Below are positions 1-64,000 of a stretch of 64,000 nucleotides of DNA, one piece after another. A program made the translations under genes and the position numbers. Source of the DNA: Proteromonas lacertae (lineage: Eukaryota); assembly GCA_002245135.1 (NCBI GenBank), contig NGBS01000013.1, positions 1-64,000 on the forward strand, read 5' to 3'. The first letter of the stretch is position 1; every line of letters starts with the position of its first letter. The notes beneath the pieces were generated by a model. It was given only the letters and a program-made list of their open reading frames with translations, was not told the DNA's origin and made no database searches.

Positions 1-8
1 TATACAAG

Positions 9-587
9 ATGATAAAGTTTTTTATTATGGTCAATAAGCAAGGTCAAACACGTCTTGCACAATATTATGAATTCTTGAAGATTGAAGAAAGAACTACACT
101 AGAAGCTGAAGCTGTTAGAAGATGTTTATCAAGGCCACAGGATTATGTATATTTATAGCATTTTATTCCATTAGTGTTCTTTTTTGGAATTTAGAGGATA
201 TAAAATAGTCTATAGGCGATATGCCTCATTATTTTTTATTATTGGTTTTAATCCTGATGATCAAGAAGTATGAATTGATGTATATATAAACTTGTCGATA
301 GAAATGAAATGGCACTATACGAATTCATTCACACATATGTTGAAAGTTTAGATACATTATTTGGTAAAGTGGTATGTTTATATTATTTCTATATTTTTTT
401 CATAGACAGAATTAGATGTATAGTAGAACAATATTTATATATTTATGTAGATCATGTTAAACCTTGACAGAGCCTACATGCTTCTCGATGAAATGTAATG
501 AATGGATGTATTGTTGATACAAATAGAAAGAACTGCTTTAAACCAGTTAATCTAATGGATAAAGTGTTAGAGAAGTCTGCTAAATAA
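9..587 (+). CDS. AP4S1: AP-4 adaptor complex sigma subunit (multi-exon)
   Basis: Manual translation across short GT-AG introns gives [21 protein letters not shown]...[21 protein letters not shown]...[17 protein letters not shown]...[15 protein letters not shown](V)MNGCIVDTN. One apparent missing G near 495 is probably an assembly indel. Confidence 0.85.
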
Positions 588-765
588 AATATTAATAAAT
601 TATTATATATTCTTTTCATATTGTATTGTATATAATATATTTTATGTGTAATATTTCAAGAATTAAACAAAATCAGTTGTAAATTCAATATAAGGTATAA
701 TATATCAATGTAGTTAGATGTAACACTAACGAAACTATATGGCGATATCTTTAGAAGGCATATTA

Positions 766-3700
766 CTATAGTTTGTTGATTTTTGTTTCTTTAAACCTCT
801 CACTTCTCCAGTTTCTTCTTCTTTGAGAAGCAAAGGAATTAAAGATTTGTTCTAACGATGTTTGTGCAAAACTATATTCTTTGATTGATAATTCTTCTTT
901 CTTTCCTTCGATTAAACCAAATAATTCACCCAACTTTATATCATTCACATCAATCTTAAATCTCAAGTAATTATCATGTCTTTCTAATAATTCAATCTTA
1001 TCAAACATTCTTTTAAACTGCCATTTAATTCATCTACTCGATCTTCCAACTTCCACCAATCACTAAAGAAACTTTTACTTATTAATCCATGTTTATTCAA
1101 TTCACAAAATATTGACCAACCACTATCTACTTCATTGATTAAATCAAATCGACTTTCTTTTCCTAATTCTTTACATATATTCTCTATATCATTCTTTACT
1201 AAACTATCACCATTTACACTTTTCATCTTTTCTATTATTTCTTGCATTTCTTCTTCTTTATTATCATTCAATTTTACTTCTAACATAAATCCTTGACCAA
1301 ATTTATTCTTCAAATGTTGTAAAGATCCTAAACATCTCAATCTTCCACCTACCATTATTCCAACCAATGTACATAATGCTTCAGCTTCTTCCATTGAATG
1401 AGTTGTTAAGATTATTGTTGTATCACATCTCTTGATTGTTATATCAGCTATTATATCCCACATATGTCTTCTAGCTACTGGATCCATTCCTGTTGATGGT
1501 TCATCTAAGAATACTAATGGAGGATTTCCTATTAAAGCAATTGCTACACTCAACTTTCGTTTATTTCCTCCACTTAATGATCCAGCTGTTTTATTCACAA
1601 ATTTTCCTAAATCCATTTGATCGATCTTTTCATTTATTACATCTTCATTATATCATCTGGAACACCTTTGATTTTGGCATATAAATATAAATGTTCTTTT
1701 ACTGTCAAATACTGTAGTAAAGCATCAAATTGTGGACAATATCCCAACATCTTTCTAACTTCAATTTGATCTGTTAATATATCCAATTTGTTGATTTTCG
1801 CTGTTCCTTTCGTTTGGAATTATATCTCCACTCAACATTTCTAATGTTGTGGTTTTACCTGCTCCATTTATTCCTAAAAAACCAAAACAAGTTCCAGGAA
1901 TTAATCCAACATTCAAATTTTCAACAGCTATTTTCTTTTTATTCCATACTTTTCTTAATCCACGAATTTGAATTGTTTCTTCTTTTCCACTTTCATGTGG
2001 TTGTTTATTTATTATTCTTTCAGCTTCTTTCTTTACATCATCATCATCTACATATTCTCTCATTGGCAAATCTTTGTCTGGAAGTATTTTCTGTTTTAAC
2101 AGTGGATAAGATAATACATAATCACCAAGAATAGCCAAGAAACCATAAACCACAAACTGAATTGCCATAAACAATATATATTTTCCTATCTGATTAAATT
2201 CAAATGGGTCTCTTTCTCTTGAATATACTTCTGGGATCAACATATTTGTCATTCATTGCATCACACATATTATCAACAACTGGTAACATTCTCCAAACTC
2301 CCAATCTATACAATGCTTGACCAAAACTAAATGGTGGAAATAGAATACCAAAAATCCAACTACAATATATATAATATATAATATATACTCTACAATAATT
2401 GGAATTTTACAAGCTGATTTAACAAAGTTGATAAAGAACAATATTAACACAACAACAATCATCAGTAAATTGATGAAGAAAATAGATACTTGAGCAACTT
2501 CGTATTTCTTAAACATATAAGTTTCACAATATGTAAATGAGCAAATACTTAAATCAAAGAATAAAAATAACACTATAACAACAGTAATATGATCTGTATA
2601 TTCTTTTATGCTAAACAAAAAAAACATTATCAAAAGCTATTGCAGATCTATATAAATATAATCAAATCTTACTAAATATATACGGAATTAAGAATGTTAC
2701 AATATCCCAAATAAACGAAGATAACCAATAGGCAACAATGCTCATTCCACTAATTATTTGTTGATGTTTTACACCAAATTGCCTTTCTAAAACTAAGAAT
2801 GCACCATAATAAGCTGGAATATATGAAAGTGCCATTCCTACAATAGTTGGAGAACTATAGCCACTTACACCTTCTGCATCTTCTTTCTGACTTTTTGTAA
2901 ATGGAAGTGTTGTTCCAGATGTCCTTAATACTGCTTCAGGATCGTTAGTACATTCTCTTAATCGAGCTTCATTCAGTAAATTCAAACCAATTGAACTTCC
3001 ATGTCCACTTGAGGTATTTACAAAGATATAAGATACTATTCCATTTGATTCTAAATCAGGAACTTCTACACCAGCTAAATAACGTGTTGATTCATAAGTA
3101 AACATTGTTGATAATAAATATTCATACATTCCAAATAATGGAACTGCATAATTCGTATTGGCATTTAACTAAAAATATTACAAACATAAACTAAATAATA
3201 ATTATATACAATTGCACAATTTCTCTTCTTTTCTTCATCAGAAAGAGAATCAAATAGTATTTCATTTAAACAAGTTTCATCTGTATAATACAAAGAAGTG
3301 TCTACCGAAACAGGAACAACATCATTCTTATTCAAGTGATCAAAAACTGTACTAAAAGCTGGATTTGTTACTTTATCAAATGGAAATTGAGTTTTATATC
3401 TATCAGTTGCATTGTCAATTTTCTTGTTGTATCTGTGAGTATTCATTTCATATCTATTAGATAATAACATAAATAATATATACGTTGCTGGTTCACTTGT
3501 AATTATATTACTGACAGTTGATAATCCTATTATTAGTACGATCATTGGTACAACAATTTGAAGTATTATTGCATCTTTGTTTCCTCTCATATTCCATAAT
3601 CTCTTTTTAAGTGAAGCTTTTAAATGAGTGAAAAATAAGTTCTTTTTAACAGAATTAACTCTATCAAACTGTTTGTATTCTACTTTGATCCTCGTTTCAT

Positions 3701-6700
3701 TTGTGGGTTTTGATGTTTCTTCATCTTCAATCTTTGCTGAATTTAAAAATACTTCTTCCATCGTTGTTGCAGACATTCCATAACTATCAATTCCATATTT
3801 TTCTTTGTTATTATCTATCTCATTTAGTAATTCAGGAAATTCACTAGCTGAAGAGAATGGCAATCGAAATGAGATTTCTTTTCCAACATCTGTTAATAGC
3901 TCAGCTTTTGGAATCTTTTCTTCTAATAGTTTCATTATTTCTGCACTATTTTCCAACTCTTTCTTTACTATTGTTAAGGTATATCCTATTCCATATTCTT
4001 GTTTCAAATAGTGAGGTCTTCCACAACAGATTAATTGACCTTCATTCATTATTCCAACTCGATCTCCTAATAAATCAGCTTCATCCATGAAATGAGTTGT
4101 TAATATAATTATTCTTCCTTCTTTATTACTTTGTAATATTGACCAAGTACTTCTTCGAGAATAAGGATCCATTCCACTAGTTGGTTCATCTAAAAAGACG
4201 ATTTTGGAATTACCAATTAATGCAATTCCTACACTCAATTTTCTCTTTTGTCCACCACTTAATTCACATGATGGAGTTTTCTGTTTTTTCTGTAAGACCA
4301 ATTTCACTGAGCAGTTTATTCACAGCTGCTGGTAATTCTTTCTGTGGCATTCCCTTAATTGCTGCAAATAAATATAAATGTTCTTTCACTGTTAATTCAT
4401 CGAATAATACATCATGTTGAGGACAAATTCCCATTATCTTTCGGATTTCTTTCATTTGACTATTCATATCATAGCCATACATTGTTGCTGTACCACTTGT
4501 ACTATTAATTAATCCACTTAGAATGGATAAAGCTGTTGTTTTACCAGCACCATTATGACCTAATAACACAAAGATTTGATCTTCATACATTTGCATATTC
4601 AAATGATTAACTGCTACTTTCTTTCCATCACGAGTTTTAAATACTTTATACAAACCATTAACATCAATGCATTTACCTTCCTTATGTAATTCCCTTAACC
4701 TTGGTTCTAATTCTTCAAAGTGTTTTTTTCTTACACCATTTTGATCTAAATTTCCATCATCTTCCAATTCACTATTATCCGCTATTTTATTCAAATGATT
4801 ATCACCATTTCCAGTCCAATAAGAAATGGAGAAACAGAAGTTCCATCTGTAATGATTACCATAATCTTTTGGAATTACTTTATCTAAATACCAACCAATG
4901 AGTGAATAAACTATTGAATCAATAAATAGCATTAGCAATGCAGTTGAATATTGAGTTTGTTCAACATTATCATTTATTGTTGAGAAACTAATTCCAACTG
5001 CATTAGCTTCAAGTGTTGATAATATATTCATACCATTACTAAATGCAAAAGGAAAGAAGATGGATAAACCTAATTTAGCGGATGAAGTCAGATTTCCAGC
5101 AGCTGCAGCTATTTAATATAATATTAATAATAAAAACATACTTGCAACACATATAGCAAACATTAGATAAAATACCATTGTACCAACAGCGCTTGCATAT
5201 TTTACAGAGTTGAAAAAAGTAGTGATAATATAACCATAACTGATTAAAGCAATACCATAAAGCCAAAATAACAGAAATACTAAGAAGAAGTTTGAGTGAG
5301 GTGCTATAATAATACTATATACATAATAATAATAGATGAACATTATACAATATTAATGTTATAATAATAGCAACTACCAATGTTTCAATATAATAAAACA
5401 ATTGCCAAGAAACCATCATTGCAGTTTCATCTAATCCCATTACATACAACCCTTCTCTTATTCTCTTCTCTTTTTCAATCACAACATTGTTGATAAACCA
5501 CACTAGTATAAAAATAAACGAAATAACAAATATTGATCCTATGTAAGGAGCAATAGTGGCAAAGAAACCATTTAACTCATGGCCATACTCAGGAAATGAA
5601 GTGATTCTTGTGATTTGAGGATCATAGTTATATTCTTTCATAAAATTATTTATTTCATCCATTAGTACATTATGATGAGTTCTATTTAAAGCTAAAACTG
5701 TATTGTACAATAATTCGCCCTAATTAAGTATATACAAAACATATATAATATTATTATACTCTTTCTTTCTTTACTAGATAAGCTTTTGAAGAAAACTTTG
5801 TAAATAATTCATTATCACTCAATTTATTATTCGCTGCTGCTTCTTTATTGATGATCATTTTATCAATTGAATTTTGAAGTGTTAAAAATGATTGAGTTTT
5901 ATCAAAATAACACTTTTTCTTTAATTTGTCTACCTCTGAATCTGAATATCCAAAAGGAGAATAATCCATTGATATAAATTTATTAATCTCACTCCATGTT
6001 GTTTCGCTTCTATATTCATTCAATACACTATTCAAAAACATATTATATAGGACATAATATTATACTCCATTTCATTCATAAAACTAGGAGAATCATCACT
6101 CATATTGTAACGTAGTAAATAATCATAATTATTCTCTTTAAATGAATTAATATTTATTGCTAAGTATATTCTATCATGGTGAGTGTAATCTTCATCTTTG
6201 ATATAGTTTCTTAATTCATTTTCACTTGAAAATTTAATTGTAATTTCTGATAGTTTTGGCACTTTCAATAACTCGATTGAATCTTTTAGACTATTCTTTT
6301 CATCATCACTCAATACACTTGTATTGAAATTAAAACCTATTTACAATAAATGTCAATATAATATATATATACCAGGATAAAAACCATCCATTTTATTCAG
6401 AAAATTGTTCACATCATTTTCATTACCAACAACTGCTATATGCATACCCATATCCTTGATATGAGCAAACATATCTCCTAAAGGGTAAATCTCTTTAGCG
6501 TTTAATACAAAACTATGGCTCATTATAAAAAAATTACAAATACGTTTGAGTCTTATAAACAACTGGATCAACTGAATAATAAATTGGAATAAGAATAATT
6601 CCGATAAGCACTGGAATACACTATTATAGGTAATTAAATCATAAACGTAATACAAACTCAATAATCAGCTTTGGAAGATGTCTTATCTTTATGATCCATA

Positions 6701-6737
6701 TCTTTTTAAGCATTAGCCATAAATGAATCCAAAACAT
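766..6737 (-). CDS. ABCA-subfamily full-size ABC transporter, copy 1 (multi-exon; several 1-bp frameshifts, so either sequencing errors or a recent pseudogene)
   Basis: Two NBDs ([25 protein letters not shown] and [25 protein letters not shown]) plus TM segments. N-terminus [12 protein letters not shown]. Colinear with the + strand copy. Confidence 0.85.
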
Positions 6738-7329
6738 TAGGCACAACACTAGAATATAAAAGATGATTTATAAATGCTTTTAGGAATTTGTAAAGTAAGT
6801 GTTATAGCGTGAAGAAAATATTGTAAAAAAACTGTTATCTCACAATCTGTATATAAAGTGTCTAGACAATTTTATAAAAATAACTTAACAACAGTTTCTA
6901 TCTTTTGGATTTTTCACACACTGTAAAAACACTTATCAACATCTTAGAAATATGCAATTATCAATTTATTAACTTTATAACCCCATAGTATCTTGGGTAT
7001 AACATCATTTTATTTATAATTACTTAATCCCACTACATATTAAGTGAATAATTTCTAAACTACAACCTGACTTGTTGATAAAGCATATAGATTTTTCTAA
7101 GGGCTTGATTACTGTAATTTCAAGATTAAAATAAAGTGCTTCTAACGATCTTGTAACATTGTCAATATCATCATTGTTCTTTTAATAGTATATTTTCCAT
7201 AGCCTGCTTATCATTTAATTAAATACATGGTAGCAAGTGTATTAGGTGTATTATTACTGTATTTCAAATAGTCCTACTGAGGCTTAAAGAAACCGACATT
7301 TGTAGATTAGAAAATCGCAAAATTTCACT

Positions 7330-10300
7330 ATGTTCAAAGGTATTAATTTTATTATTATTGTATAAAAGATTTCTGTGAGTCATTCTGGCTTGATCTGTGG
7401 TTGATGATCAAGAAAACTTGTGTTCTTAAGATGAGACATCCTGTTAGAACCTTTTTTGAAATTGTATTACCATCTATTCCATTTGTCTAGGGTCTACCAA
7501 TTCTTATGACTATCGGGTTCTTGCCAATATGGCTGGTTGTTGATCCATATTACTACCAAAAGGAGACGTATATATTTTATTGCTATATACAATAGCTTTG
7601 TAAGTAATGCAAGGGAAATTTACCCATTAGGAGACATGTTTGCTCATATTAAAGAAATGGGTATGCACGTTGCTGTTGTTGGTAAGCAAAGTGATGTAAC
7701 TAGTTTTATAGACAAGATGGATAATTTTTATCCAGGTATTATTTCATTAATATTAATGTTTGTTAAATAGGCTTTAATTTCGATGAAAGTATATTATCTC
7801 AGGATGAAAAAAATCAGTTCAACGGAACGATCGAGTTATTGAAAGTGCCAAAACTATCAGATGTCGTTCTAAAGTTTTACAGTGAAGATGATTTAAAAAG
7901 ATATGTTGAAGATGAAGATTATACACGTCATGATAGAATATACTTAGCAATAAACCTCAATTCATTCTCAGATAACAATTATGATTATTTATTACGTTAT
8001 AATATGAGTGATGATTCACCCAATTTCCAAAATCACAACAAAATACTCAATGGTTGGGGAAGAGAAATTATTTTTGATGATATTGACAAGTTCATTACAA
8101 TGAAATACACTCCAGATGCTGTTTCTACTAAAGAAAAAAATGAAATAAAAATGAGAGCTAGTTTCTCAGATACTCAATCGTTTTTAACACTTCAAAATTC
8201 AATTGATAAAATGATCATTAATCACAAAGCAGCAAATGAATTGAGTGATAATGAATTATTTGTAAAATTCTATTCAAAATCATATCTTGTTAAGAAAAAT
8301 AGAGTATAATATATTTATCTTTAAATTTATTTAGTATGATATGTTATATCAAACAATATTAGCTTTAAACAACACCCATCCAACTGAATTAATGAATGAA
8401 ATAAAGAAATTTACTCAAGAATATAACTATGATCCTCAAATCACCAGAATCACAACCTTCCCACAATTTCCATATTATTTAAGTACTTATTTCTTAAGAT
8501 TAGGTATGTTCTTTGGATTATGTTACAATTTGGTTTATATATTTACATTTTCATGGTTAATTTATGGTGTTGCTAGTGAAAAAGAGAAGAAAATTAGAGA
8601 AGGAATGTTTATAATGGGTTTAAACGAATCTGCATTATTCTGGTCTTGGATTATTGTTTATTATATTGAAACTATTTTTATGGCTTTAGTAATAATGGCA
8701 TTATAGTATATATAATGTAATATATTAATATTGTATAAATAGTTCAATTCTAATAAAATTCTCCAATTTATTCTTTTTATTCGTCGTTGTAGCGCTGTAT
8801 GGAATGGCTGGTACTAGTTTCTGTTATATGGTTTCTACATTATTCAGTCGTGCAAAGACTGCTACAATTATTGGTGTTGTCTTACTTATATTATGTTTAT
8901 TCCCTTCATTCTTCAGTATTTTTTTAATTATTTATTTATATTTTTTTAATAGCATCTGATTCTGAAATGACTAGAAGTACAAAAATGGGTTTATCCGTCT
9001 TATATCCTGTTGCATTAGATCTTGGAATGAATGTTTATGCACAATTAGAAGCAGATGGTATTGGTTTGACTGTTTCTACTCTTACAAAAGATTATAATAA
9101 CATATCATATGCTGATTGTATATTCATGTTGATTATTGATATAATTATATATTTAATACTTGCTTGGTATTTTGAAAAAGTTATGCCAAAGGAATATGGT
9201 ACAAATTACAAATGGTATTTCTTATTTACTAAATCCTATTGGTTTGGAAATGATCATTTGAATAAAATAGCTGATAGTAATGATGTAAGAGAAGTTGATA
9301 TTCCAACAAATGAAGATGAAAGTGGAAATAAAAGAAAACACTTTGAAGAATTAGAACCAAGATTAAAGAAACTTTACAGTGAGAATAAATGTATTGATGT
9401 TAAGAATTTATTCAGAACTTTTCATACACCAGATGGTATAAAAGTAGCAGTTAATCATTTGAATATGCAAATGTATGAAGATCAAATCTTTGTGTTATTA
9501 GGTCATAATGGTGCTGGTAAAACAACCACTTTATCCATTCTAAGTGGATTAATTAATAGTACAAGTGGTACAGCAACAATGTATGGCTATGATATGAATA
9601 GTCAAATGAAAGAAATCCGAAAGATAATGGGAATTTGTCCTCAACATGATGTATTATTCGATGAATTAACAGTGAAAGAACATTTATATATGTATGCTGC
9701 AATGAAAAGAATGAAGAAAGAAGATATTCCTGCTGCAGTGGAGAAGATTATTACTGAAATTGGATTGAGGGAAAAAGTGAACTATCCTTCTTGTAATTTA
9801 AGTGGTGGACAAAAGAGAAAATTGAGTGTAGGAATTGCATTAATTGGTAATTCCAAAATCGTCTTTTTAGATGAACCAACTAGTGGAATGGATCCTTATT
9901 CTCGAAGAAGTACTTGGTCAATATTACAAAGTAATAAAGAAGGAAGAATAATTATATTAACAACTCATTTCATGGATGAAGCTGATTTATTAGGAGATCG
10001 AGTTGGAATAATGAATGAAGGTCAATTAATCTGTTGTGGAAGACCTCACTATTTGAAACAAGAATATGGAATAGGATATACCTTAACAATAGTAAAGAAA
10101 GAGTTGGAAAATAGTGCAGAAATAATGAAACTATTAGAAGAAAAGATTCCAAAAGCTGAGCTATTAACAGATGTTGGAAAAGAAATCTCATTTCGATTGC
10201 CATTCTCTTCAGCTAGTGAATTTCCTGAATTACTAAATGAGATAGATAATAACAAAGAAAAATATGGAATTGATAGTTATGGAATGTCTGCAACAACGAT

Positions 10301-13300
10301 GGAAGAAGTATTTTTAAATTCAGCAAAGATTGAAGATGCATTAGTTGCTCAAGAAGTAATAAAAGATAGAGAATCAAGGACATCAAGAGTAGAAGTGCAA
10401 AAAGAATATCGTCAATATAATAGAGCTAGTGCTGAGAAAAAGAATATGTTTATGATTCATTTTGGAGCATTATTAAAGAAGAGAATTTTATATATTAAAA
10501 GAGATGTGAAAGGTATTTTGTTTCAAGTTATTGTTCCTGTTGTTGTGATGGCAATTGGATTGTTGTTGATGGGAATTGATTTTATTACACAACCACCAAT
10601 GTATATCTATTATTATTATATTATTTATATTATTTTTTATAGTTATGCAATGAATACCCATGATTATAACAAGAAGATTGAAAATGCAACTGATAGATAT
10701 AAAACTCAATTTCCATTTGATAAAGTAACAAATCCAGCTTTTAGTACAGTTTTTGATCACTTGAATAAGAATGATGTTGTTCCTGTTTCGGTAGACACTT
10801 CTTTGTATTATACAGATGAAACTTGTATGCATGAGAATGCTTTTAAAACATTGACTGATGAAGAAAAGAAGAGAAATTGTGCAATTGTATATAATTATTA
10901 TTTAGTTTATGTTTGTAATATTTTTAGTTAAATGCCAATACGAATTATGCAGTTCCATTATTTGGAATGTATGAATATCTTTTATCAACAATGTCCACAT
11001 ATGAATCAACACGTTATTTAGCTGGTGTAGAAGTTCCTGATTTAGAATCAAATGGAATAGTATCTTATATCTTTGTAAATACCTCAAGTGGACATGGAAG
11101 TTCAATTGGTTTGAATTTACTGAATGAAGCTCGATTAAAAGAATATAGTAAAAATTCTAATGCAGTGTTAAAGACATCTGGATCTGTATTGCCATTTACA
11201 TCCAATCAACTCAAAACAGCAGAAGGAATTAAGGGATTAAGTTCACCAATGATTATGTTATTAGCACTTGCATTTATTCCAGCTTATTATGTCTCATTTT
11301 TAGTGAAAGAAAAAGAAGTTGGAGTGAAACATCAACAACTGATTAGTGGTGTTAGTTTATCAGCTTATTGGACTTCTACATTCGTGTGGGATATAGTTTC
11401 TTATATTATACCGTATATATATTACAATTAATTTATATTTAGATGTGTATTTGGTATTGTATTTATGTATATATTCAATCTTAAAGCATTTAAAGATCAA
11501 ATTGGTGCTGTGATTGTAGTTTTTATTCTTTATGGATTAGCTATAGCTCCTGCTACCTATTTTGTATCATATTTCTTTAAGAATCATTCAACAGCTCAGA
11601 ATATTGTTTTATTCGCTAATATATTCATGGCAATCTTCATGACTATCGATTTCTTATTAAGTATGTTAGATTCTGCTTGTAGAGCTGGTGAAGTAATAGA
11701 GTATATTATATATATAATATTCAATATTTATAATGCTTAGATGGTTCTTTATGCTATTTCCAGGTTTCAATTTTGGTATGACGATGATGAGAATTGGAAT
11801 GTTTGAGCAATTGCCAATGATGAATTCAATGTGTGATATGTATCATGATATTCCAGTAGATACTTCAAAATTTAATGCAGATCATAATGCATTTGAATTT
11901 GATATGATTGGAAAGTTTATTCTATTCTTGGGATTAGAAGTTATTGTTTATGGTTTCTTGGCTATTCTTGGTGATTATGTATTATCTTATCCACTGTTAA
12001 AACAGAAAATACTTCCAGACAAAGATTTGCCAATGAGAGAATATGTAGATGATGATGATGTAAAGAAAGAAGCTGAAAGAATAATAAATAAGCAACCACA
12101 TGAAAGTGGAAAAGAAGAAACAATTCAAATTCGTGGATTAAGAAAAGTATGGAATAAAAAGAAAATAGCTGTTGAGAATTTGAATGTTGGATTAATTCCT
12201 GGAACTTGTTTTGGTTTTTTAGGAATAAATGGAGCAGGTAAAACCACAACATTAGAAATGTTAAGTGGAGATATAATTCCAACGAAAGGAACAGCGAAAA
12301 TCAACAAATTGGATATATTAACAGATCAAATTGAAGTTAGAAGATTATTAGGATATTGTCCACAATTTGATGCTTTATTAGATTTACTAACAGTAAAAGA
12401 ACATTTATATTTATATGCCAAAATCAAAGGTGTTCCAGATGATATAATTGAAGATGTAATAAATGAAAAGATCGATCAAATGGATTTAGGAAAATTTGTG
12501 AATAAAACAGCTGGATCATTAAGTGGAGGAAATAAACGAAAGTTGAGTGTAGCAATTGCCTTAATAGGAAATCCTCCATTAGTATTCTTAGATGAACCAT
12601 CAACAGGAATGGATCCAGTAGCTAGAAGACATATGTGGGATATAATAGCTGATATAACAATCAAGAGATGTGATACAACAATAATCTTAACAACTCATTC
12701 AATGGAAGAAGCTGAAGCATTATGTACATTGGTTGGAATAATGGTAGGTGGAAGATTGAGATGTTTAGGATCTTTACAACATTTGAAGAATAAATTTGGT
12801 CAAGGATTTATGTTAGAAGTAAAATTGAATGATAATAAAGAAGAAGAAATGCAAGAAATAATAGAAAAGATGAAAAGTGTAAATGGTGATAGTTTAGTAA
12901 AGAATGATATAGAGAATATATGTAAAGAATTAGGAAAAGAAAGTCGATTTGATTTAATCAATGAAGTAGATAGTGGTTGGTCAATATTTTGTGAATTGAA
13001 TAAACATGGATTAATAAGTAAAAGTTTCTTTAGTGATTGGTGGAAGTTGGAAGATCGAGTAGATGAATTAAATGGCAGTTTAAAAGAAATGTTTGATAAG
13101 ATTGAATTATTAGAAAGACATGATAATTACTTGAGATTTAAGATTGATGTGAATGATATAAAGTTGGGTGAATTATTTGGTTTAATCGAAGGAAAGAAAG
13201 AAGAATTATCAATCAAAGAATATAGTTTTGCACAAACATCGTTAGAACAAATCTTTAATTCCTTTGCTTCTCAACAAGAAGAAGAAACTGGAGAAGTGAG

Positions 13301-13394
13301 AGGTTTAAAGAAACAAAAATCAACAAAAGTAGAAGATAATAGTAAAAGAGTGTCTAGAAACTCAATTTTGGCTTTTGAAGTTGAACAAATATAA
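7330..13394 (+). CDS. ABCA-subfamily full-size ABC transporter, copy 2 (multi-exon)
   Basis: ORFs 7839-8309, 8341-8706, 8967-10931, 10967-11431, 11465-11740 and 11733-13394 are joined by ~30-nt introns. Two NBDs with Walker A/signature/Walker B, and EKEKKIREGM and EKEVGVKHQQLISG ABCA motifs. Confidence 0.92.
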
Positions 13395-13471
13395 TGAAAC
13401 GCATATATTATTATAATCTTAACATATTAATTACAGTAATTTTCTTTATATATCACACAATATTGCAAAGA

Positions 13472-13939
13472 TCAATAATCACTCTTTTCTCTTTTATGCT
13501 TCTTACGGAGATAAACATATTTCTTCTTTAATACACAATATGAGCAAATATCCAATCCTTTTCTAAATCTTTGTAAAGATTTATTACAATTGCATCTGTA
13601 ACACTTTTTACTTAATTCAGATTGATTATGTCTTTCCCAATCCCTAAGTTTGTATATATTATCTACATAAACAGAACAATTCAAACAAATATATATATTT
13701 CCTTGAATATCAAGTTTTCCTTTCTCACAATATAGAAATACTGCATTCTTGTCATAATATTGAAAACATCCATAGCAAGTAACAATTTCTCCATATAATC
13801 GCATTAATCTAATGCTATGTGATATTATAATCCTTCTTTCTGGTATAATAGTCATTGATTTACCTACTTCATCCTCAGTTCGGTTGTTTATTTCCGAATT
13901 ATTGTTCCAAACATTTATATTTTGATCCATATTTTTCAT
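13472..13939 (-). CDS. Hypothetical Cys-rich protein (CxxC pairs), likely related to the family at 27.3-31.8 kb
   Basis: 155-aa ORF with CYGC, CLNC, CYRCNCNKSLQRF, CSYC and a basic tail. Confidence 0.55.
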   Translation of the reverse strand: MKNMDQNINVWNNNSEINNRTEDEVGKSMTIIPERRIIISHSIRLMRLYGEIVTCYGCFQYYDKNAVFLYCEKGKLDIQGNIYICLNCSVYVDNIYKLRDWERHNQSELSKKCYRCNCNKSLQRFRKGLDICSYCVLKKKYVYLRKKHKREKSDY

Positions 13940-14187
13940 ACAATTGGTAAATAAAATAATTTATTAATAGCTTCGGTAAATTGAAATTATTTAAAGTTTA
14001 GCAAAATAAATTCGTTTTATATCCGTTTCTTTATCAACATTTTAACATTAAGATGTAGTGCATATGTATTCAATTTACTAATTAATTACTTTTTATCGAA
14101 TAAAAATATATTACATCTAACCATATTGTCTAGATATATTATTTTTTTTCATTTCTTTTATTATATCTTCAGCTAACAATGAAACTC

Positions 14188-15446
14188 GGGGACTTTTTTT
14201 TTTAGCCTAGGTTCAAATTTTGAGCCTTACTTTTTTTTAGCTAGTCCGATAGTTTCTAAACTTCGATATTAAACTTAATTAGGTCAAAAACATATAACTA
14301 ATCTATTCTAAAAAAATTGAATCTTTCTTATTTCTAATTGAAAACATAATTAATCTCTATTTTTGCATTTCGCTTTTATGTGCATAAATCAGTTATGCAT
14401 TATCACTGCACTTAGGATCTCCAGTTTATTTTGTTATTAAGCTGATAATGGATGAGAAAAAAGCAAAATAAATTTCTTAACACAAGCTTTTGATTTGACA
14501 AACTATCTTGATTTTTATTTTTTGAGCCTACGCATTGTATATGCACTATATACTTATCTAATAGGTTCTGTTATAAATTGTGAATTAACGGCTGATAATA
14601 TATGGAGTTATGAAGTGAAATATGATAAAAATGACCTAAAATGTCTAAATCGAGACGAATTCGTATTATCATATATAGTTATGTTTGTGCATCACAGGAT
14701 TCAATGTTATATTTAGCAAAATATGATTTAATACTTGAATATTTGAAACAATTTCGTCTGGTTGGCTCTATAACTCTTTGTAGTTTATTCTGTAGTTACT
14801 ATACTCAATATATTTAGAAAATAATAATATTTAGATAGTAAGAGTAACATTAGTTGAAATCGATATAATCACAGGTATATTAACAAAATAAGTTCGATGC
14901 TGCCGAATATCATATTAATTCTATTACTGTTTAACATTATTCAATTCAAAAATAGTATCAAATACAGAAAATTATGACAAACAGTTTGAAATCGGAGAAT
15001 ATAAAAGAATACTATTTTCTTTTCTTATGTTGTCACTTATTTCAATGTATTATTAAATAGGAAATCGGACTATATAAAGGTATAATATAATTAATTGTAA
15101 AGTTTCAACATATATGTCAAGAATATTACAAATACTATAAGTAGTTCGCTCAAGATGTTATTTCCTAATACACTATGCTGCAATGGGACAAGCATAAAAA
15201 TAATATTCGTTGATAATAAAACTAAATTAATTTTACACAGAAATCTATCATTCGAAAAGGAAGAACTACAAATAAGAATTATAGAAAGTAGATTTTTCTT
15301 GTTGAATATTAAATAATTTATTTATTATTTATGTTGTTATTATTATAGTTAAAATAACACATGCTACAAATATTTATGAATGGGATAGAATGAAAAATGA
15401 AATGAACAATATTTTCGCTTGTATTTAGTAGCTAAAAATTTTTATA
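14188..15446 (+). repeat. Left TIR (~1259 bp)
   Basis: Reverse complement of 17626-18883. The same 73-aa spurious ORF appears at 14495(+) and 18356(-). Confidence 0.95.
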
Positions 15447-15550
15447 TCTTATTTTTTTTATCAATCAATAATTAAAGTAATTGTCAGCATAAATAAATAA
15501 ATAATAAACACAAAATATAAATAATATATATAATTAAGTAATTAAAAGAA

Positions 15551-17520
15551 TTATTTGTTAATATTATTATCTATAAATAATAATACGTTATCAAAGTTAT
15601 CTATCTTTTTATTTAATAAATAAATAAGAGTGATAATAATTAACTGTCCGTCAAATGAAATATTATTATAATTATTATTAATAAATAAACAAAAATCATG
15701 TTTGTTTATTCTATCATACATTAATGAAGTTAATTCATCATATATACCTGTAATACAGTATTGATCAATTTCATTGATGATATTGACATTAAAACATTGT
15801 TTAATACTTTGACATGTCATATTAATTTCGCTTTCTGAAATAATCAATCTATTACTCTCACAATATCTTGATATATCATTTTCATTATTACCCTCATTAA
15901 CAGTACTATTATAATTTTGACTTTCTTTATCAATAATTTCATTTATATCTTCTGGATATTCTAAACGACCATTATAATTTGTAATATTAGTTTGACTATT
16001 AAAATAATCTTTGAAGCACTCGTTGGATATCATTTCACTTATACAAACATTAATATTACATCTTATTCTAGCATATAGAATGTGATCGCAAGGAACACCG
16101 CTTACTTCTTGATAGCCACATGAACAAATAAGAGTAGAATCGTTCCTTGATATATAAAATTCGTTATTCACCACATAGCTGTTTTCATCTTCTTTATATG
16201 CAGTATAGTAGTTTTCAGACAACAGCTGCAATTGATTATACAAATTTGAACTGCATTCTTTCCATAGAATTGATGAATAATATAAACATTCTTTTTCTTG
16301 TATTTGGTTGTTTATTTCATCAATTTCTTCTTTATATAAGTTTTGTAAAACTTCTAATAATCCATCAAATCTCACTCTTTTATTATATAATTCTTTTTTT
16401 ATTTTATAATTATTAAATTCTACATTTCCTGTTGAATGAATCCCATATATTCCATACTGCTTTATTCCTTCTTTAGTAAAATATACTTTATATTTATCAT
16501 CGGCTTCATCTACAATTTTTTGTTTTTCGCTTAAACTAGGAGCTTTAATATACTTGTATATTATTCTTTTTAACTCTGTTTCTTTCAAATACAGAAATAA
16601 ATGATAAGTATCAAACACGAAGTTTATACCTAAGCTTCTTAAGACACTGACAACAGCTTTTTCTTTGTCATGCACAACGTTTATTATGTTGCAATACTTC
16701 TATAAATGGCCATATATAAACAGATAATCTTCTTTATTTCTTGTAGTCATAATTGCATAAGCAACTAACAATATTAGTTTAGGTGATACAGCACAATAAA
16801 CCAAATAAAGCTGCTCTTTTCCAAGCAAACAGTTAAATGTTCCATCAGCTAAAAGCGTTGTGTACTTCTTTAAATGTTTTTCATCCATTATAACCAACAT
16901 TACTGATTTACTTTTATAGTATTTATAATTATTGATTATCATTTTAAAAAATTTGTATTTACCATCAATTATATCTTTTAGATTCTTTTTTTCTGTAATT
17001 ATTTGATTTTTATTTGTTGTTTGACTTCTTTCGATATTATATATTTCATTTCTATGATTTTGATTATATTAGGTACCTTTAAAGCGCTGTTATTTACTAA
17101 TATATTAACGTCATTTTTTATTTCACTTGTCATTGTTTCTATCATTTTTAAACTCTCATATTTTCTTACTTCATGATTATGACTTAACCTATAGCTACAT
17201 CCTGTTAGTTTATATTTAACTGTAAAACTACATCCAACTTCTTTGCAGTAGAACGCTAATTCGTTAACATTATAGTGAACTCTGACTTTGAAATTTCTTT
17301 GACGGCTGTATATATGCACTACAAAATAGAAAATCTCCATGTTTTTGAACCTGAGCTGAAATATATTATCATTAATTTCTTCAAACGATTCTATGGGAGG
17401 ATACTTTTTTGCTATCTCTTTAAGTCTTTTACTTCTGCCGTCCAGAATTGAATACTTCTTCTCAGCTGTTGAAAATGTAGGTAAATCTACCTCGCCATTA
17501 TCAATTATCAATTTATTCAT
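15551..17520 (-). pseudogene. MULE DDE transposase with N-terminal C2H2/WRKY-like finger and C-terminal SWIM finger; interrupted
   Basis: FYCKEVGC...HNH, LADGTFNC (D1), VVHDKEKAV (D2), STGNVEFNN (E), CSCGYQEVSGVPCDH (SWIM). Frameshift near 17.0 kb and in-frame TAG at 16700-16702. Confidence 0.82.
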
Positions 17521-17625
17521 AAAAACTACATTAGAAACATACCATTATAATAAAATAATTATTATATATACATATATATTCTATTAAAAATGACTAATGA
17601 TTTTTGTAACGGTTATTTATTATAT

Positions 17626-18883
17626 TATAAAAATTTTTAGCTACTAAATACAAGCGAAAATATTGTTCATTTCATTTTTCATTCTATCCCATTCATAAAT
17701 ATTTGTAGCATGTGTTATTTTAACTATAATAATAACAACATAAATAATAAATAAATTATTTAATATTCAACAAGAAAAATCTACTTTCTATAATTCTTAT
17801 TTGTAGTTCTTCCTTTTCGAATGATAGATTTCTGTGTAAAATTAATTTAGTTTTATTATCAACGAATATTATTTTTATGCTTGTCCCATTGCAGCATAGT
17901 GTATTAGGAAATAACATCTTGAGCGAACTACTTATAGTATTTGTAATATTCTTGACATATATGTTGAAACTTTACAATTAATTATATTATACCTTTATAT
18001 AGTCCGATTTCCTATTTAATAATACATTGAAATAAGTGACAACATAAGAAAAGAAAATAGTATTCTTTTATATTCTCCGATTTCAAACTGTTTGTCATAA
18101 TTTTCTGTATTTGATACTATTTTTGAATTGAATAATGTTAAACAGTAATAGAATTAATATGATATTCGGCAGCATCGAACTTATTTTGTTAATATACCTG
18201 TGATTATATCGATTTCAACTAATGTTACTCTTACTATCTAAATATTATTATTTTCTAAATATATTGAGTATAGTAACTACAGAATAAACTACAAAGAGTT
18301 ATAGAGCCAACCAGACGAAATTGTTTCAAATATTCAAGTATTAAATCATATTTTGCTAAATATAACATTGAATCCTGTGATGCACAAACATAACTATATA
18401 TGATAATACGAATTCGTCTCGATTTAGACATTTTAGGTCATTTTTATCATATTTCACTTCATAACTCCATATATTATCAGCCGTTAATTCACAATTTATA
18501 ACAGAACCTATTAGATAAGTATATAGTGCATATACAATGCGTAGGCTCAAAAAATAAAAATCAAGATAGTTTGTCAAATCAAAAGCTTGTGTTAAGAAAT
18601 TTATTTTGCTTTTTTCTCATCCATTATCAGCTTAATAACAAAATAAACTGGAGATCCTAAGTGCAGTGATAATGCATAACTGATTTATGCACATAAAAGC
18701 GAAATGCAAAAATAGAGATTAATTATGTTTTCAATTAGAAATAAGAAAGATTCAATTTTTTTAGAATAGATTAGTTATATGTTTTTGACCTAATTAAGTT
18801 TAATATCGAAGTTTAGAAACTATCGGACTAGCTAAAAAAAAGTAAGGCTCAAAATTTGAACCTAGGCTAAAAAAAAAGTCCCC
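17626..18883 (-). repeat. Right TIR (~1258 bp)
   Basis: Inverted copy of 14188-15446; A9 versus T10 near the tip. Confidence 0.95.
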
Positions 18884-18994
18884 AAAATAATTGAAAAGGG
18901 CAAATTGTACCCTTTTCTATTTTTAGATAGTATAAAGGACGCCCCTTTCAATTTTTGCCCGGGACATGCCCTTGTCCCGCCACTGCCCTGTCCC
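18884..18994 (-). mobile_element. Possible terminus of a second DNA transposon (GC-rich, hairpin-rich)
   Basis: GC-rich island reading GGGACAGGGCAGTGGCGGGACAAGGG on the minus strand. Internal inverted repeats GAAAAGGG/CCCTTTTC and GGGACA/TGTCCC. Confidence 0.45.
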
Positions 18995-18998
18995 TTTA

Positions 18999-19262
18999 TT
19001 ATTCAACCCAGCTTTGTATACTATTTTTTGCTTTTTCGCCTACAACTACTGATTCATTGAATTGTACAAATGATGGAATAGATCTCTTACCACATTCACT
19101 TTCAACTATGATGGAGTTTCTATTAATTGAATAAGCAACATATGAGTTTGAACTACCAATATCAATACCAAATGTGAATAATGGATTGCTACAATTATAT
19201 TCCACTCTAAATGGAATTACTGAGATTTCTGGCTCATTTAATTCTATTTTATCATATTAATG

Positions 19263-19300
<38 letters not shown>

Positions 19301-20116
19301 TTTTTAATTCAGATATTATTTCATTCAATTTCATACGATCTTTCTTTTCTTTGACAAGTATTTTACTTAAAAATGGGTTTAATATATCACAAAATTCATT
19401 TTTCAATGGAATATACTCCACAAACAATATATTCATCATAGTTTCAGATATGTTATTACCAATAAAACAATGTTTACCACATTCTACATAATAGAATATT
19501 AATCCAAAATTCCAAATATCGCTTGATATATCTTATTCTTTTCCTAATAATTCATCATAACAAACAAAACATAAATCTTCTAACTTCATATATCTGTTTC
19601 CTTCTCTTCCTTTATATAATAGATTATTACAATAATCACTGATTATAACTTCATTTTCATCAGTTAAAAAGATGTTTGATGGTTTTAAATCACTATGGAT
19701 AGTCCCATTTTCATATAAATGCTTTAATATATTCAATATTCCATTTAATATATCAAATGTGCCAATCTCCTTAAAGTATTTCAAAGGTTCAATAACATCT
19801 AAGTGTGTTTTATATTCTCTCATTATTCGATATAACACATTACTATAGCTTTCAATTTTTTCATAATTCATTAAACCATTAATATTCAGATTATTCATTA
19901 TGCTCATTGTAGCAACTATTTTCTTAACTATTTTCGAATCTAACTCAGCAATATTCAACACTTTCAAAATTTTCTTTAAATTGCTATGTGTATCCCTAAT
20001 TTCGCATATTTCCTTTTGATTTCGATATTTTAACAACTACAAAATAAGAATTAGTCAAATTTAATAAAATATACATTATATTTGTTTTTATTTAGCCAAG
20101 AAGATATTAAATCCAT
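18999..20116 (-). pseudogene. Degenerate Ser/Thr kinase domain fused to the start of an Hsp70 ATPase domain; truncated
   Basis: HSDLKPSNIFL, ISDYC, in-frame TAA at 19533 then DIWNFGLI. Splicing intron 19244-19300 joins in frame to FGIDIGSSNSYVA...RSIPSFVQF...VVGEKAKN. Confidence 0.65.
19267..19299. repeat. (AT)n microsatellite inside an intron
   Basis: About 16 AT units expand the intron to 57 nt. Confidence 0.9.
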
Positions 20117-20245
20117 AATAATTTGATTACTCCCACCAACACGGTAAAAATAATGAGAAATTAAATATTTTCTAATCAAACTCTTTACACTAGGCTTGAA
20201 TAATAGAATTCTTATTTTTCTTATTCACGCAAAAAATACACATTA

Positions 20246-22706
20246 TTAAACTACGATATATCTATAGAACAAAAAAACAACTATGATCATTGAAGGAATA
20301 GCAAAATAATGAATAGAATTCCCTTCTTCTCTTTTAACATAACATCGTTTATACATTGAAAACGTAGTAGTGTCACTATTTCTATATCTTTTACCAATGT
20401 TGAATATTACATCTATTTTCACAATTCCTGTTTTTTTACAGATAAAATTCAACTCTAAATCATTTCCATACATAGAAAGTGTAGTTATTGTATATATTGA
20501 TCCACTTACTTCAACTTCACAGATATATTTGTTGCTTGATATTACACGTGGTTTTTCTTTTACATCTATACTAGATTCTATATCTGCTTAAACAAGATTA
20601 AATATAAACCAATATAAAAAAGAAATTATGAAAAAAAGATATAGCGAAATAAAAAATGCTATAATCATTTTTTGGATCAATTATATTCCTAGGATCATAT
20701 GATTTATAACTTTTCTGAACATTACCATTGTATATTACATCAACTATCAATGACTTTGTACTGCATCCTTGATTTTCAGAGTAGTATTTATCTTAAAAAA
20801 ATTAGTCAAAAAAACTGTATGAAAGGAAATGTAAAAAATGATATTTCATAAGTTGTTCTTACTGAATATGTTATTACATTATTATCACAAACTTTTATAA
20901 AACTAAATGTAAGTGGAGTATTTTCTATCAATATCTCCATAATAATATGATATTCACCTAAACGTTTACAGTAATACTTTAATTCCATAATTATTGGACC
21001 ATTTTCTTTATTTAATGTAATTTGATCACCTTTATTGTATCCAATCACTCTTACTATACATTCTAAGTCATAAAGATAAAAAGTATTAATCAATTTTGGA
21101 TAACTTATTACCAAATCTTCATTACCTTCGTTTTCTATATAAAAATGTGATATCTTTTCACCCCAATTCACTCTAGTTGAATAATATCCAAACACATAAC
21201 CTGGAGAAACAATTCCATTCTTAACTGCATAACTATCTGGTTCTGTTGATATATACATACCTGCAGTAATGGAAATAAGATATTTTCTACAATCTTTTTT
21301 ATAGCTAAATGATAAATTTGTTTTATTTTCAGCATTTATTACATCAAATGAAACTTTTACTCGTTTTATTCCATTTTCATTACATTTGTGATATATTGTG
21401 AAATTATGAAATTCTTTTCCTACACTTATTACTGCGGTTGTTACTCCTTCTATAATACTTATATCAATATCATCTCCTTTAACAATTAGATTTGCTATAT
21501 TTGTAAAACCGAAACGACTCTATTTATAATAATAATAACAATAATAATATTACGCAATACTTTAAATTCTAAGACTAAACTTAATTCATTACTTGATAAT
21601 ATTACATTATCTTCATCATTTCCAATAAATGGAGATTGAACTATACCATCATTCATTGCAACATAGATATAATTAGAAATATAATTATTCTTTTCCAATA
21701 ATACATCAAATCCAGGATTTGGACCAATTTGGTAATTTTTTATAAATGAAAAATAGAAATATTTTTTGGGATTGTAAATTGGTATTCCATTTGTAAATCT
21801 ATCTTCTCTTTCTTTATAACAACAATGAAAATATACTTTATGTCTATTTGCTTCGCCAGAAAATAATAATTCTATTACTTGAATTACATTATTCAAATAA
21901 GCTTCTTTTATTAATATGCTTTTGTTATTATTTTCCATTAAATCACATGTAACTCTTTTAGGCGGTTTAATTTTTAGAATAATATAAGTTATTGAACTAC
22001 TATTGTCAACAAACATATCATCATTATTGTATGGATTAAAACTTCTACCAATAAAGCCTTGATTTAAAATGTTATTCTTGTCAGTCATTTGATTCTATAA
22101 CAATAGTAATATATATAGAACATTATTAATACTATGTAAATATATTGATTTTTCATTGTATAATCACATTCTTTTGTAAAGTGAAGAGTAAAATTTATAT
22201 TATTATTATTATCTTCAAATTCAATAGATAGTGATATATTTATTTCACTATTTCCTTTCCTAAAGCATCCAAAACTAATAGAAAAATTACCTTTATATTG
22301 ATAATTTTCTAAAAAGGTAATTGGCTTATTCACAAATGGTTCAATAGTAGAATTTTTATTGTTTATTCCTAATTTTACATTAACAGTAAATCAATAGTTA
22401 AGTAATTTATGTTAATTAAACAACAACAATCATAAAAATGATATAATGGTCTGGTTTCAATTGACATTTCATAATAACAGTCAAGATAATCAAATTTATA
22501 ACTTACCAAACATGAAGTACTATTCAAAAAAAATAAATGATATACTCGATGAAATAACCATCTTCAACTATATTATACATTTCACCATAACCACTTGTTT
22601 TTGCGGTACAATACATATCCATTGATGGCAATGATTTTGTTAACACTTTACAACCATTTTCAGTTAATAATATTATCACAATCACTCTAAATATTGATTT
22701 TATCAT
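20246..22706 (-). CDS. Putative type-I membrane/surface protein with repeated Cys-containing beta-rich modules, copy 1 (multi-exon)
   Basis: Signal-like MIKSIFRVIVIILLT, repeated V(V/K)(N/D)G(I/V)V...C...F.K.C modules and a C-terminal hydrophobic segment FAIPSMIIVVFLFY. Confidence 0.65.
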
Positions 22707-23186
22707 TTTTGAAATTGTTGAAATAATGTTTAAACATTTTCATTTTTTCATATTTTGAGAGTTTCAATGGGAAATATGTGATTTGTATGTATGATTATTG
22801 TAATGTTTCACTTAATTTACACTTTCAACTAGGTAATGAAATAATTGATGATTGAAGTCATCAATATAATTCATTCACCACTTAATTAATTCTATTTATT
22901 CAATAACAGAGTAAAATTCTACAATTTCTTCCTTACTACTAACATCAACCAAACGGTGTTCATGACCAAATATATTCCCATTTCCACCTGTATTCTACTA
23001 TGTAATATATAAAATCATTGATATGAATAGTAACAACAAACAATAATACTCTAGTTAGGTCAAAAACATAAATTTTAATATTTTGGGGAATTAATACAAC
23101 GAAAAAAGTTTAAAAAAATATTATAGTTTTTCATTTATATCCTTTCAGTTTCTTATTCATTCTCTTCAAATCATTAATATTATCTA
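22659..23186 (-). repeat. Inverted duplicate of 32087-32614 (upstream region plus start of the surface-protein gene)
   Basis: By-eye alignment shows roughly 90% identity over ~530 bp. Confidence 0.85.
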
Positions 23187-23272
23187 TATTTTCAATATTA
23201 ACAGTAAACAATTAAATCAATAATTTTAGGTTTTATTTCTTAGAATTTTATATTAGAACAACAACTAAGCAA

Positions 23273-24532
23273 TCATACACTTTCTGGAGGTTCAATATCA
23301 TTACATCTACAAACAAAATTTCCACTCTTTGAATCTATTATCACCTTCGATCCATTTGGATATGTCTTTTCTTCACATCCCCTCACTAAATCTTCAGCTA
23401 ATAATGCAGCACCAATAGCTACAACTTCTTCTCCGTTTATATTATCATAAATATTCCTTCTTGAGAAATAATTATTTATAATTTCTTTTACTTTTGGTAT
23501 TTTACTACTTCCTCCTACTAGTAATACATCATCAATATCATCTTTACATAATTTACACTCTTTCAATGTTTTTTCCACTAATTCGATAGTTTTAACAAAC
23601 ACTTTTTCATTTACTCGATTGAAGATTTCTCGAGTCAATATATTACTAATTCCATTATCTTTCAGCATTTCATAATTCACTTCAGCTTCATTCTTCTTAC
23701 TTAACATAATTTTAGCTTCTTCACATAAAATCTTTAATTTACTTAATTCTTTATTATCTTTCATTATATATTTACCGCATACTACATATAATCTTTGACA
23801 ATAATAATTTACTAAATTATTATCTATTTTATCACCTCCTAAGTGATCATCTCCTCCATTTCCTTTTATTGATATTTCATTGTCTTTAACTTCCAATATT
23901 GTAACATTAAATGAACCTCCTCCAAAATCATACACTAATACTCTCCTATTTGATTTTTCTTTATCATTTTTGTAACCAAAGGCGAGAGCTGCTGCAATTG
24001 GTTCATCTATTATTCTTAATACATTTAATTTGCATAATTCACACATTTTACGCATTTCACTTCTTTGATCGTCATTAAAATAAGCTGGAACTGTTATAAC
24101 AACATTTTTACTTTCATCAACACCTATATCGGTTTCTTTTACGGTATATTTAACTAATTCGTCTATTATATATCTCGATATTTCGTACGGAGCGAAATCT
24201 TTTTCTTCTTCACCCATTTTTATTCTGATTTTTGGATTATTATCATCATTTACTACTTTATAATGCCAATGTTTTATATCTTCTTGAATACTTTTCTCAT
24301 CATATTTACGTCCAATTAATCGTTTTAAATCATAAATTGTGTTTATTAAATTATTAAATCGATCATTTTTTGCTGATTCGCCAACGATTACTTCAGATCC
24401 ACAAAACTCTACAAATGAAGGTGTAGATGCATTACCAACTCCATTTTTCACTACAGTTACTTTATTGTCTACACAATAAGCTATAGAAGAATATTTAGTG
24501 CCTAAATCCAAGCCTAATGTGAATAAAGGCAT
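23273..24532 (-). CDS. Divergent Hsp70-family protein, nucleotide-binding domain only, intronless
   Basis: GLDLGTKYS, TPSFVEF, VITVPAYFNDDQR, IIDEPIAAALAFG, DFGGGSFNVTI, LVGGSSKIPKV, VAIGAAL. Ends ~40 aa later with no substrate-binding domain. Confidence 0.88.
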   Translation of the reverse strand: MPLFTLGLDLGTKYSSIAYCVDNKVTVVKNGVGNASTPSFVEFCGSEVIVGESAKNDRFNNLINTIYDLKRLIGRKYDEKSIQEDIKHWHYKVVNDDNNPKIRIKMGEEEKDFAPYEISRYIIDELVKYTVKETDIGVDESKNVVITVPAYFNDDQRSEMRKMCELCKLNVLRIIDEPIAAALAFGYKNDKEKSNRRVLVYDFGGGSFNVTILEVKDNEISIKGNGGDDHLGGDKIDNNLVNYYCQRLYVVCGKYIMKDNKELSKLKILCEEAKIMLSKKNEAEVNYEMLKDNGISNILTREIFNRVNEKVFVKTIELVEKTLKECKLCKDDIDDVLLVGGSSKIPKVKEIINNYFSRRNIYDNINGEEVVAIGAALLAEDLVRGCEEKTYPNGSKVIIDSKSGNFVCRCNDIEPPESV

Positions 24533-25166
24533 TTTAAAAATTTTGGGGAATTTTTGGATGATTAATTTTCATTTTTTGATGAAAAGAAAAATGGTATTTA
24601 CAGCTAATTATGTATGATAAATAATGACTTATTTTACCTCCAACTTCAGTAAAATACCAACATAAATCAACTTTCTTATCTATTATCTTTACTAATGATT
24701 GAACAAAATTACTAAACATTCTTATTAATCCACATACATGTATTCTTTCTTATTCACGACTTTTAGAAATTCAAAATTCACTCTTGTAAAGGTAATACAC
24801 CATGATTTACGTTTATTTTACATTGATCTACTTTTTTTAATGACATTTTATTTAATACTAACTAAAACATTATCAATAATCTTCTATAACAACATTAACA
24901 CATTAACCCACACAATCAAGTTAATCACATAATAATATACTCATATTATCGGTACTAAAATGAAATATAATAACAATATTGTAGTTACAGTCATATATTA
25001 ACAATTAAATCACATTTTAATTTTTGGGTTATTCAAAATTTTGATAAAAATCTAATTTCGTTATTTTTGTTTTATATTTACATAAAGAAGATAATAAAAG
25101 TGAATAAAAGCATAAGAGAAGAGGGGTATATTTTATATTTATTTTTATGATAGATTATGTCGAAAA

Positions 25167-26683
25167 TTGGTTGAAAGTGGTTTTGGTGATATAGAAGTGA
25201 AGATTAGAGATAATCGAATAATGTCAATCAAGTCAATTTTAGTGAATGGAAATGATACTGTAAAGAAACTGTTGTTAGATGGTGAGTTTGTAGGAGTTTT
25301 GGAGTTATATGAAGAAATCGAAGAAATTGGTTATTATGAGATGGAGAAATACTACAGTGGTGGTGAACTGATAATCAGTAAAGATAGTGTGTGTGAAGTG
25401 TTGATGTTTTGTTTATGTTATAGTGAAAAAGAGATAATAAATGATTGTTATGAATTTATGAAGAATAATATAGATGATGAAGTATTAATGAAATTAATTC
25501 ATCTATGTAATGTATTTGGTGGATGTTTGAGAGAGATAGAAGACTTGAAAAATATGGAAATAGAAAGTACAAATACTAAAAATATATTTAAATAGAATAT
25601 ATCTCAAATATCGAAAAGAGAAATCTATTGGAAAGATTATGTATGGAATATAATGAGAATAAAAGAAATCGAACAATGAAGTGTTTATGTTTGTTTGTTG
25701 ATGATAGAAAGAATATTTCAATAATAGAAGAAGTATGTGGAAAAGAGATTCTTTTTAGAATATTGAATGAAGATAATTATTTAAATTCCAAATCCAAAGA
25801 AATATTAATAGAATATATAAAAGAGAATAAATTGAATTTAGAAGAAGAAGAAGAAATGATTGTAATAATGAAAGATAAAGAATTATTGGAAGAATTAAAA
25901 ACAAAAGAAATCACATCATTTTCATATCCTCAATCAGAATATTCATTTGGATTAAATGAAGAAATGTCAATAATTCCTTTATTTGATGGAAATCGATGTG
26001 AATTTTCAATCAATCCTTTATTGCCAGATGGAATGATGATAGAAAAAGATAATGGAATAATTCATGGAAAAGTGAATAAAGAAATCGAAAAGAGAGAATA
26101 TGAAATAAGTTGCAAGAATATTCTAAATGAAAAGAAATTGAAAATATCATTAGAATTTGTTGATATAACATTCACAGAATTAAACAAAAGTAAAAAACTA
26201 TCAATATTAAATAATGGGAAATTAATAATAAATGTATTCTATGGTTATCATCATTGTTATTTGAATTTGAAAATGGAAAATGGAGTTTATCATATCAAAT
26301 ATAAATATCATCAAAATGGAAATAAATATAATGATGATTTAATGTTAGGATTATCAACAAATAATACATATTCTGGTGATTATATTTATGATAAATCAAC
26401 AACATGTAATTATCGTGCTTATAGTGGTGAAAGTCAAGATATTAATGATTATTGTCATATTGGAAGAGTTGTTAATGAAAATCCAAATTTCAAAAATCAT
26501 GGAGATGGTTCAATTTATGAAGTGATTGTTGATATGAATAAAAAAGAGTTTTGGATTAGTCATAATGATTCATCTCCTGTTTTACTTGTTAAAGATTTAC
26601 CTTCTCCATTATATCCATATGTTGTATTATATGGTCAAAACACTTCACTTGAATTATTATCAGTTTCTCATCAAACAGGTTAG
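25167..26683 (+). CDS. BTB/POZ-like + putative Ig + SPRY/B30.2-like protein (frame break near 25.6 kb; true start probably ~25100)
   Basis: N-terminal GFGDIEVKI...KYYSGGELIISKDSVCEVLMFC (BTB-like), FSINPLLPDGMMIEKDNGIIHG (putative Ig), C-terminal GSIYEVIVDMNKKEFWISHN...LPSPLYPYVVL (SPRY-like). Confidence 0.6.
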
Positions 26684-27295
26684 AAAATATGAAAATTTAA
26701 ACATTTACATTCTTCATATTGTGTTGCTGTTTATATTTACTCAAAAACAAAGAAAATATAAAAATAGTTTGAATTACTCTTTTTAAGGCTTGATTCTCAT
26801 TTTTATAAAAATCCAAATAAAAAGTGATGTAGTGATATTTTTATGTAATTGACTTCATAATAGTTATAAATGGAAGTGTTGATAAGAATATAGTGAAATG
26901 AAAAAGAAATTCCAACAGATTATATTTTTTGTGTATTAGGGGTGTTTGATGTGATTTATCATGCATTTATTAATCAATATTCTATGTACTTAATAGAAGT
27001 AGTGATCTTTAACAAAATAGTTATACTAAATCATTTTAAAAAATTGAAACTATCACTTATATATTTATTTGAATATAATTGAATTTTCACACAGCTCATA
27101 GTTTCATAGTATCAATGCTAATGAAGCTATTTGCGGGGCATCTGCAAGATTTGAACATATTTAAATGTATAAAAGAAAGAAAGAATAAAAGTAATATGAT
27201 TTATTATTCAAATATAAAAACATTTAGAATCATAATAAATGCGTTAATAACTTTAAATATCGTTGTTACTAACATATAGCTATTTTACAGGATTT

Positions 27296-28564
27296 TCATT
27301 CTTTGCTTTGCTGATATTCTACAGCCTTATACATTTTACAATAACTACAAAGTTGTTCTATTTTATAAGTATCTTTCTTTTCATTGTGACTTAAATAATA
27401 GAATAGAGGTTTACTGTGATGTAATCTATCACATTTGAATAACATATCATAATTATCAAAATTCTCTTCCTTTGAAATATCATACTTCAATTCCTCTTTA
27501 GGAATTCTACACTTTATTGCACATTTTAAACAAAAATAATGATCTTGATAATAAAACAGAAATAATTTGCATATATTATCTTTACACCTATAACAATGTT
27601 TCTTATTCTTTTCATCATTTACAAAGTATTGATAATACCTTATTAAATCTACAGTTATTTCTATTCTTGATTTAAAATCTTTAATTTTTAATCCACTTTT
27701 GTATTTGAAGGGAACAAATCTCCATGACTTATTACAATGCCTCTTTGGTTTGGATAATTCATCATCATCATCATCATTTTCTTCTACTAGTTTTCTTTTA
27801 TTATTCCTTTTACCTACTGATTGACTTGATTCTTTACATCCACCATAACCTTCACATGATATATTAAATTGTATAGCTGGCGGTAAAGGTTTAGATGATT
27901 TATTTATACTAACACTTGTGAAGTTAAATAAACCATCTGCTTTAGCGTGATGTGGATGTAAACTACAATCTTCAGGATTGATTGAAAGATGATCTCCAGC
28001 ATCTGCTTTTGTCAAACTACTTTTAGCTTGACTTGCTCTTTCTTTTGAATTTTTCTTTGAAGTTGCAATTGCATATTCAGCTGGATATCTACGACGATGA
28101 TGTTTAGTTGGTTGATCTATTGGTTCTACACAGGATTCTGGATGTAATTGGTAATAAAGATCATCTCTTTTGTTTAAATCATTTAACTCTTTAAATGGAT
28201 CACTATTACTCTCTTGATTTGGAAGATTTACTAATTGATGAAGATGACTCCCTTGCATGTATGTTTGTGATTCTATTACACCTAATATATAGTCTTCTAT
28301 TTGAGGATTTATGTAAACTTTCGTCTCAGTACTATTTAAAAAGGGATTATCTACTAAACTTCCACAATCTGAGACTTCAAATGGATTGTCCATTTGAATA
28401 CTCACTGGATTATCAGTTTCATAATCTTTGTATGGAGGAGTATTGTTCCAATCACAACTATCGTATTGAGTAGCACTTTGACTATCATACTGTTCTGAAT
28501 CAAAAATATTGGATTGGATTCCTAACAATCCATCATGAACGTCATGTTCAAGTGTATCAGACAT
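27296..28564 (-). CDS. Hypothetical protein with C-terminal Cys/His-rich putative zinc-binding domain, paralog A
   Basis: 422-aa intronless ORF with CYRC...CLKC...CDRLHHSKPL...CSYC and basic NLS-like patches. Confidence 0.7.
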   Translation of the reverse strand: MSDTLEHDVHDGLLGIQSNIFDSEQYDSQSATQYDSCDWNNTPPYKDYETDNPVSIQMDNPFEVSDCGSLVDNPFLNSTETKVYINPQIEDYILGVIESQTYMQGSHLHQLVNLPNQESNSDPFKELNDLNKRDDLYYQLHPESCVEPIDQPTKHHRRRYPAEYAIATSKKNSKERASQAKSSLTKADAGDHLSINPEDCSLHPHHAKADGLFNFTSVSINKSSKPLPPAIQFNISCEGYGGCKESSQSVGKRNNKRKLVEENDDDDDELSKPKRHCNKSWRFVPFKYKSGLKIKDFKSRIEITVDLIRYYQYFVNDEKNKKHCYRCKDNICKLFLFYYQDHYFCLKCAIKCRIPKEELKYDISKEENFDNYDMLFKCDRLHHSKPLFYYLSHNEKKDTYKIEQLCSYCKMYKAVEYQQSKE

Positions 28565-28833
28565 GATAAGATTCTATGTAACCTTAATCTGAAGTTGAAA
28601 TATCTTTTGATTTAAAATTATTTAATAGAATTAATGACTGGTAAGTAGCTGAAAATGATTAGTTATAGTAATTTCAAATGATTAAATAATTACGATAGAA
28701 ATGAAATGGCTAAATTTTAAAATAGAGTTGTTAATTTGTATTTTGATATACTTGACAAACAACCTATATTTTAATATCAATATAATATAGTATATAATAA
28801 GAAATATATTAATTAAAACCAAAGGAAATGGAG

Positions 28834-30360
28834 TTATTCATTAACCATTCTTAGGTTTTTATTAGCAGGTCTACTTTTAGTAAATAAACATAATACACAT
28901 GTTTTTCTTACTTTCAATTCTTTACCATCAGCATCTATGAAATACCTCAATGGACGACAATGATTACCATTTTGACACTCATACAATTGTTCTTCTTCAA
29001 AACTCTCATCCTCAGCTATATCATCTCTCATATCAAATCTTTTAAGTATTTTTATTTTATAACATACTTTACAGTGATATTCATTATTTATAACACATTC
29101 ATGACAAATATAATCATCTTCATATCTTACTAAAAACAATCTACATATCATTCTATTACAACAGACACACTGCTCACTATTCTCTATATTATTAATGAAG
29201 GATATATATTCATTCTGCTTGTTTGTATCTCCTTTAAACTCATTCTGAATATTTGTTTCTTTTATTAATGGTTTTTTAAGATCTTCAATATTAACTATTC
29301 TTCTTCTATCTTCCCTTTTATATCTACTATCAGCATTTCCACGTTTCTTATCATATTTATCAGTGCAGTTACAAATATCATCATGATCATCATCATTATC
29401 TTTCTTGCTTTGTTTTATGTGTTTTCTTTTAACACCTTTATAGATAATTATTTCATCTTCCTTACATTCAACATAACTTTCACATATACTTCTTTTATTT
29501 GATATTGGTAGAGGAGGTTCTGTGGTATTATCTACTATATAATTTGATTTATTTACTACACTTCTACTTGCAAATGTAGAAAATAAATCTATTGCTTTTG
29601 TTGCATTTGCATAAGCTGAATTATGTTGATGTTGTTGTTGTATATTGCTTATATTCATTATTACTTCAAGTTTGCTTTGTATTTCACTTATAGCGTTACT
29701 TTCTTTTATATTTGGTGAATTTGGACAAGTACTATTAGTTATAATAGCATTTGTCCTTGCATATATACTTGCAATTGCTTTATCTAAATGTAATGGAGGA
29801 TCTTTAGTGTTTATTGTTGCATTTACTAATGAACATTCTTGTGGAGTGTTAAAAGCACTCTTTTCTATTAATTCTACACAAACTTGTGCAGATATCTGTA
29901 TTGGTGGAGGTAGTTCACTATCTTCTGCAGGTAATTGGCCAATGTCTTTATCTGGGTCATTTCCTCCAAATATGTGAAAATAATCATTATTTGCATTTTT
30001 ACTAGTAGATCTTTCACTATCTTTATTCTCATAAAGCACAAGTTTACCATCAATGTTTTCTTTATATAGAACGGGTAATATGTGATTTTCACTACTTTTA
30101 TCATACCATTCTCCGTTTATATTATCTGATAAATTATCATTAAAGGTTGTACTGCTGATTATGTCCTCTTTCTTTTCGTCGCCTGGATCTACCCCAGATT
30201 TGTTCATATCGTCAAATATATTGATTAATGCATCAGCAACTGTCTTTATAGAGTTTGTTGATTTGTTAAAGTAATCATAAACTACTATTTGATTATTGTT
30301 ATCTACATTATCAGCATGTTGTAATGCATCCTCTACATTTCCATGGCTAGAAAGTATCAT
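28834..30360 (-). CDS. Hypothetical protein with C-terminal Cys/His-rich domain, paralog B
   Basis: 508-aa ORF with CVCC...CHEC...CQNGNHCRPL...CVLC and the shared DIAE.E.F motif. Confidence 0.7.
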   Translation of the reverse strand: MILSSHGNVEDALQHADNVDNNNQIVVYDYFNKSTNSIKTVADALINIFDDMNKSGVDPGDEKKEDIISSTTFNDNLSDNINGEWYDKSSENHILPVLYKENIDGKLVLYENKDSERSTSKNANNDYFHIFGGNDPDKDIGQLPAEDSELPPPIQISAQVCVELIEKSAFNTPQECSLVNATINTKDPPLHLDKAIASIYARTNAIITNSTCPNSPNIKESNAISEIQSKLEVIMNISNIQQQHQHNSAYANATKAIDLFSTFASRSVVNKSNYIVDNTTEPPLPISNKRSICESYVECKEDEIIIYKGVKRKHIKQSKKDNDDDHDDICNCTDKYDKKRGNADSRYKREDRRRIVNIEDLKKPLIKETNIQNEFKGDTNKQNEYISFINNIENSEQCVCCNRMICRLFLVRYEDDYICHECVINNEYHCKVCYKIKILKRFDMRDDIAEDESFEEEQLYECQNGNHCRPLRYFIDADGKELKVRKTCVLCLFTKSRPANKNLRMVNE

Positions 30361-30593
30361 TAACCTTCTATTGTCAATTAAAAAATGAAATATTAATTAT
30401 CCAATAAAATCGAATCAGTTGAGACTAAAAAATTGTATATATATTCGTTTCATTTTTGTATGTAAATTATTATACTCTATTTTACTCCACTATGCTCTTA
30501 AAATAGTAGATAATTGTTAGATAAATAACTAATTCAACAACAAATAATTCATAAAATAAAAAAATGCGTTAATAATTAATAGCTTTATTTTAT

Positions 30594-31790
30594 TCATTTT
30601 CTATCACTTTCTTTCTTTCTTGCATATTCTTGACTTTTATATAATCTACACCATTTACAGTTGCTCATATATCGATATTCATCTCCACTTTCATTATACT
30701 TTATAAAATATTCAATTGGTCTTGCATGATGTTGTCTTTCACACTGATATAGTATTACATCTTCATTATCAAAATCCTCTTCTTCAGCTATATCAACTTT
30801 TAACCTTGTCAAATCAAATTTTTTCTTTATTCCACAACTCTTACAACATATATATCTATTATCCACAATTAATACTTCTAATTTGCTTATTATGTTCTTA
30901 CAATAAAAACATTCTCTCATATTCTTTGGATTATTTATCAATAACTGATATTTTACTTTATCTTCTTCAGAAACTGGATTGTTTTGTATTTAATTTTATA
31001 CCTTTTGGATATTTACTATTGATACTTTTACAGGTTTTATTTCTGCTTATTTTCTTCTTCTTCTTCTTCTTTATAGGTTGTTGTTCTTCATCATTATATT
31101 CATATTTATATTCATTTACTTGCTTTCGTTTTACTTTTGTTTCTTTTTGTATGATTAATGCGTTATTATTACTTGTTGTTGATGATGATATACATAAGTT
31201 GTAACTTGCAATTGCATTACCTAAGTATAAGGAATATCTTTAATATTACCACTTTCTTCTTCTTCTTCTTCTTCTTCCATTTTTTTTACTATTTGTTCTG
31301 TAGTATTGAAAATAATTACTTCTTCTTCTTGCTCTATTGTTTCAACAGTGCGTGATTGTTGTAGATAATATGAAATATCATCTACTGCGTTTAAATCGTC
31401 AAGTTCTTCTAAAAAATCATCTTTATTACTGTCATTCGTTTCTGATTTGATATGATTATTTTTCTTTGGATGCATTGGTATACTTTTTGTCACATTAATT
31501 ATATCTTCTGCTATTCTATGATCTACTTTCATACACCCCTCTCTACTGTTATAAAAAGGACTATCCAGGAAATCAGCTTCACTATAATATTTGAACGGAT
31601 GATGAGGTGAAATATGCATTGGATTATCCACTCTGTCATATTCATTTGGAGGTTCTTCCTTCTTATTTGTTGAATTGCTATAACGAAGATTCACAGCTTT
31701 AATCTCTAATGAATTGTTGATATTTGGTTGGATCTTCAACAATCCACCTTGATAATCATCTTGAAGCAGTTTATGCATTTCAAAATTCAT
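30594..31790 (-). pseudogene. Paralog C of the Cys/His-rich family, two frameshifts
   Basis: N-part GLLKIQPNI and LEELDDLN resembles paralog A. The middle LGNAIAS resembles paralog B LDKAIAS. C-part CFYC...CCKSC...DIAEEEDF...CERQHHARPI...CKWC. Confidence 0.6.
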
Positions 31791-32086
31791 TGAAACTTCA
31801 ATTATTTTGTTTCTTTGCTTATTTTATATAAATATGATAGAACTAATGATTCAACAGTTGTTCAAAATAACCTGTTATTGAAATATTCAATAAATTTGAT
31901 AATTATGATGAATCGAAACGAATATATTTTTTAAAACAAAATTAAATTGTGAAAATTTAAAAGAATAAATCACTATTTTGCATGTACTCTGTGTATAAAT
32001 AATATGTTGAAGTTTATCATTTTATTTATTAACTTGTACATCTTTCTTCTTCATCGTTATAAGGAAATTTTTATTTTATTGTATAC

Positions 32087-32614
32087 TAGATAATATTAAT
32101 GATTTGAAGAGAATGAATAAGAAACTGAAAGGATATAAATGAAATACTATAATATTTTTGAAACTTTTTTCGTTGAATTAATTCCCCAAAATATTAAAAT
32201 TTATGGTTTTGACCTAACTAGGGTATTATTGTTTGTTGTTAATATTCATATTAATGATTTTTAATATTACATAGTAGAATACAAGTGGAAATGGGAATAT
32301 ATTTGGTCATGAACACCGTTTGGTTGCTGTTAGTAGCAAGGAAGAAATTATAGAATTTTATACTGTTATTGAATAAATAGAATTAATTAAGTGGTGAATG
32401 TATTATATTGATGACTTCAATCATCAATCATGTCTTTTCCTGGTTGAAAGTGTAAATTAAGTAAAACATTACAATAATCATACATACAAATCGCATATTT
32501 CCCATTGAAACTCTCAAAATATGAAAAAATGAAAATATTTAAACATTATTTCAACAATTTCAAAAATGATAAAATCAATATTTAGAGTGATTGTGATTAT
32601 ATTATTAACTGAAA
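32087..32614 (+). repeat. Inverted duplicate of 22659-23186
   Basis: For example gatttgaagagaatgaataagaaactgaaaggatataaatgaaa is the reverse complement of ~23130-23172. Confidence 0.85.
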
Positions 32615-34956
32615 GTTGTGGTAGTGTATTAACAAAATCATCTCGACTAGATAGGCAAAAGTTAGTATATAATTTTAATATAAATACATAGCTTTCAACT
32701 GAAATGGACATGTATTGCAGTGATGGTCATGAGAGCGATAAAATAGTTGCAGAAGGTATTTTAGTAGAGTATATACAGTTCTATTATTTTCTTCTAGAAA
32801 TGATTTTAGTTATCCTCCAAAGAATGAAATTTATGATACATTATCTTATTTTGATTGTTATTATGAGATGATCAGTAAAACTAAGCCAATATATCATTTT
32901 GATTTGATTTTTTAAAGATTTATATATATCCTTCATTATGTTTTACAAGAAATAAGATATCTAATGTAAAAGATAATAAATACAAAGGTATTTTTTCAAT
33001 TAACTATGGATGTAAAAATACTAAAACAGTAACAGTTAAAATCCTAATGTCATTGATATTAGAAGATAAATATAATTTTGTATTTGATTTAGTTGTAAAT
33101 AAGAGTTGTACTTTTGTAGGTATGAGAGATGAGAATATATATATAGTATTGTTATTATGTTATATAGTGATAATAGCATAATGAAGCTATTAATAATACA
33201 ATTTCACATGAAGGTTTAATTAATCCAATTTTTGATCCTTCTAATGAAGATTTATATATAGATAATGTTGGTTCAATAACAAGCATATTATTAAGTGGTA
33301 AAGTATCATATAACATGTGTTGTGAATTAAAGGATTTTAACTATGATGAAATAAAAATAGAGAAAGTATATAATAATCGAGATGATAATATAAATGAAAT
33401 TAGAATTGTATTTTCAGGTGAACCAAAAAGATATAAAGTAACTGTTAGATGTAGTTATTATTATGGAATTGAATTTTCATTCATTAAAGATTATAGAGTA
33501 GGTCCAATTCATGGTTTTGATGTTGTAATGGATGAAAGTAATTTTGTTTCATATAATAAGGTAATAACTGATGGAGTAGTTAAATTTCCATATTCAAAGA
33601 ATGCTGAAAAAAATATAACATTAGAAAGTAGCCAAATTTATTTAATTTTGCATATTCGAGTATTAAATATATTTAAATATTATATCAATAGAGTCATTAT
33701 GGAAAAACAAATATTACATATCCAGTAATAAGAGGCGATGATATGGATGTAAGAATAATAGAAGAATCATCCAAAATAATGAGTATTGGAAAAGACAATA
33801 AAAAGTTAATAATTTATCACAAATGTAATGAAAATGGAATAAAAAGAGTAAGAGTATCGTTTGATGTATTATCTACAGAAGCTAAAACAGTTGATTCATT
33901 ACCCAAGTTTTCTTTTGGATATAACAAAGAATGTAAATTATCTAAAAAATATCCAATTACTATAACTTCATATGATTGTGAGGATTCAAAATCTGATAGT
34001 TATGTAGTAAAGAATGGAATTGTATTACCTGATTATACACATGGAAATAATTCAGTGAAAGTAAATTGGGATGAAATTAAATCTCATTATTATATGGAAA
34101 ATGAAGGAGATGAAGATTTGGTAATATCACATCCAAGAATTATAACTGGAGTATATTATGATAGTCTTAAAGCTAAAATAAGTTTAGTTAATTATAAAGG
34201 TGAAAAAAAAATAACTTTAAGCAAAGAAAATAGAAGAGGAGAATTGATAATAGATTATAAATGTAGTGTAGATGGTGAATTTGAAGTAATAATAGAGATA
34301 TTAGTAGAAAACACTCCAATCACATTTAGTTTGATTAAAATTTGTAAAAAAGATATATTTTTATATGCTGTTAAAACGAATCATTTTATATCATTTTTAT
34401 AATATATATTTTATATTTCTTTTTTAACTCCTAATCTTCAAGATTTACATAAGTATACATGTTATTACGATTACTATGAAGATTATGTAGTATACAATGG
34501 TTATGTACAGGAAGATTGGTATTCAGCCAATCCATATCCATGTGATGAAAAAACATATCATTTTGTTATATCTTTTTTTAAAATAGATAAACCGTATTAG
34601 TAATTGCTTAATTTATTTTAAGCAAATAAATCAGTAGAATATGAAGTGATCGATAAACCTTATGCAATATCAAACAAAGTATTTGTGAAGTTAAAGTAAG
34701 TGGATCAATATTGCATGTTAAGAAATTGAGTGATAAAACAAAATAATTGACATTAAAATTAAATGTAAAGGAAATGGAACTGTAAGAATAGATGTGGTAT
34801 ATAAAATTGGTAGAAGAGATAGAATTAATAACTCAACTATATTTTCGATATTGAAGGATTGTACATAAAAAAAGAGAAGTGAATAAGATTCACTATTTTG
34901 CTATTCCTTCGCTGGCTCTAGTTGTTGTTTTATATATTTTATTATTTATTATTTAA
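32566..34956 (+). CDS. Putative type-I membrane/surface repeat protein, copy 2 (multi-exon; some frame disruptions)
   Basis: Same start MIKSIFRVIVIILLTE. Shared blocks FSGE, GP..GFDV, HKCNENGIKRV, ENEG.EDLVIS.P, ENTP.TFS.IK.C and HYFAIPS. Confidence 0.65.
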
Positions 34957-35431
34957 TAAAGTTATTTAATATGTTTTTATACCTCTAATAACAGTAAAGC
35001 TATATATTTGTAAAATTGATTGATTTGCCCCATTCTTACAGCAATTAAAAAAATAATTATATATATAAACATATGTCATTTCAGTTTTTAAAAGAACAAA
35101 ATAAGAATAAACAATTTAATCTATAATGATTGTAATAGTTATAATGATGACAATGAAGAAAATGAAAATAGAAAGATATTTGATAATAATAAGAGTATAG
35201 ATATTTTAAAGAATGGTCGAAATAATGTTAGTAATGAAATTAAAGAAAACTCAAATTTGAGAGCTTTATCAGTTTAATATTTATTATGTTATGTTTTCTG
35301 TACGGATTATCTTAATTGATCATAATTTTTAATAGTAATTTTCACAGTTTATGTAAATATGAAGTATTTACATAAAAAAACATTTAAAAAATATTTGGCT
35401 TGATAGATTTTGAGATTAAAATTTCTTAAGA

Positions 35432-37482
35432 ATGGAAGAATTTGAAAGTATAAGGGATGAATATTCTGTATATTTTACTGTTGTTTAATATGAAATAGTT
35501 GATAAGAGTGATAAAGAAGAGTGATTTAAGTGTTTTGTTGGAAGTTAAAAAAAAGAATAGTAATGATATAAAATATGTGAAGATATATAACAGAGATAAA
35601 ATGATTTTGAGGTGTCTGGATCGTTTTGTTGAATCACTAGAGAAATCGAGTAATTTGAGAGTGAGCAATGTATTGATATATGATAAATACATAATTACCG
35701 AAAAATATGTGATATTGATAATGAAAAAATATGAGAGTAACTTAGAAGAGTTAATGTTTAAGAAAGAGTTAAAAGAGATAGAAATCAATGAGATAATGTT
35801 AAAATTGATAAAAGCGATAAAGACACTGGAAGAAAATGGTATGATATATAACAATATCAAGCTGAATAATATCTTGTTTGATGAAGAAGGAGATATAATA
35901 ATAGTTGATAATTTAAAATATTTGTTATTGAAAGACAGATTAAATGATATAAAAAGAGATATGGATGAGATAATATATTTAAGTCCAGAAATATTGAAAG
36001 ATGGAGAAATGAATGTTGCAAGTGATATATGGAATATAGGAATAATCTATTATAGATTATTAAGAAAAGAAATTCCATTTAAAACCAATTCAATATCTGA
36101 TTTAATAGAATCCATAACAGAATTTAAATATGAAAATAATGATAAACTAAACTATAGATACAATAATATATTATGTAGATTATTAGCAGTGGAAAAGTAT
36201 AATCGAATGACAATAGAAGAATTAATATTCAGAATTAGAGTTAATGTTATTATTGAATTATTGAAGAATAAAGAAAAAGAAAAAGCGAATGAAATGATGG
36301 TAGAAATGAGAGAAAACAATTCACAAAAAGAAAACTGTGAAATGAATGAGATAATAGGAGATTATTATTATGAAAATGTATATTGTTATATATGATGAAA
36401 TAAATAGAAAGAATACAGAGAAGCAATTCCATATTACGAAAATGGATTAGAATATGCTTTAACAAATGATCATAAAAAATATTGTTATAATAGTTTAGGA
36501 TGTTGTTATTTTGAATTAGTATTTATAGATTGATATATAGCGTAGAATGAATATCAAAAATCAATTCAATATTATAAAAAATCGTTATTATTTTCTACAT
36601 TAAATGAAGAAAAAGAAATAAATAATCATGGTATAGGAAAATGTTATTATAAAATTGTATATATATAATAATTATTCATTAGCATCGTTATATGGAAGCA
36701 ATTATATATTATAAAATTGCATTAGAATATTCATCAAGAAATGAAGATAAAGAATATAATAATAGAATGATAGGCAAATGTTATTACTATTCAGTATGTT
36801 AATCATTGTAATAATAAATAGAAAGAATATAGAGAAACAATTCCTTACTTTAAAATTGCCTTAGAATATTCATCAACAAATGAAGAAAAAGCATGTAATA
36901 ATAATTGGTTAGCTTATTGTTATTATATTTTAGTATATTCACCATTGTAATATTAAGTAGAAAGAATATAATATTGCAGTTCCATATTATAAAACTTCAA
37001 TTGAATATTCTTCTACAAATGAAAAAATACATATATATAACCGAAATCTTGGTAATTGTTATTTTAATTTAGTATATTTATTATTGTAATAATTAACTAG
37101 AAAGAATATGAAGAAGCATTGAAATATTATAGTACTTCATTAGATTATTTAGAAAATGAAAAAGATAAAAATCTAGTAAAGGTAGATATAGCAGAATGTT
37201 ATTTAGAATTAGGAAATAAAGAAAAGACAATTTCATATTTGAATGAAGTAAAAGATGAATTATGTGATGATGAAACAAAATATTGGTATAATAAAGTAAT
37301 GGGAAAATATTATCTTCAAATTGTATTATTTGATAATTGATATATGATATAAATAGAAAGAAAAAGAAAAGAGTAAAGAATATTTAGAAGAATCATTAAA
37401 ATATGTAGATAGTCAAAGAAATGATGATGAAGAGAAAGAAAAAATAAACAAATTGCTAAAAGATTTAAACATAATGAATTAA
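35432..37482 (+). CDS. Pseudokinase followed by a TPR-repeat array (multi-exon)
   Basis: Kinase fold with degenerate catalytic loop YNNIKLNNIL, YLSPEIL and SDIWNIG. Successive exons encode TPR motifs (EAIPYYENGLEY...YNSLGCCYFEL). Confidence 0.78.
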
Positions 37483-37691
37483 TAATTAAAAATAATTATT
37501 ATTCAAATCCTTTCTGTAATTTGGGATTTTTGTTGAATGATATATTCGTAATTAGAAAAAATCGCTTTAAAAGTCCCACATATTACATTCATTTATAATT
37601 TTTATTTTTTACCATAGACAAACATTGAGCAATCTACCAAAACAAACAAATATCATAACAAATTACATTAGATTAAACAATAAAATACTTT

Positions 37692-40600
37692 CTAAAATTC
37701 ACTATCCCAATTTGAAGTTGATCCTTCATAATGTGGTACTTCCTCTTCAGGATCATTACATCCAAAATTAGAATAATCTACTTCATCTTTCACTGGAGGA
37801 ATCCAAGGCACATCGTATTTCTTCTTCATTAATCTTTTCCAGTCAATATCTTTAAACCAAATATTATCTTTTATATCTCTAACACCTCTTCTTAAACATC
37901 CCATTCGACGGTTCACATCAACTGTCAATAACTTTTGAATTAAATCTCTAGCTGCAAAATCGAAGAATTTTGGTGGAAATTCTAGTACGCCTTCTGTAAT
38001 CTTTTGGAATAATCGATCTTCTTGTTGTGCTCTGAATGGTGCATGACCACATAACATTTCATAGATTAATATGCCAAATGCCCAAATATCGCACGATCTG
38101 TTGTAGCCTTTACCTGTTAATACTTCTGGAGCTAAATATTCAGGTGTACCGCATAATGTATAAGTTTTATCTCTTATTTCTTTAGCAAAACCAAAATCTA
38201 TCATTTTGATATAACCTTGAGTATCAATTAAGATATTTTCTGGTTTTAAATCACGATGGACTATTCTTTTACCATGGATATATTCTAATATTGATAAGAC
38301 AGAAGCAGCATAGAATTGAGCTTTAATTGGCCTTAATCGATGTCTAATAAACAATTTAAAATAATAATTATTATAATATATATATATATATACTTAGGTG
38401 TTCTTCTTAATAAACCATATAGCTCACCACCTTGAGCATATTCCGTCAACATATACACTTTCTCACTGTCTTGGAAAGTTCTATATAATTTCAATATAAA
38501 TGGATGATCTAAAGATAATAATATATTCTTCTCATTTACTACAGCTATTTCTTGTTTTTTGTCAACTATTGTGTATTTATGCATTGCTTTTAATGCATAA
38601 ATATCATTTGATTGTGGATTTTTTACTAGTGTAACTCGACCTAATACTCCAGTTCCTAGTAAGGCAACTGTTTCTAGTTTATCTAAGGTGAGTGATTTCA
38701 TTTTGTCATTTACTTGAGATTGTTCTCTCAAATCATCGGCTTGACGTTTTTGAGATGCGCTTTCTTGAAGTTTTGACTATTGTTAATAATAATAAGAAGA
38801 AGTAAATTGATAGAAAAAAAAGAGGGAAAAAAAAGATAAGAGATAAATAATAATAATAATAATATATATATAATACTAATATTGGTGCAAACAATGTGCT
38901 AAACTCCTTCGCTCCCAATACAAATACATCCACTTCAGTCTCAGCAATGGCATTGGCAGTTCTCAAATCATTCGTTACCAATGCAATTTCACCTAAATAA
39001 CTACCATTACCACACTTACTAATAGGAATTTGACCAGTTGGAGTATTCTTCGTTATATTTACACATCCTTCACTTATTATAAAGAACTCATTACCTTGTG
39101 TACCTTCTTCAATTAAATATTCACCTTTGGAATATTTCCTTCGTCTTAAAGCATGTGCTAATGATTCAATTTCTGTATTAGAAAGTGATCTAAATAGTGG
39201 AACTGATCTGAGAGTTCTAGTTACAGAATGTTGACCCATAATATCTTTCAAAGGACCAAACAGTTTGATGAATGATTGTCGATCTAATGTATAACATGTT
39301 ACAGTAGTTACTGCTATTACATTAGCTGTTCTTCTATCTTGGGAGTATAAAGCTAATTCTCCAAAGTAACTACCTTCATCTTCAATCTTTCGAATGAATT
39401 GTTCGATTGGTTGTCCATCTTTGTCGACAGTTTTAGTAACGTCACATATTCCGCCATGTAAAATATAAAACTTATCACCAATTTCTCCTTGTCGAATTAT
39501 ATAACTACCTGAAGTATAAGTTTCTAATACAAAAGCTTCATCTAATTGTTCTAATTCCTGATAACTCAAATATTGTAACAATGGTATAGATAATAACGCT
39601 TTTAATCGATTATTATGATCGATCACATCACCGATATCACCGACTACTCGAACAAAATCGTTGTAATGTACAGTGATGCATGTTAAGTTACTCGTTGCTC
39701 TTACTGTATAAGTGGGATTTTTATGTTGTAATGTTTCTTCACCAAAACTATCTTCTTCTTTGAGTTCAGTTTCTTTACCATTTCTGTCTTTGTATTTGGC
39801 TGTACCTTTCTGGATTATATAGATAGTGAAGTTCTTTGTATCTGGTGAGACTAAAATGTCATCTGTTTTGTATTCTTCCACTCTGACTACTTCTGCTACT
39901 GAGGCTAATTGCTCTTCAGTCAGTGATTTCAAACAATTCAAATTCTTCAAGTAATTTTGATAATTTGTTGATTCTTTTTCGGAGAGTTGTGCAACAATTG
40001 CTCTGAATGCAGCACGGTCTAATACCCAAACTTTGCTTGGCATAGAGCTCTGGACAGTGGCTGAACATGGACAATTATATAATAACGCTAATTCACCAAA
40101 TAACTCACCAGGACCTAGTTTATTTACCATAGCATTGCCTTTGGATTTTTCATAAATGCAAAATTCGCCTGATTCTATCACATAACAGTTATCACCCATA
40201 TTGCCTTCTATGATGATATTTGTACCTTTAGAAACTAATAAACAGTCCATTGAATCAATAATTGAATCTTCCATCTCTTTATCTAAGAATGAAAACAGAA
40301 AATGACTTTTTAATGCTTTGGATATCAATTCTCTTGTTTCTGGTGGTTTTCGATTGTGTTGTATTACACTCGGTATTGCTGATGTGGAAGGTCTTGATGG
40401 ACTAATACCCATTAATGGTTTTCTTTTTAAATCAACTTGTTGCAAATCAACGGGTGTTTGTGGAGCTAAATCATCTTCTTCTGCTGATTGTGAACATACA
40501 CTTTTTGTGGATCTGTCTGAAGAATTTACATAATTACTTCTATTTCAATAAATATGAAATTATAATTTAATATAAAATATATACGATGTTCTAGCAGGCA

Positions 40601-40844
40601 ATCTAAAACTGGTAGTAGTATGTAGATTCAAAATATTTGTTCCTTGCTGTTGTGGAGGTTGACCAAACTGGCTTTCAGTCTTACTATTATTGAATGATGT
40701 TCTTGATGTTCTTGATTTTCTTATTGATGTTCTAGGAGACATTTTTGATTCTAAAGGACGAGATTGTCTCATACCACCTCTGATTAAAGGATTATGCTTG
40801 TCATTGGACATTTTTATTGGTAAATTCACTCTTTCTAATGACAT
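37692..40844 (-). CDS. cGMP-dependent protein kinase-like (four cNMP-binding domains + AGC kinase)
   Basis: FGELALLYN, FGEETL, FGELALY...RTANV, LGEIAL...RTANA; kinase HRDLKPEN, DFGFAK, TLCGTPEYLAPE and an AGC tail. Confidence 0.85.
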
Positions 40845-40937
40845 TTTACCTCTATATTTTGAAAAAACAAAAACGAAACTTTTGTCAAGCCAAGCTTAAA
40901 AATTTATTAGAATTTTTGATAAAAAGATTTTAAGGTG

Positions 40938-42041
40938 ATGACTGATATAAAGAAACTAATAGTTAAAATACAAGAATTACAAGACTTACATGGAGTAGAT
41001 CTAGAAGATCCTGCAGCTAGAAAAGCTGCAGCAGATGTATGCTTACAAAAACAGAAAGAAGTTCAAAAAGGAATAAATAGCATTCGAGATGTATGAAGTT
41101 TTATAACTATTTTAATAGCTTGTTAAAAAGAGAAACGCCTTAGTTGATAGAGGTGGTAATAGAAGGTTAATTATAGAATTAAATTCAAATATAAGAAGAG
41201 AAATTAATACTGTTATAACTTCCTTTACAGAATTAAGTAAATTGATGGATAAAGAAATGAAAAAGAGAAGATCCAAATTAACACCAGATGAAAAGAAGTT
41301 CCGACAAGATATAGTTCAAGATCTATTAGATCAACTAGAAGAAATAAAAAAATCAGCAGATGAAAAAGTTTCAAGTATATTTCCTATAAATCATTAATAT
41401 TTTATACCATTATAATAGAACTGGATGAAAGAGATGAAGATTTCATGAGTGATGTAGGTGGAATCATCGAGATCAGAAACGTAGAAGAAGCAGTTCCACC
41501 AGGAGCAGGAACAGGTTTTGGAGCTGAATCAGGTGGTTCAAATATAACTCCACAACAACAACAAAAAATACCATTACTACCTAAGAATGCTAAAAATGCA
41601 TTAGTAGGAGGTGGGTCTTCAAATCCCTTCGGTGAGCCAGGCGGTGGTACTATTGATGCACCTACAGGTGGAGGTGGTGGTCCAGAATTAACTGATGAGC
41701 AAAGACAAGGCTTGGCACAGATTAAACAGAATGATCAGGAATTAGACGAGATGGTGAAGCAAATAGGTGATGGTTTGGATGTTTTATCAGTATTTTTGTG
41801 TTTTTTTATTGTATTATAGGATATAGCTAATACAATGGGTGATGAATTGAAGAAACAGTCAGATAAATTGGATCAAATAAATGAACATATGGATAAAACT
41901 CAAGATAAATTAGATCGTAATGTTAAAAAGGCTAAAGAGACGCTTGAAACTGCACAGGCTGAAGATCGTTTTTGTATCAATCTGATTCTTATTGTGGTTA
42001 TAATTGGGGTTGGAGTATTGATATACAATTTTGTAAAGTAA
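40938..42041 (+). CDS. Qc-SNARE / syntaxin-like protein
   Basis: Helical N-terminus, SNARE motif QNDQELDEM...MGDELKKQSDKLDQI and a C-terminal TM LILIVVIIGVGVLIY. Confidence 0.75.
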
Positions 42042-42136
42042 TTTGTGTTATATATATATATAATAAATTTTTATATGCTTGTTTAGTAAAAATGACATTT
42101 TAAAGACAAACAACCAACAAAAATTCGTTACAAAAT

Positions 42137-45058
42137 ATGGGTATTTGTACTTCTGATTTGAATAAAGTAGGGGCTGTCTATGATGATGTAGCCACTATTC
42201 CAGTAGTACCTAAAGAAACTACTGATAAGACAGTAGCTGCTCCGCCACCTGAAGTGAAGGAAGAAGAGAAGAAAGAAGTGGCAATAACAGACTCACAAAA
42301 ATTACTGGAGACTCAAAAGAAGGATAAGCATCAAATACCATTAAGAAAGAGACAGGTATATTCATTAATTATACTCATTTTAGTATGCCGTTATTGATGG
42401 TGCTAATCAAGCAGTAGATGAACATGAAGTGTATCATGTAGTGCCTAAGAGTGATGATATCATCCAGCTAATACGAAAATCAATGAATTCCCACCCAATA
42501 TTTAATAACATGGACGAAATCCAAATAACAAGAGTCATAGATGCAATGATCAAAATAGAAGTACCAAAAGGCTCTATATGTAGTCAACAAGGTAAAGTTG
42601 GTAGATCCTTCTATGCAATTGAAACAGGTCAATTTTCAATGAAAACAGTCCTTCCAGATCATACAGAATCCAAGAAAATGCTCGGACCAGGGGAATCTTT
42701 TGGTGAAATCTTCATTTTCGATACTCCAAGAATGAATACAGTTATAGCAGAAACAGGTGGTATCTTATGGACAATAGAAAGATCAACGTTTAGAAGAACA
42801 CTTGAAATCTATGAAAGAATGAAGATTAAAGAAAGAATCAAGTTTTTAAGAGAATTGTCTTTATTTTCCTATTTAACATCAGATGAAATGACAAGATTGG
42901 CAGAAGCATGTATTTATTTATACTACGAAGCTGGTGAAAAAATCATAAATAAAGGTGATAAGATAAATAATCAATCTGATTTCTATATTATCTGTCAAGG
43001 TGAAGTAGTCTGTACAGATCCAGACAATCCTGGTGAAGAATTAATTTTGGGGATAGGAAAATTTTTCGGGGAAAGAGCATTTTTAACAGATGAACCAAGA
43101 TCTAAAACAATTACTGCAAAAACTGATGTAACATTAATAGCTTTAGATAAAGAATCATTTATTAAATTATTAGGTCCGGTAGAACCCATTTTAAGCAGAT
43201 CTTTAGAATCATATGGAACAATCATATTAAAAGAAATTCCAATTCTATCATTCCTTACTCAAGAAGAAAGAGATGAAATATTCCAATTAAGGCATGAAGT
43301 TACCTATAAGAAAGGGACAGTAATTTATCATAAAAACAGTGATGTAACTAATTTCCATATAATCATGAAAGGAAATGTAGTAAGATCATATTTGTACAAA
43401 AAGGACAAAAAAATTGTGCTGTATATATATTTATTTATTTATTTATTTATATTATATATTTGAAATATAGTAAAAGAATGGCATCATCAGAATCTATAAC
43501 TTTATTAGATTCAAGATCATTAGGAATTGGTAAAAAGCAAACTGATGAAGAAAATAAAAACAATAATCAGCCTAAGACATTAGATGTAACACCATCAGCA
43601 ACAATAACAATAACCAACAATACAGAAATGAAACGAAATTCTTCCTCTGAAAATGTAAAAAATAAGAAAACAAACATCAATAATCCAATTTCTAGAATAA
43701 TGCATGAGAAAGAGAGAAAATTACAAAGTGATTTTGTAATGAATGAACATGAAATGAATAACAGTTTCGATTTAAAACCACGAAGACAATCTGAATGGAC
43801 TGAAGCTGAGAAGAAAGAATATGTTAATGAGGTGTTGTCAAAGGGAGATTATTTTGGTGGAACTGCATTGATGATGAATAAAGGAAAATCGCCTTACACT
43901 TACACTGCAGATACTGATGTTGAATGTATGACAATATCATCATTAGATTTTGAAAAAATCATTCAAAAACCCAATGCAAGAAGATATTTAAAAAGTTGTT
44001 TATTAGCTGATGATTTCAATAACAATAATAAAACAGTATTTGAAGAGAATAAGACCAATCAGAATAGAATTACCAGCGTCAGCGATTTCGATTTTATTCG
44101 TTATCTAGGTAAAGGATCCTTTGGTATGGTTGTTTTAGCTAAAAATAGAGTTACTAATCAACAATATGCATTGAAATGTATTAAAAGAGAAAGCTTATTT
44201 AAAGATAAAAAGGAATGTAAAGATGTAATTATTTCTGTTTTACAGGAGAAATTGATTCTTTCAACTTTACCTCAATCTCCATTTATTGAACAATTCTATG
44301 GCGCTTCTGTGGATGAGAAGTTTTTGTATTTTATTATTGAATATATTGATGGAGGAGAATTACATTCGCAAATGTATAATATTCATGGAGAACCATACAT
44401 TCTGAATGAAAATGTTGCTAAATTTTATTGTGCCAATATCGTCATCATGTTATCTGATTTACATAAAGAAAGAATAGCCTATAGAGACTTAAAACCAGAA
44501 AATTTAATAGTAGATGCAAAAACAGGATATTTAAAACTAATTGATTTTGGTTTTGCTAAACAAGTATTCCGTAAAACATGGACATTATGTGGAACACCGT
44601 ATTATTTAGCTCCTGAGATATTATGTTGTACTGGCCATGATACTGGAGCTGATTGGTGGACGTTAGGTATTGTCTGTTACGAAATGATGACTGGTGAAAC
44701 TGCATTTAGTGGAAAAGATCCATTAGAAACTTTTACACTGATATTGAAAGGTAATATTGATTTTACAGCTGGTTATTTCTCTAAAGCTCAAGAAGATTTA
44801 ATTAGAAAGTTATTATGTAGATCAAAGACATTGAGATTAGGCAATTTGAGTAATGGAGCTGAAGATGTAATGAAACATGAATGGTTTAAAGATATTAATT
44901 GGGAGGATATGAGAGAATTGAAAATAAAAGCACCACCTCCACAATCACCACCAACTTCAAAGAATGAGAATAAACATAGTGAATTATTCCAAAATTTAGG
45001 ATATGGTGATAGTCATTGGATTGATGGAACAATGTTACAAGGATTTACTCAGTTTTAA
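42137..45058 (+). CDS. cGMP-dependent protein kinase-like with probable N-acylation signal
   Basis: MGICTS N-terminus, cNMP domains (FGEIFIF, FGERAFL...PRS, FGGTAL) and kinase GKGSFG, YRDLKPEN, DFGFAK, TLCGTPYYLAPE. Confidence 0.85.
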
Positions 45059-45254
45059 TAAAAATAATAATTATTATTATTATATATAGTAACTTAAATA
45101 AAAAGAATCGTTGTATTTTTAAATAATTAGATATAAAGTAGATTATTTAAATATTTATTATTAAAAAGTATTATTTGTTTTAAAAGAAATTATTGTTTTT
45201 GTTTCTAATAATAAAAAAAAAAAAAAGAAAAGAAGTAAAAAAATAATATTATTT

Positions 45255-47220
45255 TTAATCTAAATCAACAATATCATCAACTTTTATCTTCTTAATATCT
45301 TCTTTTCTTCTTTTCTCATTCTCATCAACATTATCATTTCTTTTTCTCTTCACTAATTCATAACAATCCAAACCATCATCATTATCTTTATTCTCTTCTT
45401 CTTCTTCATTATTTGGTGGTTCAATTAATTCTCTAATTTCACCTTCAAATATATATCCTTCTTCATATTTATCACAATCAATAGAATCTAAATCTTGATG
45501 ATAAATAAAGATTGTACATCTTTTATAACTGTCATTATCATAGATACAGATAATGGATTTATCATTTATTCCACCTCCTGGTAAGCTACAAAGTTTTGTT
45601 TTCATATTATAATCTTCTTTATCATTGTCATCATAAATACAATTATTACCAATAAAGATGTTGGGAGATTCTATTTTCAATTCATTCTATATAAATATAT
45701 ATAATAGATAATAAATATAAAAATATAGAATATTATATATATATATACTTTTATTAAATTCAAGAATCCTGTAAGATGTGCCTGCTTCGTATCCATTTTT
45801 AACACAGCATAATTCATATTACAAACTGTACAATGAACATTTGGTAATTGTAATTTTGTTGGCAAAATAATATTTCCTTTTCTAGTTGGTAATTTTCTAA
45901 TATAAGTATAATGACAATTATTAATAATATTATTATTTTTAAATATATTAATAATTTCTGAGATTTCTATTGCACTTGCCATTGCATTCGTTGTACTAAT
46001 AGCAGAGATGATATTTCCAGCAATTTCCTGTGTTTTAAAGAGTGTTTCAAAGGGAATATGGAAGATATAAGCTCGTATATTGCAAGCTGCTGTAATAAAT
46101 TCTACATCTATATTTCTATCTTTATCAAATACCATTGTGCCAATTAACTAGATAAAACATTAAATAATAATAAATATATATACATTTGAATATTGTTTTT
46201 TTATTTTTATATAAGATGAAATGAATAATTTTAAATAATCATTCAATTCTAAAACCTTGTATTTATTAACTTTATAATTATTAATTTCATCTATACTTAT
46301 CTAATAAATAATAAAAATTAATAGATACGTTGAATTTATCTAAATCCTTCAATACTATTGGTTGTTGTAATAATCCTTTATACAATTCCATTGATATTTT
46401 TTTTCTATTTCTTTACAGAATAAAGAGTTCATTAATCTCTTTATATATTCTATTAATGCATAATCATTCTTTAAATCATTTTCACTCGGTTCAACATCTT
46501 TCATAAACACTGATTCGTCATAATTTTCCTCAAATAACATCGAATTTGTTTTATTACCGAATAATAACGATAACAATTCTTTTGCCCATACAATACAATG
46601 CACAATTTTTTCTGGAGTACTTCTGATTGTACAAATTGGATAATTTTTGGGAATAGGCTTTGGTTGACAACTATAACACTCAGTTTCTTCTCCTTTAATG
46701 ACACTTACTTGGCCAAAGTAACCTGTTGTTCCACTTTCTATTAATGGTCTGTTTGTTGCAATACACATCATATTTACGTGTGCTCTTGCTTCTACATTGT
46801 CTAATGCATTGATTACAAGGTCAAATTGCTTATAGAAGTAATAGTCGAATTCTGGACTCTTGACATTACCATGGTGAGCTTTAATTTTGCATAATGGATT
46901 GAATTTTGAAACCTATGACGCAAATTATTCTAAAATGTATACAACTGCACAAGCTACTTCTGCTTTAGATTGACCTACATTTTCTTTTCTAAATAAGAAT
47001 TGTCGATTTAGATTAGAAACATCTATGGTATCTAAATCGATTACATCAATATCTATATGCAATATAAAAGCAAAATACTCTCTACTCCAATCATAACAAG
47101 GTTTTTCAACAATTCACAACCAATTCCGCCAGCTCCTATAACCAAAATTTTAGATTTATTTATTTTGTTAAACAATTCTTCTCCTAAAATAGGAATTAAG
47201 TAAGAATATCGCTTATTCAT
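45255..47220 (-). CDS. UBA2: SUMO-activating enzyme subunit 2
   Basis: [63 protein letters not shown] and [14 protein letters not shown]. Confidence 0.9.
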
Positions 47221-47285
47221 TGAGAAAAATGATAATTAATAAAATCCTTATTTTATAAGCTCAATTTAAAGTTTGAATTTCGAGT

Positions 47286-47367
47286 GTCAGGCTGTCCGAG
47301 TGGTTAAGGAGTCAGACTTGAAATCTGATGGGCTCTGCCCGCGTAGGTTCGAATCCTGCGTCTGACG
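47286..47367 (+). tRNA. tRNA-Ser(TGA)
   Basis: Acceptor GTCAGGC/GTCTGAC, anticodon arm TCAGA-CTTGAAA-TCTGA, long variable arm, TTCGAAT loop and downstream T-run. Confidence 0.95.
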
Positions 47368-47512
47368 AATACTTTTATTTTTTATTTGTATGTTTTTTTT
47401 TTTTTAAATATACAATTCTCTAACAAAACATTTGGTATAAGGAGAATGATTATAATATAGCAATAGATTTAAATAATTTCTACTAGTTACAATATACTAT
47501 ACAATTATTAAA

Positions 47513-48701
47513 TTATTGAAAATATCTATTAACTTCCTCAGCAGAGGGACGATCCAACGGATTAGGAGAAATCATGCTTCTGATTAAGTTAAGCAAATCA
47601 GGATCTATTTCCCTTTTATCATCCAATAATAAACCTTGACGTAGGTGCCGCCAATCATCTCCTGCACTGGGTAGTTCTTCACCTATACATAGTTCATATA
47701 TCGATAAGCCTAAACTGAATATATCAGAAGAACATAAATTATTCTTTTCTTCATTCATCACTTCCAATGAACAGTAGCGACTATCACCTTCGCTATAGTT
47801 TATACTTCCATCACTTTTACTCATCAAACCAAAATCACATATCTTAAATAACCACTTTTCACCTTCTGCATTTCCCATTTTACTTATCAGTATATTATCT
47901 GGCTTTATATCTAAATGAACATACCCATTAGTATGTAATGTTGCTAAAGCATCACTCATTTGGTATAATATCTGCAATATTACTTTCTCTGGAATATTCC
48001 TGTTATATTTTTCATATAATGTTGTATTTACTTGTCCATATTCGCATGCTTCATATTGCATATATAATGTTGATTCTTCTTGCCAACAACTGTAATATTT
48101 GACGATATGAATGTTAAAAATACTGTTAAAAGCCAAAGAAGAGGATGCAAATACGTCATGGAGTGCTATCTTCTGCTCTGATTTTGATTGGATTGGATGT
48201 TTAATCTTTTTAATAGCATATTTACAACCATCTAATCTTTTTGTACAGAGATAAACGACAGAGAATTGGCCTTTGCCAAGTAATGACAACTGCTCAAAGT
48301 CGTTTATATAACGTAAATTTGAGTCTTTACCTGTTGAGTCATTACTTTTTTCGTTTTCACTTTCACCAACGAACGGATTTGAAAGCGTTGCAAATGAATC
48401 ATATGCTATTTTCTTCCGATATGGTTCTATACAAATGTATAATTTAAGCAATATACCTGATATATCACTTGCAGAAGAATAATCCAGTATAGAACTATTG
48501 CTATGAGGAGATGGTGTGCTAAAATCTAAATCCATGGTTCTGCTTATTCTCTAAAAGCTATAAAATGAAAAATACGGGTGGAGTCAAAGAGATTTCTTCA
48601 AAGTGTCTTGAAGGTGTTATAGGTGAGGCACTAAAATCAGAAAAATATTCGTCATCCTCCTGAGGATCAATGTGAGGCATATTTAACTTTCTTTTGGACA
48701 T
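47513..48701 (-). CDS. WEE1: Wee1-family kinase, copy 1
   Basis: LGKGQFSVV, KRLDGCKYAIKK, HLDIKPDNI, ICDFGL, EGDSRYCSLE and WRHLRQG. Confidence 0.85.
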
Positions 48702-48887
48702 TCAAATCTATTGTCCTTTCAAATTTAAATTTTAAAACGAACTACTTAAATTTAATTTCTCATTTCTTAAAAGCACTCGGTTTATTTTCAACCAAAAACA
48801 AAATCCATTTATGTTTAGATATATTAGAGTAATATATATAACCTTACTTTTACATTATATGTTACAAATCTTAAAAACTAAGAATAA

Positions 48888-50235
48888 TTACAAATAGAAC
48901 AGAGGATTATTCATCACATCATTTACAGATGGACGATCCATCGCATTAGGAGCGATCATTTTCTATCAATATTACAAAATAATTCAAATACCTTCAATAA
49001 TATCTGTAAATGAGGACTCACCTTTAATTTACGTGTAAAATTACCTTCTCTCAATTGTTGCCATTCATCTCCTGCACTGGGTAGTTCTTCACCTATACAT
49101 AGTTCATATATCGATAAGCCTAAACTGAATATATCAGAAGAACATAAATTATTCTTTTCTTCATTCATCACTTCCAATGAACAGTAGCGACTATCACCTT
49201 CGCTATAGTTTATACTTCCATCACTTTTACTCATCAAACCAAAATCACATATCTTAAATAACCACTTTTCACCTTCTGCATTTCCCATTTTACTTATCAG
49301 TATATTATCTGGCTTTATATCTAAATGAACATACCCATTAGTATGTAATGTTGCTAAAGCATCACTCATTTGGTATAATATCTGCAATATTACTTTCTCT
49401 GGAATATTCCTGTTATATTTTTCATATAATGTTGTATTTACTTGTCCATATTCGCATGCTTCATATTGCATATATAATGTTGATTCTTCTTGCCAACAAC
49501 TGTAATATTTGACGATATGAATGTTGAATATATTATTGTATGCTAACGAAGAAGAGGCAAATACATCATGCAAAAAATAAATCCTATTTCAATTTATATA
49601 TATTTTTAATACTTATCTTTTTCACATGTAATTTCACTTATTATTTTCTTTATTGCATATTTACAACCATCTAAACGTTTAGTACAGAGATAAACAACTG
49701 AAAATTGACCTGAACCAAGTGTCTATGAATAATAATTTAATAATATATAATACTCTTATTTCTTGAAAATCATTAATATATCTTGATAATGATTTTGAAT
49801 AAGTCGGTTCAGTAGAATGAGTACTGGGAGGTGCATCTGTATTAATAAAAGGATTATAATATGATATTAAGGATTGAAAAGCTACTCGTTTTCTTTCAGG
49901 CCCTACAAAATGAATTAATATAATTACATACCTAAAACATCTAAACCAATTAACCCATTAACTATAATAATTATTTAATATTTTATATAATACCTCCACT
50001 TATATTATTGTTGTAAACAGAAAATTTACTTGGAGATGGGGTAGGAGGAGGAGCATGATCGACAGGAACTCCTTGATCCTATTAATATATATAAAGAAAG
50101 TGTTACTTTAGGAGTTTCACAAATGCTGTCACATGGACTGAAGGGACTTGATGGTAAATAACATTGGTGAGGAGAACTTTCTGATAATATGTTATTATTA
50201 TTATCTTCTATTTGTAGGAATTGTTTAAGAGACAT
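48888..50235 (-). CDS. WEE1: Wee1-family kinase, copy 2 (more introns)
   Basis: Same kinase core, LGSGQFSVV across introns, and an Ser/Pro-rich N-terminus. Confidence 0.82.
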
Positions 50236-50390
50236 AGAAATTTAAAAAACAAATTCTAGAATTTTACCGTTTCAAAGAATCACACTATTGTCTATTCGTT
50301 AATTAGCATATTTTATTCTTCTAATTTATTATATGTGTTAGATACTCATAAATAGAAATTTAATTAAACAGAAAAATATAGAAAATATTT

Positions 50391-51981
50391 TCATTCTTTA
50401 CTATCATCAACCAATTTCTCTTCTTCACTCTCATCTTCGGCACTGCTACTTTCACTATCATCCTCTTTTTCATCATCCCCTTTCTTATCATTGAAATCAC
50501 TATCTTCTTCATCATCCTCTTCTTCCATACCATTATCATCATCATCACCTGAATCAGCTTGCAATTCCTCATCAGTTGATTTCGTTACTTTCAATCCTTT
50601 TTCAATCAGAAAATCATTTACTTTTTTATATTCCTTTCTAGCGATACCAGCAAATAAAAATATTTTTGGTTGCAATGTACCAACTTCTCTTGCTGTGATT
50701 TGAATATCAAAAGTCTGTGGACCACCTCGATTAGAATAACGTTGATATTGAACACTAGAAACATCATCAAATCTAATAAAAATAGGAGGTTTATGAATAA
50801 AAATAAAACAAGTTTCAAATAGGTAAAGTAATCCTCCATTAGAGCCATACGCACATCTAATGCATGAAGCTCCTTCTGAGTTCTTAAATGCACCTGGAAC
50901 ATATACTTTCTTACTAGTAATATGTTTAGTTAATTTACCAACTATAGTATGAACTTCGCCTGTCATATTGTGGCTCAATTTGGGGTATTTGGTTGACAAC
51001 TCCTCATCACTTAAATTCAAAACGATTACTCTGTTTTCACGTGTAAATTGCATGACTAAATTATTATACTGTTGATTTCCTTGTCTAATGGGAACTAACA
51101 GACTAATAACATAAGAAACATGTCGACCATCATCTTCAGGTAAGAGATAGAAACTATGAATATTTTTATACATGATTTTGTAATCATATGTTTTGCCATG
51201 CATTCTAAGATAGTGTTCATACATTTCTACATCATATCTACCACGAGGAGTCATGAAGTAACAGAACGATTCATCTAATGAAACAATTGCATTTCCTGTT
51301 TCACGAGTTATTCCAGCTTTTTCTAAGATCATTTGGTGGATTTTGTATGCTGGACAGGAGGTTAAATCTCTCTCTTCACCTGGTGGAATATGGAATACCA
51401 TTGATACCACATTTTCAGTTTTTCTATCACTTGTATCATCTTCTGCAAATTGTAATTCTAATTCATATTTACTTGGTAATGCTGCTTGTGTAATATCACT
51501 TAATGGAACGTCGAATAATAACTGGTCACTATTCTTAAATACTAAGGTATTTTCACCATTTGGACCTGTTACATCAATATCACCCCAATTACAACCTGTC
51601 GAACACAATATCTCTTCTCCAAAGGCAACGTTCTTATCTGAAAGGTATTTCTTTATAACATCAACACTCTATTATATGAAATAAATTAAAATATATTTTC
51701 TTACATGAAATCCATCAAATCGAATATCTCCTTGATCTTTTAATGAAAATCGCACTTGAAATAAATCACCTATTCTATTCCACACAGCTTCAGTAATATC
51801 TGGTACATTGATCTATGTTCATTATTAGACTCATAATTATATACTTTTATATTGCTATTAGCTGATAACCACACAATAGCATCTTGATCTATCTTTAATT
51901 GACCTGGTATCTATGACATATTATAGTACTTTATACTCTTGATTGACCAGTTAAGTAAATCTTCTCATAGGATTGATTCAT
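50391..51981 (-). CDS. SSRP1: FACT complex subunit SSRP1/Pob3
   Basis: GCNWG, TPRGRYDVEMY, RMHGKTYDYKI, PIRQGNQQY, FIFIHKPP and an acidic tail. Confidence 0.92.
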
Positions 51982-52046
51982 TAGTAAAATGGAGGGAAAT
52001 GAATTATAGTTTGGTATAAGAATGTTAATTTAAAACAAAACAACAG

Positions 52047-52120
52047 GTCGTGATGGTGTAGTTGGTTATCACGTATCCTTAACACGGATAAGGTCTCGGG
52101 TTCAAACCCCGATCGCGATA
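52047..52120 (+). tRNA. tRNA-Val(AAC)
   Basis: Acceptor GTCGTGA/TCGCGAT, anticodon arm TATCC-TTAACAC-GGATA, T arm TCGGG-TTCAAAC-CCCGA and downstream T-run. Confidence 0.93.
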
Positions 52121-52982
52121 CTTTTTTTTTCTTTTTTCTCTGCTTTTTATAATTCTATAAATTTAGTTCAAATAATAATTTTAAATATTTAAGTAATATA
52201 ATTTTGTTTAAATTTATTATGTGACATTTTTGCTATGAATTTTATGAATAATAGTCTATACAATCTATATGTCAGTGAAAATATTGTAAAATGTTTAGCA
52301 TCAACGTTTATTTTGCTTGTGTACATCATTTAAATAATATTAAGTGAATTATGAGAAATAAATAAAAATAGAAACGAATATAATTATTTATTTTTATGTA
52401 ATTATTTCTGATTTATCAACAACATTTACAGCTAATTATGTATGAAAAAAGTGTTGCTGAAGCATTCATCAAATACAACATACCAACCTCACCTATTCAA
52501 AGTCAAACACAAATATTTACATATACACCAATTTCACCAATTCAAAGAGTAAATAAAGCAAACTGCAAAAAAACTAATCTACCTCACCAATCAATAAACT
52601 AAATCTAAATATACACTAAATACCCTAAATATACACTCGCCTGCAGCACAAATGTTGAATAGATTGTAAAATTGTATAAATTTGGCTTGGTATAATAAGT
52701 ATCTTGAACAATTGAAAATTTATTAGAGTATAATCCTAACAGTATATTATAATATTGTTGTAAATATCGTTCTCTACCAGGTTCTGCTTTGATGATATCA
52801 ATAACATAATCAGCTAATTCGTTTACTAAAATTTTAGCTATGAATATTGACAGAACATCATCTAACCAAAGAATTATTTTATGATGAGAATCTCTAAAGT
52901 ACATATAAAAAAAATATATATTTATATAATAAGCTTATTAATCAATCTATTATCCCAATATCTCAAGAAAAACAATATCAAA
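52084..52982 (+). repeat. ~0.9 kb direct repeat, copy 1 (tRNA-Val 3' half + downstream sequence)
   Basis: Matches 59263-~60152 with scattered substitutions and a small indel. Confidence 0.92.
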
Positions 52983-53113
52983 CCAAACCCCATAATTCCA
53001 ATTTAATATCATATAGTCAATATTTCATTTATATTATAATAGTTCCTTATGATACTAACAATGGCAATACAATTTACTTATATGTAGATCATAATATCAA
53101 CCCATTTCAATGT

Positions 53114-56092
53114 TTGATCCTGAATTACCCTTACAGAACCATTATTAGCTTGAATTTAGATTATATTTACCCTTGTCATACCAAAACATATTTCATTAAG
53201 AGCTCCACTCAACTTAATTCCTATAACCCTAAGAAAACATTATACTCTCAATATCGTGCCATCCTTATATTAATCCCTGCTTATATAAATAATAACAACA
53301 CCTCCTGTTTATTTGCATACTTCAGTAGTAACTCACTGCAAAATTCAATCCTGGATTATGCTTACAAAATTACTATTAGCTTAAATTTAGATTATCCTCA
53401 CCTCAACAATGATACATTATATTTTATTCTGCTCATATTTTGGAATGCTCAACTAATTAACAAATGGAAGCCTTCAGACTACATTCATAACATTATTATA
53501 GACCATGACTATACCAGAATCATCCCTTATACCTTATTAAAACCTTATCACAAATATCACCATAAATCAATCAACCTTCATAACTGTTACCCTAATTACA
53601 TTAATACATTATCCTCAAATAAGGTATCTAGTGTAGTTTTCTCACCAATATTATCAATGACAGATATATTAACATATTATTCCAATTATTGTGCATCCAT
53701 TAAAGTTCAGATAACACAAATATCAATCTTACATTACAAAGGAGGGAATAAGGATAAAACAGCTAGTAGTTTAAACAATACACAACAAGATATTATACCC
53801 CTTAATAACTTAGGTAATACTTGTCATATCTCTTCAACATTCCAGTTACTTTATTCCATTGATACATTTAAAACTATTTGTAATAATGAGATATACACAA
53901 ATTTAGAACAAGAGTCAATAGTAAAGGCTTTTAACAAAGTAATTACATCTAAAAATATCACACCCTTAGCAGAGATTCTACATTTAGATATTAATGAACT
54001 TGGCAATGCTTCAGATAATATCATTATCATATTAAACTCCTTCAAAAATATTTTGGATGGTAATATTGAAATAAAAACACAATACTCTTGTGCTAGCTGC
54101 AAGTGTAAATATGATGAAATAATAACAAGAACATCTTTTCAAATTATTCTAAATGGATGCCTTTCTGTCCTTAATATGGAAAAGTTAACTAACTATAAAA
54201 AATGTAATATACACTGCAAACAGTGTAACAAGGATTCTACAACAATAACAAAATCCATTAATTCATTTCCAAAAACCTTAATCATTAACATCGAAAGAAC
54301 ATCACACGATCAAAGAATAATTTTTCAAAGATCCCTAACATTCAATAAATCTACTAGTTATACATTAACTTTTTTAGTTTTATTTACTGGTGATTATACT
54401 GGTGGACATTATACAACAGCAAGATATATACAAGGTAAATGGATTAATATTAGTGATAATAATATCTATCACATTGATAATATTTATAGTATGACAAAGG
54501 AAGTAGTACTATTATTATATACAAAAGAAGATCCTTCAACATTAACAAAAGTTAATACACCAATTTCAATAAACAACCCAACAAGTAACATAAAACCTAA
54601 TCCAATTCAAACAGCTATGCTTCGTACAGATGGAGGAGCAAGAAATAATCCTGGTGAAGCAGCAGCAGCAGCTTATATAGTATTCAATGATAAAGAATAC
54701 AAATTATATTCATACTTTCCTAAAGCAACCAACAATGAAATGGAATATACAGGTTTAATCATTGGATTAAGAAAAATTAAAGAACTAAAAATCAAAAATG
54801 TAGATATAATACTAGACTCAATGTTAATAGTTAAACAATTAACTAATAAAGCAAATTGTAACCATCCGAAACTTCAAAAATTAAAAGAATTAGTATTAAA
54901 AGAACTATCGGAAATAAACTTTACAATAACACACCAAAAAAGGAAATACAATGTAGTTGCTGATGGATTAGTTAACACATCAATAGATAATAAATCATCA
55001 TGTATTGAAGATATTAACATAAATGACATCCTTAACATTATTATCCAACCAAATAGTAATAAAAATAACATTCCAGATACAATTTTAAATCCACCTAAGA
55101 GAAGTTATAATACAATCAAATGCTCTATCTGTAACAAAGAATATAAAGCAAATTGGATACAAAGACATATTAATACAGTACACAAACACATATTCAAGAT
55201 TGTCAAAACTCCAGATATATCACCAAATATAAACAATTCAACTGAGTTAATAGATGAACTTAATAAGACTATTATGGACAATATACCTATTCAAAGTCAA
55301 ATACAAAATATTAAAAACAATGAAATCAAAATATTAAGTGAAGATAAACATGTGAAGACTATTTCCATTAATAATGAAATATTTAGAAGAGACATTATAT
55401 CTCAGCCTAATCCAACAGAAGAAAATAATAAGTTTATATATAGTGAAAGTACCAACTCTAATACCAATATTAATGATTCTATAAAATGCAGATTTTGTTC
55501 TCGATGTTTTAAATCAAAAGTAAGTAGAGGTCAGCATGAACACCAAACCCACCCAAATGAGTTTTATGAAACATTTAGAAAAGACAACCCTTTCAGTAAT
55601 CCTAGACCAGAGTTAAACCCAAATACTATAAAACCAAATGAGACAGAAGTAAAAATAGATAAAACAAACAAGAAAAAATCAATATTTCAAAAATTAGAAG
55701 TTTCAGAAGATGAATTTTGGAAAGGTTTTTACTTCCCAGAACTATATCAATTACAGATAAAACCTGAACTTGATAAATATGAATTTATCAATCAAATTAC
55801 ATACCCTACTGATCCAAAAAGAAGAAATCAATTACTAAAGAAATTAACCAAAAAACTTATACCAATCTTTAACTGGTTAAGAATTCTTCCATCAGAATCC
55901 ACAATATCAACTAAAGGTATAACAGAGGAAGACTTCATGTTTATTAACCAACTATATAACAAAACAATTTCAATAATCCAAACAACTATGAACCCTACAT
56001 CAAATAAAAAACCAGATTATAGTAAATTAAACTATAAATATCAAAGAAATGAGTATGATAACAACAATACATTAAAAGAGCGTCAAAAATAA
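53114..56092 (+). CDS. Retroelement polyprotein N-half: USP (peptidase C19) domain, RNase HI domain, two C2H2 fingers
   Basis: Cys box LNNLGNTCHISSTFQLL (~53800) and His box GGHYT...WINISD (~54400). RNase H TDGGARNNPG...TNNEMEY...LDSMLIVKQ...NVVADGL. Fingers CSIC..HINTVH and CRFC..HEHQTH. Confidence 0.85.
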   Translation: MILNYPYRTIISLNLDYIYPCHTKTYFIKSSTQLNSYNPKKTLYSQYRAILILIPAYINNNNTSCLFAYFSSNSLQNSILDYAYKITISLNLDYPHLNNDTLYFILLIFWNAQLINKWKPSDYIHNIIIDHDYTRIIPYTLLKPYHKYHHKSINLHNCYPNYINTLSSNKVSSVVFSPILSMTDILTYYSNYCASIKVQITQISILHYKGGNKDKTASSLNNTQQDIIPLNNLGNTCHISSTFQLLYSIDTFKTICNNEIYTNLEQESIVKAFNKVITSKNITPLAEILHLDINELGNASDNIIIILNSFKNILDGNIEIKTQYSCASCKCKYDEIITRTSFQIILNGCLSVLNMEKLTNYKKCNIHCKQCNKDSTTITKSINSFPKTLIINIERTSHDQRIIFQRSLTFNKSTSYTLTFLVLFTGDYTGGHYTTARYIQGKWINISDNNIYHIDNIYSMTKEVVLLLYTKEDPSTLTKVNTPISINNPTSNIKPNPIQTAMLRTDGGARNNPGEAAAAAYIVFNDKEYKLYSYFPKATNNEMEYTGLIIGLRKIKELKIKNVDIILDSMLIVKQLTNKANCNHPKLQKLKELVLKELSEINFTITHQKRKYNVVADGLVNTSIDNKSSCIEDININDILNIIIQPNSNKNNIPDTILNPPKRSYNTIKCSICNKEYKANWIQRHINTVHKHIFKIVKTPDISPNINNSTELIDELNKTIMDNIPIQSQIQNIKNNEIKILSEDKHVKTISINNEIFRRDIISQPNPTEENNKFIYSESTNSNTNINDSIKCRFCSRCFKSKVSRGQHEHQTHPNEFYETFRKDNPFSNPRPELNPNTIKPNETEVKIDKTNKKKSIFQKLEVSEDEFWKGFYFPELYQLQIKPELDKYEFINQITYPTDPKRRNQLLKKLTKKLIPIFNWLRILPSESTISTKGITEEDFMFINQLYNKTISIIQTTMNPTSNKKPDYSKLNYKYQRNEYDNNNTLKERQK

Positions 56093-59023
56093 AGGCTAAA
56101 CAAGCTCCAACAATACAAGAGTATACTTGATAAAATTAAATCAAACCCAACAAATCTTAATTATTACATAAAGAAACTATGGATTGATCATCAAATTTAC
56201 ATCAAAGAAAACACAACAAAAGATATTACACAAGTTATAAATACACTTACAGAAGAAGTAGAAGAAATAATATTAGAAAATAACTTGAATAATATTGGAT
56301 TTACAAATAATTCTTCATCCCTAGATGATGAATACAAAAACCACAGAAAAAGTTTCATATCAAAATTATTTAATGATAATCAGAGAGATGTAAAACTAGA
56401 TATTAGAAAGATGGAAAAGATGTTTAATATTCTAAATAATAGCAACATAAACTGGAACACTCAAATCGATACTCCAAAATTCTGGAAAGACATCCAAGAA
56501 TTGTATCCATCAGAAATAAATATGGACATGAACATTACAATAAAAGATTATATGGATGCTATAAGGCACACAAACATCAATTCTGCAGCAGGTCCAGATG
56601 GTATACCATACGCTATTTACAAAGATTGTGAAATATTATCAATAATAATGGTAAAATTCTTTAACTTATTTACAATAAGCGGAAACATCCCGACATGGTG
56701 GAACAAAACAAAGACTATATTAATTGATAAAATGAAAGAAAATGTAAATGAAGTAGGAAATTGGAGACCAATAAGTCTTCAATGTACCATTAGCAAAATA
56801 TATACCAAAATTATAAATTTTAAACTGATGAACACAATAAAGACCCAAAAGATTCTTGAGCCTGAACAAAAAGGATTCATTAGTAAGATTGCTGGCTGTG
56901 AAGATCATATCTTCACAGTCCAGTCTATTATTACAGACATGAATTCAGGATTAAGTGAGAACCAAGTAACCATGACACTCCTAGATCTGCAGAACGCATT
57001 TGGCTCTATACCCCATAATATTATTCAGAAAATATTAACTATAATGAAATTTCCTAAATCATTTATAAATATAATAAAAGCATTCTATACCAATCCAACA
57101 ATGAATTTATATATCAATGATAGATATTCAAATACAATCAAAATTCAAAAAGGTGTAAGACAAGGAGATCCTATATCTCCCTTAATATTCAATCTAATGA
57201 TTGACCCATTAATCAAATTAATCAAACTTAACAATGTAGGTTATAAATACAAATATGACAATTCCTTAGAAGTAGTATGTTCACTCTATGCAGATGACTT
57301 AATATTATTTACAAACACAATAGAGGACATGAAAAAACAACTGAACACTGTAAATGAATATTTAAACTGGAGTAAACTAAAACTAAATCCAGAAAAATGT
57401 GAAACATTTTACAAAAGAAAAACTAGTACTAAAACATACTATAGTAACCCGAATTTGATTATTAACAATCAATTTATACCATATGTTAAAGCTGATAGCA
57501 ATTTCCACTACCTAGGATCATTACTACATATAAAGAATTCTATATTCCAAAGAGATGATTTTACAAATCAAATTGAAAATATTAAAAAGAAAATTAATAA
57601 ACTTAACCAAATTAATATACATCCAGCTTACAAATTAAACATACTAAGAACTTACATCATTCCAACGATAAAATTTTCATTAAGAAATCAAACAATCAAT
57701 CTGACAGAATTAGATAAGTTAGATAAATTCATTACTAATAATATTAAAATGTGGATAGAATGCAATCAAATCACATCGAAAATATTTCATCTTAAATGGA
57801 AAGATGGAGGACTTAATATACCACTATTAAGTGAACGATACTTAATAAACAAAGCAGTGTTATTTTTAAAACAATATTACAATCCAGATCCTAAATTAAG
57901 AAAGATAATTCAATATAAATTATTCTGTATATTTAAACAGAAGAAATTAAAATTATACAATAATGATAATAATGAAATTCAATTTCTCAGATTTTCTATG
58001 AACAATCAATTAGAACTCCTGACCATAGATGATAAACAGACAGTAAAAAACTTAAAAGCAACCATTGTAGACAATTTAATCCACCTTCAAAAACACCTCA
58101 AAATCCAAATCATAGAAACTAAAGGAGGTGAAATATTATTTCAAGACAAAGATGGATTAATTATGAACAAAGTCAGTAATGATTATCAATCAGCATCACA
58201 ATTATTTAAGAATTTGTCACAACATCTGTATAGTATACATAAAGCAGATTGGTGTAACAATGAAGATATAAAACTACAAAATATTAAATCAACATTCTTA
58301 CAAAATAATAAAATCAACAATAAATGGATAATTAATCCGAAAGGAATAAGTGCAAGACAGTATAACATAATGTGGAAAATCAGAACAAATACAATGATAT
58401 GTCAAGATAATCTTAATATTTGGAAACTATCAAAAACTAAAATATGTCAAAGATGCAAGAAAGATAAGGAAAATTATATTCAGAACAACAAACATGTACT
58501 ACAAAGTTGTAAACCACTTTTGTTATTATACAGAAAACGTCATAATAAAATATGTTACAGATTACACAAATTATTTGAATATTCAAATAATTTCAAATGT
58601 TTTAGTGATATTACAGTAAAAAGATTTATAAATCATTTAAGTCCTAATAATGAAAAGCTAAGACCAGATCTAATATTAATTAATAAAAATATTAAGCAAA
58701 TGATCATAATAGAAGTAGGTATTGCTTATGCAGAGGTTAAAAATAATATATCATCAATGATAAACACAAGAAATATGAAATATAATAAATATAAATCATT
58801 ATTGGATGAATTAGAATTAAATGGCTGGCAAACGAAAATGCATGTGATCATAATGGATTCAACGGGAATTATTGATAATACATCATATAAAGAGATTACT
58901 AATATAATTATTCAATATACTAATATTAAATTAAAATCAATTACCTCAATTATACAAAATATTCAATTAGATATGGTATATTCTGCTATAGAGATGTTCC
59001 ATAGAACAACAATGATATGGTAA
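56093..59023 (+). CDS. Retroelement polyprotein C-half: reverse transcriptase, CCHC knuckle, restriction-like endonuclease
   Basis: SAAGPDGI, NWRPISL, EQKGF, LDLQNAFGSI, GVRQGDPISPLIFN, YADD, YLG, CQRC..HVLQSC, RHNKI, RPDL..IIEV and KYNKY. The frame is open from 56093, the same frame as the upstream ORF. Confidence 0.92.
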   Translation, partial: RLNKLQQYKSILDKIKSNPTNLNYYIKKLWIDHQIYIKENTTKDITQVINTLTEEVEEIILENNLNNIGFTNNSSSLDDEYKNHRKSFISKLFNDNQRDVKLDIRKMEKMFNILNNSNINWNTQIDTPKFWKDIQELYPSEINMDMNITIKDYMDAIRHTNINSAAGPDGIPYAIYKDCEILSIIMVKFFNLFTISGNIPTWWNKTKTILIDKMKENVNEVGNWRPISLQCTISKIYTKIINFKLMNTIKTQKILEPEQKGFISKIAGCEDHIFTVQSIITDMNSGLSENQVTMTLLDLQNAFGSIPHNIIQKILTIMKFPKSFINIIKAFYTNPTMNLYINDRYSNTIKIQKGVRQGDPISPLIFNLMIDPLIKLIKLNNVGYKYKYDNSLEVVCSLYADDLILFTNTIEDMKKQLNTVNEYLNWSKLKLNPEKCETFYKRKTSTKTYYSNPNLIINNQFIPYVKADSNFHYLGSLLHIKNSIFQRDDFTNQIENIKKKINKLNQINIHPAYKLNILRTYIIPTIKFSLRNQTINLTELDKLDKFITNNIKMWIECNQITSKIFHLKWKDGGLNIPLLSERYLINKAVLFLKQYYNPDPKLRKIIQYKLFCIFKQKKLKLYNNDNNEIQFLRFSMNNQLELLTIDDKQTVKNLKATIVDNLIHLQKHLKIQIIETKGGEILFQDKDGLIMNKVSNDYQSASQLFKNLSQHLYSIHKADWCNNEDIKLQNIKSTFLQNNKINNKWIINPKGISARQYNIMWKIRTNTMICQDNLNIWKLSKTKICQRCKKDKENYIQNNKHVLQSCKPLLLLYRKRHNKICYRLHKLFEYSNNFKCFSDITVKRFINHLSPNNEKLRPDLILINKNIKQMIIIEVGIAYAEVKNNISSMINTRNMKYNKYKSLLDELELNGWQTKMHVIIMDSTGIIDNTSYKEITNIIIQYTNIKLKSITSIIQNIQLDMVYSAIEMFHRTTMIW

Positions 59024-59057
59024 TAATATTATAAGATTAATATTATAATATATATTT

Positions 59058-59072
59058 AAAAAAAAAAAAAAA
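59058..59072 (+). repeat. A15 tract in the 3' UTR of the retroelement
   Basis: 15 consecutive A, 35 nt after the RT stop. Confidence 0.8.
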
Positions 59073-59262
59073 TTATATATTCTTATACTTATAATATTAG
59101 TGGACAAAATAGAAAGTATATAAAATCTCTAAATGTTGCTAATTAAACATTAAAATAATCATATTAATAAACATAAATTGACTTTGAATGTAAGGTGATA
59201 ATTGTTCAATATAATTAAATAGCTAACTAAAAGGCGATCGGGCATCCCTAATTGTTACTTAA

Positions 59263-59299
59263 ACGGATAAGGTCTCGGGTTCAAACCCCGATCGCGATA
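59263..59299 (+). pseudogene. 3' half of tRNA-Val(AAC), from position 37 onward
   Basis: ACGGATAAGGTCTCGGGTTCAAACCCCGATCGCGATA is identical to 52084-52120; the 5' half is absent. Confidence 0.92.
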
Positions 59300-60152
59300 C
59301 TTCTTTTTTCTTTTTTCTCTACTTTTTATAATTCTATAAATTTAGTTCAAATAATAATTTTAAAATATTTAAGTAATATAATTTTGTTTAAATTTATTAT
59401 GTGACATTTTTGTAATGAATTTTATGAATAATAGTCTATACAATCTATATGTCAGTGAAAATATTGTAAAATGTTTAGTATCTACGTTTATTTTGCTTGT
59501 GTACATCATTAAAATAGTATTAAGTGAATTATGAGAAATAAATAAAAATAGAAACGAATATAATTATTTATTTTGATTAATTTTTCTGATTTATCAACAA
59601 CATTTACAGCTAATTATGTATGATAAAAGTGTTGCTGAAGCATTCATCAAATACAACATACCAACCTCACCTATTCAAAGTCAAACACAAATATTTACAT
59701 ATACACCAATTTCACCAATTCAAAGAGTAAATAAAGCAAACTGCAAAAAAACTAATCTACCTCACCAATCAATAAACTAAATCTAAATATACACTAAATA
59801 CCACTCGCCTGCAGCACAAATGTTGAATAGATTGTAAAATTGTATAAATTTGGCTTGGTATAATAAGTATCTTGAACAATTGATAATTTATTAGAGTATA
59901 ATCCTAACAGTATATTATAATATTGTTGTAAATATCGTTCTCTACCAGGTTCTGCTTTGATGATATCAATAACATAATCAGCTAATTCGTTTACTAAAAT
60001 TTTAGCTATGAATATTGACAGAACATCATCTAACCAAAGAATTATTTTATGATGAGAATCTCTAAAGTACATATAAAAAAAGATATAAATTTATATAATA
60101 ATCTTATTAATCAATTTATTATCCCAATATCTCAAGAAAAACAATTTCAAAA
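59263..60152 (+). repeat. ~0.9 kb direct repeat, copy 2
   Basis: Direct copy of 52084-52982; the same minus-strand ORF MYFRDSHHKIIL occurs in both. Confidence 0.92.
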
Positions 60153-61164
60153 CGCAACAACCTTTAATTTTATTTTGCAATATTCTTCCTTTCATACAAA
60201 TTATATATATTTATCCTTAGATCTTAAAGATATATTTAGTATCAATGTATTACACGGCATTCTGATAAATTGGATAATAAAATAGCTATAAATGACCATT
60301 ACAGTGCATATCCACTTTATTTTCAATTGAAGGCTATATTTGCACTTTACAGCAATTGTTGAAGGGCCAGAGGTTAAGTTTATGATATTAGAATTGAAAA
60401 AAGTCTTCTTAACGCTCAACGGCGCATTTAGCTCAACGGCGCACAACAATTACTACATATCGTGGTAAAATTGAATAATATTGGTTGGATTGAAGAATTG
60501 TGCAAATGAGCACTTCCCCTACAGGCTAAATATATATTTAAGTTGTTTGTAAGAATTGTAATGGACTGGGATTTATTTTGTAGGCCCAGGTTGATATTTT
60601 GAAATACATGTTAAATGTGTATATTTGACTGAACTGAAGACGCTAAATTGATAACATAAATATTTACTAGGTATTAAGATGAAATTTGTGGTCTTTGATA
60701 CTAATTGTCTTATGAGGTTCTTTAATGGTTTGAGTTTTGCTTTTTATTAATTCTTTATTTTATATATTATATTTGTTTGTTATATAATTATCTATTAATC
60801 GTATAATTTTCAAACAAAGGTTAAAGTCATTATACAACATTATGATTATACATAATTAGCTGTAAATGTTGTAATAAAGCAGAAAAAAATAACATTCAAC
60901 TATATAGTCGTTTCAATTTCATAATTTTTGTTATAAGTTAAATAACTTTGTTTAAACTGTATTTATTTACAACAAAAACGTGTATATGAAATATATTAAA
61001 AATTAAAATCCACTATTATTCCATTCCTACTAATTTATTGAATAACCGTTTAAAAAATATAAACCTATCTACTTTATTTCATTTTATTCATTTACTATGA
61101 AATAAAAATATTTAAATAAATCTAAAACATAATAGGAAAAAGAGTTAAAAATAGAAAAAAAGAG

Positions 61165-61238
61165 TATTGAGATCGGGGTTTGAACCCGAGACCTTATCCG
61201 TGTTAAGGATACGTGATAACCAACTACACCATCCCAAC
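61165..61238 (-). tRNA. tRNA-Val(AAC), second isodecoder
   Basis: The reverse complement has the same body as 52047-52120 but acceptor GTTGGGA/TCTCAAT; downstream T-run. Confidence 0.93.
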
Positions 61239-61347
61239 CTATAATTTCGACTAAAATTGACATTTTTATACTAATTTAAATTTAATTTTGAAAAATACTT
61301 CATTCAAAATACCCTTCATACAACATCAATATATTATTATTATTAGA

Positions 61348-63199
61348 TTATATAACTAATGGTTTGAGAGATAATAAATCAGATTCATATTCTTCACCTT
61401 CTTCTATATGTTTTATTAATTCTTTCACTTTTTCTTTTTATATATCCATATTCTTACTCTCATTATCTTCATTTCTTTTATATACACTTTCATGACTTGT
61501 CTCACTATAAATATATATAACACATAATTATATTATACTAATGATTAATATAATAATATAATATCTTTTCCATACTTTCTAACCATTTTACTAAGGTTGA
61601 GAATTCAGCTATCTATTTAAATATATTATTATTATTATTATTATTATTATTTACATTATATATTTTATTATTATGAATCTGTTTTATTACTATGATTAAT
61701 TGAGAATAATCGTTATTACTGTATCTTATATTATTAAATCTCAAATTATTCATTAATGATAAGAAATTGGGTTGTAATAACATATTGGTACATTCTTCAA
61801 CTGTATTTGGCTTATTTTGATGAGTAATTATCGCAATTCCTCGAAATAAGGGAATTAAGGACGTATTTACTTTCTTTGAATTGTATTTCTTTCTTATTAA
61901 TTGCATATCATATCCTTGTAATAAACATCTAAAATATATAAATTAATTATATTATATACTTTGATTTTATCAACATATCTTTCATTATATTATTATATTG
62001 ATCTTCATAAACTGAATCTATTATTATATAATATATTAATAATACGATTGTTTGTTATTGTTGTATTGTTTATATTAGTTGATTCAATTGAAGTATTTGT
62101 ATTTGTTATTTTATTTTTATTGGCATTTATAACTGGTAAAGAACCTGACGAATATTGAATTACTCTTATTTTATTATTACCACTATCACACTATTTTCAT
62201 TATATTATTATATTGATATACAACAAATAAATTCATTTGATATTCTATTAAGCTTATTCCAATTGGACTACTAAATTCACAACTACTCGCTTTACCATCT
62301 ACATAACCACTATGACCATTTCCACAATAAGTATTTATTATTCCACTACTCAAATCTATATATCTTATTGTATCACTCATTTCACTTAATAATAATCCAT
62401 TTGAAAATATACATAATCTTCGAGGATAATATAATTTACATTCATTAAATGAACCATTTTTATATCCACTCTCACCATTTCCTACTAAGGTTTTCACTCT
62501 CTTCATTTTTAAATCAATTAAACGAATTACATGATTAAAACAATCACAAACATATAATTTGTTATTATTGTATATTATTCCATCAGGATGATTAAATATT
62601 GATTCATTAAAACTTCCATCTATTAAACTATATTCTTCTTCATTATTATTATTATTATTTTCATAATCTTTTCTATATCCATTACCTATTGTATCAATAT
62701 AATTTCCATTACTTAAACATATTATCACTATTCCATTATCACTTGTTATATATAATTCATCGTTATTTATTGACATACATCGAGGATTTAATAACATTGG
62801 ATAACTTTCATTATTTCCATATAATACTTCAACTTCTTCTGTTTTGCTTGAATAACTTAAAATTCGATTATTTCCTGTATCACTTATTAAGTAAAACATT
62901 TCGTCATTTTTACTATAACATACAATGTCTGAAGGATGACAAAACTCAACGGAAGAACTAATACCACTTTCTTCACCTACTAAACCACTTCCTATTATTG
63001 TACCACATTTAGGGGTTTCACCTATTCCACTAATTTTTCGAATGTTGTTATTATCAAAATCACTTATTAATAAACACTCATTTTTGAAATCGTAACATAT
63101 TCCACATGGTGAACCAAATTCACAAACATCATAATCTCCATCATTCATACCATACTCATTACCCATCAAAGTTAATACTTCTCCTTTTAAAACGTTCAT
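61348..63199 (-). CDS. NHL-repeat (beta-propeller) protein, multi-exon
   Basis: Repeats FGSPCGI..LISDFDNNNIRKI, FCHPSDI..ISDTGNNRI and FNHPDGI..VCDCFNHVIRLID, plus GYVDG...FSSPIGI. Further exons run to a TAA at ~61348. Confidence 0.78.
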
Positions 63200-63399
63200 T
63201 TTTCAAAAAATATTATCAAGCTTTTATCAAACATATTCAAAAATAAAATCGAAATTAATGATGAATGAGATTGGTTATTATGATGATAACTTTATATACA
63301 TATGTTTTAAGTTGAATGAGTTACATTTATAAGAATTATGTTTATTAAAATAGAAAATGACAAAAAACATTAAAAGAACAACAATATGATCTATTCAAT

Positions 63400-64000
63400 A
63401 TTAGAGAACTGTTTTGATAATTCTATATTTTCTTCTTCTACAATTCCTGTTAGTTTCATTATTTCAATTGATTAAAACTCTTCTAAAAATGATTGTAATT
63501 CTGTTTTATCTATATTTTCTTTCACTGTTATTGACAAGTCATCTAAATTATCAAACAGGTTTTGGTTTTCTATCATCAATCTCAGCACTTCTTCATTTAA
63601 TTCATTTTCTGATAGATTCAACTTTCTCATTTTTTTTCTTTTCTTTTATTCATTCATTCTGTTTTTTATATCTTATACACTTTATTATTTCTATTCGATA
63701 AAAAACACTCACTTCTTTCATACTCTCTTTCAACACTTCACATACCTATTTCTAAATTATATTATGCTCATACATTCATGTCCATATTAACACTAGTTTT
63801 TAAATCATCAAAGATACTCTCAATTTCATTGTACATTTCTAATACACATTATTTGTATTGAGTGTATTATTTTGTATTGGATTATATATAAGTAAATAAA
63901 TGGATTTTGATGAAGAAAGTAATAATGATGATAATGTAGATGAAGAAATCGAAGATATGTTAATAAATGGTGAAAGAAGTGAAGAAGTAGTAAATGAAGA
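63400..64000 (-). CDS. Possible partial multi-exon gene running off the window end
   Basis: Codon-like minus-strand segments (KLNLSENELNEEVLRLMIENQNLFDNL) with intron-like breaks; structure unresolved. Confidence 0.25.

Follow-up and report, generated by a model that had tools for sequence, protein, structure and literature searches.

A USP (peptidase C19) domain in an RLE-type non-LTR retrotransposon inserted in a tRNA-Val gene of Proteromonas lacertae

Introduction

In a 64,000-nt stretch of Proteromonas lacertae DNA (assembly GCA_002245135.1, contig NGBS01000013.1, positions 1 to 64,000 of the forward strand; hereafter the window), a USP domain of the deubiquitinase type lies in the same reading frame as a reverse transcriptase (RT), which raises the questions of whether the protease belongs to a mobile element and what it would do there. 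Ubiquitin-type proteases are described in retrotransposons, namely Ulp1 in NeSL and Utopia, Josephin in Dualen, and OTU (PMC4640811, PMC8557442, PMC13405545). In the literature searched for peptidase C19 in transposable elements, the domain was found only on a DNA transposase. An earlier reading of the window, made from its letters and called here the sequence-only reading, had proposed that a non-LTR element captured a deubiquitinase and may represent an undescribed lineage.

Results

The whole coding region occupies one forward-strand frame without introns (52898-59023), and Pfam and motifs confirmed the domain order proposed by the sequence-only reading, from USP through RNase H, two C2H2 zinc fingers, RT (YADD) and CCHC to a PD..E endonuclease (Table 1). 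The Pfam families that it had named were all detected in the window protein, with UCH at 1.6e-11 (aa 302-541), RVT_3 and RNase_H at 6.1e-15 and 2.5e-07 (both aa 574-693), and RVT_1 at 5.4e-37. As expected of an RLE-type non-LTR element, the RT is followed by CCHC and then by a PD-(D/E) endonuclease with RH and K..KY (motif definitions from PMC4838377), and the C, H, RH, PD and K residues are invariant in a 46-row alignment. A model of the RT-RLE region (pLDDT 88) had R2 proteins as its best structural match (E 1e-41, TM 0.72), and the class assignment was thereby borne out. LTRs and integrase are absent, and there is a single ORF with N-terminal zinc fingers, unbroken in the relatives P0002-P0004 and with one stop in the window copy. 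An APE profile that found 6 of 6 held-out APE controls found none of the four USP elements, nor was there an APE relic; Ulp1 (C48) was absent from the window element by Pfam, though present in other RT matches. Together with the relatives described below, these features make it nearly certain that the locus is an RLE non-LTR retrotransposon and that the USP is borne by the element. The surroundings in the window hold intron-bearing genes, with SSRP1 and kinase neighbours, at a GC content of 22-32%, which marks the DNA as eukaryotic; a motif count bearing on the host lineage gave 16 against 6.4 expected, a value reached by 1 of 100 shuffles.

Table 1. Features of the element and its flanks in the window
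Feature	Position	Strand	Remarks
tRNA-Val(AAC), intact, upstream of element	52047..52121	+	ARAGORN, Rfam; 3' half opens left duplication copy
Left duplication copy, 899 bp	52084..52982	+	tRNA 3' half + downstream DNA
Decayed USP coding piece, 82 bp	52799..52880	+	inside duplicated segment; also 59967-60048
Retrotransposon	52986..59262	+	~6.3 kb; bounded by both duplication copies; 5' end approximate, possibly 5'-truncated
Leader, stop-free, in-frame	52986..53740	+	251 codons; first Met 53657; 66-bp internal repeat
Gly-Gly motif closing leader	53741-53746	+	sequence
USP / peptidase C19, minimal size	53801..54520	+	Pfam UCH, motifs, fold model
RNase H, archaeal-type	54617..54976	+	D-E-D-R-D; upstream of RT
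C2H2 zinc finger 1	55121..55183	+	aa 742-762; kept in P0002; first part also in fragment P0155
C2H2 zinc finger 2	55487..55552	+	aa 864-885; kept in 4/4 aligned elements
In-frame TAA, single	56090..56092	+	splits frame between USP-RNase H and RT halves
RT core	56741..57517	+	RVT_1; QGDP, YADD (aa 1464)
CCHC zinc knuckle	58445..58510	+	aa 1850-1871; invariant across 46 rows
Restriction-like endonuclease (RLE), ORF end	58538..59023	+	RH, PD, E1939, K..KY
3' UTR	59024..59262	+	without poly(A) at junction
Right duplication copy	59263..60151	+	starts in tRNA-Val anticodon loop; only tRNA 3' half
Second tRNA-Val(AAC) region	60835..61288	-	intact tRNA 61164-61238; flanks 68-78% like first; uninterrupted

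The element had been placed at 53114..59023, but the open frame begins earlier, at the 5' junction near 52986, and the element ends near 59262. The proposed polyprotein stands as a single frame, but not as a continuous product of this copy, in which the TAA at 56090 splits it. Since the relatives are continuous here as one ORF, the window copy has likely been broken by the TAA, unless a sequence error put it there; from its sequence, the copy appears likely to be dead owing to the internal stop. Programmed readthrough was not favoured because P0002 is continuous over that region, and the presence of a single stop among 2,041 codons ruled out a ciliate-type genetic code. The sequence-only reading had noted neither this TAA nor the insertion into tRNA-Val nor the duplicated 899 bp on either side.

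The USP retains its catalytic residues (oxyanion Asn304, Cys309, His504 and Ser519/Asp520) and a zinc site of four Cys (C398/C401/C440/C443). Its AlphaFold model has a pLDDT of 82, and the PDB matches listed by Foldseek were all of the USP family (best E 1e-18, TM ~0.73). The Asn, Cys, His and fourth-position Asp are conserved in all four USP elements, in agreement with the claim of intact Cys and His boxes. A third-position Ser is found in active USP16, USP30 and USP45, and the following Asp may be the critical residue (PMC10867860). We consider it quite probable that the USP, as predicted, is catalytically active in intact copies. UCH scored above the Pfam cut-off in the window protein and in one P0004-cluster fragment (3e-10); whole-protein Pfam scans left it undetected in all three relatives (P0002-P0004), so that the domain is easily overlooked. 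Compact USPs of giant viruses (Nucleocytoviricota) share the minimal size of 250-290 aa, supply the nearest ESM Atlas clusters (0.96) and gave best viral fold matches of TM 0.7-0.78, but their identity to the window USP is merely 13-21% and cellular USPs match equally well (TM 0.73-0.77), and this comparison of identity and fold gave no evidence of a viral origin.

The RNase H carries D578, E616, D640, R682 and D689, and D-E-D-R-D is the archaeal-type signature according to PMC4640811. The acidic residues and the archaeal type had thus been called correctly, while the signature, given before as D-E-D-D and as archaeal/plant-type, is now read as D-E-D-R-D. As for a shared origin with the RNase H of oomycete Utopia, the two were separate in free trees, but a forced single clade was not rejected (p-AU 0.175).

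When the architecture was sought elsewhere, as the sequence-only reading had suggested, the full order USP-RNase H-zinc finger-RT-RLE was found in P0002, an uninterrupted relative of 1,940 aa, and the more distant P0003 and P0004 showed USP-zinc finger-RT-RLE without RNase H. In P0002-P0004 USP and RT lie in one ORF, each in several full-length cluster members. The window USP as sole query finds P0002 (6e-49) and P0004 (6e-13); P0003 was not retrieved, and its USP was assigned by its motifs and by an identity of 37% with P0004. The window element is 44% identical to P0002 in the USP and 58% in the RT, and 21-25% and 33-37% identical to P0003/P0004, respectively; USP divergence tracks RT divergence. 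Capture of the USP by the element, proposed with the reservation that the USP might be absent elsewhere and be an adjacent host fragment, is well supported by these three independent relatives, all of which carry it. That a neighbouring host gene fragment was fused by chance or misassembly is extremely improbable: the stop does make two separate ORFs of the USP-RNase H and RT portions in the window copy, but both halves are in the same frame, intron-free and inside the duplication, and three independent families with USP and RT in one ORF refute it unless all are assembly chimeras.

The USP is present in 3 of the 120 RT matches listed, and most RLE relatives have no protease of this kind, so it is not required for transposition as such. 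A HMMER search of 1.84 billion representatives with USP plus RNase H as query returned 6149 matches, and among the best 150 only P0002 spans both domains. Multi-stretch matches of 400-900 aa were considered as USP-RNase H fusions and rejected as tandem RNase H proteins (Pfam on 36 of the 150 gave no UCH). A four-row USP profile run against 315 proteins matched the four clusters only. Word-based searching gave 14 matches with the four-row alignment, P0004 being the sole clade member, and none of 751 candidates with the USP alone; from metagenome contigs, 80 of 312 loci were kept, with best-segment identity of at most 33% and a USP in 0 of the 80.

The four USP elements form one RT clade, with SH support of 98, 99 and 98 in trees built from 126, 49 and 33 rows, respectively, and lie apart from the Utopia-like and NeSL-like rows. 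A single clade uniting the USP elements with the RNase H-bearing oomycete rows is rejected by the RT tree (p-AU 0.0001); these rows are labelled Utopia on the strength of their source names and the place of their RNase H. The USP clade sits at an unresolved basal fork among the sampled RLE rows, in a tree without labelled R2, R4, CRE, HERO and NeSL-1_TV references. With this separate position and with no identical architecture in the literature searched, the lineage is apparently real and undescribed, as had been suggested. By comparison of the four families, the USP would have been acquired once, before their split; the RNase H would be a later gain on one branch or else a loss on the other. 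Amino-acid composition is biased in each of the four clade members, a bias that can draw rows together.

The 3' end of the element joins exactly the anticodon loop of tRNA-Val(AAC), while the whole tRNA remains upstream; within the window there is no U2 snRNA gene. The last five bases of the 3' UTR match the five tRNA bases preceding the join point "but one", and the fold of the 3' UTR was nothing unusual against shuffles (z -0.3). The decayed USP piece in the duplicated segment is 73% identical to 54243-54324 (E 6e-7) and 61% identical as protein with one stop; third codon positions hold 12 of its 22 differences, and its score exceeds those of all 206 control windows. From its sequence, it is likely a leftover of an older USP-bearing relative. 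The conserved middle of the duplication was also considered as a minus-strand host exon (89-aa ORF), which had no Pfam support, and the same bases hold the plus-strand USP relic. Based on one junction and the short relic, from one copy of the family, we think that tRNA-Val is probably the family target and not a one-off site; as a counterpoint, the second tRNA-Val about 2 kb away is empty. The region of this second tRNA-Val is an older inverted duplication.

The left and right copies differ by 15 substitutions and 6 gap openings, of which one is terminal, a patchy divergence of 1.7%. The 899-bp repeat seems, on balance, to predate the insertion, either as a tandem duplication of tRNA-Val, the 5' part of the second copy having been lost at the 5' junction of the element, or as two alleles joined. 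The 15 substitutions and 5 internal gaps stand against one stop and zero frameshifts in the 5.4-kb ORF, for which ~15-18 indels are expected unadjusted and ~4-5 after hand scaling for the 3.7-fold higher homopolymer density of the flank; the patchy differences leave 1 within a 473-bp span (P 0.004), and the tRNA-Val unit was duplicated earlier too (60835-61288). That the insertion itself produced the repeat is possible, at somewhat lower than even odds, considering that the repeat runs from exactly the 3' junction to the 5' junction, which is the geometry of a target-site duplication, that a single stop is compatible with the substitution rate, which predicts 2.5 (P 0.28), and that Dualen-4b duplications have a median of 900 bp (PMC9977147).

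Discussion

We favour, with a probability of roughly 0.6, the joint reading that an RLE element lies in tRNA-Val and that its N-terminal USP, predicted to be active, likely shields the protein or particle of the element from degradation by removing ubiquitin from it. Following R2-type biochemistry, the zinc fingers would bind the target DNA, the RLE would nick the tRNA anticodon loop, the RT would copy the RNA at the nick by target-primed reverse transcription with the help of the 5-base 3'-end match, and the RNase H would remove RNA from the cDNA. The USP would strip ubiquitin from the element protein or particle, which would then escape degradation. By analogy, this protein or particle could be the main USP substrate, which we propose tentatively. 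Unrelated ubiquitin and SUMO proteases have been captured repeatedly by retroelements (PMC4640811, PMC8557442, PMC13405545), which suggests a widespread requirement, for example protection against degradation, and this protection was suggested for the Dualen Josephin domain (PMC8557442). The sequence-only reading had put forward three roles for the USP, namely protection from ubiquitin-mediated restriction, remodelling of target chromatin and self-processing, which are all hypothetical.

Alternatively, the USP may work at the insertion site by deubiquitinating histones or DNA-repair factors and thereby let integration finish. Fusion to a DNA-cutting protein would deliver it to the break, and such a role was proposed for the Ulp1, OTU and C19 domains of DNA transposons (PMC2836005), but a nucleosome- or PCNA-binding module was not detected in the element protein, and we regard this role as unlikely. 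Even less probable is self-processing of the polyprotein, in which the USP would cleave after the upstream Gly-Gly, as do papain-like viral proteases that share its fold. In the window protein and in P0002, a hydrophobic-x-aromatic-basic/Leu-Gly-Gly motif does lie 20-26 residues ahead of the Cys box region, and the leader preceding it contains no known domain by Pfam scan. However, the motif is missing upstream of the P0003 USP, the P0004 start is too near its USP to judge, and among the 120 RT matches listed, 5 show the loose pattern within their first 700 residues, most of them USP-less. The probability that the leader is free of stops by chance is 3e-8, and its likeness to the P0002 leader was not significant (55 of 1000 shuffles were equally good).

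The element with its putatively self-protecting USP has several partial counterparts, which are compared here. Dualen/RandI of Chlamydomonas (PMC9977147, PMC8557442, PMC4640811, PMC13405545) is likewise a non-LTR element that combines RLE and RNase H with a cysteine protease of the deubiquitinase type at the N-terminus. Since an RLE-bearing element that has both a deubiquitinase and RNase H was thus known already (PMC8557442, PMC9977147, PMC4640811), the surprise of the sequence-only reading was overstated. The Dualen protease is Josephin and not USP/C19, Dualen has APE in addition to RLE while the window element is without APE, and the window element, unlike Dualen, lies in a tRNA gene. Its RNase H upstream of the RT, a position called unique to oomycete Utopia (PMC4640811), also differs from Dualen. 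Oomycete Utopia (PMC4640811) shares with it the single ORF, the D-E-D-R-D RNase H upstream of the RT, zinc fingers, CCHC and RLE, and inserts in a small-RNA gene, but this gene is U2 and not tRNA-Val, and the USP sets the window element apart. NeSL and Utopia-1_TSP (PMC4640811) also have an N-terminal ubiquitin-like-protein protease in the RLE polyprotein, but it is Ulp1/C48, of another family than C19, and Ulp1-bearing rows lie elsewhere in the RT tree. NeSL-1_TV (tRNA-Pro), LIN15_SM (tRNA-Arg) and LIN25_SM (tRNA-Glu) are RLE elements with the 3' end inside a same-orientation tRNA gene (PMC4640811); they sit in different tRNAs and at different positions, their 5' junctions are shown within the tRNA whereas that of the window element lies 900 bp off, and, compared by description only, no USP is reported in the passages on them. 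The Trichomonas DNA transposase with C19 (PMC2836005) has a USP-family domain in a transposon protein, yet is no retrotransposon. Apparently new, then, are the lineage, the C19 protease family and the pairing of this family with an archaeal-type RNase H that lies upstream of the RT.

The most far-reaching version, a deep RLE lineage with an active USP that targets the tRNA-Val loop and routinely makes a ~0.9-kb duplication sparing the tRNA with one endonuclease, is doubtful. If true, it would mean long duplications without the second (APE) nuclease of Dualen and would overturn the idea that APE is needed, and the 0.9-kb duplication, if typical, would inform how the second strand gets cut. An RLE protein that targets a tRNA gene and brings an RNase H of its own is likewise a candidate for work on site-specific insertion. 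With this element, USP/C19, the largest deubiquitinase family, joins Ulp1, Josephin and OTU in non-LTR elements, which strengthens the view of ubiquitin-based control as a general pressure on retrotransposons, and the stand-alone USP of 250 residues makes this idea directly testable.

Domain organization of the element

The open reading frame of the element is broken by a sole internal stop codon, and the window copy is likely dead. Pfam assigned UCH (E 1.6e-11), RVT_3/RNase_H and RVT_1 to the window protein, all past their cut-offs. In the USP deubiquitinase domain, Asn304, Cys309, His504, Ser519 and Asp520 are present together with a four-Cys zinc site, the AlphaFold model has a pLDDT of 82, and every Foldseek row among the matches listed is a USP structure. 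Ser as the third catalytic residue is known from active USP16, USP30 and USP45, and the Asp after this position is often the critical residue in USPs (PMC10867860, in part). The RNase H contains the D-E-D-R-D residues, the signature of the archaeal type (PMC4640811, section 9, in part). The C-terminal half was modeled with a pLDDT of 88 and its best structural match is to R2 proteins; CCHC, RH, PD and the first K of K..KY, motifs described for R2Bm (PMC4838377, in part), are invariant across 46 aligned rows. While the domain list of the sequence-only reading, with USP and RNase H upstream of RT and RLE, agrees with Pfam, motifs and models, that reading overlooked the internal stop and the true element ends. 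The leader, in which the first Met comes late, may reflect a 5' truncation or a non-AUG start.

Positions of the element, its insertion site and other features in the window
Feature	Position (strand)	Remark
Element	about 52986 to 59262 (+)	
Reading frame	52898-59023 (+)	2,041 codons
Internal stop	56090-56092	TAA
Leader	52986-53740	251 codons without stop; first Met only at 53657
Leader internal repeat	53099-53164 / 53330-53395	66 bp
899-bp repeat	52084-52982 / 59263-60151	downstream copy begins at the 3' junction
Intact tRNA-Val(AAC)	52047-52121	completed by the upstream repeat copy
Second tRNA-Val	61164-61238	uninterrupted
Paired tRNA-Val(AAC) regions	51997-52456 / 60835-61288	genes converging; flanks 68-78% alike
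USP-like relic	52799-52880 / 59967-60048	82 bp, element's orientation, E 6e-7
Near-match to element 55285-55307	52491-52513	23 bp, in duplicated flank; score no higher than best control
Possibly a Mutator-like transposase remnant	15551-16699 (-)	382-aa frame; weak SWIM zinc finger (E 0.012)
ABCA-type transporter genes	984-5112 (-) / 7767-13394 (+)	divergent, closely similar; family from motifs alone
cGMP-dependent-kinase-like genes	38733-40544 (-) / 41364-45058 (+)	divergent; cyclic-nucleotide-binding repeats and kinase domain; assignment from motifs alone

The USP belongs to the element

When the RT-RLE half was used as the query, 278 proteins were found, and 3 of the best 120 listed carry a USP in one ORF with RT and RLE. 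These are P0002 (1,940 aa; USP-RNH-ZF-ZF-RT-CCHC-RLE), which is uninterrupted where the window copy has its stop, and P0003 (2,048 aa) and P0004 (1,701 aa), neither of which has an RNase H; each of the three clusters includes near-identical full-length members. This architecture upholds the view that the USP is element-borne and not an adjacent host fragment. A USP profile built from the window element and these three relatives is circular as support, and therefore independent tests carry weight. The window USP alone retrieved P0002 at 6e-49 and P0004 at 6e-13 and did not retrieve P0003, whose USP was called from motifs and 37% identity to P0004. Whole-protein Pfam scans gave no UCH call in any of the three relatives; a fragment within the P0004 cluster gave UCH at 3e-10. 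The identities to P0002 were 44% for USP versus 58% for RT, and those to P0003 and P0004 were 21-25% versus 33-37%, as would be expected if both domains were inherited jointly. P0155, a 256-aa fragment with 49% identity that ends short of the USP region, represents a third RNase H-bearing family.

The nearest Atlas clusters to the USP are compact giant-virus USPs, cellular USPs match the fold equally well, and no close stand-alone relative of this USP was found.

Phylogenetic placement

The earlier suggestion of a possible separate lineage was strengthened, as the four USP elements form one side of a branch in a 126-row RT tree (FastTree, support 98) and group again in 49-row and 33-row trees (support 99 and 98) obtained by quick search under an IQ-TREE mixture model from rows hand-chosen among the 126. 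They are excluded from a supported group of oomycete RNase H-bearing and Ulp1-bearing rows and are placed in an unresolved basal fork, in trees where labels such as Utopia and NeSL were assigned by source name and domain content and which are without Repbase, Dualen, R4, CRE and HERO references. Amino-acid composition is biased in all four, and the biased rows P0006 and P0044 group elsewhere. Forcing the window element and P0002 together with the oomycete RNase H rows was rejected in the RT tree (p-AU 0.0001), and a shared origin with these rows was not rejected by the RNase H tree alone (p-AU 0.175); the RNase H of this one branch is independent-looking.

Among the other proteins found, P0031 is an RLE-type polyprotein with a different RNase H type upstream of RT on its own long branch, putatively a further independent RNase H gain. 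P0154, P0156, P0157, P0165 and others have 2-3 tandem archaeal-type RNase H domains, often behind a SAP domain, and P0074, a 1,787-aa RT-bearing match, has an N-terminal AlkB-like 2OG-Fe(II) oxygenase (E 8e-31).

Insertion in tRNA-Val and the 899-bp repeat

The 3' UTR of the element is joined to the anticodon loop of tRNA-Val(AAC), and the final 5 bases of the element match tRNA bases lying just 5' of the join. NeSL-1_TV, LIN15_SM and LIN25_SM are tRNA-targeting RLE elements on record (PMC4640811, text and supplement 6, in part). The USP-like relic, a decayed coding piece in the duplicated segment, has 12 of 22 differences at third codon positions and scores above all 206 control windows. This relic points to an earlier insertion of a relative next to the same tRNA-Val, in support of targeting. 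The paired tRNA-Val regions are an older inverted duplication; with the element taken out, about 1.9 kb would separate the two genes, and the 5' junction would fall roughly midway between them.

The 899-bp repeat has the geometry of a target-site duplication, a reading to which we give somewhat less than even odds. The R9 duplication is 126 bp, and those of Dualen-4b have a median of 900 bp, which the authors tentatively credited to APE plus RLE (PMC9977147, in part); a search for an APE domain in the USP elements found none. A recent duplication is argued against by the divergence of the copies, which differ by 15 substitutions and by 5 internal gaps while the element ORF has no frameshift, and by the uneven spread of these differences (P 0.004), which gather towards the two ends and leave a 473-bp middle with a single substitution; the one stop in the ORF is compatible with the 2.5 expected. 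The repeat is explained equally well by an older tandem duplication that suffered a 5' deletion, or by two alleles.

Proposed mechanism and relation to known elements

By analogy with R2-type enzymes, the RLE would nick the tRNA loop, target-primed reverse transcription would proceed at the nick, and the RNase H would remove RNA; R2 itself is without RNase H and displaces the RNA instead (PMC12203849, in part). The proposed role of the USP is self-protection, in which it would strip ubiquitin off the protein or particle that the element itself makes (probability about 0.45). We rank this role first because proteases of four unrelated families turn up repeatedly at the N-terminal end of non-LTR proteins, suggesting a generic job. 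A role at the break, with chromatin or repair factors as substrates, seems unlikely, and self-cleavage of the polyprotein at an upstream Gly-Gly, found in two of the three USP elements with enough leader, more doubtful still.

NeSL and Utopia-1_TSP carry a Ulp1 protease and oomycete Utopia has an archaeal-type RNase H ahead of RT (PMC4640811, in part), Dualen carries Josephin and one Chlamys family a Josephin-like motif (PMC8557442, in part), ORF2-like proteins occur with Josephin and OTU (PMC13405545, in part), and DNA transposons with OTU/Ulp1 and a Trichomonas transposase with C19 are described (PMC2836005, in part). The consulted parts of PMC6431247, PMC5718144 and PMC9940879 name no USP for non-LTR elements, and those of PMC12129017 contain nothing on these elements. 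Our literature search found no USP/C19 in any non-LTR retrotransposon, and we call the USP-bearing RLE lineage undescribed only provisionally because Repbase and subscription journals lay outside its reach. The novelty is a variant within the known theme of proteases in retroelements, not a new kind of system; what is real is a USP borne by the elements of a separate RLE lineage, one branch of which also has an RNase H, and an insertion in tRNA-Val. If 0.9-kb duplications are a habit of the element's family, the finding would gain in interest.
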